Positions 1 through 64,000 of a stretch of DNA of 64,000 bases are shown here, one piece after another. The position numbers and the translations under genes are program-made. Where the stretch lies: positions 22,937,869-23,001,868 of the forward strand of contig NC_090413.1 of NCBI RefSeq assembly GCF_036365525.1. The letters are read 5' to 3'. The notes beneath the pieces were generated by a model. It was not told the origin of the DNA and made no database searches. It saw nothing but the letters and a program-made list of their open reading frames with translations. The stretch's first letter is position 1; every line of letters begins with the position of its first letter. Source of the stretch: Heterodontus francisci. Its lineage: Eukaryota.

Positions 1-124
1 GGCCATGTTAATTCAACTCTCATGCCATTCAACTCAATAATGCCAATATTGTGTAACTCATCTCCCTCACTTCTATAATCCAATCCAAGTGTTGTGTCTC
101 TGCTGATTCTTTTCATTATTTTAA

Positions 125-520
125 AAAAGGTATTCATTCTCTGGATGTGCTGGTAAGGTTGGAATATATTGCACAATTCCCTAGTTGGAAGGTGGTCACG
201 GGCTGCCTCCTTAAACCGCTGATAACAGTTTGATGCAACTGTGAATGGCTTGCTGGACCACTTCAGCAGGTAGTTGAGTTGACTACATTGGTGTGGGACT
301 GAAGTCATATATACTGACTAAGGACAGCGAAGTTTCTTTCTCTAAAGAACATTGATGACCCAGCGTGTCACATGATCCCCCCCCCCCCCCACCCCTTACA
401 GATTTTTTTTTAAAAGCTGAATTTAAATTTTCAAAATGCAAAGGTGGGATTTGAACTCACGTTCTCTGGATTAGTGGTCCAGGCCTCTGGATTGCTAGGT
501 CCAGTAACATAACCACGATA
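125..520 (-). mobile_element. Degenerate LINE 3'-end fragment(s)
   Basis: attcattctctggatgtg...ggaaggtggt resembles the reverse of the LINE tail seen at 59428; boundaries approximate. Confidence 0.4.
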
Positions 521-654
521 CTATATCTTGTCTTCTGTCCTACTTTTTCTAGGCCTCCTGTCAAAACTTCAGGTTTATTGATTAAAAAGTGTGCATTAGG
601 TTTTTAATTTTTTTTAAAATGTGAAGTATTTCAGAGTCTTTCTCCTGTTGATAG

Positions 655-732
655 GTATAACCAAACTGCGTTATAAACCTGCCTTCAACCCCTACACCGA
701 GCCAAGTATGGAGATCTTCAGCTATCATGAAG
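655..732 (+). CDS. FARSA: Phenylalanine--tRNA ligase alpha subunit, internal exon (third from last)
   Basis: ttgatag|GT..GAAG|gtatga; 78 nt, phase 1-1; encodes (G)[25 protein letters not shown](G), matching the [18 protein letters not shown] motif. Confidence 0.96.
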
Positions 733-1304
733 GTATGATTGAAATGAGGAATAGTTGTTAAGGCCTGATGTACATTGCGAGTGGTTCAAGGTTCATGCGG
801 TGGTAATGCCTCGTCTAACCTGGGTGTACTCATTTTCTTTGATAACCCTTTTATGTGTCAAACAAGAGCCCCTGCTTTAGTGTAAATTTATTATAGTCTA
901 TATGAAGCTTGCCCAGCTTGAATTAACATTTTTTTTTTGGTCTCCCTTCTTAAGGCAGTCACTTTTGCTGAGGTCAGGTTTCACGAGTGGCAGTCCCCCG
1001 TCAGCACCGAACTCCGATTCCTCATGTGGGATCCATGTGTAGGCAGGTTGTATGCCATGGGGGCGTCACCACTAAGGCTGACTTCCCTCATGCTCTCCCT
1101 CTCGCATTTCGCTGTCTTGCAGGAGTAGTCACTGAACAATAAGAAGCATACCCCTATCTCAGGAACACAGAACCCAATGTAGCACCCCTAGTGCTGCTTC
1201 AACTGAGATCCTTGGGGGAGAAGACAGTGGAATGAATGCTTTATGTTTCATGCAGTAACATCCCTCAGCATAAGCACAAAATTTACATGATCGATTGAAA
1301 GGAA

Positions 1305-1810
1305 AAAAGAATTTGCATTTATGTAGTGACTTAATAGGGCATTTCAAAACACTTCACAACCGATCAAATATTTTTGGTGTGCTGCCACTGTTGCTTGGCA
1401 ACCATTTTGCGCACAGCAAGAACCCATAAATAGAAAATGAATGAACAAAAACAGAAAATGCTGGAAATACTCAGCAGGTCAGGCGGCAAAAATTAACTCT
1501 CTTTCTCTCTCTCCACAGATGCTGCCTGACCTGCCGAGTATTTCCAGCACTTTGTTTTTGTTTCAGATTTCCAGCATCTGCAGTATTTTGCTTTTGTATT
1601 AATGAATGAACAACCCTTAATCTGTTTTTGATGGTTGAGGGAAGAATAGTGGCCAGACCACTGGGAGAGCTCCCCACTCTTCAAAAGATCCCATGGCACT
1701 TCTTGCATTCGCCTCAGCAGGCAGAAGAGGCCTTGGTGTCAGCCTAGATTACTTGCTCAAGTCTATAATGGGGCTTGAATGTACAGTCTTCTGACTCAGG
1801 AGGTGAGCGT
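1305..1810 (-). mobile_element. Deu-domain SINE (SacSINE1-like), interrupted by a Penelope-derived insertion
   Basis: Reverse of the gaagagcaggggagttctcc..tggccaatatt core seen at 27198; insertion at 1449-1600. Confidence 0.6.
1444..1600. mobile_element. Short fold-back Penelope pLTR fragment with 13-bp TSD
   Basis: Arms 1444-1488 and 1520-1562 are reverse complements of pLTR sequence (cf. 38101-38170); AATGAATGAACAA at 1436-1448 and 1601-1613. Confidence 0.75.
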
Positions 1811-2229
1811 GTTGTCGACAGGAAGATGATGCTTAGAAATGCTGCTGCACTCAAAAGATCAATGATTTTAATGTTATTTAACTTATTCAGTAACTTTTTA
1901 TTTTAATCCAAACTTGCATGACCTATTCAATGGCCATGTATGGTCCATGTACATGAGCTCCATATCATCTTAGTTGGTCACAAAACCCAAGCTGAAAGCA
2001 GATTGCACTTTTTTAAAAGCTGCGATACTTGCAGAAACATTCCAGACTGCTTTGGGGATTGTACTAAATCCCACAACTAATAGACATGATGATTTAAGTA
2101 GCGTCCATCTTAGTTTGACCTTTTTGTATTATTGGCGGCTACGGACACTTGGAGCTGTTCACATGCATGGAATGGTCTCCGCTCCAAGGATCTCGTGCTG
2201 CATTTAGAGAAATGTTCTGTTTTCTCCAG

Positions 2230-2344
2230 GATTAAAGAAGTGGGTAGAGGTTGGAAATTCTGGTGTTTTCCGCCCTGAGATGCTGCTGCCAATGGGTCTG
2301 CCGGAAAATGTGACCGTGATTGCATGGGGCCTCTCTCTCGAGCG
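2230..2344 (+). CDS. FARSA: FARSA penultimate exon
   Basis: ttctccag|GA..CG|gtaagt; 115 nt; encodes (G)[37 protein letters not shown](R), class II aaRS motif 3 (WGLSLER); phases join the flanking exons. Confidence 0.97.
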
Positions 2345-4964
2345 GTAAGTGCCAACCTGGCCTGATACAAGTTGAAGGATGATTGTAGACTTTAATGAGA
2401 ATGTGTTCACAGCCTTCAAAGCACCTCCTGCACTGCCTCAACAAATTTGTCCAGATAGTAGGTGGCAGATTTTTTTCAAAAAGCATAGTAGGAACTTGTA
2501 TTATGTAGCATTTCATGACCTCAGGTGTTCCAAAGCACTTTACAGCCAATTAAATACTTTTGAAGTGTTGTCCACGTTACAATGTAGAAATTAGTGGTAA
2601 TGAGGGATTCGGGGTGGGGGTGGTGTAACAGGTTGAAACAGCTGATGGGATTTAGCAGTTCTATTTCAGTACTGAGCAGAACTGTTTGAAAACCGACACA
2701 AATTAGCACTTGGAGCAAAGTTGTTGAAGTCAACCGAGCTGTTATTCTTTCACATGCACTTTCACACCTGTGAGTGCTGACTGTTAGCTACAGCACTCTG
2801 CTGATGGTCCAGCTGTTTAAGGCAGTGAGCAACTGAATTCTACAGACAAGATCTGTTCCCAGTTAGCTAATCATAACTGGGGTGGTGGTTGGGGGCACAC
2901 AGTTAATCTCTACACATCCTGGGATTGGGGGAGGGGGAAATCCGTCTGAGTTCCCAATCATGATTTTGACCCCTGATTAGCGAGTTCTTGTGCGGGCAGA
3001 CTCTGGCTTTCCAGCACCGGACGCACGCTGCACCTGAGTAGGGAGTGTTTGATATTGACACTGGATGTCTAAAACAGGGAAATATTCCATTCCCAGCACT
3101 AGCCTCTCTCAAATTTCAAATTACCCTATGTAAATGAATGTATTTCTGTTTCTATTACTTGATCGACACAGTTTGGAGCTTTTCAATTCCCATTCACCTA
3201 ACACTCCCCACAGGAGCAGTTGATGTACACAGCTTTCATTTGCACTCCTCAGTCAGATAGTCACAGTTTTGCACGGCATGTTACTTAGCTGGTCTTAGCC
3301 TTGAGAATAAAATCCACTCAACGCAACAGCTCTTCATCCATTCACCTCTGTGGAAAATGTGATTGGATGAGGTTTTCATCATCTATTAAACAAGCACGTA
3401 GCCTGCACTGCAAACCTTCAGCACTCCACTAATCCTCTTACTGAGTTGCCCCCAGCTAAATTCCACTGTGTAGCAGAGAGCTTAAAAGCTATTTATCAAC
3501 TAAATCCCAGAGATTTACTGATGGAGCATTAATTAAGAATCAGTCCCTGGACATGTAATCTCATTTGTCTTTGCTTTTTCAGTGATGTAGAACTTTCAGG
3601 CCACACCCACCCTCACCTTTTCCAAGTTTCCTTTTGAGATGCATAAAATTCCCTGGGTCGATAAACTGGTCCCAGGCACACTGAGATGCTCTGAAAACGG
3701 GCGTTACCTTACCTGCTGTGGAGGAATTGAGTGGCTTGCACTTTTGAGTATTTTGTTACAGAACATATCCTACACTGCAGGCAAGCAGAGCACAACCATA
3801 AAGGGTTTCTCTGAAAGTGAGTATGATGGCTATTAGTGGCAGTTCTGCCCCCCTATATGAAAGGCAGTACAGCGTTGGGAGTGTTGGCCTAGATTATGTG
3901 CTCAGCTCTCGGGAGTGGGAACGCATGACCTAACTCTGGGACGAGAGTGCTGCCCGCAGAGCCACAGTTGACACTTGCCTGTTAAGGTTTATCAAGAAAA
4001 CTGATGAAAGATATGCTTTTTGGGACATTTTGGGAAACAAAGTAGTGCTGAGGAGATATCAAATATCTTCACATCAGTAAGGGAAACTAGTGGGTTAGAA
4101 GTCTTCGTGTGCCCTCCCTCCCAACTTTGCTCATAGATTGGCCACTTGATGGCATACTGGTATGCAAGACTTAATTTGGGGGGTGGAGAAGAGTTAGGGG
4201 AAAACTTTTCTAAAAACAGAGATAACTGCAAGCAAATGAATCTTGGTCATAATCCCACATAAGTCAAACTCTTTGCTATAGTGTAATTTTCTTTTCGGGA
4301 AACTTTTTTTGCTCGGGCAATGACCTCAAGTCAAGGACCAAGACTAACCACCTTGAGTGACAAGCCTGGGAATTATTTTTTTCAATCTGTCTCCTGTATC
4401 GCTGCTATTCCATTTGTTCAGTAAGATGTCAGTAGTGCCTGTCTGGCTTTAACTAATTACCAATTCCTGAATAGAGCTGGCGCCATGAGGGCGGAACATT
4501 AGGAAATGGCCAAGGGTGAGCAGGAGCTTGGGGATTACATGCAGTCGCTGGGTACAAGGTCCAAATCTAAATAACATCCTCTGTACAACTTCAAACACAT
4601 ATCAGTGCCCCTTCGGTTCCATTTATAAATAGCACAGACACATTCACCTGATTGCGTTTCCTATGGGGCAGGAAACCGCAGCTTTGTCCTGTAACTTTAT
4701 AAGTGCTGACAGCTTCAAATATGGGCCAGAATCAATTATCTCCCATCACCTGATCAGGAGGATTTACTTGGACAGTGAATTAAATGCAGTTTGTCCTTAA
4801 CTTCTTTGCAGTTGCCAGTCTCCCTCTCCTTCAAACAAAAATGAATGCCCAACTGAAATGCTGTAAAGTAGTCTAAAATCAAAACTCGATTTGTGCTTTT
4901 CTATTTTTAAATAAAGTATTTTATCCCATCTCTTTGGCTTTCTTGATCTTCACACTATTCTCTA

Positions 4965-6170
4965 CAAATTTGATTGAATTTTTCGAGGAGGTGACTGGGT
5001 GTGCAGATGAGGGTACAGCAGTTGATGTCGTCTACATGGACTTCAGTAAGGCTTTTGATAAGGTCCCGCATGGGAGATTGGTCAAGAAGGTAAGAGTCCA
5101 TGGGATCCAGGGCAATTTGGCAAATTGGATCCAAAATTGGCTTAGTGGCAGGAGGCGATGGTTGAGGGTTGTTTTTGCGATTGGAAGCCTGCGACCAGTG
5201 GTGTACCACAGGGATTGATGCTGGGACCTTTTGCTGTTTGTAGTGTACATTAATGATTTATATGTGAATATAGGAGGTATGATCAGTAAGCTTGCAGACA
5301 AAAATTGGTGGTGTCGTAAATAGTGAGGAGGAAAGCCTTAGATTACAGAACGTTACAGATAGGCTGGTAAGATGGGCAGAGCAATGGCAAATGGAATTTT
5401 TAATCCTGAGGAGTGTGAGGTGATGTATTTTGGAAGGTCTAACAAGGCAAGGAATATACAATGGATGGCAGGACCATAGGAAGTACAGAGTGTCAGAGGG
5501 ACCTTGGTGTACTTGTCCATAGATCACTGAAGGCAGCAGCACAGGTAGATAAGGTGGTTAGGAAGGCATTTGGGATATTTGCCTTTATTAGCCGAGGCAT
5601 AGAGTATAAGAGCAGGGAGGTTATGATGGAGCTGTATAAAACGCTAGTTAGGCCACAGCTGGGGTTCTGGGCACCACACTATAGGAAGGATGTGATTGCA
5701 CTGGAGAGGGTGCAGAGGAGATTCACCAGGATGGTGCTTGGGCTGGAGCATTTCAGCTATGAAGAGAGACTGGATAGACTAGAGCAGAGAAGGCTGAGGG
5801 GGGATCCTGATTGAGGTGTACAAAATTATGAGGGGCATAGATAGGGTAGATAGGAAGAAACATTTTCCCTTAGCGGAGCAGTCAATAACCAGGGGGCATA
5901 GATTTAAGGTAAGTGACAGAAGGTTTAGAGGGGATTTGAGGAAAAACTTATTCACCCAGAGGGTGGTTGGAATCTGGAACGTACTGCCTGAAGGGATGGT
6001 AGAGGCAGGAACCCTCACAACATTTAAGAAGTATTTAGATGAGCACTTGAAATGCCATAGCATAGATAGCTTCGGGCCAAGTGTTGGGAAATGGGATTAG
6101 AATAGATAGGCTTGATGGCCGGCACAGACATGATGGGCCTGTTTCTGTGCTGTATAACTCTATGACTCTG
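4965..6170 (+). mobile_element. 5'-truncated CR1 LINE (RT C-terminal half plus 3' tail) in FARSA intron
   Basis: Peptides TNLIEFFEEVT, VDVVYMDFSKAFDKVPHGRL, QRDLGVLVH, LERVQRRFTRM; frameshifted; tail ctgtgctgtataactctatgactct. Confidence 0.93.
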
Positions 6171-6290
6171 GGTGGTTAGGTGGACAGATGAGCTGTTCCC
6201 AAAGAGCCAGTCCTTAGGAGATTCATAAATACCACTTTGGATGCTTTGCCTTTTTGACCCTTTGCTGACTCTGGTGCAATGTCCAAACAA

Positions 6291-6618
6291 GTGGGCAGCG
6301 CAGTGGTTAGCACCGCAGCCTCACAGCTCCAGGGACCCGGGTTCAATTCTGGGTACTGCCTCTGCGGAGTTTGCAAGTTCTCCCTGTGACCGTGTGGGTT
6401 TACGCCGGGTGCTCCGGTTTCCTCCCGCCGCCAAAGACTTGCAGGTGATAGGTAAATTAGCCATTGTAAATTTCCCCTAGTGTAGGTAGGTGATAGGGAA
6501 TAAGGGATTACTGTAGGGTTAGTATAAATGGGTGGTTCTTGGTCGGCATAGACTCGGTGGGCCGAAGGGCCTGTTTCAGTGCTGTATCTCTAAATAAAAA
6601 AATAAAAAAAAAAAAAAA
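6291..6618 (+). mobile_element. HE1-type tRNA-derived SINE
   Basis: A-box-like gcagtggttagc, B-box-like gggttcaattc, central gggtgctccggtttcctccc, CR1-like tail gggccgaagggcctgtttcagtgctgtatctct, poly(A). Confidence 0.88.
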
Positions 6619-6749
6619 GTATAACTAACAAATGCTCCCATCTGATGCATTTAGCAAACGAGGAAGCTGCTGGGCTCTGTCCATGGTCTGAGTTAAATTA
6701 GCCACAGCGCCAGTATAGGTACTAGGCAAAAGAGCCAAAGGGAAGATGA

Positions 6750-7140
6750 GAATTTTTTTAATGCAGCAAGTTGTTTTGCGCTGCCTAAAAGGGTGGTGGA
6801 AGTTGTAACTTTCAAAAGGAAATTGGATATATACTTGCAGGGGAGTGAAACTAATTGGATAGGTCTTCCAAGAGTTGGCGCAAAGGGCCTCATAAGAACA
6901 TAACAAATAGGAGATGAAGTGGACCATAATGGCCCCTCGAGCCTGCTTTGCCGTTAAATATGTTAATGGCTGATCTTCTGTCTTAACTCCACTTTGCCGC
7001 CCGCTCCCCATATCCCTTGATTCCCTGAGAACAAATATCTGTCTGTCTCAGCCTTAACTATACCCGAAGGTAGAGCATCCACAACCCACTGGGGTAGACA
7101 ATTCCAAAGATTCACAACGCTCTGCGTAAAGAAATTTCTC
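6750..7140. mobile_element. Two short CR1 3'-end fragments, tail to tail
   Basis: aaaaggaaattggatatatacttgcagg (+) followed by cataagaacataac..ggaccataatggcccctcgagcctgc (-). Confidence 0.55.
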
Positions 7141-7580
7141 GTCCTTTATGTTGTATGGTTCTATATGATTCCAGAGACACTCTATTCATGCACAATATGA
7201 CACATTCACTGAATAGCCTTCAGCGACACTAAATTAATACAAATTTTCTTTATCAACACAGCTCCCCTGCTCCAGAATATAGTTTCCATAAACAGCACAA
7301 GTACATTATGTTTAGTTTGGAAACTTCTGATGTGATAAACCTCTTGCTATTCACACTGAAGGATTCCCAAGTGTGAATGTCATTGTTGTGTGTTCATCAA
7401 TCTGAAGCTGACCTCAGGGCTACATGTAGTCAAGTTCACATATTCTGCTTGATAGGAAGGGAAGAGGGCTGGAATTCTGATATCCCTTGCCCTGGCCCCA
7501 GTCTCAATCCAAAACAATCGGGAAACAAAAATCCACTATCTGCTTTAATTTTGCCTTTTTCTTTACTACTTGCTTTCCAG

Positions 7581-7686
7581 ACCAACCATGATCAAGTACG
7601 GAATCAATAACATCCGTGAGCTGGTGGGGCACAAGGTGAACCTACAGATGGTGTACGATAGCCCAGTCTGTCGCCTGGACTCTTAG
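7581..7686 (+). CDS. FARSA: FARSA terminal coding exon
   Basis: tgctttccag|A then [37 protein letters not shown]; matches the FARSA C-terminus. Confidence 0.97.
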
Positions 7687-8143
7687 CATTTAGGTGTTGA
7701 CGCAGCGCATACGGACTCTTACCGAAGCGTGTGTTTGACACTTCTTTAGACTGGGAAAATGTTTCGCTGTATTTAAGTTTGGGGGTCGGGGAGAGGAAAA
7801 TTAAAACAATATTTTAGGCTTTATAGCCCCGGAAAGTGGTTTGCTGTCACTTAGCCATGCCATTTTCACTGCCTCTGGCACCCCTTATGCAAAATTGTGT
7901 ACGTGCTCCACTTCGTATTTTAAGTTGATCTTTCAAGATGTTGCAGGGACCTGGCAAGTTTACGCATGGTTATTGTAGAAAGTTGTGAGCCATCAACTTA
8001 AAATAGTAGTGGAAGCTGGAATTGAGCTGCAGATTAATTGGAGTAAAAGTTACCTTTTTTAATCTTTGGGATGCTACCTGAACTATTCTGATGAAGAGGT
8101 CATATACTGGAACCATCAGTTCCTCCCTGCCTAATTATCAGCA

Positions 8144-8406
8144 AATAAAACCCAGTATGAACTGATGAAACCAAGTAGAAGGAAAGGAAGAAGTGGTTTT
8201 GGTCATTGTGTCGTCCTTTTTATAATTAATGTGGTCCTGGCTCTTTCCCTTTCTTGTGTTTCATACAGTGGCATTTTGAAAAGCTGTCGCTGTGGCACAT
8301 ACCTCATTATCATATGCTTAAAATGTCTTGATTCCTGAGGAGTATGTTTATAATAGTCATCTTATAGCAAAGAATGAAATGGGAACTGTAAATGTAAAGC
8401 AATAAA
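8144..8406 (+). terminator. Candidate FARSA polyadenylation signals
   Basis: AATAAA at 8144-8149 and 8401-8406; the second is followed by GT/T-rich sequence (~8430-8480). Confidence 0.55.
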
Positions 8407-10139
8407 TGGATCAAAACTGAAGTGTATTCTATGGTGTTTCTCCTCTCGGCCAATCACCCCTTTTTATGCTTTTTTTTTTTGTTGAGTGATTGGAATAAGT
8501 CCAAGTTGATTTATTGCGAGCTCTCAACGCCACTCAAGAGGCTGTAATATCCACAGGGAGATTATTACTCGTATCCTAGGCTTATCAGAAATCTGACATT
8601 CTGTTAGTTTGGGAGTGGGTGGGAGAAATGATGTGTGACGCTGAAGGAAGAGGGAAGCTTACATAAAGTCCGAGTGGCCATTTACATGCAAACCTAGTCA
8701 TTGCTGGCAGACTGTGGAGGGCATCACCCTTGAACCTGATGCTGTGCATGTGCACCCACGCATACACATTCCAGAAGGGATCAATACCTACTCAGTAACC
8801 ACAGTGTTGCTGAAGTCAATTATAGCATCCTACCATCACCTTGACTGAGGTCTGCTAACTCAACATTGACCAGGGTTCAATCTAGTCTGTGTGGCTCAGC
8901 ACCAACTTTTGCCCATTTAAGCCATTGGCGTGTTCACCGAATCAGTATTAATTTGCCAACTTTCAAAGTCTGAGATTCCTGCAGTTAAATGCACACGTGA
9001 CCAGTCTTGTGTGTTGGCAAATTCAATCAAGCCTGCCCCTTGCACAGAGGCACCAGTTCTCAAACATTTGCTAAAGGTTGATGTTCTGTCCACAGCAAGC
9101 ATGTGGCTCATTGGTTGCCTCCTCTGTGGGGAGGAATTGCTATCCATTCTAGGGAACCCCAGAGGGCAGGATCGAAGGTGTGATGTAGATGGCTTGGAAT
9201 ACCATTTACCACAGTGATAAAGTTAATTGTGTAGCTTTCTTATGTATAGACACAGGAGCTATAAAAAGCAGCCAACTTGCCATCTGCAGGCCCAACATCG
9301 AATGAACATACAAATTAGGAGCAGAAGTAGGCCATTCAGCCCCTCAAATCTGCTCTGCCATTCAATTAGATAGTGGCTGATCTGTTTGTGTTTCGAATTC
9401 CACGCTCCCATCTACATATGAACTTTCCCGTTGGGTTGGGACAGTTGGCAATCGTCCACCCATGCCAGCTGGGGTGAGAGCACCCAGTAGGAAGAGGTGG
9501 TGCAGCTGCACTGCAGTCAGAATAACATTGGTTACCTGAAATCAAGGACTAGAACGTTTCACAAACCGGGACTGTTCAGAACTGAGTATCTATGTAAATG
9601 TATAGTTTCTTAATAAAATATTGAATCTATACAGACTGATACAGTGCAAGTATTGCAGATCAAGAATGTTTAATAAAGGATATCGCTGGGAATGAGAGCA
9701 AGTGCTTCTTTGAAGATGTCTCCAGGATGTCCATACACAATCACAACAGTTGGGAAGAGCACGTGGTAAGTAGAAACTTGCAGGTTGTTGTGGCATACTA
9801 AATCACTCATCCAAATTAACAAGGGGTTTTAACAGTTTTTAAGTGCAGGTTTGCTTTACCAGCCAGTCTTTTTAATCCCGTGACAAATCACTGCCTTTTT
9901 CATGCAACGATGATTGCTGTCATCTTGGCCGCCAGTTGAGACTTGCTGATAATGTGCGTGGAAACTGCTCAAATTTCAAGCATTAAAACCTAGAACATTG
10001 GCATGAAGTAAACAGAATTTGTCAGATGTTCACCATGGGTGTGCAAGTGTTAAGGGTGGATGCAGTGTACAGCAGCAAGAAATTATTCCAAGTGTGAAAG
10101 GGACGAGCTGAGAGGCAAGATTAATGCTGCTTGCGGCAT

Positions 10140-10420
10140 CCGAGAGTGAAGACAATCAGAGGGGAACCTAGCTGAAATGTATAAAATATTCAATAAGATA
10201 AATACAAACTATAACTTTTAAATAAGGCAGAATATTAGAACCAATGGTCTTGAATATAAACTAGTGCAAAATAAATGCAGAAAGAACACCTTCATACAAA
10301 GAGTAGTAAATATCTGGAATAGTCTGACCAGGGAATTAAGAGACAAGCTGTAAGAGCATTCAAAACACAATTAGATTCTAGTCTGGCAGAGTTAGATGAG
10401 TTTCAGAGTATAAATTTGTC
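10140..10420 (+). mobile_element. Old CR1 3' fragment
   Basis: agaggggaacctagctgaaatgtataaaat..ttcatacaaagagtagtaaatatctggaat (RGDL.E.YK / F.QRVVN.WN). Confidence 0.55.
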
Positions 10421-10564
10421 TGATAACGCTCCTGTGAACCAGCTTGGGATGTTTTACTATGTTAAAGACGCTATAAAAATGCAAGTTGTCGAGTGGCCGT
10501 TCCTTGACCTTAATTTCTTGTCATATTCACAAATGTGTCGGCCGAACATGCATATATGTAATTA

Positions 10565-10570
10565 TTTATT
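10565..10570 (-). terminator. Candidate proximal poly(A) signal of the SMIM44-like gene
   Basis: tttatt on + (AATAAA on -), ~230 nt after the stop; another at 8510-8515. Confidence 0.4.
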
Positions 10571-10801
10571 TTGGCTTCTGCTACATTAGGAAATACATTA
10601 AGATTTATATATTTCATGGAGCGAAAATGTCACAAGTAATCTTGACCGATTTGTCAACATTATCAGTTACAATAAAACCGCTCAGTGGTGATGGCAGCTG
10701 ATGCCATTAGAATGAGTTCGGTCGGTGTTAACTGATGGAATGAGGATTTTGCTGTACAACTCCTCTTTGGTGAATCCATCCCCGTATTCCTGTCTCTGAA
10801 G

Positions 10802-10950
10802 TCACGTCTCTTGTGGTAGATGCAGAGTCTCCTCTTCTGGGATTTGGATTTCCTCCTGATTCTGGAGAGGGTACGAGGGTGTTTCACGGGTGACGCATTT
10901 CAGGTCATTGCCAGTCTCGCTATCCTGCTGCCTTGGACCAAATATGCAAT
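10802..10950 (-). CDS. SMIM44-like small integral membrane protein, exon 2
   Basis: Acceptor gttttcccaatag|AT; G+AT gives D, then CIFGPRQQDSETG...HLPQET-TGA; DCIFGP recalls DWAFGP of human SMIM44; joined protein 130 aa. Confidence 0.82.
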
Positions 10951-11009
10951 CTATTGGGAAAACATTTGAAGGAAGACAATTCACTTAAAAGTGGATGTGA
11001 TTTCTATCA

Positions 11010-11290
11010 TGTGCAATTATAGAATGGTCCAGCGCAGGAGACCACTCGGCCCGTCATACCTATGCCAGCTTTGGTAGAGCCATCAATTAGTCCTATTTCC
11101 CCTGTCCTTTTCCCACATCCCTGCAAATTTTTCCCCTTCAAATATTTATCCAATTTCCTTTCGAAAGTTATTATTGAATCTGCTTCCGCCGCTCTTGCAG
11201 GCTTTGTGTTCCAGAACTTGCTGACAGAAAAAAATTTCATCTCTCCTCTGGTTCATTTGCCAAATTTACTCCCTGGTTATTTGAAAGATT
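11010..11290 (-). mobile_element. CR1 3'-end fragment
   Basis: Translates as ..AEADSIITFERKLDKYLKGKNLQG.., typical CR1 C-terminus plus tail. Confidence 0.7.
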
Positions 11291-11304
11291 GAAGAGATAG
11301 GACA

Positions 11305-11705
11305 AACTTGCATTTAAATAGCAACTTTTAAAGTCCTCAAGATCTTCCAAAGCGCATTTTTTAAAAATAGTTATTCAATGTGTAAGAAAATGCAGTAGCC
11401 AATTTGCAGCAAGCACCATCTTTGCAAACAGCGATGAGACAAATGATCAGTTATTCTGTTGTGGGCGTGCATTCGAGAGATAAATGGTGGGCGGGAGACT
11501 GGGAGAACTCCTTGCTCATCCTTGAACTGTGCCGTGGGGGTTGGTTTAACAACTCATCCAAAAGATGGCACCAGTATCAATGTAACATTCCCTCACTACT
11601 GCACTGGAATGTCAGCTTAGATTTTGTGCTGGTTTGGAATTTGAATCCAGAGCCCCTCAAAGCCATGAGCATCACCAACTGCATCAGTGTACCTTGGCCA
11701 CTGAG
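11305..11705 (-). mobile_element. Deu-domain SINE, degenerate
   Basis: acttgcattt..ccaaagcgc..gggagaactcc..cattccctcactactgcactgg..tcagcttagatt. Confidence 0.55.
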
Positions 11706-12039
11706 CATTGGGCTAGAGAACGTGAGAAAGATACTCAGCCCTGCATGATTTTTATTTCAGGAGCTTGGATTTATGCAGCACTTTATCGCATCCCAAAGAG
11801 CTTTACAACTAATGAATTATGCTTAAAAGTTTTGCCACTGTTATTATGTAGCAGGCAATTTTATTTCCGGATTGGTGGGTGCAATAACTTAAAGGAGAGA
11901 TCATCAGGTGGTGCGGGATAGGGGGATTGCAGTTACTACAACCCACTTAAACTTTGAAGATTTACTAGTAGAAATGTAGTAACTGCCTTCTGATGATATT
12001 GTCTGGTGGGAATACTATATTAGTACACACAAGGTATAG

Positions 12040-12860
12040 AGTCATAGAGACTATTTATGGCACAGAAGGAGGCCATTTGGCCCATCGAGTCGATGCTGGC
12101 TTCACAGAGCTATCCAGTCAGTCCCACTCCTCCGCTCGATCCCTGTAGCCCTGCATGTTTATTTCCTTCATAGAGATAGATGGTTAGTTGTCTGTTGGAG
12201 TAATCATGCCCTAGTTTGTGATGTTGGGGTGATTTGGTTCCTCAAAGGATACAGTTGCCATAGTTATGATTCTTGGGTAATATTCCAGTGCTCGGGTATT
12301 CAAATCTCACCATGACAAGTTATTGAATTCAATATATTCGGGTATTTGGAGTCTAGCGCCAGGAAATGTAACCAGCTGGATTGTTAAAAGCCCAGCCCAT
12401 CTACTATTTTTTTCCCCTGTTGTTTTCCCACAGCCTTGCAATTTGTTTGCCTTTTCAAGTATTTATCTAATTTTCTTTTGAAAGTTACTATTGAATCTGC
12501 TTCCACCGCTCTTTTTAGACAGTGCGTTCCATTGCACTAGGTGAATTGCTCATTCGGAGAGCCGGTGCAGACATGATGGGCCGAATGGTCTCCTTCTGTG
12601 CTGTAATGATTCTGTGAAATCACAATTTGTTGCATGAAAGTGTTCTCATCCTTCCTCCCTCTACTCCCTTCCCCATTTCTTTTGCTAATTATCTTAAATC
12701 CAGCCCCCTCGCCTGTGAAAACAGTTTCTCCTTGTTTATGCAAGCCTTTCATAATTTTGGACACATTAACCTTCTTTGCCCTGGGAACAATCCAGTTTTT
12801 CTGTTCTCTTCACATAAACTGAAGTCCCTCATCGCTGGTCCTGTTCTAGTAAATCTCTGC
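12040..12860. mobile_element. Cluster of short CR1 3' fragments
   Basis: catagaga..ggaggccatttggcccatcgagtc; gggccgaatggtctccttctgtgctgtaatgattct; aaacagtttctccttgttt. Confidence 0.55.
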
Positions 12861-13789
12861 TGCCAGTAATACAAGAGATCCCACCACCACCACCTCCGGG
12901 CAATCAGGAATAATTCAAGTTCTGATCACATTAATGACCGCATACAGCTTTTTTTCAATTCTGAAGATTCAGATTTACCCGTTACATATTGCACATGACA
13001 GCAAAAATAACACATCAAATTGAAATACATCACAGTTAGTGTATAAAACCATTTTGCTGCTGTCTGGCCATTGGGAGTGAAGGTTTTATGAAATAATTCA
13101 ATGTAGCTGAACTCCTGTGGCATTGCTCAAGCATCACTGCATCACACCTGGAGTGTTGTACCATGTGATGCACAGATGTATTATTCTGCTGCTCAGGTGG
13201 AGCTGTGTGTTATTGGGTTGTTCCTTTAAGACCATAACATCTGACTAATGTAAGCAGGCACATCCTACGGTCAATTAGGGAATAAATGTTCTTAGTTCCG
13301 AGCAATACTGAGAGATTAGCAAGTGGGAGTGTGTGTTTACACATGTGCGTAATCATTCAGTGTGCTCCCTGTGCAGTACAAACAATACATTTGCAGAGTG
13401 AGTGTCATTTTTTTGATCTCACGTAATATCAAATGAGACCAGACTCCCAACGGTGAGGTGATTAAGCTGTCACTTCTAATAGACTGTGAGCTTTTAGTTC
13501 AAATAAGCATTGGTTAAGCACAGGTCAGCCAGCAACTTAATAACATGCTGCTCACTGTTAATAGCATTTAACAGAATAAGACTGAATAATTCAACTCAAC
13601 AGATTACTCTTTTAAAGTAATAACCCCCTCTCTGTGTGTTGCAGGGCAGGGGTCGGGCGTGCCTCAGATTCGACCCCTGGTCAGTACTGAGTTAGGTGAC
13701 CACATCCGTTGCTAATCTCTCATGGCATTACTCTGCACCAAGAGCCATTAGTCTCTGCTTGAGGTCATGACATTAATTGGTTGCTGTGG

Positions 13790-14430
13790 TCTTAAATTAC
13801 CATCGTTGAATCTCCCACCATCAATTTCCTTGGGGTTACCTTTGAGTAGAAACTTAACTGGAATGGCCATATAAATACTGTTACTACAAGAGTAAATCGG
13901 AGGCTGGGAATTCTGCAGTGAGTAACTCATCTCCTGACTCCCCAAAGACTGTCCAACATCTACAGAGCACAAGTCAGGATTACTCTCCACTTGCCCACAT
14001 TCGAAGCACGACACCAGCCAGGACAAAGCAGCCCGCTTGATTGGCACCCCATCCACTGACTTAAACATTCACTCCCTCCACCACTGGCGCACAGTGGCAG
14101 CAGTGTACCATCTGCAAGATGCACTGCAGCAACGCACCAAGGCTCCTTCAACAGCACCTTCTAAACCTGTGAACTATACTACCTAGAAGGACAAAGGCAG
14201 CAGACACACGGGACAACACCATCTGCAAGTTGCCCTCCAAACCACACATCATACTAGCGTGGAACTATATTGCCGTTCCTTCACTGTCACTGGGTCAAAA
14301 TGCTAGAACTCCCTTCCGAAAAGCACTGTGGGTCCAAGAAGACAGCTCACAACCACCTTCTCAGGTAATTAGGGATGGGCAATAAATGCTGGCCTAGCCA
14401 AGGACACCCACATCCCATGAAAGAATTTTT
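13790..14430 (+). mobile_element. CR1/L2-group LINE 3' fragment (same family as 59428-60725)
   Basis: caggacaaagcagcccgcttgattggcacccc..gggatgggcaataaatgctggcctagcca..cacatcccatgaa. Confidence 0.75.
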
Positions 14431-15244
14431 AAAAAGTGATCTAACTCCATATCGGCCAGGGATGGATGGATAAATGAACTTCCCCCCCCCCCCCATGTAT
14501 TTCGTGCATGCAAGGAGGGTTCTTGGGTTTGATCTCTGGACTCTGCTGAGTTGGCTGACGTCTGTCGAGATAGTGATAAGTATGGCACCATTGGCTACAG
14601 CCTCCTGGAGCAAGGACATGGATTGTGTTTGATTCAGGGCAGTAAGTTAGAACAGGAACAGACTTGATTATGATAGTCCCCATGGTCAAATAGCCTGCTG
14701 ATTAGGTGTTTAGATGAGGCTAGCTTCTGTGCAACTGTACCTCAGCAAGAGTCAAGCCTTCAGGAGAGGAGACAATTGAAACAAAATATTAACGTCATTC
14801 TCCAGTGATCTGTCCCCTGTAACAAAAAGGCAACTGAAAGTGATATCTGCATCTTGGTTAAGCAGACACTCTTTGCTTTCTCTGCCTTTTACTCCCAAAG
14901 TGTCGCCCTGCTCTTGACTCTTTGCAAGTCCCATCTCAATGTATTATCTGTCGTCCAAAGAATTTTATGCCATTCAAAAAGCATCGTTTGACGCCATGGG
15001 GAACCTAGCTCAGTGGAGTTCCTGAGATCACCAGATTGAAGGAGTTCTATTAACATCAGTAACACACTGAGCACCACAAAGTTAAATCAGCAACCCTAAT
15101 TGACTAGGCTGATAAGTCAACAAAGCAGATTTGGTTTAGAGCAAGGAAATCAAAGCCAGACATGCTGGATTGCAAGCAGTTAAGTACTTGGATTTTTACA
15201 GCTCCTTGTGTCAACACACTATCTTTTTGGAGTATATTAGCTTC

Positions 15245-15615
15245 ATTTGCTGGCCTAGCCAGCGACGCCCACATCTCATGAATGAATAAAAAAAAAACAT
15301 GGCAATGATTTTATCTGTTCAGGGGAATGTGGGCATCGCTGACCAGACCAGCATTTATTGTCCATCCCTAATTGCCCTTGAGAAGGTGGTGGTGATCTGC
15401 CTTCTTGAACTGCTGCAGTCCATGTGGGGTAGGTACACCCACCAGTGCTGTTCAGTAGGGAGTTCCAGGATTGTGACCCAGCGATAGTGAAGGAACGGCG
15501 ATATAGTTCCAAGTCAGGATGATGTGTGACTTGGAGGGGAGCTTGTGGGTGGTGGTGTTCCCATGCATCTGCTGCCCTTGTCCTAGGTGGTAGAGGTTGC
15601 AGGGCTGGAGGGGGT
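15245..15615. mobile_element. Tail-to-tail fragments of the same LINE family
   Basis: + tail ending atgaatgaataaaaaaaaa at 15298, then - copy gggaatgtgggcatcgctgaccagaccagcatttattg. Confidence 0.7.
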
Positions 15616-16067
15616 GCCAAAAGCATCCACAAAGCGTAATTAAATAAGTGGCAGGTTCATCGGTTTTTCAGGCGGTGTTTGAGGGCATAATGTTGGGTGG
15701 GACACCAGGGAGACCGTCATGCTCTTCAAACAGTGACATAAGATCTTTCTTGGTCCACCTGTGCAGGTAGATGGGATCATCTAACATCTCATGACGCCTC
15801 TGACAATGCAGCAGTCCCTCAGTTCTGCACCAGTGTATCAGTCATGAAGAGCGGGGGAAGGAAAGAGTTAAACAGACTGATGATGACTCTGACTTCAATT
15901 CCCTGGTTGATATTAGGAGTTTCAACATATAATATTCAGTTAATGACACTCTAAACTGCTGAAAGAAACTTACAAAAGAAAATTCATTTTCACCATTTGT
16001 CTCCTTGACCCTCTTCCCCCAATAACAAAGTTCTGAGTGCAAAGAACATTGCACCCACCCAGTCTTA

Positions 16068-16358
<291 letters not shown>

Positions 16359-17769
16359 TCAATTGAATTTCTTTTTTCAAAAAAAGTCACGGGTATTTAG
16401 TGTTAAAATGCTGCAAGTGAGGCGTGGAGTGAAAATGATCCCATTCAGATGACACAGGGTGCTGTTGATCTCGTTCTACAAGGTGAAGATCAACATGCAG
16501 TTTGCTTGAATCCTGCTTTGTTTCGTACTTGTAGAGAAATGAAAATTAAAGATCCTCGTCTAGGCATGTTCAGGTCACCAAGTCTCTGCAAATACGAGTC
16601 TGTGTTCTGAGCAGTGGACTGTTTGGGAATATTCATCTAACTGTTTCTATTGCAGACTGTGTAATGACTCATTGATTGTCCTCAACCAGAGCTGATTATT
16701 TCACCAGGTCCCTCCCTGGCTCCCAATGCAAGAGATTTAAAAGCTCAGAAGCCTATTAATGCTTGCTGAAGCTGTGTGTGTCCCCCTGCTGAGGTTACCA
16801 TTGGCTGTTTATCAGCAAATCACAGTGGTCCCTTTATCCTTTGGATTGTATAGAAGGAGGGGGAGGAGGGGAAAAGGTAAAAATAGATAGGGAGACAGGA
16901 AAGAAAGATATAAGACTGGAAAATAAAAAGACACATTGAACAGAAAATGAAAGATTAAGTGACGCTAGAGAAAAGACGAGGAAAATTGTATGTCATAAAT
17001 AGAAAGCAGAGAAAGAGAAACTGGCAGATGGGGAGACAGAGAAAGAACTAAAAACTCAGTAGAAAGAAGCTAAATAAGCAAATGAAAGTTATTTATTTCT
17101 GTCCTCCTTCAGCTTCTCTCCTCTCCTGAAACTGCTGGCCTGTGGTACCTCCCTGAAGTGTCCATTCTTCATGTGTGAGCTCTGATGAGGAGTGATACCA
17201 GGATATCTGACCAGAGAGGCAGTACTTGGTGGTGGGTGGGGGAGGGGAGGGGGGGGTTGTGGTGGCATAAGACCCACACCCAATCCAATTCCTAAATAAT
17301 ATCCACACACACAATCATAGAAAGTTTTAAGGCACAGAACGAGGCCACTTGGCCCATCGTGTCTGAACCCTCCACCAGATAGATAATGATGAGTGGACGC
17401 CCAGGGACACAGGCTAATTGTAGCACTTCTACCACTGCTCTATCTCCGATCGTCTAATGTCATGGCCAGGGATTATATCTGGGGACATTCCTGATTTATA
17501 AAAACTTAGTACAGCTTCTGCCCATTGAACCATTTACGGAAGCATGGGCGTCAATAATGTTTACCAAAATAATAATTTTTTAAAAGTCCACGCGTCAAGC
17601 ATTGGAATCCGGTTCAAAGTCTCATTGATGCATAGATTCTCTTTATTCAGTCACTCGAGCAGGTTAATAGAACATGGCAGGGCACCCAGCTTCCGATGTG
17701 TTTGTTTCCATTAAAATGTGTGTTTTAAAGGAACCGTTAAAACTGAAAGCAACCTTATACTAGTTGTGA

Positions 17770-18605
17770 GTGTCAGCTTGGCACAGCAGGTAGTGCGCTT
17801 GCCTCTGATACAGAGGGCTGTTTGTTCTCAGCCTCATTGCAGCTGGCACTCCAGTGCAGTACCAAGGGAGTGCTGCATTGTTCGGCTGCCATCTTTCTGA
17901 TGAGATGTTGCCCTGAGGCTCTGTGTGCTCAAGACGGAGATAATAGATTCCAGGGCAGAATTCAAAGAGCAGGGGAGTTCCACTGGTGATTTGGCCAGCA
18001 TTTATTATTCAACCTACAAACCAAGGCAGATTACCTGAACGTACAGTTCATGGCTGTGTTTGGATCCTTGCCTACTACATAATAGCATTGGCAGCTAAAC
18101 ATAACATTGCTTATAAAGAAAGCTCTTTAGGATGTGATAAAACTGCTGTAATAATGTAAGTTTCTTCTTAAAGGCAGAAACTTTACAATTCTGGTGCTGC
18201 TTTGTTATAAAATAAGTAAATACCAGCTGTCTCATAGCTTATTATTATTCAGTTAATTTGTTCTGAAAAACCCCATCTGTCCAGGCCACATGTCGTCTGC
18301 AAAGTATAATCTAAGCTAACACTCCTAGTGCATGTTAAACCCAGGCTCCATCTGCCCTCTCAGATGGACGCAAAAGATCCGTGGCACTCTTTCGAAGCAG
18401 AACAGGGGAGTTATTCTTGGTGTCCTGGCCAATATTGATCTCTTAACCAACATCACGAAAACAGATTGTCTGGTTATTATCACATTGCTGTTTGTGGGAG
18501 CTTGCTGTGCGCAAATTGGCTGCCGCGTGTCCTACAGATGAAAAGCGCTTTGGCATGTCCTGAGGTCGTGAAAGGCACTATATAAATGTGTGTTCTTTTT
18601 TTCCT
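17770..18605 (+). mobile_element. Two Deu-domain SINE copies
   Basis: agagcaggggagttcc core near 17970 and gaacaggggagttattcttggtgtcctggccaatatt near 18400. Confidence 0.65.
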
Positions 18606-18759
18606 TTTTTCAGAATGTTATCATCCACTTGCAGATCTGACTTTGTGGTGGAATAATTGGCCCTGTACTGAGCCCACATTTTCCATTATGCACAGGAATC
18701 CTCGTGGTAACTGGAAACTGCTGATTTGATCTAGGATTCTGAAACTGAAAGAAGAAAGG

Positions 18760-19150
18760 GCATTCATTTATCTAGAACATAACATCCTCAGGACATCCCA
18801 AAGTGCTTCGCATCCAATGAATTATTTTTGAAGTGCAGTCACTGTTGTAATGTTTAATAAGTTTATACACAGCAAGGTCCCACAAACGATGAGATAAGTG
18901 ACAAGTTAATCTGTTTACAGCAGAGTTGGTTGAGGGGAGAAATTCTGGCCTGGCTACCAGAAGAACTCCCTCCTCTTTTTATAGTGCCGTGTTATCTTTG
19001 CCATCCAGCTGAACTGGTAGATGAGTTCTAAGTTTAACATCTCACTTGAAAGTTGGCATCTCTGACAATGCAGCACTCCCTACACTGAAGTATCAGCCTA
19101 GCTTATGTGCTCAGGTACTGGAATGGCTCTATGAAGTGAGAGTGACACCA
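18760..19150 (-). mobile_element. Deu-domain SINE, degenerate
   Basis: ctcaggacatcccaaagtgc..agaactccc..catctctgacaatgcagcactccc. Confidence 0.6.
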
Positions 19151-19549
19151 ACCTAGATCGTGAAAGGTGCTACAAAAGTTTAAGTTCTTTACCTCCGTGT
19201 GAGTCGGTACTTAACCGGGGTTTCACCTTAACTGCCTGCCCCTGGGTGACCACTGAATCTTCACCAAATAGAGAAGGAGCGTGCCGAGCGAGAGAATCTC
19301 AAATATTCCATCAGTGGCACAGGCACTGCCTGTTCCAGCACTGTGTGAAGAAGACAGGTTGGTGACAAGGTTGCCATGGCAATGAGCTTGCTTGCCACAA
19401 TGCAATTCCCACTGTGCGAAGTTGCTGTCACTCAGGTGAAAACGAGTGCAGAGTGAGGAGTCAGTGTGAAATGAAGAAACACAAGGGAAAGAAAGTGGGA
19501 CTGAAATCTGGCAGAGAATCCCTGAGGTAATGAGGCCCTGTGAAAGTTT

Positions 19550-19850
19550 TAGAATCATACAGCACTGAAACAGGCCCTTCGGCCCACCGAGTCTGTGCTG
19601 ACCATCAGCCACCCCTTTATACTAATCCTTCATTAATCCCATACTCCCACCTCCCCGCAGTTCTCCTATCACCTACCTACACTAGGGGCAATTTACAATG
19701 GCCAATTTACCTATCAACCTGCAAGTCTTAGGCTGTGGGAGGAAACCCACACGGTCACAGGGAGAACTTGCAAACTCCGCACAGGCAGTAGCCAGAACCG
19801 AACCCAGGTCGCTGGAGCTATGAGGTTGCGGTGCTTGCCACTGTGCCACC
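19550..19850 (-). mobile_element. HE1-type SINE
   Basis: Reverse complement of the 6291 element: tacagcactgaaacaggcccttcggcccaccgagtctg..gaacccaggtcgctggagc. Confidence 0.85.
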
Positions 19851-19974
19851 CGGATGCCCAGAGGTGGGTGAGCAGGTGATTTTTTTTTTAAACCAGTGAC
19901 GGCCTGAAATAATTAAGAAGCTATTCCAATCCAAGTTTTCTTCTTTCCTCTTATTCTGGATCACATTCTTCCAT

Positions 19975-21435
19975 ATTACATACAATTAACAACACAGAAA
20001 CAGGCCATTTGACCCCAAAGCTTCATGCTCCATACAATCTTCCTGCCATTCGATTTCATCTACCTCTATCAGCATATCCTTCTATTCCTTTCTCCCCCAT
20101 GTACTTACCTAACTTCCCCTAAAATGCCTCTCTGCTATTCGCCTCAACTACTCATAGTAGCGAGTTCCACATTCTCACCACTCTCTGGGGAAAGAAATTT
20201 CTTCTGAATTCCCTATTGGGTTTATTGGTGATTATCTTCTATTTATGGCCCCTAGTTTTGGACACCCCTGCAAGTGGAAATATCATCTTTACATCTACCC
20301 GATTGAACCGCTTCATAATTTTAAAGACTTCTACGCGGTCACCTCTAAGTCTCTTTTCTGAAGGAAAATGACCCAACCTCTTCAATCTTTTCCGATAGCT
20401 CTAATTACTCATTTTTTGGTACCATCCTTGTGAATCTTTTTTGCACTTTCTTCATTGCTTCTATGCCTGTTTTTATAGCATGGAGACCAGAACTGTGCAT
20501 AGTACTCTGTAAATGCAGCCTGACCACGATCCTGTACAAGCTTAACATAACCTTGCTGCTTTTGAGTTCTGAGGAGTGGGTAAAATGCCACTTTGTTGCA
20601 TTTCTAAACGCTTGGGGTTAAGACACGTGGTTTGGACAGGGTTAAAAAACTTTGCTGTGCCTAACCTGTGAGTTCTTGGTGCTGGAACTGCATACTAAAA
20701 GTCAAACACAGTCCATTCCTTTGGTGTCCCTCACCTAGTTGAGTACAACATATGGAGGAGAGGAAGGCTAGTCAGCCAAGTTGCTCATCTATCTAGTCAG
20801 GAAAACCTGCAGTCAGCCCCTCCACTGGCTTCTGAATATGTCTATGCCTCCTGCCTCCACTGCCAAAGCCAATTCTAAGTGTTGATCACACTTGGTGTGA
20901 AGAAATTCTTCCTGCTGTTCATCTTACATTTGGCTTCACCGGTTTGAATCTGTGCCCCATTTGTCCTGCTTTCTTGATTTAACTTGCAGTCCTGTTCCAG
21001 ATTTACCTCATCCATACCATTTGCTATCTTATCTACCTTTCTAAGGTTGCTCTCCCACTGTCTTATCTCACACCTAAATTCTTTGTCACTGGAGATGAGC
21101 ATGCCTGAACCGCCTCTAGGGCTCGATATTTGCATTTCATCACTGAAACACGACTGAGTGGAATGGAGTGAAACATAAGAACAGGAGGAGACCATTCAGT
21201 CTATTCCACCGTTAAATAAGATCATGGCTGATCTGTGATCTTGATCCATGTACCTGCCTTTTCCCTATTTCCCTTTATGCCTTTGGTGAACAAAAAACTA
21301 TAAATCTGAGTTTTAAAAGTAAAAATTGATCTAGCATCAATTGCCATTTGCGGAAGAGAGTTCCAAATTTCTACCACTCGTTGCGTGTAGAAATGTTCCC
21401 CAATTTCACTCCTGAAAGGTCTGGCTCTGGATGGA
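19975..21435 (-). mobile_element. Several CR1 3' fragments
   Basis: Peptides EYYAQFWSPCY, RKNFFTPSVINT, HFYTQRVVEIWNSLPQ on the - strand. Confidence 0.7.
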
Positions 21436-21719
21436 CAGGCATCCATATGCAAGCCTCTTCCAATCCTCCTTTGACCATATAGCTGGCCTCACAGTGTGCC
21501 TCCCCCTGGCTGAGATTAATACATGTGGAAGATGCCCTGCTGTGCTCAAGATGTGATCTGTCTAGAGCATTGCAGAGGTTTTTCTCTACAGACCTAAGCT
21601 CTACCAATTTAGCACTGTAGTTTGTCATTCATATTTCTTTGATTGCAGCATGTTGACATGTTAAGTGCCCCAAAAATACACAGAGACATGTAACCTCAGC
21701 CTGAGCCAATACACATTTC

Positions 21720-21725
21720 TTTATT
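21720..21725 (-). terminator. Candidate poly(A) signal for the repeat-protein gene
   Basis: AATAAA on - with GT-rich gtctctgtgtatttt ~35 nt downstream; implies a ~1.85-kb 3' UTR. Confidence 0.35.
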
Positions 21726-23574
21726 GCCAACATAATTCAGATTAGCTTATTCAGCACTGTGTTGTGAATGACTTCTCATGAGGTCAGTATTATCATACAC
21801 CAGGGTCGATAGTCATACATTTTCTATCATATTCACAGTTAGCAGTGATGGTCTTGTACTTATCCATGATTCTGACATCTCCAAGAGGTGAAATAAATCC
21901 CAGAAGCATAGAAAGTAGTCTAGTCTCAGAATGGACCTCAAAGCAGATTCTGCTGATGCTCAAGTCGCACGTGCTCTAAGAGGAATCTCTTGTGTTACTC
22001 CAGGGTGTCTGTCCACTATGATACCTGCCACTGAGGACAGAAAAGTGACACTGATGCAGTAGGGACTGTTCATGTGAGGTTGAAGTTTGTTGAGGCTGGG
22101 ACATTGGGGCTAATTTAAGAAGTAATTAGATGCTATGATGAGAAGATGGTATGTTTGGTATTCTGTAAGAATGTGATCAAATGGGTTGAACAAGGTTCTT
22201 CATCATTCATTGCCTCGGTCGTAACACTATCTTGAATAGATACTTTCTTTAATGCAGAGTAGAGGGAGCTTTACATCTAACTGCCCTCAACATGGCCTCG
22301 ATGCACTCTAGACTATCCACTCCATAATGATGACTGATGTGAGATAGATGTCACATAAGTTTGGGACAGATGGAGAAGGGGAGAGGAGATGATACTTTGG
22401 GAGTTGGGATTAAGGAAAGTTGGCAGAAGAGGAAGTTTTGCTCTTAAAGGGATATGGAGCCAAGGCAGCTGGATAGAGTTGGGATACAGATCAGACATGA
22501 TCTCATTGAATGGCGGAACCAAGATCAAGGGGCTGAATGACCTACTCTTGTTTCTATGTTCCCATATTCCTTTGCATCTACATGCACCATATCTGACAAT
22601 GAATACTTGGTGCCAACACTTTGTCTCTAGAATGGGGAGATGTCAATAGTTCCAACACTGATATATGAACAGAGAATTCACACAAAGAAAACAAGAAAGC
22701 ACAGTAAATGAAGAATATAAGGGATCTATGATGCCAGCTTCTCAGCCAGGAATTGATGGCTAAGTGTTTACCCACAGGCCATTTCCTTCCATTTTTAGTA
22801 TCCTCTGATGGGACCATCTTATATATCAGTTAACTTTGTCTTCATGCTCCGATGCTCCCAGTGAGATGCTGATCTGTAACAGCAGCAAGTGCAGGACAGA
22901 TTCTCTTTCAGTCTGCACAGTAGAAAGATCCCGGCCGCATTTTTGCTGAAACATCAGGGCATATTTGTGTGACTGACAAGGGAAGAGGCTGACATGTTCA
23001 AGTGGATTGTCACATGGTGTGGAATCTGATAAAAGGAGATATATTTCGGCAGTCCTGGTGATGAGATTGATAGCAGTACTGCGTGTTGTGGTGTCTACTT
23101 CGCACTCTCCTGTTACAGTATATAGCATCACTGGATTGCACATACCGTGAGATGGTAACACAGGTGTCCAGGTACTAAGTTGTGGATCTTGTCACTTGCA
23201 TTGTTAACTTAAAGACTCCATTTTAAAGTATTCACATTCCCCTCTCTCTGCCATTAATCTTCATTGAATTAGGGGTGTGTGTGAGTGGTGGGTTCGGCGA
23301 GAATTTCTTTCTGCTCATCAAGGAACATTTCAGTGACTCAGTATTGGTGTCAACCTAGTTAGAGGCAAAGTAGCGTTCGCTGCTAAAACCAAACCCCATA
23401 TCACATCGGTGTCCCACTTTTTCATTTTTCATAGCAGTGATTCATCATTAATTGAAGCTAAGTCTCTGAATAATATTGTCAAATTAAGGGTTGTTCTGCG
23501 CTGCAGGCCCATTCCCTAAAAGAAGCTATGTGGAGACTATCCCAAACCCATTCCATGTCGGACATTCCTCCTGC

Positions 23575-25557
23575 CTACTGGTTCGAACTTCCAGAGGATT
23601 TGCCTCCCGTCATTTTGTGTTTGCCACAGCTGCAGATTTCTGTTGGCTGTGCGCCCGCACAGGTTTTGGATCCAGGCTGTTTTGGTCTTCCACAGTTGCA
23701 GAATGATGATTGCTTTGCCTTCCCACAGTGGTTGGAACCTGTTGATTTTGTATTTCTATCTGTTGGTTCTTTCCATTTGCAGCCACCTGCTGGTTTTGGC
23801 TTTTCACTGGTTCTGTCTTCAGCCTTTTTTTTCTCACGGGGGTTAACCTCTGTTGATCTTGCATTTTCATTGGTACTACCTGCTGCTGCTGCTTTCCATT
23901 TACATCCACCGACATCTGCTGGTTTGGGTTGGGCGTGTCTATCGGTGCCAACTTCTGCTGTGTCATTGCATATACAGACACCTGCTGGTTTTGGCTCTTC
24001 ACTGGTTCTGTGTTCTGCTGCTTTTTGTTTCTCACAGGGGTTAACATCTGTTGGTTTGGCTTTTCCATCGGTGCTGCCTCCTGTCGCTTTACAGACACCA
24101 TCTTGTGCTGGTTTTGCTTTCTGCTCTTCTGCTGGTTTTGCTTTTCCTTCTTCTGATTTTGGTTTGGCACAGGTGTTGTCGTCTAGTGGTTTTGTGTGTT
24201 CCCCAGTGCTGTCTTCTGCTGGTTTTGCTTTTTCCTCTTCTGATTTTGGTTTAGCGCAGGTGCTGTCTTCTGCTGGTTTTGCTTTTTCCTCTTCTGATTT
24301 TGGTTTAGCGCAGGTGCTGTCTTTTGCTGGTTTTGCTTTTTCCTCTTCTGCTGGTTTTGCTTTTTCCTCTTCTGATTTTGGTTTAGCGCAGGTGCTGTCT
24401 TCTGCTGGTTTTGCTTTTTCCTCTTCTGGTTTTGCTTTTTCCTCTTCTGATTTTGGTTTAGCACAGGTGCTGTCTTCTGCTGGTTTTGCTTTTTCCTCTT
24501 CTGCTGGTTTTGCTTTTTCCTCTTCTGATTTTGGTTTAGCGCAGGTGCTGTCTTCTGGTTTTGCTTTTTCCTCTTCTGCAGGCTTTTCTTTTTCACCAGT
24601 GCTATCCTCTGCTGGTTTAGGTTTCTCGCTGCTTTCTGCCTCATGCTTCTCCTGGGCCTCCGCAGGTTCCTCCGCAGGTGCCTTCTTCTTGGTCTCCGCA
24701 GGTGCCTCCTCCTTGGTCTCCTCCTTGGCCGCCGCAGGTGCCTCCTCCTTGGCCTCCGCAGGTGCTGCCTCCTCCTTGGCCTCCGCAGGTGCTGCCTCCT
24801 CCTTGGCCTCCGCAGGTGCTGCCTCCTCCTTGGCCGCCGCAGGTGCTGCCTCCTCCTTGGCCGCCGCAGGTGCTGCCTCCTCCTTGGCCGCCGCAGGTGC
24901 CTCCTCCTTGGCCTCCGCAGGTGCTGCCTCCTCCTTGGCCGCCGCAGGTGCTGCCTCCTCCTTGGCCGCCGCAGGTGCCTCCTCCTTGGCCTCCGCAGGT
25001 GCTGCCTCCTCCTTGGCCTCCGCAGGTGCTGCCTCCTCCTTGTCTTCCGCAGGTGCTGCCTCCTCCTTGGCTTCCGCAGGTGCTGCCTCCTGGGCTTCCG
25101 CAGGTGCTGCCTCTTCCTGGTCCTTGGCTTCCGCAGGTGGTGCCTCCTCCTGGTCCTTGGCTTCCGCAGGTGGTGCCTCCTCCTGGTCCTTGGCTTCCGC
25201 AGGTGGTGCCTCCTCCTGGTCCTTGGCTTCCGCAGGTGGTGCCTCTTTCTGGTCCTTGGCTTCCGCAGGTGGTGCCTCTTTCTGGTCCTTGGCTTCCGCA
25301 GGTGGTGCCTCCTCCTGGTCCTTGGCTTCAGCAGGTGGTGCCTCCTCCTGTTCCTTGGCTTCCGCAGGTGGTGCCTCCTTCTGGTCCTGGGCTTCCGCAG
25401 ATGGTGCCTCCTCCTGGTCCTTGGCTTCAGCAGGTGCTTTCCCTTCCTGGTCCTGGGCTTCTGCAGGTGCTGCCCCTTCCTGGTCCTGGGCTTCTGCAGG
25501 TGCTGCCCCTTCCTGGTCCTGGGCTTCCGCAGGTGTTGACTGCTGCTTGTTTTCCAT
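23575..25557 (-). CDS. Uncharacterised intronless tandem-repeat protein, ~660 aa (A/E/K/P-rich, Cys-rich C-terminus)
   Basis: First in-frame ATG at 25557 in strong context (gaaATGG), in-frame TGA just upstream; repeat units of 33, 27/24 and 54 nt; the ~180 diverged C-terminal codons also remain open. Confidence 0.72.
   Translation of the reverse strand: MENKQQSTPAEAQDQEGAAPAEAQDQEGAAPAEAQDQEGKAPAEAKDQEEAPSAEAQDQKEAPPAEAKEQEEAPPAEAKDQEEAPPAEAKDQKEAPPAEAKDQKEAPPAEAKDQEEAPPAEAKDQEEAPPAEAKDQEEAPPAEAKDQEEAAPAEAQEAAPAEAKEEAAPAEDKEEAAPAEAKEEAAPAEAKEEAPAAAKEEAAPAAAKEEAAPAEAKEEAPAAAKEEAAPAAAKEEAAPAAAKEEAAPAEAKEEAAPAEAKEEAAPAEAKEEAPAAAKEETKEEAPAETKKKAPAEEPAEAQEKHEAESSEKPKPAEDSTGEKEKPAEEEKAKPEDSTCAKPKSEEEKAKPAEEEKAKPAEDSTCAKPKSEEEKAKPEEEKAKPAEDSTCAKPKSEEEKAKPAEEEKAKPAKDSTCAKPKSEEEKAKPAEDSTCAKPKSEEEKAKPAEDSTGEHTKPLDDNTCAKPKSEEGKAKPAEEQKAKPAQDGVCKATGGSTDGKAKPTDVNPCEKQKAAEHRTSEEPKPAGVCICNDTAEVGTDRHAQPKPADVGGCKWKAAAAGSTNENARSTEVNPREKKKAEDRTSEKPKPAGGCKWKEPTDRNTKSTGSNHCGKAKQSSFCNCGRPKQPGSKTCAGAQPTEICSCGKHKMTGGKSSGSSNQ
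24130..25533 (-). repeat. Compound coding minisatellite
   Basis: 13 x 33 nt (PAEAKDQEEAP, ~25105-25533); ~15 x 27/24 nt (PAEAKEEAA/PAAAKEEA, ~24700-25105); 6 x TCAKPKSEE units on a 54-nt base with 24/21-nt KPAEEEKA inserts (~24130-24620). Confidence 0.95.
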
Positions 25558-25919
25558 TTCCACAGGAGCTGGTTGGCTTACAGCTGACACAGGTCTTCAT
25601 TTGTGAACATGGGCAGTGAGTGCTGGCAACTTGATGGACCGTGGGGCATCACAATGAAGCTTAGCCCTTTTGTCACCTGATATACACCTTGTTCTGACTG
25701 CAGCAGGGAGTCACAGGCTTGAAGGGGGGCAGGGGGGAGGGGAGAAATTGTCACAACTCCTCCAATTTATGGATGCTGAGGCCAGTTTAAGTGGCTCTTC
25801 CTGCCATCCCAGCTCAGAGTAGTCAAGAGCACAAAGTAAGGGCCCAAAAATGGAACCCCCCTGAGCTCACTAACTGATGCTTATTGGATGATAGTAGCAT
25901 CATACACAGCTATGTTGCT

Positions 25920-25934
25920 GGTTCCTTAGCAACC
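25920..25934. promoter_or_regulatory. RFX X-box-like motif upstream of the repeat-protein ORF
   Basis: ggttccttagcaacc (reverse ggttgctaaggaacc), near-palindromic, ~365 bp 5' of the ATG. Confidence 0.45.
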
Positions 25935-26159
25935 TTCTCTCTTGGCACTCTGATTCCAAGATATGTTTACAGATCAATGACACTGACTTTCATATGACTT
26001 TAGCAATTGTCTTTTCTTCTGACCTACATAGTTCCAAAATAGCCCGTTGTCCTGCTTAATAGAAGGAAAATAATCAATAAGAAGTTAATGGTTGTTTCAT
26101 GTTGCTCTGAGATATCGTGTATCTTGGATATCTGTATAGATATATTGTGTATGTATATA

Positions 26160-26960
26160 GCAGAGAAGGTTAAGGAGAGATGCAATAGGGGTGTTCAAAA
26201 TCATGAACTGTTTTGATAAAGTAAATAAGGAGAAACTGTTTCCAGTCGCAGAAGAGTCAGTAACCAGAGCTCACAGATTTAAGGTAATTGGGGTGAGATG
26301 AGGGGAATTTGTTACAACACAGTGCGTTGTGGTTATCTGGTATGCACAGCCTGGAAGGGCAGTGAAAGCAGATTCAACAGTGACTTTCTGAAGGGAATTG
26401 GATAAATACTTGAACAGGGAAAATTTAGCAGGCTGTGGGGAAATAGCGGGAGAACTAACTGGATAGTTCTTTCAAAGAGCTGCACAACATGATGGGCAGA
26501 TTGGCCTCCTTCTGTTCTAGAATCTAGGATTCTAAACGTTATAACTATATAGGGACACATTAATTCTATTTATAAATGTGCTCAATCTATTTCAGCTGCT
26601 GTATGATTGTAATGTTGATGCATAAAATATAAAAGCCAAGAGTTAATAACCTGCATAAAACCTTAATAAGGCCTCAGTTAGAATACTGTGTGTTGAATTG
26701 GGCTCCATACTATAGGAAGGATATTGAGGCTTTAGGAAGGACACAATGTAGACTCACCAGGATGCTATCTGGTAGAAGAAAATATAACTAAAAAGACTTG
26801 AAAAGTTGTTTTTTTTTTTCATTAGAACAACACAGGTTACAGGGCCATATGATAGAAATGTTTAAAATTATAAAAGGATGGAACAGGCCAGATAGAAGCA
26901 GACTGTTTCCGGTAGTCGAACAGAGGACAGGAGAAATTTCTTCACACACATACAGTTGTA
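26160..26960 (+). mobile_element. Two CR1 3' fragments
   Basis: cagagaaggttaaggagagat..ggagaaactgtttccagt; aggcctcagttagaatactgtgtg..gggctccatactataggaaggat. Confidence 0.7.
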
Positions 26961-26974
26961 GAATTCACTTCCTG

Positions 26975-27440
26975 GTCAGCCATGATTCAATGGGTCACAC
27001 TCTTGCCTCTGAGTCGGAAGGTTGTGGGTTCAAGTCCCACTCCAGAGACTTGAGCAAAAAAAAAATCATGCTGACACTCCAGCGCAGTACAGGGGGAATG
27101 CTGCACTGTCAGAGGTGCCATCTTTTGAATGAGACATTAAACTGAGACCCTGTCTGCTCTCTCAGGTGGACTTAAAGATCCTATGGCACTATTTTCAAGA
27201 AGAGCAGGGGAGTTCTCCCCGGTGTCCTGGCCAATATTTATCCCTCAGTCAACATCACAAAAACAGATTCTCTGGTCATTATCATATTGCTGTTTGTGGG
27301 AGCTTGCTGTGTGCAAATTGGCTGCTGCATTGCTCCATTACAACAGTGACTACACTTCACAAGTACTTCATTTGGCTGTAAAGCACTTTGGGAAGTCATG
27401 AGGTTGTGAAAGGCGCTATAGAAATGCAAGTATTTCTTTA
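26975..27440 (+). mobile_element. Deu-domain SINE (SacSINE1-like), near full length
   Basis: tRNA-like head gggttcaagtccc, core gaagagcaggggagttctccccggtgtcctggccaatatttatccctc, L2-like tail aaaggcgctatagaaatgcaag. Confidence 0.8.
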
Positions 27441-27759
27441 AGGCTTTCTTTAGTGATTGAGGCAGCAAATGTGTCAACATTCACAATTAGATTGGATAAG
27501 TGGATGAAGGAAATGTGGTTGAAGGGATATGGGAATGGGATGGATAAGATTAGGACTACTCGTTCAAGTAGAGGGTTGGGTTGTCTCCAAGTTCTAACTC
27601 CTATATTCCATCCTTACTACCCTGCTTTATAACAGTGACTACACTTCACTGGCTGTAAAGCACTTTGAGATGTCCAGTGGTTGTGAAAGGCGCTTATCAA
27701 TGCAAGTTTTTCTTTTTACCCTGCAAGAACATTGCATTGTCTCCCTCAACAACAGCAAC

Positions 27760-28195
27760 AACAACTTGTATTTCTGCAATGCCTTTAATGTAATTCAGTG
27801 CCCCAAGGTGTTTCACATATGTATTATGAAGCAAAACTAGACTGAGCCATGTAAGGCATTATTAGGGTGGAAGGTAAAAAGCTTGGTCAAAGATGTAGGT
27901 TTTAGGGAGTGTCTTAAAGGTGGAAAAAGAGGTACAGAGGCGGAGAGATTTGGGGAGAGAATTCCAGATCTTAGGGCCTGCAGCCACCAATGATAGAGCA
28001 ATTAAAATTGGAGGTGCTGAAGAGGCCAGAATTAGATGAGCGCAGATATCTCAGAGGGTTGTGAGGCTAGAGGAGATTACAGAGATAGGGAGGGGTGAGG
28101 CCATGGACAGACTTGAAAACAAAGATGTGAATTTTAAGTTCAAGGCATTGCTTGACCGGGAGCTAAGGTAGGTCAGAACGGGGGTATTGGGTGAA
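27760..28195 (-). mobile_element. L2-like LINE 3' fragment
   Basis: aacaacaacttgtattt..aaagcttggtcaaagatgtaggttttagggagtgtcttaaagg..gagagaattccagatcttagggcc. Confidence 0.55.
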
Positions 28196-28939
28196 CCATG
28201 TCTCCTTTCAGATGCTGTTTAAAACCTAGGCTTTTAGACACCTGTCCTAACACCTCCGTCTATAGCTCTGTGTCAAATTTTGTCCGAGTTACACTCCTGT
28301 GAAGTGCCTTGAGATATTTTACGACATTAAAGGTGCTATATTGTTACATATTTCTGTGGTATTATTAATATTAATTATAATTGAGGTTCGCAATTGAAGG
28401 ATGGCCACTTGCGTGAGGCAAGGCAGACAATGCAGCTGTTTGAGGAAAGGAAGGGAAAAATAGACAGAACATGGAAAAGGAAAATCCCATTAGTGCCACT
28501 TCTAATTGGCTTTTATGCTCCCTTGCTTTGTCACCCACATGTCAGTAATTTATGAAGAATAGGTTTTTATTTTCTGCTGCAGTGGCAAGATAGATTCTTT
28601 ATAAGCCTCTGATACAATAATTCACCTCTACGTTCAGTTCCACAGACGAATATTCCATCACACTCCATCTAGTTCACAGTAAAGCTTCTCCATCCAAATA
28701 TTAATTTTTTTTTGGAGCTTGAAGTAGAGGTTGAACAAGGGTCATGGTGAAAGTGAGTGTTCATCCTTTGCATCTTGGCAGACGCTTTAAGCCTTTATGT
28801 GACTTCACTATTCTTCTTAGCCCTGTTTTCCTCTCCTCGTTTCTTACTGGGTCTTCCTGGCTACTGGCCTTGGAAAATATAACGTTACTTTGGGGCCATT
28901 GTCAACTCAATTGAAGATTAACAAAAAGATTCTTGGGGT

Positions 28940-29290
28940 TGTGAGTCTCCCCAGCAAGGGCCATTCCTAACTGCCCTTGAAAAAGTGGTGGTGAGCCACT
29001 TTCTTGAACCGCTGCAGTCCCTCTGGCAAAGATGCTCCCACAGCACTGATAGGTTGTGAGATACAGGATTCTGCCCGCAACAATGAAGGAGCAGCCAAGT
29101 CAGGGTGTGTGTCTTGGAGGGGAACTTGAAGGTGATCATATTCCCAGGCACCTGCTGCCCTGGTCCTTGGTGGTGGAGGTTGTGGGTTTGGGAAGTGCTG
29201 TTGAAGAAGACTTGCTGAGTTGCTGCAGTGGTATCCTGTGGATAACACACACTGCAGCCAGGGTACGCCAGTGGTAAGAGGAGTGGATGA
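28940..29290 (-). mobile_element. CR1/L2-group LINE 3' fragment
   Basis: ctaactgcccttgaaaaagtggtggtgagcc..ggaggggaacttgaaggtg, same family as 59428. Confidence 0.7.
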
Positions 29291-29629
29291 TACACAACTA
29301 AGGGACCTGATAGCACCAGCAAATCAAGAAACTCAATAAAGAAGCTGCTTTTATTACATTCAGGACTTTGGAAATTCAAAGGAAGAGACTTTTCTTTTAA
29401 CTTGTAATTTGCACCATTAGTGTAACTCCAGCTAGATGAGGACAGTTCCATCTGATAATATTACAGGTCACGGAGCTAACACTGAACTGGAAAGTGGTAG
29501 AAATTCAGCTTCTATTGGGCTTATCAAAGGCATTTATTTACACAATGTACAGTTCATTTTGTACAGTTTTTGTGGCTATGGAGATCTGAAGAAAATTTCT
29601 TTAAGGAAGTTATTATTTTGCACATTATA

Positions 29630-30060
29630 GAATCAAAGAATCTTACAGCACAGAAGGAGGCCATTTGGCCCATTGTACCTATGCTATCTCTTTGAAACAG
29701 CTATCCAATTAGTATCATTCCACCACTCTTTCCCCATAGCCCTGAAAATTTTTCTTTTTCAAGTATATATCTAATTCCCTTTTGAAAGTTATTATTGAAT
29801 CCACTTCCACTGCCCTTTCAGGCAGCGCATTCCATATCACAACAACTGACTACATAAAAATCGTCCTCATCTCTGGTTCTTTTGCCAATTATCTTAATTC
29901 TGTGCCCCCTAGTTACTGCCCCTTCTGCAAGTGGAAACAGTTTCTGCATCTCTACACAATCAGAACCCTGAATCATTTTGAAAACCTTAACCTTCTCTGC
30001 TCTAACAAGAGGAATCCAAGCTTCTCTGGTCTCTTCTCATAAGTGGTGTCCGATCCCTGG
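29630..30060 (-). mobile_element. CR1 3' fragment
   Basis: agaatcttacagcacagaaggaggccatttggccc..ttattgaatccacttccactgcccttt. Confidence 0.7.
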
Positions 30061-30239
30061 CACTTCAAAAATTAATGGACATAAAATGCCTAGGACTGTA
30101 ATGATATGGTGCTACATAACAATAGCTTTTATTTTACTTTGTTTTAGCTCTGCTACCTTTTTCAACTTTGGTGGTGTATTAAACTATGGGCTGTCATATT
30201 TCATTTTGGTTTCTTTACAATAAAATAGGATGGCATTCT

Positions 30240-31114
30240 ACTCTACAGGAGCCTTGGTAGTTGGATCTACGAAAGGTCAAGAGGCATTTGCATCAGTGCC
30301 ATACAACAGACTTGTGAGCAAAGTTATAGCTCATGGAATAAAAGAGACAGTAGCAATAGGAATACGAAATTAGCTGAGTGATAGAAACAGAGAGTGATGG
30401 CTAATGGATGTTTTGCGGGCTGGAGGAAGGTTTGTAATGGAGTTCCCCAGGGGTGAGTGTTGGGAACCTTTCTCTTCCTGATATATATTAATGACCTAGA
30501 TCTTGGTGTACAGGACACAATTTCAAAATTTGCAGATGATACAAAACTTGAAAGCATTGTGAACTGTGAGGAGGATAGTGTAGAACTTCAAAAGGACATA
30601 GACAAGTTGGTGGAATGGGCGGACAAGTGGCAGATGATGTTCAGTGCAGTGAAGTGATTCATTTTGGTAGGAAGAACACAGAGAGACAATATAAAATAAA
30701 GGGTACAGCTCTAAAGTGGGTGCAGAAGCAAAGGGACCTGTTGTATATGTGCATAAATCATTGAAGTTGCAGGACAGGTTGAAAGAGTGGTTAATAAAGC
30801 ATACAGTATCCTGGGCTTTATTAATAGGAGCATAGAGTACAAGAGCAAGGAGATTATGTTGAATTTGTATAAAACACAGGTTCAGCTTTAGCTGGAGTAT
30901 TGCATCCAGTTCTGGGCACTGCAATTTAGGAAAGATGTGATGGTATTGGAAAGAGTACAGAAATGACGAGAATGGTTCCAGGGATGAGGAACTTCAATTA
31001 TGAAGATAGATTGGAGAAATTGGGGCTTTTTTCCTTGGAGAAGAGAAGGCTGAGAGGAGATTTGATAGAGGTATTCAAAATCATGAGGGGTCTGGACAGA
31101 GTAGATAGGGAGAA
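30240..31114 (+). mobile_element. CR1-A, left part (outermost host of the nested stack)
   Basis: LFLIYINDLDLGVQDTISKFADDTKL; ends at TSD gtagatagggagaa (31101-31114). Confidence 0.9.
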
Positions 31115-31219
31115 TAAAATACTGCAGATGCTGGAAATCTGAAAAAAACAAAAAGTCTTGGAAATACTCAGCAGGTCTGGCAGCATCTGTGGAGAGAGAA
31201 GCAAAGTTAATGTTTCAGA
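31115..31219 (-). mobile_element. Penelope-A fragment, part 1 (pLTR end)
   Basis: aaaatactgcagatgctggaaatctg..gcagcatctgtggagagag..gttaatgtttcaga; continues at ~34454. Confidence 0.8.
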
Positions 31220-34200
31220 TTAGAATTAGAACATTACAGCGCAGTACAGGCCCTTCGGCCCTCGATGTTGCGCTGACCTGTGAAACCATCTGACCTACAC
31301 TATTCCATTTTCATCCATATGTCTATCCAATGACCAGTTAAATGCCCTTAAAGTTGGCGCGTCTACTACTGTTGCAGGCAGGGCGTTTCACGCCCCTACT
31401 ACTCTCTGAGTAAAGAAACTACCTCTCACATCTGTCCTATATCTATCACCCCTCAACTTAAAGCTATGTCCCCCTCGTGTTTGCCATCACCATCCGAGGA
31501 AAAAGACTCTCACTATCCACCCTATCTAACCCTCTGATTATCTTTATATGTCTCTATTAAGTCACCTCTCCTCCTCCTTCTCTCCAACGAAAACAACCTC
31601 AAGTCCCTCAGCCTTTCCTCGTAAGACCTTCCCTCCATACCAGGCAACATCCTAGTAAATCTCCTCTGCACCCTTTCCAAAGCTTCCACATCCTTCCTAT
31701 AATGCGGTGACCAGAACTGCACGCAATACTCCAGGTGCGGTCTCGCCAGAGTTTTGTACAGCTGCAGCATGACCTCGTGGCTCCGAAACTCGAACCCCCT
31801 ACTAATAAAAGCTAACACACCATATGCCTTCTTAACAGCCCTATTAACCTGGGTAGCAACTTTCAGGGATTTATGTACCTGGACACCAAGATCTCTCTGT
31901 TCATCTACACTACCAAGAATCTTCCCATTAGCCCAGTACTCTGCATTCCTGTTACTCCTTCCAAAGTGAATCACCTCACACTTCTCCGCATTAAACTCCA
32001 TTTGCCAGCTCTGCAGCCTATCTATGTCCCTCTGTACCCTACAACATCCTTCGGCACTATCCACAACTCCACCGACCTTAGTGTCATCCGCAAATTTACT
32101 AACCCACCCTTCTACACCCTCTTCCAGGTCATTTATAAAAATGACAAACAGCAGTGGCCCCAAAACAGATCCTTGCGGTATACCACTAGTAACTAAACTC
32201 CAGGATGAACATTTGCCATCAACCACCACCCTCTGTCTTCTTTCAGCTAGCCAATTTCTGATCCAAAGCTCTAAATCACCTTCAACCCCATACTTCCGTA
32301 TTTTCTGCAATAGCCTACCGTGGGGAACCTTATCAAATGCCTTATTGAAATCCATATACACCACATCCACTGCTTTACCCTCATCCACCTGTTTGGTCAC
32401 CTTGTCGAAAAACTCAATAAGGTTTGTGAGGCACGACCTACCCTTCACAAAACCGTGCTGACTAATGAATTTATTCTTTTCAAGATGATTATAAATCCTG
32501 TCTCTTATAACCTTTTCCAACATTTTACCCACAACCGAAGTAAGGCTCACAGGTCTATAATTACCAGGGCTGTCTCTACTCCCCTTCTTGAACATGGGGA
32601 CAACATTTGCTATCCTCCAGTCTTCTGGCACTATTCCTGTCGACAATGACGACATAAAGATCAAGGACAAAGGCTCTGCAATCTCCTCCCTGGCTTCCCA
32701 GAGAATCCTAGGATAAATCCCATCTGGCCCAGGGGACTTATCTATTTTCACACTTTCCAAAATTGCTAACACCTTCTCCTTGTGAACCTCAATCCCATCT
32801 AGCCTAGTAGTCTGAATCTCAGTATTCTCCTCGACAACATTTTCTTTCTCTACTGTAAATACTGACGAAAAATATTCATTTAACGCTTCCCCTATCTCCT
32901 CTGATTCCACACACAACTTCCCACTACTATCCTTGATTGGCCCGAATCTAACTCTAGTCATTCTTTTATTCCTGATATACCTATAGAAAGCCTTAGGGTT
33001 TTCCTTGATCCTATCCGCCAATGACTTCTCGTGTCCTCTCCTTGCTCTTCTTAGCTCTCCCTTTAGATCCTTCCTGGCTAGCTTGTAACTCTCAAGCGCC
33101 CTAACTGAGCCTTCACGTCTCATCCCAACATAAGCCTTCTTCTTCCTTTTGACAAGCGCTTCAACTTCTTTAGTAAACCACGGCTCCCTCGCTCGACAAC
33201 TTCCTCCCTGCCTGACAGGTACATACTTATCAAGGACACGCAGTAGCTGCTCCTTGAATAAGCTCCACATTTCGATTGTGCCCATCCCCTGCAGTTTCCT
33301 TCCCCATCCTACGCATCCTAAATCTTGCCTAATCGCGTCATAATTTCCTTTCCCCCAGCTATAATTCTTGCCCTGCGGTATATACCTGTCCCTGCCCATC
33401 GCTAAGGTAAACCTAACTGAATTGTGATCACTATCATCAAAGTGCTCACCTACATCTAAATCTAACACCTGGCCGGGTTCATTACCCAGTACCAAATCCA
33501 ATGTGGCATCGCCCCTGGTTGGCCTGTCTACATACTGTGTCAGAAAACCCTCCTGCACACACTGGACAAAAACTGACCCATCTAAAGTACTCGAACTATA
33601 ATATTTCCAGTCAATATTTGGAAAGTTAAAGTCCCCCATAACAACTACCCTGTTACTCTCGCCCCTGTCGAGAATCATCTTCGCTATCCTTTCCTCTACA
33701 TCTCTGGAACTATTCGGAGGTCTATAGAAGACTCCCAACAGGGTGACCACTCCTCTCCTGTTTCTAACCTCGGCCCATACTACCTCAGTAGACGAGTCCT
33801 CAAACGTCCTTTCTGCCGCTGTAATACTCTCCTTGATTAACAATGCCACCCCCCCTCCTCTTTTACCATCTTTTCTGTTCTTACTGAAACATCTAAATTC
33901 CGGAACCTGCAACATCCATTCCTGCCCCTGCTCTACCCATGTCTCCGAAATGGCCACAACATCGAGATCCCAGATACCAACCCATGCTGCAAGCTCACCC
34001 ACCTTATTCCGGATGCTCCTGGCGTTGAAGTAGACACACTTTAAACCAAGTTCTTGCTTGCCAGTGCCCTCTTGCGTCCTTGTAACCTTATCCCTGACCT
34101 CACTACTCTCAACATCCTGTACACTGGAACTACAATTTAGGTTCCCATTCCCCTGCTGAATTAGTTTAAACCCCCCTGAAGAGCACTAGCAAATCTCCCC

Positions 34201-34453
34201 CCCCCCCCCCCCCCCCAGGATATTGGTACCCCTCTGGTTCAGGTGAAGACCATCCTGTTTGTTGAGGTCCCACCTACCCCAGAAAGAGCCCCAATTATCC
34301 AGGAAACCAAAACCCTCCCTCCTACACCATCCCTGCAGCCACGTGTTCAACTCCTCTCTCCCTATTCCTCGCTTCGCTATCACATGGCACGGGCAACAAC
34401 CCAGAGATAACAACTCTGTTTATTCTCGCTCTAAGCTTCCACCCTAGCTCCCT
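31220..34453 (-). mobile_element. Young 5'-truncated CR1-B LINE with near-intact ORF2
   Basis: 826-aa ORF 34002-31522 with APE endonuclease (ISETW, MGDFN, LDLVL, SDH) and RT (QGSVLGP, FADD); ORF1 esterase C-terminus (DGLHLN) at ~34186-34413; (ttctaa) tail; small in-frame deletions and a terminal frameshift. Confidence 0.95.
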
Positions 34454-34870
34454 AGATCTGTGACCTTTCATCAGAACTGGCAAAGGTTAGAAAATAATTA
34501 GGTTTAAAGCATATGAAGGGGAGGAGGGTGGGGAAGAGAACAAAGGGGAAAGTGTTTGATAGGGCAGAGGGAGAATAAATAACAAAGCTGTCCTGGGACA
34601 AAGGCAAAGAGTGTGTTAATGCTTGTGGTGAAAGACAAAGCATTAGTCCAGAGAGACTGTTAATAGCGGAATAATGAGTGACTCTGACTACATGAAAAGC
34701 AGGCATTTGGTTAAAAAATAAAATATTTAAAAAGCCAGTCATGCTCTGAAGTTGTTGAACTCAACGTTTAGTCCTCAAGGCTGTAAAGTGCCTAATTGAA
34801 AGATCAGGTGCTGCTCCTTGAGCTTGCGTTGATGTTCACTGGAACACTGGAGGAGGCCAAAGACAGAAAT
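34454..34870 (-). mobile_element. Penelope-A fragment, part 2
   Basis: Resumes atctgtgacctttcatcagaactgg; diverged paralogue of 35310-35430; ends at TSD caaagacagaaat (34858-34870). Confidence 0.8.
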
Positions 34871-37800
34871 AAAAACAAGAAATGCTGGAATCACTCAGCA
34901 GGACTGGCAGCATCTGTGGAAAGAGAAGCAGAGTTAACGTTTCGGGTCAGTGACCCTTCATTGGAACTGACAAATATTAGAAAAGTCACAGATTATAAGC
35001 AAGTGAGGTGGGGGTGGGGCAAAAGATAACAAAGGAGAAGGTGCAGATTGGACCAGGCCACATAGCTGACCAAAAGGTCACGGAGCAAAGGCAAACAATA
35101 TGTTAATGGTGTGTTGAAAGACAAAGCATTAGTACAGATTAGGTGTAAATACACTGAATATTGAACAGCAGCAAGTGCAAACCTGAAAAAAACAGTGGGT
35201 AAGCAAACTGAACAAACTAAGATGAAATGAAATAAATGCAAAAAAAGATTGTAAAAAAAGAATGTAGAAAAAAGGAAGAAAAAATAACTAAAAATGAAAG
35301 TAAAATGGGGGGCTGTCATGCTCTGAAATTATTGAACTCAATGTTCAGTCCGGCAGGCTGTAGTGTGCCTAATCGGTAGATGAGATGCTGTTCCTCGAGC
35401 TTGCGTTGATGTTCACTGGAACACTGCAGCAATCCCAGGACGGAGATGTGAGCATGAGAGCAGGCGGGAGTGTTGAAATGGCAAGCAACCGGAAGCTCAG
35501 GGTCCTGCTTGCGGACTGAGCGGAGATGTTCCGCAAAGCGGTCACCCAGTCTGCGCTTGGTCTCCCCAATGTAGAGGAGACCACACTGTGAGCAGCGAAT
35601 ACAGTATACTACATTGAAAGAAGTACAAGTAAATCACTGCTTCACCTGAAAGGAGTGTTTGGGGCCTGGGATAGTGAGGAAAGAGGAGGTAAATGGGCAG
35701 GTATTACACCTCCTGCGATTGCAGGGGAAGGTGCCCTGGGACGGGGACGAGGTGGTGGGGGTAATGGAGGAGTGGACCAGGGTGTCGCGGAGGGAATGAT
35801 CCCTTCGGAATGCTGACAGGGGAAGGGAGGGGAAGATGCGACTGGTAGTGGCATCACGCTGGAGGTGGCGAAAATGGCGGAGGATGATCCTTTGGATATG
35901 GAGGCTGGTGGGATGAAAAGTGAGGACAAGGGGAACCCTGTCACGGTTCTGGGAGGGAGGGGAAGGGGTGAGGGCAGAGGTGCGGGGAATGGGTCGGACA
36001 CAGTTGAGGGCCCTGTCAACCACAGTGGGGGGAAATCCTCGGTTGAGGAAAAAGGAGGTCATATCAGAAGCACCGTCATGGAAGGTAGCATCATCAGAGC
36101 AGATGCGTCGGAGACGGAGAAACTGGGAGAATGGAATGGAGTCCTTACAGGAGGTAGGGTGTGAAGAAGTGTAGTCGTGGTAGCTGTGGGAGTCGGTGGG
36201 CTTATAATGGATATTGGTAGACAACCTATCCCCAGAGATGGAGATAGAGAAGTCGAGGAAGGGAAGGGAAGTGTCAGAGATGGACCATGTAAAGGTGAGA
36301 AAAGGGTGGAAATTGGAAGCAAAGTTGATAAAGCTTTCTAGCTCGGGGCGGGAGCAGGAAACGGCACCGATACAGTCATCAATGTACCAGAAAAAGAGTT
36401 GGGGGAGGGGGCCTGAGTAGGACTGGAACAAAGAATGCTCGACATATCCCACAAAAAGACAGGCATAACTAGGACCCATGCGGGTACCCATAGTGACACC
36501 TTTTACTTGAAGGAAGTGAGTGGAGTTGAAGGAGAAGTTGTTCAATGTGAGAACAAGTTCAGCCAGGTGATGGTGGATGGAGACTGGTTGGGCCTCTGTT
36601 CCAGGAAGAAGCGGAGAGCCCTCAAACCATCCTGGTGGGGGATGGAGGTGTAGAGCGATTGGACGTCCATAGTGAAGAGGAGGCAGTTGGGACCAGGAAA
36701 CTGGAAATTGTCAAAATGACGTAGGGTGTCAGAAGAGTCACGGATGTAGGTGGGAAGAGACTGGACCAGCGGAGAAAAGATAGAGTCTAGATAGGAAGAA
36801 ATAAGTTCAGTGGGGTAGGAGCAGGCTGACACAATGGGTCTGTCGGGACAGTCCCGTTTGTGGATTTTGGGAAGGAGGTAGAAGCGGGCTGTCCGGGGTT
36901 GTGGGACTATGAGGTTGGAAGCTGTAGAGGGAATATCTCCAGAGGAGATGAGGTCAGTGACAGTCCTTTGGACGGTGGCTTGATGTTCGGTGGTGGGGTC
37001 ATGGTCCAGAGGGAGGTAGGAAGAGGTGTCTGTGAGTTGGCATTGAGCTTCTGCAAGGTAGAGGTCAGTATGCCATACAACAACAGCACCACCCTTGTCT
37101 GCAGGTTTGATGACCATGTCGGGGTTAGACCTGAGAGAACAGAGTGCCTCAAGTTCAGAGGGGGACAGGTTAGAGTGAGTGAGGGGGACAGAGAAATTGA
37201 GACGACCAATGTCTCGCCGACAGTTTTCAATGAAGAGATCAAGAGCGGGTAAGAGGCCAGGGGGAGGGGTCCAGGTAGAGGGAGAATGCTGGAGGCGGGT
37301 GAATGGGTCTGCTGGTCGGGGGGAGGACTCCTGGTCGAAGAAGTGAGCCCGGAGGCGGAGGCGACGGAAGAAGAGCTCAACGTCATGCCGAGCGCGAAAT
37401 TCATTGAGGTGGGGGCGTAAGGGGATAAAACTGAGACCTTTGCTGAGTACAGAACGCTCATCATCAGAGAGGGGGAGGTCAGAGGGTATAGTGAATACAC
37501 GGCAAGGGGTCAGATCAGAAGGGGTGGGGTCAGAGGGAAGTGAAGCGGAAGGAGGATCTGGAGGGGCATTAGTCCCCATCAGCTGCTGGAGCTTGCGTTC
37601 CTTAACACCTGAAAGGAAGAAAAAAAGTTTTTTGTTAATGCGTCGGATGAGACGTAAGATGAGATGAAACTGCGGAGTAGAACAGCTTTGAGATAAGGTG
37701 AGACGCTGCTGCTGGAGAGAGAGGTCCAGTGTGTGCATGTGGCGGCACATAGCACTGAGTGTGGATCTCAGGATGCGGCGAGACTAGCAGTCCGAGGAAC

Positions 37801-38363
37801 GTTGTATTTCTCGGAGATACCTGTGATCCTGGGTGGTATCAAAGCATGATGGGTGAAACTGCAGTTGGAATCCACGTGGAATAAGTCGGAGCCGGAGACA
37901 GTCACTGAGGAAGGAGATGTGGCTGTGGAAACGAGTTTTGGTAGATACCTTATCAAACACCAGGAGGGAAATAGAAAACAATGAAGGTGAACAAGGTAAA
38001 AGAGACAAACGAAAATCCCGTCGGAGAGAAGAGCAGAACTTCTTCAAGGTAGGCATCCCTGGAAGAGAAGTGGCAGTGAATTAAACACTAAAATAAAAGC
38101 AAAATACTGCGGATGCTGGAAATCTGAAATAAAAACAAGAAATGCTGGAATCACTCAGCAGGTCTGGCAGCATCTGTGGAAAGAGAAGCAGAGTTAACGT
38201 TTCGGGTCAGTGACCCTTCTTCGGAACTGACAAATATAAGAAAAGTCACAGATTATAAGCAAGTGAGGTGGGGGTGGGGCAAGAGATAACAAAGGAGAAG
38301 GTGTAGATTGGACCAGGCCACATAGCTGACCAAAAGGTCACGGAGCAAAGGCAAACAATATGT
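34871..38363 (-). mobile_element. Near-complete Penelope-like element (Neptune type), Penelope-B
   Basis: ORF from ATG 38056 in frameshifted pieces: IKPADKGGAVVV, FYLLPKIHK, TMDVQSLYTSIP, MGTRMGPSYA, YIDD, Cys linker PCNRRRCNTC, GIY-YIG (VYCIRCSQCGLLYIGETKR); 238-bp direct pLTR repeats 34866-35103 and 38126-38363. Confidence 0.93.
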
Positions 38364-38499
38364 CAAAGACAGAAATGTTGGCATGAGAGCAGGGGGGAGT
38401 GTTGAAATGGCAAGCAACCGGAAGCTCTGGGTTTTGCTTTCGGACTGAGCGTTGGTGTTCAGCAAAGCAGTCACCCAATCTGCGTTTGGTCTTCCCAAT
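38364..38499 (-). mobile_element. Penelope-A fragment, part 3 (GIY-YIG region)
   Basis: YIGKTKRRLGDCFAEH..PVACHFN on -; begins with TSD copy caaagacagaaat (38364-38376). Confidence 0.8.
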
Positions 38500-38840
38500 G
38501 TAGATAGGGAGAAATTGTTCCCACTCGTGAAAGGATTGAGAACGAGAGGGCACAGATGTAAGGTCATTGGCAAAAGAAGCAATGGTGACATGAGGAAAAA
38601 CTTTTTCTCACAGCGACTGGTTAGGATCCGGAATACACTGCCAGTGAGTGTGGTGCAAGCAGGTTCAATCGAGGCATTTAAAAGGGAATTAGATAGTTAT
38701 CTAAAAAGGAAGAATGTTCAGTGTTACGGGGAGAAGGCAGGGGATTGGCACTAAGTGAATTGCTCATTCGGACTGCCAGTGCAGACACAATGGGCTGAAT
38801 GGCCTCCTTCTGTGCTGTAACAATTCTGTGATTCTGTGAA
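38500..38840 (+). mobile_element. CR1-A, right part with 3' tail
   Basis: Starts with TSD copy gtagatagggagaa (38500-38513); VDREKLFPLV..RTRGH..KNFFSQR; tail attctgtgattctgtga. Confidence 0.9.
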
Positions 38841-39074
38841 GTTGTCTTCTGTTGTGGTGGAGAAGAGCTCCAGGAATGGAGCCCTGCAGATAGAAAAATT
38901 GATTCCAAACTTTATGGGGTTAAGTTACCTGGCTTTAAACCAGCTTCACATCGATAGCCCATACCTTTAACTTCAATTGGAGCCAGGAAGAAACTTGATG
39001 CCTGCACACTGCCTTTTCCCATTGCCACTCACAAACAATCCTATCATTTCATTCATAAACTGACAGATTGTGGG

Positions 39075-39385
39075 TGGGGCAGATAGAGGGAAACCATTTC
39101 CTCTGGTAGGAGAGTCCAGAACAAGGGGGCATAACTTTAAGATTAGAATTAGAAATAGTCTATTAAGGGGTGATAACAGGAAGCATTTCTTCACACAAAG
39201 GGCAGTGGAAATATAGACCTCTCTCCCCCAACAAAATCTATTGAGGCTAAGGGTCAATTGAAAATTGAGATTGAAAGATTTTGTTAGGCAAAGTCATGAA
39301 AGATCATTAACCTGCAATGTTAATTTTGTTTCTGTCTCTCCACAGATGTTGCCTGACCTGCTGAGTATTTTCAGCCTTTTCTGTT
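39075..39385 (+). mobile_element. CR1 3' fragment followed by a Penelope pLTR fragment
   Basis: gagtccagaacaagggggcataac..ttcttcacacaaagggcagtgg; then ctctccacagatgttgcctgacctgctgagtatt. Confidence 0.65.
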
Positions 39386-39531
39386 TCTCTTTCTCGAGAC
39401 TGATCAATGCAAGCATGAGGAACAGAGCTTCACCTGTCAATGAGGCACTTTACAGTCTTCCGGCCTCAACATTGACTTCAACAACTTTAGATTATAACCA
39501 CTGCTCCCATTTTCTCAGACAGTAGATGCTG

Positions 39532-39862
39532 GTAATGGTCCACCTTCCCTGGAGCCACTTTTCTTGTTTATTTACTTGTCCCATTGTCACCTTCTTTCAA
39601 CACCCCTTTTGTCATTCAATCACTCCTGCCCTTCACCCTGTAAATAAACCTTTCCTTTTGTTCTTCCTGCTTTCTCCCCTTTTATTCTGGCTCTGCACTT
39701 TCTTAACAACTGTTAAGTCTCTAACTTCTTCTGGCTCTGACAAAAGCTCATCGGCCTGAAATGTTAACTCTGTTTCTCTCTCCCAGACGGTGCTCGACCA
39801 GCAGAGTATTTGCACATCTTCTGCTTTTATTTCAGATTTCCAGCATCTGCAGTATTTCCTTC
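39532..39862 (+). mobile_element. Solo Penelope pLTR fragment
   Basis: ctgacaaaagctcatcggcctgaaatgttaactctg..ttcagatttccagcatctgcagtattt; tagatgctg repeated at 39523 and 39863. Confidence 0.7.
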
Positions 39863-40569
39863 TAGATGCTGTTATGCTGAAGTAAATATCCTCTTACGGC
39901 TTTGTGAACAGCTGGGGGTGGGGCACTGGAGGAGGATCAATGGCCATTGAAGTAGACCACAGCTATAAGTCAGCATCTTTGGGGGTGGGGGAGGGGCTTG
40001 GGTAGGAGATACCTAGGAGATAAATGGCAAAATAAAATTGTCTTGTATTATGTGCAATAAGCCAGTGACACAGACAAGGGTGGAGATGGTGCTTATAAAC
40101 TGTTGAGTTTATGACGTAACCCTCCCAGGTATTATTGCTTTGCAAGCCACTCCAAATTGTGTGCTGTAATTCGTTTGTGAATTAGTGGTTATATTCTGCA
40201 CTCTAAAAGAAGATTAAAACCCAATAACAATTGAAAGGAGTCAGGTCTACTGCCCCTTGGATCCATGGATAAATGTTGGTCCTGAGTTTGATGGATCAGA
40301 GGGTCTGAGTTTGCACTGAGTCAGCTAGGGCAGCATCTGGAGGGGGTTACGTTTGGCCTTTCACCTTATGTACTAGGGAGGGTAAAATCAGCTATTATTT
40401 CCACTATCCATTGCTGGCGAGTGGGAAATGTAGAGGTCGTGTAAGGAGGGAATTGAGCTTGGTGGTCAAACAGCTGGTCAAAACCTACAGTGCCAGCTCG
40501 TGGGGAGAGAATGGGCACTTGGGTGCGATCGTGGGTGTCTGCTGTCTTCCTTGGAAATGTACCTGCAGT

Positions 40570-41645
40570 AGGAGTCCCACTTCAGAGATTTGAACAAAAA
40601 AACTCTAGGAAGATACTCCCGTGCAGCGCTGAGGGAGTGCTACAGGATCTCAAACCAGAGACTAAGATCATGGTTTATTGGGAAGCAGTGATCCCTGTGC
40701 TTCGGAGACTTGGACAGCCTACAGCAGGCACCTCAAAGCACTGGAGAGGTACCACCAGAGGTGCCTGCACAAGATCCTCCAAATCTGGTGGCAAGAAGGC
40801 GGTCCAACAGTGGCATCCTCTCCCAAGCCAATGTGCCCAGCATTGGGTCGCTAATCGCCCAAAACTCCCTCCGCTGGGCGGGACATGTTGATCACATGCC
40901 TGACACAGACTGCCGAAGCAGGTGTTCTACTCAGAACTTGGTCGCAGCAGTAGACTCCCAGGAGGACAATGGAAATGCTTTAGAGATGTTCTCAAAGCAC
41001 CCCTGAAGAGATCAAACATCCCTGTTGACACATGGGAGTCCCTGGTTTGTGACTGTCCTAGATGGAGAAAACTCTATCGCGATGGCATTGCAACCTGGAG
41101 GGAGTTCATCAGGAAAATGCAGTGGTGGAGTCGAGACATCAGAGGGAGCTCACAAACTTCCAAGCTACTCAGCTACCTGACCCTTCTAGCACCACCTGCC
41201 CCTCGCCCCTCATGTGGCAGAGTCTGAAGATCACACATTGGACTTATCAGCCATCTCAGAACCCAGTGAACCAAAGTCAAAGCAAGTCATCCTCGATCCT
41301 GAAGGACTGCCTAAGAAGAAGACACTATTGGACTTGCTATCCTTTGGATGAAACGTTAAACTGAGGCCCCGTCTGCTCTCTCAGGTGGATGTAAAAGTCC
41401 CCATGGCACTATTTTGAAAAAGGGCAGGGGAGTTCTCCCCAGTGTCCTGGCCAATATTTATCCCTCAACCAACATCACATGCTGGTTGTGGGAGCTTGCT
41501 GTGCGCAAATTGGCTGCCATGTTTCCCACATGACAACAGTGACCACGCTTTTTAAAAAAAAAACCTTATTGGCTGTAAAGTGCTTTGGGAAGTCCTGAGG
41601 CTGTGAAAGACGCTATACAAATGCATGTCTTTCTGTCTTTCTTTT
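40570..41645 (+). mobile_element. Deu-domain SINE split by the RTE insertion
   Basis: Head gtcccacttcagaga..ctgagggagtgct (~40570-40643); body resumes ~41323 with gggcaggggagttctccccagtgtcctggcc. Confidence 0.7.
40645..41322 (+). mobile_element. RTE-clade LINE 3' fragment inserted into a Deu SINE
   Basis: Peptides KPETKIMVY, ETWTAYSRHLKALERYHQRCL, LRWAGHV, FYSEL..R..GGQ.K.FRDVLK..WESL; (aag) tail. Confidence 0.75.
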
Positions 41646-42819
41646 TTAAAACAATCTGAATTAGATCTGTAAAGGGGCGCAGGTTGCTGCGATGAGTGTA
41701 CAGCAGCTCACTGCCGATGGTGTGCTTGTTGCTGGATAGCTCCTTCCCCCAGTGGCTCGATGCTGCAGTTTCAGCCACTTCCAGAATTCAGCACATCCAA
41801 TTAGGCAGAATTGTTCTGGAAGCTTCCGTCCAGCAATGTGATACAAGATCTTCACAGACTATCGATTGGCAGAGAGAGAGAGAGAGAAAAAATCATACAC
41901 CTTTTATTTCTGTAGTGCATCTAATACTGTAAGTGTGAAAAAGTGATCAGATCATAATGAAGGGATGGAAACTGTTTTTCTGAAGTGGAACTCAACCGAA
42001 GCTTTGTAAATTATGAAAGGTGATGCATTACTCATAGAGCCACATCTGTGCATCTCCACGTTGTGGAGACAGTCAGTTCCTAATATTGCCATGTTTTTAT
42101 CTGATAGATGTATTTCCTTTCGCTTTCCTGTTAGCTACCCCAGTACCCTCACTGTTGACATTTTCCCCAATACAAATGGTCCCAGGTTGACATGTGCAGT
42201 GGAATCCTCTTTTTTTGATTTATGCATTCACAGGATTTGGGTGCCACTAACGAGCCAGCATTTATTGCCCATCCCTAATTGCCCTTGAGAAGGTGATGAT
42301 GAGCAGAAGCAGCATGCAATAGACAGGAATAAGTGATCCCACAACTGACGGATCGGATCTAAGCTCTGCAGTCCTGCCACATCCAGTCATGAGTGGTGGT
42401 GGACAATTAAACAACTGACAGGAGGAGGAGGCTCCACAAACATCCCCATCCTCAATGGTGTCTCAAGTGGCGGGGCTCAAAGTGGAAACTTCCCTGATCT
42501 TCATGGTTTGGTTCCACACCAAATTCTACCTTCATTCACTGATCCATCAGAGGTTGTTTGATGTTTTTTTAAATATAATTGTATTTACAACGGAAAGATG
42601 TGATGGAGCTGCAACCAGAAATTAAGGGTTGAGATGCGACACAGTGTGCAGTAAAGGCACTTCTCGGGGCTTTTTAGCAAAGCAGCAGTATTGAAGAACC
42701 TGTGGCTGAGGCTTGGTGACTCCTTACAACTAGTTTTACCCCAGACCTTGCAAAATGAGTGGGAAGTAGAAATCACAATAGGTCAAGTGAGTCACAAAGT
42801 CTTTCAAAAGTATGTCATC

Positions 42820-43245
42820 CGTAGCTTGGTTGGTAGCTTGATCTGAATCAGAAGGTCTCACTTCAGGACGAGAGCACATAAATCAAGGCTGAAGCTCCAA
42901 TGCATTCCTGAGGGAGTTCTGCTTTATCAGAAGCACCATCTTTTGATTGAGACATTAGACCGAGGACCTGCCTGCTGTCCCAGATGAACGTGAAAAATTC
43001 CGTGGCACTATTTTGAAGAAGAGCAGGGAAGTTCTCCCCAGTGTCCTGGCCAATATTTATCCCTCAATCAACATCACAAAAGGAGATTATCTGGCTATGA
43101 TCACATTGCTGTTGCTGGGAGCTTGTTGTGTGAAAATTGACTGCTGTATTACAACAGTGACCACAAAAATACTTCATTGGCTGTGAAGCACTTTGGGAGG
43201 CCCTGTGTTAGTGACAAGCTCTATATAAATGCAAGTCTTTTTTTT
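42820..43245 (+). mobile_element. Deu-domain SINE just upstream of the SYCE2 promoter
   Basis: gaagagcagggaagttctccccagtgtcctggccaatatttatccctc..ctatataaatgcaagtc. Confidence 0.78.
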
Positions 43246-43384
43246 TCAAATTGCAGAGTTCAGGTGATGCCATCCAATTTTTTTTGCAAGGTGGGTTGAG
43301 TGGGCAAAAAAATTAAGGGAGGATCCCATATTTACATCGCATAGCACTTGGCATTGCATTCCAGGTCTGGGTTCCACTTGGCTC

Positions 43385-43639
43385 AACCCACGTGGGGGAG
43401 AAAGCGCGGGAAAGGCACCTGTCTTAAATGAGTCGCGTCTGGGGAGGCATGGCGTTTGACGTCATAGAGAGCGCGTGCTCGAGGTCACGTGAGGGGGCGG
43501 GGCGTGTTGGCGCAGCCGAGGCTGTCGCCGGGCGGGTGCGGCCCTTAGCAACGGGCCTGGGCAGGCGGAGGGAGGAGGCAGCAGCCTAATAAACTCTTAA
43601 ATTCTTATGCACGCACAGATTATATAATTTTTTAAAAAG
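43385..43639 (+). promoter_or_regulatory. SYCE2: CpG-rich promoter and probable non-coding first exon of SYCE2
   Basis: Local CpG cluster; CACGTG 43389, E2F GCGGGAAA 43406, CRE TGACGTCA 43457, TCACGTGA 43485, GC box 43494, CCTTAGCAAC 43543; donor AAG|gtaagg at 43639/43640. Confidence 0.75.
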
Positions 43640-44109
43640 GTAAGGCTGCAAGGTTTAGTGTCAGGCAATGGCAGTTATCTATAGATAAATGCATTGAATA
43701 AAAGTATGTCCAACTTTAGATCAAGATTTAATGTAATGACATGGATCTTCAGGATGGGTTAGTGCAGAGGGGCCTGGGCTCTGCCTTGCAAGGGTCAGGA
43801 GAGTCAGTGCAGGCGCAAATGGCCCAAACCAGCCAATGCACACCACTAGACTGTTCCAAGCAGGAGAATGCATCTCCCCAATTTCCTCCTCTAGTTGCAC
43901 CAGTGGTGGAGGCTGTTTCAAGGGTAACCCAGCACTATGTTCTGCTCCTAGTGTGGGTTGCTCACCCAGCCTGCATCACCTTACCAGTTATGGAGCTGAG
44001 GTAGGAAGAAAATCCAGCTCTCCTGGATAGTTCTACCTCTGCAGGTCTCATTAAGACGGCCTGGTCAAACATCAGTCAGACTCTGGAATGCCTAGAGTTC
44101 CAGAGGAGG

Positions 44110-44355
44110 AGGCCACTTAGCCCCTCTGGACCGTTCTGCAATTCAGCGAGATCACGGCTCCCTCCATATATCCACCTTTGTCCCATATCTCTTCTTGCCT
44201 TTGTCCCATGTCCTTTAATACTTCTGGTTCACAAAAACCTATCAATCTCAGATTTAAAATTAACAATTGATTTAGCATCAATTGCCATTTATGGAAGAGA
44301 GTTCCAAATTTCTACCACCCTTTGTGTGTAGAGGTGTTTCCTAATTTTGTTCTTG
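44110..44355 (-). mobile_element. CR1 3' fragment
   Basis: ctatcaatctcagatttaaaattaac..gagttccaaatttctaccaccctttgtgtgtaga. Confidence 0.65.
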
Positions 44356-44739
44356 AACTAGCAGCTCAGTTATAGGAAAATTGAGTTAGACACAGAGGGC
44401 TGGCTTGGTTCCAAACTTCTACTGGCCCAACTGAGCTGCAAAGCAAACAGATGCAAATTATGAGTGCTTCCTCTCACACTGTCCCATAGAATCATGCAAC
44501 GCAGAAGGAGACCATTTGGTCCATTGTTCCTGTGCCGGCTCTTTGAAGGAGCTATCCAATTCGTCCCACTCACCTATCCTTTCTCCATAGCTGTGATATA
44601 AAATTTTACATCCTGAAACTGTGACAGACTTGCTAATTCAGATCTGAGGTGTTGGGCTTTGATTGCTTTTCCTGCTGGAGTGTGATTAATGGACCTCTGC
44701 TGATCTGTATGGATGTCGGCTGAGAGTAGGGCTAAGGTA

Positions 44740-44865
44740 AAATTCTGAGGATGCTGGAAATCTGAAATAAAAACAGAAAATACTGGAAATACTCAGCAGA
44801 TCCAGGAGCATCTGTGGAGAGAGGAACAGGGACAATGTTTCAGGTTGATGGCATTTCATCAGGAG
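44740..44865 (-). mobile_element. Penelope pLTR fragment
   Basis: ggatgctggaaatctgaaataaaaacagaaaatactggaaatactcagc..tttcaggttgatggcatttcatcagg. Confidence 0.7.
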
Positions 44866-45030
44866 AGTTGAGAATAGGACTTGGCGAAGCACCAAATGGT
44901 AGATGGCCCTTATGGATTTGCAGCCCTGAGGAGAGAAAAATTAGAAGAAAAAAAAAACATTTTTGAATCAGCAGTCTGTTTTGATTATATCCGAAGCAAG
45001 CTGTTAAAACTCTGATTATTTTAGATCAGG

Positions 45031-45137
45031 ATGGCTGACAAGGATTATGACAGTGAGCAAAAGATGGGAAGCATTAATGAAAGCACACCACAAATTAGTG
45101 GCTGCAGGAAGAATCTCTACGCTGAAGTAGATTTAAG
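45031..45137 (+). CDS. SYCE2: SYCE2 first coding exon (predicted)
   Basis: ttag|atcaggATGG; MADKDYDSEQKMGSINESTPQISGCRKNLYAEVDL; AG|gtgagc, phase 2 matching the next exon; sequence itself not recognisably conserved. Confidence 0.7.
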
Positions 45138-46529
45138 GTGAGCAGAGCTGGAGTTGTTATTCTGTTTTTGTAAGAGAGCAAAAGTTAAACTGACCCACAG
45201 TGTGCTGGAGAATCCAAACTTTTGCTATCAGTGATTGTTTGGGTGGGTTCTATGCAGTTTTGTGGGCCACACGGCCTAGTTTTTCTGCTTGAGTTACACC
45301 TGACATACTTTACATCATTTACACAAAAGCAACCCTAGATGCCAGGAATGCATGATGTTCAGTGTAACTATGAGCGGCAGAGGGGTCTTTTAAAATTTAA
45401 GTAACCATAAATTGTGCAGTCAATCTGTGATTGATCAATTGCCTCTGCTTGGGATCCAATTTTAAACTTAACTACTTTTAAAAAAAATATTCTTTAGAAG
45501 GCAGCGCAGAGGCAGTGAATTTCCCCTGAGGAGATTTTTTTCTCTCATGCTCCCTGTTTTTGGTGGATCTGTTTAAGATTGGCAATACGGGTTAAAGGTT
45601 AATGAAAATCAGTGACATTTTAAAACACCCGTTTCAGGTAAGTCTCTGCTTATTCCCTGACGTTTACAATGCACTGGAAACTTAACTGTACCTTAAATTG
45701 GAATGCTACCGTTTTTGAAAAAGGTTGCATAACCCTACCCCACATGTGTGTTCTGATGGCCCAGTTAGCAAACACTGTGTGTTATTGACATGGTCCAGAT
45801 TTGATTCCTATGAGAGAGGTTTGCGGAAGTTCCTGGAGCAGGGGATATAAACCAGACGCAAGTTCTGCTCTTGCATTAAACACTGGTGTTACTTTGGTAA
45901 AATTTTAAAGGTTGGGTACAGCTAGTGCTTAAATCTATAATTTATAACATTTTCTAAGTATGTTTCACACTCCTTATTTGGGCATCACCATTCTCTGACA
46001 CACACAAGCATATGCAAATGCAAGCTCCTACCACAAGCTTCATAAGCCTGCATCTTTATCTACAGGCTCTCTAACACACTTGGTAATTCATTTTGCCTGA
46101 CTTGCCTTGGACAAAGCTGCAGGAGGTCTACCCATATTGATTAAAAATAATCCAGGTATAAATCTGATATAGTGCTATAAAGGCCCCCACATATTAAACA
46201 AATATTTGCCTCTTAGATATCTTACAGCTGTTCCTCCATGTTAAATACACAAATTATTTGTAACTGTACTTTGGAAGGAGAACATGCTTATTTCTCTGTC
46301 GGCAGTGGGTTCGGAACACACTATTTTCCAGGAAACAATCAAAAACACTTAGTTCATTGAGCATATTTTTGACAAGATGCTTTTCAAATCCTTTCAGCAA
46401 AGATGTACACCTCACCATCTGCCTTGCAACAGTGTAACCTCCAACTGAGCAATTATGAGACATTTGCGAATAAAAAATATAAAAGTCTTGTGCCTAGTGG
46501 ATACCTGTCCTGCTCAAACCTGAATTTGA

Positions 46530-46945
46530 CTTTCTCCCACCTCTTCAACTTTGCCCCTCTCTGCCTGTATCTTTCCTTTTGCCCTGTTGAAACTCTAGTC
46601 CATATCTACATAGGACTTTTCTAACACTGCCCGAGCTACCCTCTCTGCTTCAAGCCTCCACTCAGCCCACCATTCTCACCCACACTACAGTCACCCCTGA
46701 CCTGACTCGCACTAAGTCTTGCACTATCACCGCTGTCCTTTCCTGGCAATATGGGTTTTCCGTACCCCAGAGTGTCAATTTTCAAAATCCTCATCCTTGT
46801 TTTCAAACCTCCCCATGGCTTTGCTGCATCCTGCCATTGCTTTCCGTTCCCACATACACCCTCCTTTCCTCCAACACTGGATTATTTGCTCACCGTTTAC
46901 TCCCTCTGCTCCATCGCTGGCAGCTGCTTGTTCAGCCACTTAGAA
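46530..46945 (+). mobile_element. Degenerate L2-like fragment
   Basis: tgttgaaactctagtccat..ttttcaaaatcctcatccttgttttcaaacctccccatggc. Confidence 0.45.
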
Positions 46946-48757
46946 AGAGGAACTCCTCAATGGGCCAAATGGCATCCTTCTGAGCCATGATGATTCTATG
47001 ATTCATGTCACCTTCATGATGACAGGTGACTTAAAATATATATTAATTGTCACATCTATAACTGTGGCAATCACAAGCATCAGTGGTCAAGAGCTAGGGA
47101 GAGAGGGCAAGCGAGCATGACTTGTTCCATCACATTTACTGGCATTGGTTCCATTTATCCCTTTGTTTTCCTCCACCTTATCCATTTTATCAATATCTCC
47201 TTACAGATTCCTTTGATCGTCAGGAATGTTAGCCAGGACATTCGCACATGCGTGCCACGATTAGCTGGCTTTCTGTCATTTCTGCCAACAAAATTGTGTA
47301 TCAGAAAATGTGCAGCCATTGTTTTGGATCTCAACCATTAAATATGGTAAAATAAGGAGGCATTGAATCCATTTTTCAGATAAAGAGGAAAATATATTCC
47401 ATAACCTATTGCAAAGATGTTTGTTATTTCAGGTGCTGTGCTGTACATTAAGTAAAGTTTGCATATGTGCTATATGCTTCTACTATTCCCCCATGCACCC
47501 CAACCCCTCCCCCACCCTTGATCATTTGGAGTATGGAGTTCTTTATAGGTTTAAATAGAATGCCAGGAATACTGAGATGATAGTGCGTAGGAACCAGGTG
47601 ATTGATGTATAATAATTCATCATTTTTGATATGCACTGTACCTTTTCTTAACTCAGTGGTTGGATAAATAACCAAAATACAGCCTGGAAATATGCCTTGA
47701 GAGTATAGGTGTACTTTAATGGAGGTGTTAACCTTGCATTTAAGGAGAAGCTAGATAAGTACATGAGTGGGAAAGGAATGGAAGGATATGCAGATAGAAT
47801 TAGATGAAGTAGGGTGGGAGAACGCTAATGTGGAGCATAAACACTGGCATGGGCCCGTTTGGCTGATTGGCCTGTTTGCAAATTCTATGTGACCTATATT
47901 TCTACAGGGCAACCCAGAATTCTATCAGGAGAGAGTTCTTCCCCTCCTTGCACTGTGAAGACCTAAGGCTACAGATGTCACATCATGTATGTACCCTTGC
48001 ATCTGCAACTGGCTTGTGCTAAATTGACGCCGTGTGAGGTTCAGGTTTGCATTCAGCTGGACTTTACTATGAAAAAGGGAAAATTCAAATTTCAATCATC
48101 CAGAGAAGACCATCCTACCAGCAGATGATAGCAGTGATGATCCTGAACTCGGCAACACAATGATTTATGCCGCGCGCTCTCATACACTAGGTATACTAGG
48201 AGAATTGCCATTAATAGAAGATGCTCAGTAATGAACAAGTCATGTTGGTTGAGCTCCTATAACCTTTCCCTCTGCCCGTGATTCTTGACCAGTGATGTTA
48301 GGATTCTCTCTTCGTAACACGTTGGCTGAATATTTTGGCTACCATGTCAAACCACATAAATAGGTTGGAGTTTATAGTTTGGTTGATGATCCAATCCTCC
48401 CAGTCCAAGGCAAGTCCCTCTTTATTTGGTTTACTGTCTGTTCTTAAATTGTTCTCCCTTTATTTTTATGGGGAGCCTCATGGGTTACTTGAAAACTTCT
48501 TGTAATTGCACTCTCAGAGAACAGGAACTAAAGATGTCTGGCTTGAGGTACCTTTATATAATCCTGGAAGGGAAGATCGTATACCTTCCTCTAAAAGGGT
48601 CAGATGCTGCCACCATATTTTATACTCTGGTTGGGAGGTTTAGGACATTTGGTTTCGGAAGGTTTAGTTCATTTTATGAATGACTTACATATATAGGTGC
48701 ATTTAGATATAGTCACTTACCGATCTATGATTGTAATTATATTTTCTCCTGTAACAG

Positions 48758-48977
48758 AGCAGAATCCTCTGGTTTAGTTGATGAAGTAACGGAAAACTCA
48801 GATGTTGAGGATTCTACACTTGATTTCAGTGTCAAGCCCTCGAACTGTTTTGCAACATCAGATTCCAGTGTTGATGGGCTATGTGAACGAACAAAACAGC
48901 TGGTTAACGAAATAAACAAAAGTAGGATAAAGGACCACAAGTTGATGAGCAACTTTAAAGACACTCTTATTTTGAAG
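48758..48977 (+). CDS. SYCE2: Synaptonemal complex central element protein 2, exon
   Basis: ctgtaacag|A..AAG|gtaatt; ..DSSVDGLCERTKQLVNEINKSRIKDHKLMSNFKDTLILK aligns with human DSSIDILQKRAQELIENINKSRQKDHALMTNFRNSLKTK (recalled). Confidence 0.9.
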
Positions 48978-49621
48978 GTAATTATATATCCTTTCTGAAG
49001 CCAACCAAACATTGAAAAGCTATAATTTATGTAAGGCAGCTTTTTGCGTGAAGAACGTTATGTGTTTGTGTGTCAAGATAATTATTTCTTTCACAGGACT
49101 TTGCTCTTCATAAAGTTCTGTAGCTCCTGTGAAGAACAGCCTAGATTACTCGCCAGCTGTTTCACGTGGGTGTCATGTGCAGTAAATTTTGTGATGCAGA
49201 ACAAAGGGAGTCCCATGCACTATTATTTACCTATATATGGGATTGTGTTTAGGACATGTGTAGAACAATCTCTGCTCAGTTCCAGGTCAGTGCTGAGTTT
49301 GCTCATCTTAGGTGCTACAGTTGGCCTTGGTATCCCTAGGTGAGGGAGGGGAAAGATCAGCCAGTTCTGTCTCCAGATCATTGTCTATTGTTTCCGTGTT
49401 GGAAAGTTCCCCTGTGATCTTTGGATGAAATCTGAATTGGCGTTGGCCTTGATGATGTCCACTTACTCATCATCAAGATTCACACGTGATGACTTGCCAG
49501 GTTAGTGAGAGGCACCAGAGAGCTGCTGGTGCCAGTGAAACTATACCCGAGGCTTTAGGGTTGGCTGTGAGAACCGGTGAGAAAATTGGGGAAAGGAGAT
49601 ATAACCCTTGTAATTTTTAAG

Positions 49622-49816
49622 GTTACAGAATTCTCTAAGAAGATAGAAGAAGGATTGTTTGAAATCTACAACAATGAGAACAAATTGATTGAGGACACGC
49701 TGCAAGAGCTGCTGAACATCCTGGATAGGATCAGATGTTTAGAGTCCGAACTTAAACAGACCTGCAGTGCCATGGCCACAGTCTACAAGGACATGTGTAC
49801 CCAGCCAGAAGTATAA
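49622..49816 (+). CDS. SYCE2: SYCE2 last coding exon
   Basis: tttttaag|GTT; VTEFSKKIEEGLFEIYNNENKLIEDTLQE..LESELKQTCSAMATVYKDMCTQPEV-TAA, versus human LETELKQVCHSVETVYKDLCLQPE; joined protein 173 aa. Confidence 0.92.
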   Translation, partial: VTEFSKKIEEGLFEIYNNENKLIEDTLQELLNILDRIRCLESELKQTCSAMATVYKDMCTQPEV

Positions 49817-50008
49817 GTAACAGCTTATGACATAATGGGCTCTGCAGAATAAGTATTCACATCTTTTCTTTTTTTTCCTTTTTTAGAGTTCAGTGTAGTA
49901 GGTAGAAGAAGAAACAATTGCCTCTAGGTTTCTTGGTGGCCAGTTGGCTTGCGATGAATTAATGGATTTTATTTTGCAATCCAGTAGAGTTATGCTTTGG
50001 ACCACAAA

Positions 50009-50200
50009 AATAAACGAACATGCAATCGGCAAAGATCCAGGGCCTGATTTTAACCCATTCAAAACCCATCCACTTGCACAGAGTTAAAATCAGGCCCCCG
50101 ATGTCTGGATCTAGCAAATATATTTAATTAGCACTCAATGTGGAATTATACAGTAGTTTTTTCTTGGCAGATTTTCCTGTACTAACAATTGTAAAATAAA
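50009..50200 (+). terminator. Candidate SYCE2 poly(A) signals
   Basis: AATAAA at 50009-50014 and 50195-50200. Confidence 0.5.
50040..50097. repeat. 58-bp inverted repeat (MITE-like remnant)
   Basis: Perfect 15-bp arms GGGCCTGATTTTAAC / GTTAAAATCAGGCCC. Confidence 0.7.
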
Positions 50201-53200
50201 TTCTCATTTGAAAACTGCTTTAGGTTAGAGGTTGTTGCATTAAAAAAGTGAAATGTGAAAGCAGGGGGTGTTGCATTGTTGAGTTAACATTGTGTGCAGT
50301 TGAATGGTTAATGCACGTTCACAGCCACGCTTCTCGCACAGCCTGATCCCAACCTCAACCATGTTGTCAAGGAGTTGTAGATAAATGTGTGGCAGCTACC
50401 CCGCTCACTCACTCACACGCACACACCATAAGTTGCTGGCACTGTGGTAACTTGGGAATTATAAAGGAAGTTACATATTGTATAGTATATGCTAATGATT
50501 GTAAATTTTGGTGCGTAGTTTGCTTTATATTAAAGGTGGTTGTATTAAAAAGAAACAACCATGTTTTAGAATATTACAAGTTTTAACACTATGCAAAGGA
50601 CTGATTATTGGGCATTCACACTCACAATCAGTCCTGTTAGGAACTCTTTATTGCTGAGAAATCAGAGTGCTGTAATGAGTAACATAACTGGGATCACTGA
50701 AAGGGAAGTAAATAACTGATTTTTGCACCCCCAGCCAGTAGCATGGCTTCTGAGGTTTGGGTGACTTTTGATCAGCTGTTCCCCAGTGCTAGCAATGGAA
50801 TCAGTTCAGGAATCTAGCTATTGGTATCATACCAGAGTTACCCATTGTGCAAGATCTGACCCTGGTGGTTCAGTCTCCATGCAGGTGAGATATTTGATGC
50901 AAAAAACATCAGACCTCTATAACAATACCCTCTCTTATATAAAATGGGAGACCAAATTAACACGTTACCTTTTCCTCTTTCATTTTCATTTAGTCACATT
51001 CTGTTCTCTAGCAGTTTAGCTGTGCATATGACAGAAGGACAGATGCAAACTGCGTGACCGATTTACTGTTGCATTGTAATGATGAACATCATTGTGTGCA
51101 CTCTATAAACCTGCTAGCATCATCCAGTGGCAATGGTTAGGTACTACAGAAGTAAACTGGTATTTGGCAGCATATTATATAGAATTTACTGTACAGTGTT
51201 TATGCTCCACACAAGCCTCCTCCCACCCTCTTTCATCTAATCCCATATTAAACAATCCACAGTAATACATCAACTTTGGCAGAAGTGAAAATTAAGAGCT
51301 GCCCTTGTGTTGAAGTTAAGTCAAAATTTGCACACAGGCCACAACACTCAGTCAGTGTTTCAAAGCCTGACTGCATGTAGATTAAGAGATTTAGAGGAGT
51401 GTTTTCCAATGTTCCCTCACACAGTGCAATGAAAAGGCAATGCACAACCATATTTCCCTTTAGGTTGTACCTATGCGTGGTCACGCAGCAATGTATGCAG
51501 ATGTAATGTTCATCTTTCGTCCTTGACTGTTTTCTCACTCTCTCCTGAAGGTGCTAACACCATTGCTAGTACAGTTCCACAGGCAGTGGGTTCCCTGTCC
51601 AAGTTAATGGTTTGTTTCTGTTTTCTATCTATATAAATGACGAGGACAGGTCGGTGTGAATTTGCATAGTTTAAAGTGCAGAAACATGCCAAGTTAATAA
51701 CTGTAACTCTGCAGAAGTTAATTTAATGTTCTTGAATTATCAGCTTCAGTTATTTTTCCAAGTCAGCCCTTACTGCTATGCACCTGATCCGTATCTTCGG
51801 TATCCACCGCAAAAATAAAAATGGTTATTTTTAAGTAGAAACAGAATTCCCTCCACGTTTAGAAAGTGTTTGGTATTCTTCCTTACAGTCTGATTATTGA
51901 ATGAGATATTGATAATGATACACTCTAATTTTGGTAAAGAGATTTTAGTGAGTTACTTGGAGGGAGAACTAGTGCGATAATTTTGTCAGGTAAGTGGCAG
52001 GTATATCACTGACAGCAAAACCATCCTGTCAGCTCCCCCTCTAAGACTCCAGAGCCTAGCAAATGATTCCTTCCGCATCTGGTAGCTCCCTCAGAATGAG
52101 CCCAATACTGCACAAGCTCAGTGTCTCATTTGACTCAGCTGACTTTCAAATCCCACAGCCTTGCTATCATGAAGTCTGCTGTACCTCACTCGGCTGCCAC
52201 TGAGACACGTATCCACACCATTGTCACCTCCTGACATGATTACTCCAGCTCATTTCTTGCTGACTCCCTATAGGATGGATCTGTGGTTTGCAGTATTGAG
52301 CACAGTAGCAACGTTGAACTCCCCACTGCCCTATTCCTCCCACCATTGAGCTACTATTACTTGTATTAATATGGGGGCACAGAACAAAAGCTTGCTCGGT
52401 GTGGCATTGGCAGAGACCCAACAGCATATGGTCTTTCCATCACCTTGCCTGAAAGAAATGCAAGACCCACACAGACTAAGGAGGAAATAGAGGTCTGTTG
52501 TATTAAGCAATTACAGTTATGAAATGATTTCTTTCTTCATGAAATAACAAGCGAAGAGTCAGAATCATGTTGCAAACTCTCATGGATCTATCACTTGGAA
52601 TATGTGCAATGTTCTTTTAAAAACAAAACCACTTTAATAAATTCAGTAATACTTTCAATCAGCTGGTCTCAGCTTCAGATCAGATACAACGCAACATGTA
52701 ATAATGATTCTATTATGTATTTTTCCCTGAGCCACACATGACCTAGGAAACTAGCCATGCTGCATAGATTCTGTTACTGATGGTTGAAGAAGGAAGACCT
52801 GCCAGAGATCCATATCTGAGACCACCAGTTATTATGCTTTTTGATCTGAGATGTAAAATCCTGCTGTTGGATCACCAACGTTGCAAAGTTGAGATGTATT
52901 AAACCAGTCTTATCCAGGTAAAGGATAAAACATATTGTAATAGTTGGCATCCATGTCAGATTTGAAAAGACGTATAAAGTGGTAAGCAGCCCTTTTTAAC
53001 CCATTACTTTCCCCAATTTGACCCAACTGCGCCCCTTGCCCTTAGTCTTTTTTCCCCAGAATCTACTTTTGGTCCTTTCCAACCTAGGCTGTATGTCTCA
53101 CGGGTTGACACTTTGGGTGCTGTAGTTCCACAGTAGCAAGATTAAAACTACAGCTCTGATATTGACGCATCTCTTTCAAAAACGCAATTTTTGTCCACAG

Positions 53201-53389
53201 GAATGGGAAAACTCAACACCCAAGGCCTAGGGGAAATTTCCAATCAAAACCCAGGCTCCTGTCAGGCCTATGTGGGGGAAAAAACTTCTTGATACCATTT
53301 CTGACAATACATGAGCAATTCATGGGTAAGTTTATTGGGGTTTTTTTTAAGAATTCCGTTTATGCCATTTCTGTATGTATACAGTCACA

Positions 53390-53842
53390 GTGTCAGCTGT
53401 GGCTCAGTTGGTAGCACTCTCACCTCTGAGTCACGGGTTGTGAGTTCAAGTTCCACTCCAGAGCACAAAATCTAGGCTGACACTCCAGTGCAATACTGAG
53501 GAAGCGTTACACTGTTGGAGGTGCCATCTTTCAGATGAGATAATGAACAAAGGCCCTATCTGCTCTGTCAAGTGGATGTAAAAGATCCCATGGCACTATT
53601 TAGAAGAATAGTAGGGGAGTTCTCCCTGGTGTCCAAGCCCTTATTTTACCTTCAATCAACATTACAAAAGCAAATGATCTGGTCATTAACACATTGCTGT
53701 TTGTGGGAGCTTGCTGTGCTCAAATTGGCTCCCATGTTTCCTATGCTATAACAGTGACCACACTTCAAAAGTGCTTCATTGGTTGTAAAGCACCTGGGGA
53801 TGTCCTAAAGTCATGAAAGGTGCTATAGAAATGTTTTTTTTT
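53390..53842 (+). mobile_element. Deu-domain SINE, full length
   Basis: tggctcagttggtagc A-box, gagttcaagttcc B-box, ggggagttctccctggtgtcc core, aaaggtgctatagaaatg tail. Confidence 0.82.
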
Positions 53843-55828
53843 ACCCAAGTGGAAAGGGAAGCAATGTGGAGACACTTTTGGACAATGACAGTGATTGGTT
53901 TCATGTCATCTCAGAATTTTGATATTGTGTCCTCTATACCCAAGTCCTGATCACTTAAAAACCAGATACTCCTGTTGCTTGCGCAAGAGTGGGTAAGACC
54001 TCTTTTGTATAAGGAAGGGGCAGCTTCCTAAACATTTATCCAGTTTCTTCAACAGTTTTGAGAGGTCCATTTTAGCAGGATCTTTGCATCTTATAGTTTG
54101 ATATTTAGTGATGACTGATTCTTGACTTGTGCAAGAAGATACATACTCTGAGAACAGTTCATCATAACCAGCCAATAGCAAATAATCCCAGTACTTCAAC
54201 CTAAGTAACAATTAAGCTCACGATGCAGTGCCTTGGAGCTTGCAATGCACGTTACTTAAATCATACGAATATTCCACTGAAATAACCAGACTTCTAAATT
54301 ACTCTATCATATGGGTGCCATCTCCTTTACAGAGCTGCATGCTTGGATCGGTGGCAGATGATACTCCCGTTTTTCCAATATAATCACAGATTCACCATAT
54401 AAGTAGGAGAGGCTGTTGCTGTTCAGGCTTTCTATTCATTACAAATAGTTATCATAGGCAGACAGAGTCTCCTACTGAATGCTTCACCCTTATTAATTTG
54501 CACGCGAATTATAATCTTGACCTATGGAGAACTTACAGCATGCCTAGTACATCCTCCTGTTTCCTTCAAAAGGTGGAAAGTACCATACGATTGGACCAAT
54601 GTGTACAGGTTAAAACAAATAGATTTATTAACAGAAGCAGTTAGATGCAACAAGATACAATATGTAGTATTTAGAAAATAAAAACAGAATTAGTCTGTAA
54701 AGAGTTAGAATATCCTGTTATTTCATATACTGCTTGATAACCAGTAGGACTTTTGGATGATTGTCTTTTGTAGACCTTCACAGTGCCATGTATGTGGGTG
54801 GCTGCTGCTCCCCAGGGAGCTCACATCACCAGTCAGAATTATAGTTGACAGCAATTTCTAGGTTTGAAGACCAGGGTTCTTTCACTTCTGTGTTCATCAG
54901 CCCACATATTTTCCTCCCATTTACTATAACAATCACCGCTGGCCCACAGAAGCAGCACCCTCCCTGGACAAACAGTCCACATGAATTTCTGATCCGTGCT
55001 ACCAATGGGGGAGACACCCAACTGCAAATTGCACACATTGTTTACAAATGGAAGGAGAAGTATTGTAACAGGTTATTTTCAGATCAAAAGTGGCTGGGGG
55101 TAGGGGGATGGGGGAACAAAGCAGTCAAACATAATACCAATAACTTAAAGTGAACACAACATGGCTACAAAGAGGACCTTTATTATTCACTTCTGCAGAT
55201 CTCCACAAATTACCAATAATTACTGTTTCTCTTTTTTGGGGGGAGGGGTGCACAGAGTGGAGACTTCACCGGAGTGAGACGTAGTCAGAGTGTGAAGGTG
55301 GGAATTTAGTTCATGTGGTAAGTTCTGGTGAGTTTTTCTCAAGTTCAATTTAGATTAAGAGTCAGGCTTTGACATAGAACTTTCAAACTTCAAGTTAGTT
55401 AAATAGCCTTGTTAAACAATAGGTGCTAATTACCGCAGCAGGCTAGCTAGCTAGCAAGTGACTCATCAGAGGCCCTATAAAAGCAGTCAGAATTTCAAAC
55501 TGCACAGAGTGAGTAGTGCACGGAGTGTGGAGCCTTCACCGGAGTGAGGCGTAGTCAGAGTGTGAAGGTAGGAATTTGGTACCGAGGGGGAAAGAGGAAT
55601 TGATGTGTGACATGCCAGCAAGGAAGGTAAGTGGTTGGCGAATGTTTTCTCTTATCTAAATGAAGGAATTTTAATTTGGGTTAGTAGAACATTAATTGGA
55701 ATATTCACCATAAGAATCTTCTGAGACTCAGGTGATTTATTAGTAAGGTTTTATTAATTGTAGTAAGGTTTACCAGCAATAGTAAAGCTTACTAGAAGTG
55801 GGGCTTAGTAGTAGTGTGGGTTATTTTT

Positions 55829-56165
55829 GGGGCGACGCAGTGGTTAGCACCGCAGCCTCACAGCTCCAGCAACCTGGGTTCAGTTCTGGGTACTGCCTGT
55901 GCGGAGTTTGCAAGTTCTCCCTGTGACCGCATGGGTTTCCGCCGGGTGCTCCGGTTTCCTCCCACAGCCAAAGACTTGCAGGTTGAAGGGTTAAATTGGA
56001 CATTGTAAATTGCCCCTAGTGTAGGTAGGTGGTAGGAGAATGGTGGGGATGTGGTAGGAAATATGGGATTAATGTAGGATTAGTATAAATGGGTGGTTGA
56101 TGGTCCGCACAGGTTCAGTGGGCCGAAAGGGCCTGTTTCAGTGCTGTATCTCTAAATTTAAAAAA
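55829..56165 (+). mobile_element. HE1-type SINE in the CR1 5' region
   Basis: Near-identical to 6291-6618. Confidence 0.88.
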
Positions 56166-59100
56166 AATTAATTAATTAAGAAAAATAAATTAATTAACAC
56201 ATTATAAAGATGGTAGGGTAGGTGATGTGTTGTGGCTGCAGTATGTGGGAACTGGTGGACGCCAGTGTGATCCACGGCAAACACGTCTGCAGTAAGTGTC
56301 CGTGGCTCGAGGAGCTTCGGCTCAGAGTCAGTGAGCTGGAGGCTGAGCTACAGACATTGCGATGCATTGGGGAGGGTGGAGGGGGAGGTTTTCTGGACAC
56401 TTTGTTCCAGAAGGCAGTCACACCCCTTAGGATAGGGTCGTCTGACTTGGTCAGTGGTCAGGGACAGGAGGGTGTGAATGCGAATCAGGCAGATAAGGGG
56501 ATCGAGAAAGTGGGAGTGGAGGAGCCTCAACCCTTGCAATTGAGCAACAATTTTGAGGTCCTTGCAGCTTGTGTGGACAAGAGCGAGGGTTGTAGTGTAC
56601 GAGCAGACTTGACCATGGTACAGGAAGCCATTCAAGTGGGGGAAGTTAAAAGGAATGTAGTGGTAGTAGGCAAAAATATAGTCAGGGGGATAGAACTGTT
56701 CTCTGTAGCTGAGAACATGAATCCGGAAGGCTGTGTTGTCTGCCTGTTGCCAGGGCTCAGGATATCTGCACAGGGCTGGAGAGGAACTTGCAGTGAGAGG
56801 GAAAAGATCCAGTTGTCGTGGTCCATGTAGGTACCAATGACATTGATAGGACTAGGAAAGAAGTTCTGCATAGGGAATATGAGAAGCTAGGCACTAAATT
56901 AAAAAGCAGAACTTCAAAGATGGTAATCTCTATTATTACCTGAGCCATGTGCAAACTGGCATAGGATAAATAAGATTAGAGCGATGAATGCGTGGCTTAA
57001 AGACTGGTGTGGGAGAAGTGAGTTCTGGTTCGTGGGGCACTGGCATCAGTACTGGTGAAAGTGGGGGCTGTACCGTTGGGATGGTCTGCACCCGAACCGT
57101 GTTGGGACCAGTGTTCTAGCTAGTTGTATAACTAGGGAAGTAAAGAGGACTTTAAACTAAATAGAGAGTGGAAGATTGAGTAAATTAAAGGGAAATGATA
57201 AGGCAATAGATCAAGGTAACAATAAAAGTAATGACAATCAGAATATGGCAGGAAGGGACACTGAGTGCAGACTTAACTCTGTGTGCCAGCAGATAGGGCC
57301 AGAGCTTACAAAACAGATGAATTGTCAGCTCCAATAGAAATTCATATGTATGACCTAATAGCCATTACAGAGACATGACTACAAGGAAACTAATGCTGGG
57401 CATAAGGGTACATGACATTCAGGAAGGACAGGAAGCTGGGAAAAGGTGGTGGGGTAGCATAGCCTAGCATAGTGAGAGATGATCTTAGTTCTAAAGATCA
57501 AGATGTAGAATCAGTTTGGGTAGAACTAAGAAATCACAAGGGGCAGAAAACATTGGTGGGAGTTGTTTATAGGTCACCAAACAGCAGTGATAATGTAAAT
57601 TACAGCATAAATCAGGAAATTATGGCTGTGTGTAACAAGTGTAATACAGTAATCATGGGGATTTCAATCTACATATAGACTGGGTAAACCTAATTTAGTG
57701 CTAATGCTGTGGAGGACGAATTCTTGGAATGTATGTGGGATGGTTTTCTAGAGCAGTACATTGAGGAACTAACTAGAGATTGGGCTGTTTTAGATCTAGT
57801 ATTGTGCAATGAAAACGGGATAATTAATAATCTTGTAACGGAGCCTTTAGGAAAGCGTGACCATAATATGATAGAATTTTACATTAAGTTTGGACGTGAT
57901 ATAGCTCAATCAGAATCTAAGCAAAGGAAACTAAGAAGGTATGAGGGGCAAATTGGCTATGGTGGTTCAAGGAACTGCATTAAAAGGTATGACGGTAGAC
58001 AGGCAGTGGCTAATATTTAAAGAACTAATACATAATTCACAACAAAAATACATTCCTTTAATGCACAAAAATCCAGCAAGGAAAGTATTCCAACCTTGGC
58101 TAATGAAAGAAATCAAGGATTGTATTAGATCTAAGGAAGTGGTGTATAACGTTGCTTAAAAAATGGTAAGCATGAGGATTGTGAGCATTTTAGAATTCTG
58201 CAAAGGAGGACCAAGATAAAGATTAAGAAAGGAAAAATAGAAATGAATGCAAACTAGCGACAAACATAAAAACGGACTGTAAAAGCTTCTATAGGTATAT
58301 AAAAAGGAAAAGATTAGCAAAATCAAAATTGGATCCATTGCAAGCTGAGTGATAACAATTTATAATGGGGAATAAGTAAGTGGCAGACAAACTAAAAAAA
58401 ATACTTTGTTCTATCTTCACGGAGGAAAATACTAAAAACCTGCCAGAAATAATGGAAAATTAAGGGACTAGTGGAAATGAGGAATTGCAAGATATTATTA
58501 GTAAAAAAAAAGTACTAGAGAAATTAATGGAACTTAAAGTCGATATCCCCTGGACCTGATGATCTACATACCAGAGTGTTGAAAGAGGTGGCTGTAGAGA
58601 TAGTAGATGTATTGGTGGTCATCTTTCACAATTCTGTAGACTCTGGAATGGTTCCTGCAGATTGGAAGGTGGCAATTGTAACCACACTATTTAAGCATGG
58701 AGGGAGAGAGAAAACGGGGAACTACAGACCTGTTAGTCTAATATCAGTCATAGGGAAAATGCTAGAATCTATAATAAAGGTTGTGATTACAGGACACTTA
58801 GAAAATAATAGTAGGATTGGGCAGAGTCAACATGGATTTATGAAAGGGAAATCATGTTTTACTAACGTATTGGAGTTTTTTGAGGATGTAACTAGCAGAA
58901 TAGAAAAGGGGGAACTGGTGGATGTGGTATATTTAGATTTTCAGAAAGCTTTTGATTAGGTCCCACAAGAGGTTAGTAAACAAAATTAGAGCACATGGGA
59001 TTAGGGGGAATATACTGGCATGGATTGAGAACTGGTTAATGGACAGAAAACAAAGAGTAGGAGTAAATGGGACATTTTCAGGTTGGCAGGCTGTGACTAG

Positions 59101-59427
59101 CGGGGTGCCACAAGGATCAGTGCTTGCGCCCCAGCTATTCACAATCTATATCAACGATTTGGATGTGGGGATTAAATGTAATATTTCCAAGTTTGCAGTT
59201 GACACAAAACTAAGTGGAAGTGTGAATTGTGAGAAGGATGAATAGATGCTTCGAAGGGATTTAGAGAGGCTAAGCGAGTGGGTAATAATTTGGCAGATGG
59301 AATACAATATGGAGAAATGTGAGGTTATCCACTTTGGTAGGAAAAATAAAAATACAGAGTCTTTCTTAAATGGTGAAAGGCTGGGAAGTGCTGAACTTCA
59401 ATGGACTTTGCGTCCTTGTACATTTTT

Positions 59428-60725
59428 TTAATTCATTCATGGGATGTGGGTGTCACTGGCTAGGCCAGCATTTATTGCCCGTCACTAATTGCCCTTGAGA
59501 AGGTGGTGGTAAGCTGCCTTCTTGAACTGCTGCAGTCCTTGGCGTGTAGATACATCAACAGTGCTGTTAGGAAGGGAGTTTCAGGATTTTGACCCAGCGA
59601 CAGTGAAGGAACGGCGATATAGTTCCAAGTCGGGATGGTGTGTGGCTTGGAGGGGAACTTGCAGGTGGTGGTGTTCCCATGCAGCTGCTGCCCTTGTCCT
59701 TCTAAGTGGTAGATGTCATGAGTTTGGAAGGTGCTGTCGAAGAAAGCTTGGTAAGTTGCTGCAGTGCATCTTGTAGATGGTACACACTGCTGCCACTGTG
59801 CGTCGGTGGTGAAGGGAGTGAATGTTGAAGGTGGTGGATGGGGTGCCAATCAAACTGGCTGCTTTGTCCTGGATCGTATCGAGTTTCTTGAAGGTTGTTG
59901 GAGCTGCACCCATCCAGGCAAGTGGAGAGTATTCCATCAGACTCCTGACTTGTGCCTTGTAGATGGTGAACAGACATTGGGGAGACAGGAGGTGAGTTAC
60001 CGCAGAATTCCCAGCCTCTGACCTGCTCTTGTAGCCACAGTATTTATGTGGCTGGTCCAGTTCAGCTTCAGGTCAATGGTAACTCCCTAGGATGTTGATA
60101 GTGGGGGATTCCGCATTGCTAATGCCATTGAACATCAAGTGAAGATATTTAGATTCTTCCTTGTTTGAGATGGTCATTGTCTGGCACTCAAGTTACTTTG
60201 CCACTTATCAGCCAAAGCCTGCGTGTTGTCCAGGTCTTGCTGCATCTGGACACAGACTGCTTCAGTATCTGAGGAGTTGTGAACAGTGCTGAACATTGTA
60301 CAATCATCAGCGAACATCCCCACTTCGGACCTTATGATGGAGGGAAGGTCATTAATGAAACAACTGAAGATGTTTGGGCCTAGGACACTCCCCTGAGGAA
60401 CTCCTGCAATGATGTCCATGGAACTGAGATGACTGACCTCAACAACCATAACCATCTTCCTTTGTGCCAGGTATGACTCCAACCAGTGGAGAGTCCCCCC
60501 GCCCTTGATTCCCATTGACTCCAGTTTTGCTAGGGCTCTTTGATGCCATACTCGGTCACCTCTGGAGTTCAGCTCGTTTGTCCATGTTTGGACCAAGGCT
60601 GTAATGAGGTCAGAAGCTAAGTGCCTCTGGTGGAACCCAAACTGAGCAGGTTATTGCTGAGTAAGTGCCGCTTGATAGCACTGTCGCTAACCCCTTTCAT
60701 CACTTTGCTGACGAGGGTAGACTAG
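59428..60725 (-). mobile_element. CR1/L2-group LINE, 5'-truncated, inserted antisense into the CR1
   Basis: [26 protein letters not shown]; MEYSPLAW..LDTIQDKAA; host CR1 resumes ~60730. Confidence 0.85.
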
Positions 60726-63284
60726 TTTGAGTCACTGAAAGCTAACATTCAGGTACAGCAAGCAATTAAGGCGGCAAATGGTATGTTGGCCTTTATTACA
60801 AGAGGATTTGACTATAGGAGTAAAGATGTCTTTCTGCAATTGAGACCGCACCTGGAGTATCATGTGCAGTTTTGGTCTCCTTACCTAAGGAAAGATATGC
60901 TTGCCATAGAGGGAGTGCAACGAAGATTCACCAAACTAATTCCTGGGATAGATTGTCCTATAAGGAAAAATTAAATAGACTGGGCCTTATTCTCTGGAGT
61001 TTAGAAGAAAGAGAGATAATCTCATTCAAACATACAAGGTTGATGCAGGAAGGATGTTTCCCCTGGCGGGGGAGTCTAGAACCAAGGGACACAGTCTCAG
61101 AATAAGGGCAGGCCATTTAGGACTGAGATGAGGAGGAAATTCTTCACTCAGAGGTTGGTAAGTCTTTGGAATTCTCTGCCCGAGGGCTGTGGAGGCTCAG
61201 TCGTTGAGTATGTTCAAGACTGAGATTGATAGATTTCTACATATTAAAAACATCAAGGGGATACGGGGATAGTGCAGGGAAATGGTGTTGAAGTAGATCA
61301 GCCATGATCTCATTGAATGGGGGAGTGGGCTGAACGGCCGCCTCCTATTTTTTATGTTCTTAAAACAAAACTGAACTCCAACTAATGTAACAAAATCCAA
61401 ACACGCTAATCCACAGCCCTCAGCAGCAGGAGACTGTGTATTAGCTCATGCTGAAATGTATCGTGCATTACAAATGATTTACAAAATGACATTTTCTTTA
61501 GAAACACATGCAAACTGCATAATCTTCATTAGATCAGGTTCTTACTTTATTGCGTATAAACACAATGCAAACTTTACATGCAACATTTTTGAAAATCGGT
61601 GTTGGTCAGCGTCTTATAATGGAAATGGTGACAGCATCATTTGCCACCTCACACCATATGATGGGTGGCTGGGCAGGGGTTTTACACCCACATGTAGTCA
61701 GTTTTCATTCTTAGTCAAAAGTATTTGGGTGGGGGGGAGGGAACACCAATTGCAGTCAAGATGCTTCTCTCAAGGTCAAAAGTTTCAAGAAAAAACTCTA
61801 TATAGCTTCGATACATCTGAGAGGATCTCATCGGGCTTCTTCTGCATGTCTATCAGCTGAATGCAGAGGAACTTTAGAGTAAGTTGGTGGCTCACAAACC
61901 TTGGTTAAGGAGCCACACAGAGGGCTTTTTTTTTTGTATATAACTCTCAACAAAAAAATCTCTCTAAAGGTACAGGTCTTCTCAGTAAGGCAGTCTTTTC
62001 AAAAAAAGCATAGCACGTGGCAGAAAAAAAATGTTTGTTTTGGTCAGCCAGGGTCTGTCACAACCAGAAACCTACGGTCATGTTTAGGCGTCTCCAAGGC
62101 AAGCCACTGCGAAATCCCCACAGGGAGTTTTAATTCGTCAGATATGGAATGTGTACTCTCTCACTGTAGAGATACACCCCACTTAAAGTACACAGGGGAA
62201 CGCCTCAAGTGTGCACAAAAAGAACTGCTTAACCAGTTTAGTTTAACCAGCTAAACTCAGTGCCAAGAATTTCAGTCACAAACTTACCCTCCCTGTTCTA
62301 ATATTGAACTACTCTGGCTCAACAAAAATGCCCTGGAGCACTGAAGACCAGACTGGTTCATGTATCAGAAAAGCTGCTGCTGATTTATAACTTTTACCAG
62401 GGTTTTGCTTGAGGGGGATAGGGGAGGTTGCGACTCCACCTCCCAAAAACCATGAGCTTTGCTTTAATATACAGATTGTATTTATAGGGAACAGTAGTCT
62501 AGGGCAACTTGGAATAGCAGGATTTCAGGGGAAGGGCAAGAATCACATACTTCATTTCTATGTGGAAACTATAGTGGAAGTATGTATCCTACCATCTAAA
62601 TAAATGCGTGTGTTGCTTGGAGTGCGAAGGTAAACAGCAAAGAGCCAAAATAATTTATAGTTTGTGGTTGATGGCACCCCATTGCATAGCTTATTTTTAG
62701 AAAAATGAAGGCACAGATCAATTGGCATAAATGAGAACATTTCAGCTCCTGGCTGATGTTGTGTGAATCCTTAGAACAGTTAAATTCAGATATTTTGGAA
62801 GAAGTTGCACTCTTAAAACCTTGGTGCATCAAACACATGACTTTCTGCACGAGTAAAACATAAAATGCATTAATTCAGGTTAGAATTTCGATAAGGGGTA
62901 CGGACTGAAGTGAAGGATAAAGCAAAAAGAAATTTTGAAAAACTCAAACAGAAGATGTAGATTCTTTTAAAAGTTGTCCATTCAAATTTTCTTTTCATCT
63001 AAAAGGGAAACCATTAACACTTTCAGCACCGAACTGTTTATTCAAAAGCAGAACTAAAATTTGTTTCAAACTGAACATTTGAAGCAGAGCAGGATATAGA
63101 GCTATGGGGAGAGAAAAGGATAATGGGATTAGTTCTGAATTGCTCAAGCAAAGAGCCAACACAGATAATGAACCAAATGGCCACCTTCTGAATAGTATCC
63201 TTCCATACATCTATAATCCCCAACCCCTTATTTCTGTGCAGCACTTATTAGAAGTATCCATAAAGTAGCTTTTAATTTAATTTA

Positions 63285-63560
63285 ACGTAATTGGCAAAAA
63301 AGACAAGGGGAGATGAGTTTTTTTTTTTTAAACGCAGTGAGTTATGATCTGGAACGCACTACCTGAAAAAGAGTGGCAGAGCAGATTCAGTAATAACTTT
63401 CAAAAGGTCTTTGGATAAAATGTTTGAAAGGGAGAAAGTTTACAGGGCTCTAGGGAAAGAGCAGGAAGCAGGACTAATTGAATAGCTCTTTCAAAAATCA
63501 GGCATAGGCATGATGGGCCTCCTGAAGAATAGCCTCCTTCTGTGCTGTATAATTCTATAA
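63285..63560 (+). mobile_element. CR1 3' fragment
   Basis: acgcagtgagttatgatctggaacgcactacctgaaa..cctccttctgtgctgtataattctat. Confidence 0.7.
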
Positions 63561-64000
63561 TTAGGAAATCAAGGAGAGTTGAAAGCCGAGGAACCTCAGT
63601 ACTTGAGGCCAAATTATTCAAAATGCTGGATGAGCCAGGGACTGATTTAGAATTTGTTTTAAAACAATCTAACAAGCAATCGACAAAGTGCTGATTTTCA
63701 CAAGTCATGTCGCTGAACAATTGGGACTATTTCTGTACAGTGAAAGATTGCAGGCCTGTGATAGCTTTTCCCAGAATCAGGGCATGGATATCATGAGTAC
63801 CTGAGGAATTAAAAAATAAAGCAGCAAATGTTAGATTTAAATAGAACACAAGACATCTCAGAAACACTTAACAGTCCTGCCCGTCCTTTTCTCAACAGTC
63901 AATGAATTTGTCGTCAGTGTACACGTTTCACCTTTTAAGTCAGAGTCTGCTGTAGCGCTATACAGTTTGAAGTTATCAGAAGTAAATGGGGAACATCAGG

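Follow-up and report, generated by a model that had tools for sequence, protein, structure and literature searches.

The locus analysed here raises the question of whether a long repetitive open reading frame (ORF) on the minus strand of a 64,000-nucleotide stretch of the Heterodontus francisci genome (the window) encodes a protein, and how two halves of different composition came to share one reading frame. According to the original prediction, the ORF lies between FARSA and SYCE2. PDB matches confirmed both flanking genes, but a SMIM44-like gene intervenes, and the gene order in the window is FARSA, SMIM44-like, repeat ORF and SYCE2. Besides this neighbour, the first reading had overlooked a 692-codon antisense ORF and the frame link between the ORF halves. 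The neighbouring genes are located as follows:

7582..7683, plus strand: last coding exon of FARSA (match to PDB 3l4g, E 1e-16)
10802..10950, minus strand: coding exon 2 of the SMIM44-like gene (100% protein identity)
16094..16337, minus strand: coding exon 1 of the SMIM44-like gene (100% protein identity)
45031..49816, plus strand: SYCE2, exons 45031-45137, 48758-48977 and 49622-about 49816 (match to PDB 6r17, E 1e-15)

The three SYCE2 exons join into one open frame of 173 amino acids, and a CpG-rich promoter-like stretch is found by this gene near 43400-43560. The two-exon neighbour is 100% identical to the NCBI RefSeq entry 'small integral membrane protein 44-like [Heterodontus francisci]' and is located on the same strand as the repeat ORF, 7.2 kb downstream of it. 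A splice acceptor precedes its ATG, which indicates that some upstream exon exists.

Translation of the minus strand from 25557 to 23575 yielded 660 amino acids in a single coding exon with zero internal stops, and the start codon carries G at -3 and at +4, which confirmed the predicted ORF of approximately 660 codons with a strong Kozak context. Its parts are:

23575..25557, minus strand: main ORF, 660 amino acids, acidic to basic (ORF list, composition, ESM Atlas pLDDT 0.30)
25088..25535, minus strand: 33-nt array, 13.6 copies with 93% matches, PAEAKDQEEAP-type units in the main frame (Tandem Repeats Finder)
24718..25151, minus strand: 27/24-nt array, approximately 16 copies, PAEAKEEAA-type units in the main frame, Gly/Cys/Ser/Thr in +2 and Arg/His in +1 (Tandem Repeats Finder, translation)
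24118..24657, minus strand: middle Lys/Glu arrays, residues 301-480, 6 Cys (translation, unit alignment)
23578..24117, minus strand: diverged basic tail, residues 481-660, 12 Cys, one internal duplication, strongest coding constraint (shuffles, codon tests)

Analysis of the composition verified the polarised layout that had been described from the first reading, with an acidic Ala/Glu/Pro-rich front free of aromatic residues, a Lys/Glu middle and a basic, Cys-rich C-terminus. Residues 1-300 consist of Ala/Glu/Pro/Lys repeats (107 A, 79 E, 39 P) with a net charge of -60 and no hydrophobic stretch, residues 301-480 are Lys/Glu repeats, and the diverged residues 481-660 have a net charge of +12. 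Along the product the charge shifts from about -12 to +9 per 60 residues, and the pI is 4.7 for the whole product and 9.2 for residues 491-660. The only aromatic residues are W554, W595 and F619, and 18 Cys were counted, the first at residue 339, in agreement with the earlier estimate of about 18 that are confined to the C-terminal half. Two GGCKWK motifs and three CxC motifs (CIC, CNC and CSC) are present in the tail. The repeat lengths had been read as multiples of three throughout, and this is true of the periods in all 15 rows that Tandem Repeats Finder reported within the ORF. Neither the ESM Atlas model of the 660-amino acid product (pLDDT 0.30) nor a single-sequence AlphaFold2 model of the tail (pLDDT 42, pTM 0.17) contains a fold, and the product is predicted to be disordered, as had been proposed. 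No signal peptide or membrane segment was found in the product, so that it would be intracellular.

Searches for homologues were carried out with the tail and with the whole product. The tail matched none of 1.84 billion representative proteins and none of 1514 candidates among proteins of 363-1155 amino acids, and the whole product had no match at E <= 0.001 in the 8000 best candidates. The ORF's own sequence was not returned by the tail search either, and the exact sequences of the ORF, the 692-amino acid antisense ORF and a 57-amino acid peptide in the +2 frame are all missing from the representative protein collection, so that low-complexity or unannotated relatives may be absent from it, too. 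As an imperfect control for coverage, five named shark and ray orthologues of the SMIM44-like protein are present in the same collection. A Pfam search with the ORF, its parts and three other frames returned only DUF7871 (E 3.6), PDB sequences gave no match for the tail and a single chance match (E 0.66) for the +2 peptide, none of 188 pattern matches in metagenome contigs was confirmed, and no description of this locus or protein was found in the open-access literature. The exact 660-amino acid sequence is present in the ESM Atlas, where it had no usable feature match and only structure matches with TM <= 0.28; its presence means that some gene caller predicted the identical protein, which is no proof of its synthesis. 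In the databases searched the ORF is an orphan, and the original prediction, which had recognised no homologue, is borne out by the representative proteins (for the tail), Pfam and PDB. The depth in public contigs was 0-9 over the tail versus 3,300-14,300 over a fragment 1 kb away, which we take to be CR1-like, and no further copy of the tail occurs within the 64-kb window; the low depth and the single copy argue that the tail is not a dispersed repeat.

Triplet repeat periods and the open tail had originally been taken as arguments for coding, and this reasoning stands for the 3' half but not for the 5' half. The 5' half is poor in T (36 T in 900 nt of the ORF strand), and four of its six frames are stop-free, with 1 and 2 stops in the remaining two. 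As the T-poor arrays keep most frames open and triplet indels preserve every frame, both openness and triplet periods are weak evidence for coding in this half. Variants were counted in 38 repeat units, with truncated 8-codon units and irregular units excluded. Among the 5' variants, 4 of 14 were synonymous in the main frame (P 0.48) and 5 of 14 in the +1 frame (P 0.36), with no excess in any other frame; among the middle-array variants, 6 of 13 were synonymous in the main frame (P 0.057) and 8 of 13 in the antisense frame (P 0.016). Changes to hydrophobic residues or stops were seen in 0 of 14 (P 0.07) and 1 of 13 (P 0.29) cases, an avoidance that is not significant.

Stop avoidance was evident in the 3' half. 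The tail contains 14 TGN codons (12 Cys, 2 Trp) and not a single TGA, with 51% of the other codons ending in A (P about 5e-5), and TGA is also avoided among the TGN codons of the middle part (P 0.001); because the tail units arose by duplication, such stop-avoidance P values are too small and overstate the case. Position-preserving shuffles of the tail predicted 7.9 stops where none is seen, and of 5000 shuffles not one was open or reached the 12 Cys of the tail (2.0-2.7 expected). Dinucleotide shuffling (5000 replicates) left the tail open in any sense frame with P 0.004, and never the whole ORF. The codon-position bias of the tail is pronounced (chi-square P 5e-10), and the Cys codons toggle between TGT and TGC at 10:8. 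Coding constraint is shown by these codon statistics for the 3' half only, the 5' half being uninformative; the ORF is probably protein-coding, and we regard its expression as a protein as rather likely. Between the duplicated blocks some Cys positions have decayed (Cys to Trp, Cys to Arg), which makes a precise metal site less likely.

The relationship between the two halves became apparent from the other sense frames, which contain these features:

25427..25600, minus strand: upstream ATG opening a Cys/Gly-rich +2 frame, 57 amino acids to the first TGA, with a leader that resembles the main-frame tail (translation, alignment)
24183..25577, minus strand: +1 frame open for 464 codons, the first 310 of which include 137 Arg and 39 His; first Met at codon 312 (translation)

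The +1 frame has no ATG ahead of its Arg-rich part, and the main protein accounts for its being open in the tail. The 5' arrays translate as Arg/His repeats in +1 and as Gly/Cys/Ser/Thr repeats in +2, and the Ser-Thr-Cys and Gly-Gly-Ser-Thr words of the +2 reading are main-frame words of the middle and tail, encoded by the same nucleotides. With repeat copies counted, the common words number 13 off-frame versus 1 in-frame at 10 nt and 8 versus 0 at 11 nt, and the halves also have a PAE motif in common. The tests of this relationship were all chosen post hoc, with the pattern already seen, and four of them support homology out of register. The longest off-frame word common to both halves measures 14 nt, which controls equalled in 15 of 2000 and 6 of 2000 cases. 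The 5' 27-nt unit agreed with the middle Cys-bearing 27-nt unit of equal period at 18 of 27 positions when set in the +2 register (P 0.003). In this register, 30 of 42 nt were also identical between the tail and the segment 25571-25530, which spans the start ATG (P 0.0007). The +2 leader peptide from ATG 25600 and the final unit of the tail had 8 of 16 residues in common (P 0.004-0.005). When the repeat units were compared as proteins in +2, neither of two tests reached significance (P 0.066 and 0.10). The +2 frame is now interrupted by TGA codons at 25429 and 25330 and closes at 24643. Both stops go back to an array variant that leaves the main-frame protein unchanged, as would be expected if the main frame is the one that is now tolerated.

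By these comparisons the ORF halves are shown to share sequence out of register. A Gly/Cys array that switched frame and acquired a new start codon is the likely origin of the acidic half, and provided that the protein is expressed, such a switch has a somewhat better than even chance. We infer that the Cys-periodic reading is the older one, since the homology extends across the present ATG into the DNA upstream of it and divergence is greatest among the 3' units.

The region upstream of the ORF and the opposite strand were searched for elements that bear on its expression:

25578..25649, minus strand: upstream ORF of 23 codons in +1, with ATGs at 25649 and 25610 and its end 20 nt short of the main ATG (translation)
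25717..25740, minus strand: best splice-acceptor-like site, putative, pyrimidines at 14 of 15 positions, 160 nt upstream of the main ATG (pyrimidine count)
23528..25606, plus strand: antisense shadow ORF, 692 amino acids, Ser/Ala/Gly/Leu/Phe-rich, third codon positions common with the main frame (ORF list)

Three out-of-frame ATGs are located 43-92 nt upstream of the main start and would dampen translation of the ORF unless they are skipped. The main frame is closed approximately 14 codons upstream of its ATG by a stop at about 25599, so that the acceptor-like site at 25717 would yield a 5' UTR only. With this site, the description of the gene as intronless is secured just for the coding sequence, and an upstream exon without coding content is possible. 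The AGs at 11, 19 and 26 nt upstream of the ATG have 6-8 of 15 pyrimidines, and the acceptor of SMIM44-like exon 1 has 7 by the same count; donor-like sites are found at 25679, 23984, 23882 and 23789. No in-frame upstream signal exon was detected, with only weak acceptors in the stretch after the main-frame stop. A strict scan of the minus strand from 43400 to 25600 for a TATA box with a donor 60-90 nt later returned 0 hits, as it did on the control strand. Within 1.3 kb of the ORF stop there is no canonical poly(A) signal, the nearest being ATTAAA at 22253 and AATAAA at 21725.

Public contigs from four runs (X1-X4) of two studies, considered to be RNA by guess only, were mapped onto 21600-24200, a segment made up of the 3' end of the ORF and its flank. 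Run X1, which was chosen for carrying this stretch, contains one 163-nt contig at 23807-23964 with a depth of 4 and one synonymous difference (G560), and has low depth at 24036-24200. X2 and X3 yielded exact contigs of 170 and 229 nt in the flank at a depth similar to X1 and none in the ORF, and X4 had no unique contig over 21600-24200. The contig coverage is at background level and speaks neither for nor against transcription.

The explanation that we tentatively prefer, at a little under an even chance, is that of a disordered structural protein whose 3' half avoids stops and whose acidic front is likely an older Cys/Gly repeat that is now read in a different frame. The locus would have grown by serial duplication of a unit of approximately 27 nt with one Cys codon, with the age of the copies increasing from the 5' to the 3' end, and the ancestral protein, initiated at ATG 25600, would have had periodic Cys along its whole length. 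A frame shift near residues 290-320 and a start at an ATG inside the old +2 Gly-Asn-Gly codons would then jointly have turned the 5' copies into acidic Ala/Glu/Pro repeats that were expanded further by triplet slippage. The product would be cytosolic or nuclear. Its basic Cys-rich end may serve as an anchor on a scaffold, either through disulphide cross-links formed while a cell terminally differentiates or through zinc or palmitoyl groups carried by the CxC sites, and the acidic arm of approximately 300 residues may act as a hydrated spacer or bind Ca2+ or polycations. Intracellular Cys-rich repeat proteins encoded by single exons are characteristic of cornifying cells and of the accessory structures of sperm. 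Germ cells or sperm are the favoured site of expression, with not quite an even chance, skin or another cornifying tissue is an unlikely one, and some other tissue is possible at odds between these two; the preference for germ cells stems only from the prior on Cys-rich single-exon proteins and a weak hint from the meiotic neighbour SYCE2.

Several alternatives have to be weighed against this explanation. The locus could be a decaying pseudogene of a Cys/Gly-rich protein from ATG 25600 that was broken by the two TGA codons and the frame shift, the tail constraint being historical and the 660-codon frame surviving only through the lack of T in the arrays. Such decay is consistent with the missing synonymous excess in the 5' arrays, the +2 homology that continues 5' of the main ATG, the upstream ATGs and the loss of some Cys. 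However, the surviving frame begins at a strong-context ATG exactly at the start of the array and runs for 660 codons without an accumulated stop or a non-triplet net indel, and the sole public-contig difference is synonymous (n=1, no power); a pseudogene is judged possible but unlikely. Also doubtful is a real protein without any frame switch, whose acidic repeats are ancestral and whose off-frame similarity reflects a purine-rich vocabulary or small compensated shifts that created the 3' Cys codons. The in-frame 10-nt word and PAE motif common to the halves, the non-significant protein-level unit tests and the post hoc choice of tests are what would be expected from it, but it has to contend with the prevalence of off-frame words (13:1 at 10 nt and 8:0 at 11 nt, copies counted) and with a match that extends through and upstream of the start codon.

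The three CxC and two CKW motifs at homologous positions would suit a metallothionein-like metal buffer, with Zn or Cu bound at the CxC motifs and other cations at the acidic arm. The tail is also worded somewhat like a metallothionein; with Cys at just 12 of its 180 residues, no predicted fold and no match in Pfam or PDB, this function appears quite improbable. Hardly any weight can be given to the view that the 692-amino acid ORF on the plus strand is the gene and the 660-amino acid ORF its shadow. The antisense ORF is longer than and nearly co-terminal with the main ORF, the middle-array variants are synonymous in its frame as noted above, and codon resampling (3000 trials) left its whole length open in just 0.7% of the trials given the main protein. 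The reverse resampling, however, left the main frame open in none of 3000 trials; for the tail alone, the antisense frame was open in 29% given the main protein versus 0.07% for the main frame given the antisense one, and the exact antisense protein is absent from the collection and has no Pfam match. The ORF as an exon or fusion partner of the SMIM44-like gene, to which the common strand, the acceptor before the SMIM44-like ATG and the donor-like sites might point, seems similarly remote: in a search limited to proteins of 44-142 amino acids, all five named shark and ray SMIM44-like proteins among the seven matches listed begin at the homologous Met and measure 127-130 amino acids, and the main frame is shut upstream of its ATG and by its own TAG. 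A bolder extension of the frame switch, in which the locus has held three repeat proteins in three frames, namely an ancestral loricrin-like Gly/Cys protein (+2, interrupted), the acidic protein (main) and a translated Arg/His protamine-like protein (+1), is highly improbable. Translation of its 464-codon +1 product would require splicing, initiation at a non-AUG codon or read-through of the single stop of the upstream ORF, and the acidic and basic products would, if real, form a self-matched charge pair that packages sperm chromatin. The milder form, a frame switch with the main frame alone translated, is close to an even chance without reaching it.

Orphan single-exon repeat proteins are common in vertebrates. 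What appears to be new here is that the Cys-bearing 3' units are matched off register (+2) by the 5' arrays and by the sequence surrounding the start codon. The locus appears to record, within one sequence, a wholesale change in the chemistry of a repeat protein, and the frame switch, if true, would have converted a Cys/Gly cross-linking polymer into an acidic spacer that retained its Cys-rich end. The FARSA/SMIM44-like/SYCE2 interval can easily be located in other shark and ray genomes, which makes the switch directly testable. If expressed in testis or skin, the protein would be a candidate for a convergent cartilaginous-fish counterpart of the Cys-cross-linked structural proteins of amniote sperm tails and cornified skin.

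Comparison with known systems revealed partial likenesses. The product resembles BASP1, GAP43 and MARCKS in its Ala/Glu/Pro/Lys composition, its pI of 4.7 and the lack of a hydrophobic core; membership in this group was rejected, as residue 2 is Glu and not the Gly needed for myristoylation, no Cys precedes residue 339, which leaves no Cys pair at the N-terminus, and no Pfam match exists. Acidic repeats followed by a Cys-rich end are reminiscent of HRC, which differs in that the main frame has neither His-rich blocks nor a signal peptide, and secreted acidic proteins in general (SCPP, HRC, xP2/APEG) were dismissed for want of a signal peptide or an upstream signal exon. The CxC motifs of the tail recall metallothioneins; Cys amounts to 18 of 660 residues overall and 12 of 180 in the tail instead of approximately 30%, and Pfam and PDB gave no profile match. 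In GNAS XLalphas/ALEX and in MUC1fs-type neoproteins, a repeat-rich exon encodes an acidic product in one frame and a basic or Cys-rich one when the frame is changed; they are unrelated in sequence, and the alternative frames of the ORF are interrupted or without a start codon.

The closest parallels are drawn from sperm and skin. FSCB contains Pro/Ala/Glu repeats in a single coding exon, as does the shark ORF, and SMCP and ODF1 are cross-linked via Cys. In FSCB a unique N-terminal part is followed by C-terminal repeats, the reverse of the order in the shark ORF, and the gene lies at a different locus. No sequence similarity to FSCB, CABS1, SMCP or ODF1 was found, with no FSCB match at E <= 0.001 in the whole-product search (8000 candidates) or the tail searches. 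FSCB is described in 10.1101/2024.11.26.625329 as a flagellar, testis-specific, post-meiotic protein. The SEDC proteins (loricrin, involucrin, SPRRs, tuatara EDPKC) have one coding exon, tandem repeats of few residue types, Lys/Gln ends and a Cys/Pro-rich composition, according to PMC7393497 and PMC4245816, and their criteria in PMC4760078 and PMC4245816 include a pyrimidine-tract splice acceptor located 10-30 nt upstream of the ATG. PMC4245816 reports that no SEDC genes were detected in ray-finned fish, coelacanth and amphibians, and its main text does not contain the word 'shark'. A possible frame-shift precedent between reptile EDC genes does not appear in the main texts of PMC7393497, PMC5366951, PMC4245816 and PMC4760078 and is not relied on. 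The shark ORF is located outside the S100A-flanked cluster, in the FARSA/SMIM44-like/SYCE2 interval, lacks a TATA-plus-donor first exon in the scan, encodes a strongly acidic main product and has no sequence match to SEDC proteins. It is like them in that its coding sequence is contained wholly in one exon as a continuous ORF and in that the +2 reading of its 5' arrays is Gly/Cys/Ser-rich and loricrin-like. By analogy, the ORF product may work like the SEDC proteins or FSCB while being a member of neither family.

The reading frames overlapping the main ORF, the 660-aa tandem-repeat orphan ORF (25557-23575, minus strand), were also surveyed, among them these two, which stay open over long distances:

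23528-25606, plus strand, antisense ORF of 692 aa
25577-24183, minus strand, +1 frame of the main ORF strand, 464 codons without a stop

The ends of the antisense ORF almost coincide with those of the main ORF, and two more plus-strand frames stay open for more than 330 codons across the 5' arrays, the acidic repeat half of the main ORF. The +1 frame would read as protamine-like Arg/His repeats, with 137 Arg within the first 310 codons. Upstream of this open stretch, and divided from it by a single stop, the same frame contains a short ORF of 23 codons.

Flanking sequence was covered on both sides of the main ORF:

21964-22192, exact-match low-depth contig, run X3
22328-22497, exact-match low-depth contig, run X2
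43400-43560, stretch rich in CpG that contains motifs resembling CRE and E-box sites

X3 and X2 are two of four public sequencing runs whose RNA origin is a guess. Poly(A)-like signals occur close to their contigs, at 22253 and 21725, and the contigs may represent a distal 3' UTR, SMIM44-like pre-mRNA or DNA background. The CpG-rich stretch, approximately 1.5 kb upstream of the first SYCE2 coding exon, is likely the SYCE2 promoter.

Retroelement or probable retroelement sequences were found at three places:

31522-33915, minus strand, near-intact LINE ORF2 of 797 aa (Pfam: endonuclease and reverse transcriptase)
about 34800-38400, second retroelement, whose long ORFs (36542-37750 and 35634-36491) lie on the minus strand
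56225-56830, plus strand, 201-aa ORF with a Cys-rich start followed by LINE-like sequence

Because its ORF2 is near-intact, the LINE suggests a young insertion. The second element, whose terminal stretch is repeated near 34800-35300 and 38130-38590, looks Penelope-like to us; a Pfam search with its 402-aa ORF gave no match. The 201-aa ORF, for which Pfam returned only a sub-threshold match, we take to be probably a LINE ORF1 fragment.

The neighbouring SMIM44-like gene encodes 130 aa:

16337-16094 and 10950-10802, minus strand, SMIM44-like gene

Its protein (179 matches) is conserved across jawed vertebrates, and its ATG follows a splice acceptor, so there must be a further upstream exon. Human SMIM44 is located at 19p13.3, and the FARSA-adjacent copy may therefore be a paralogue that stems from the NFIX/NFIC duplication.
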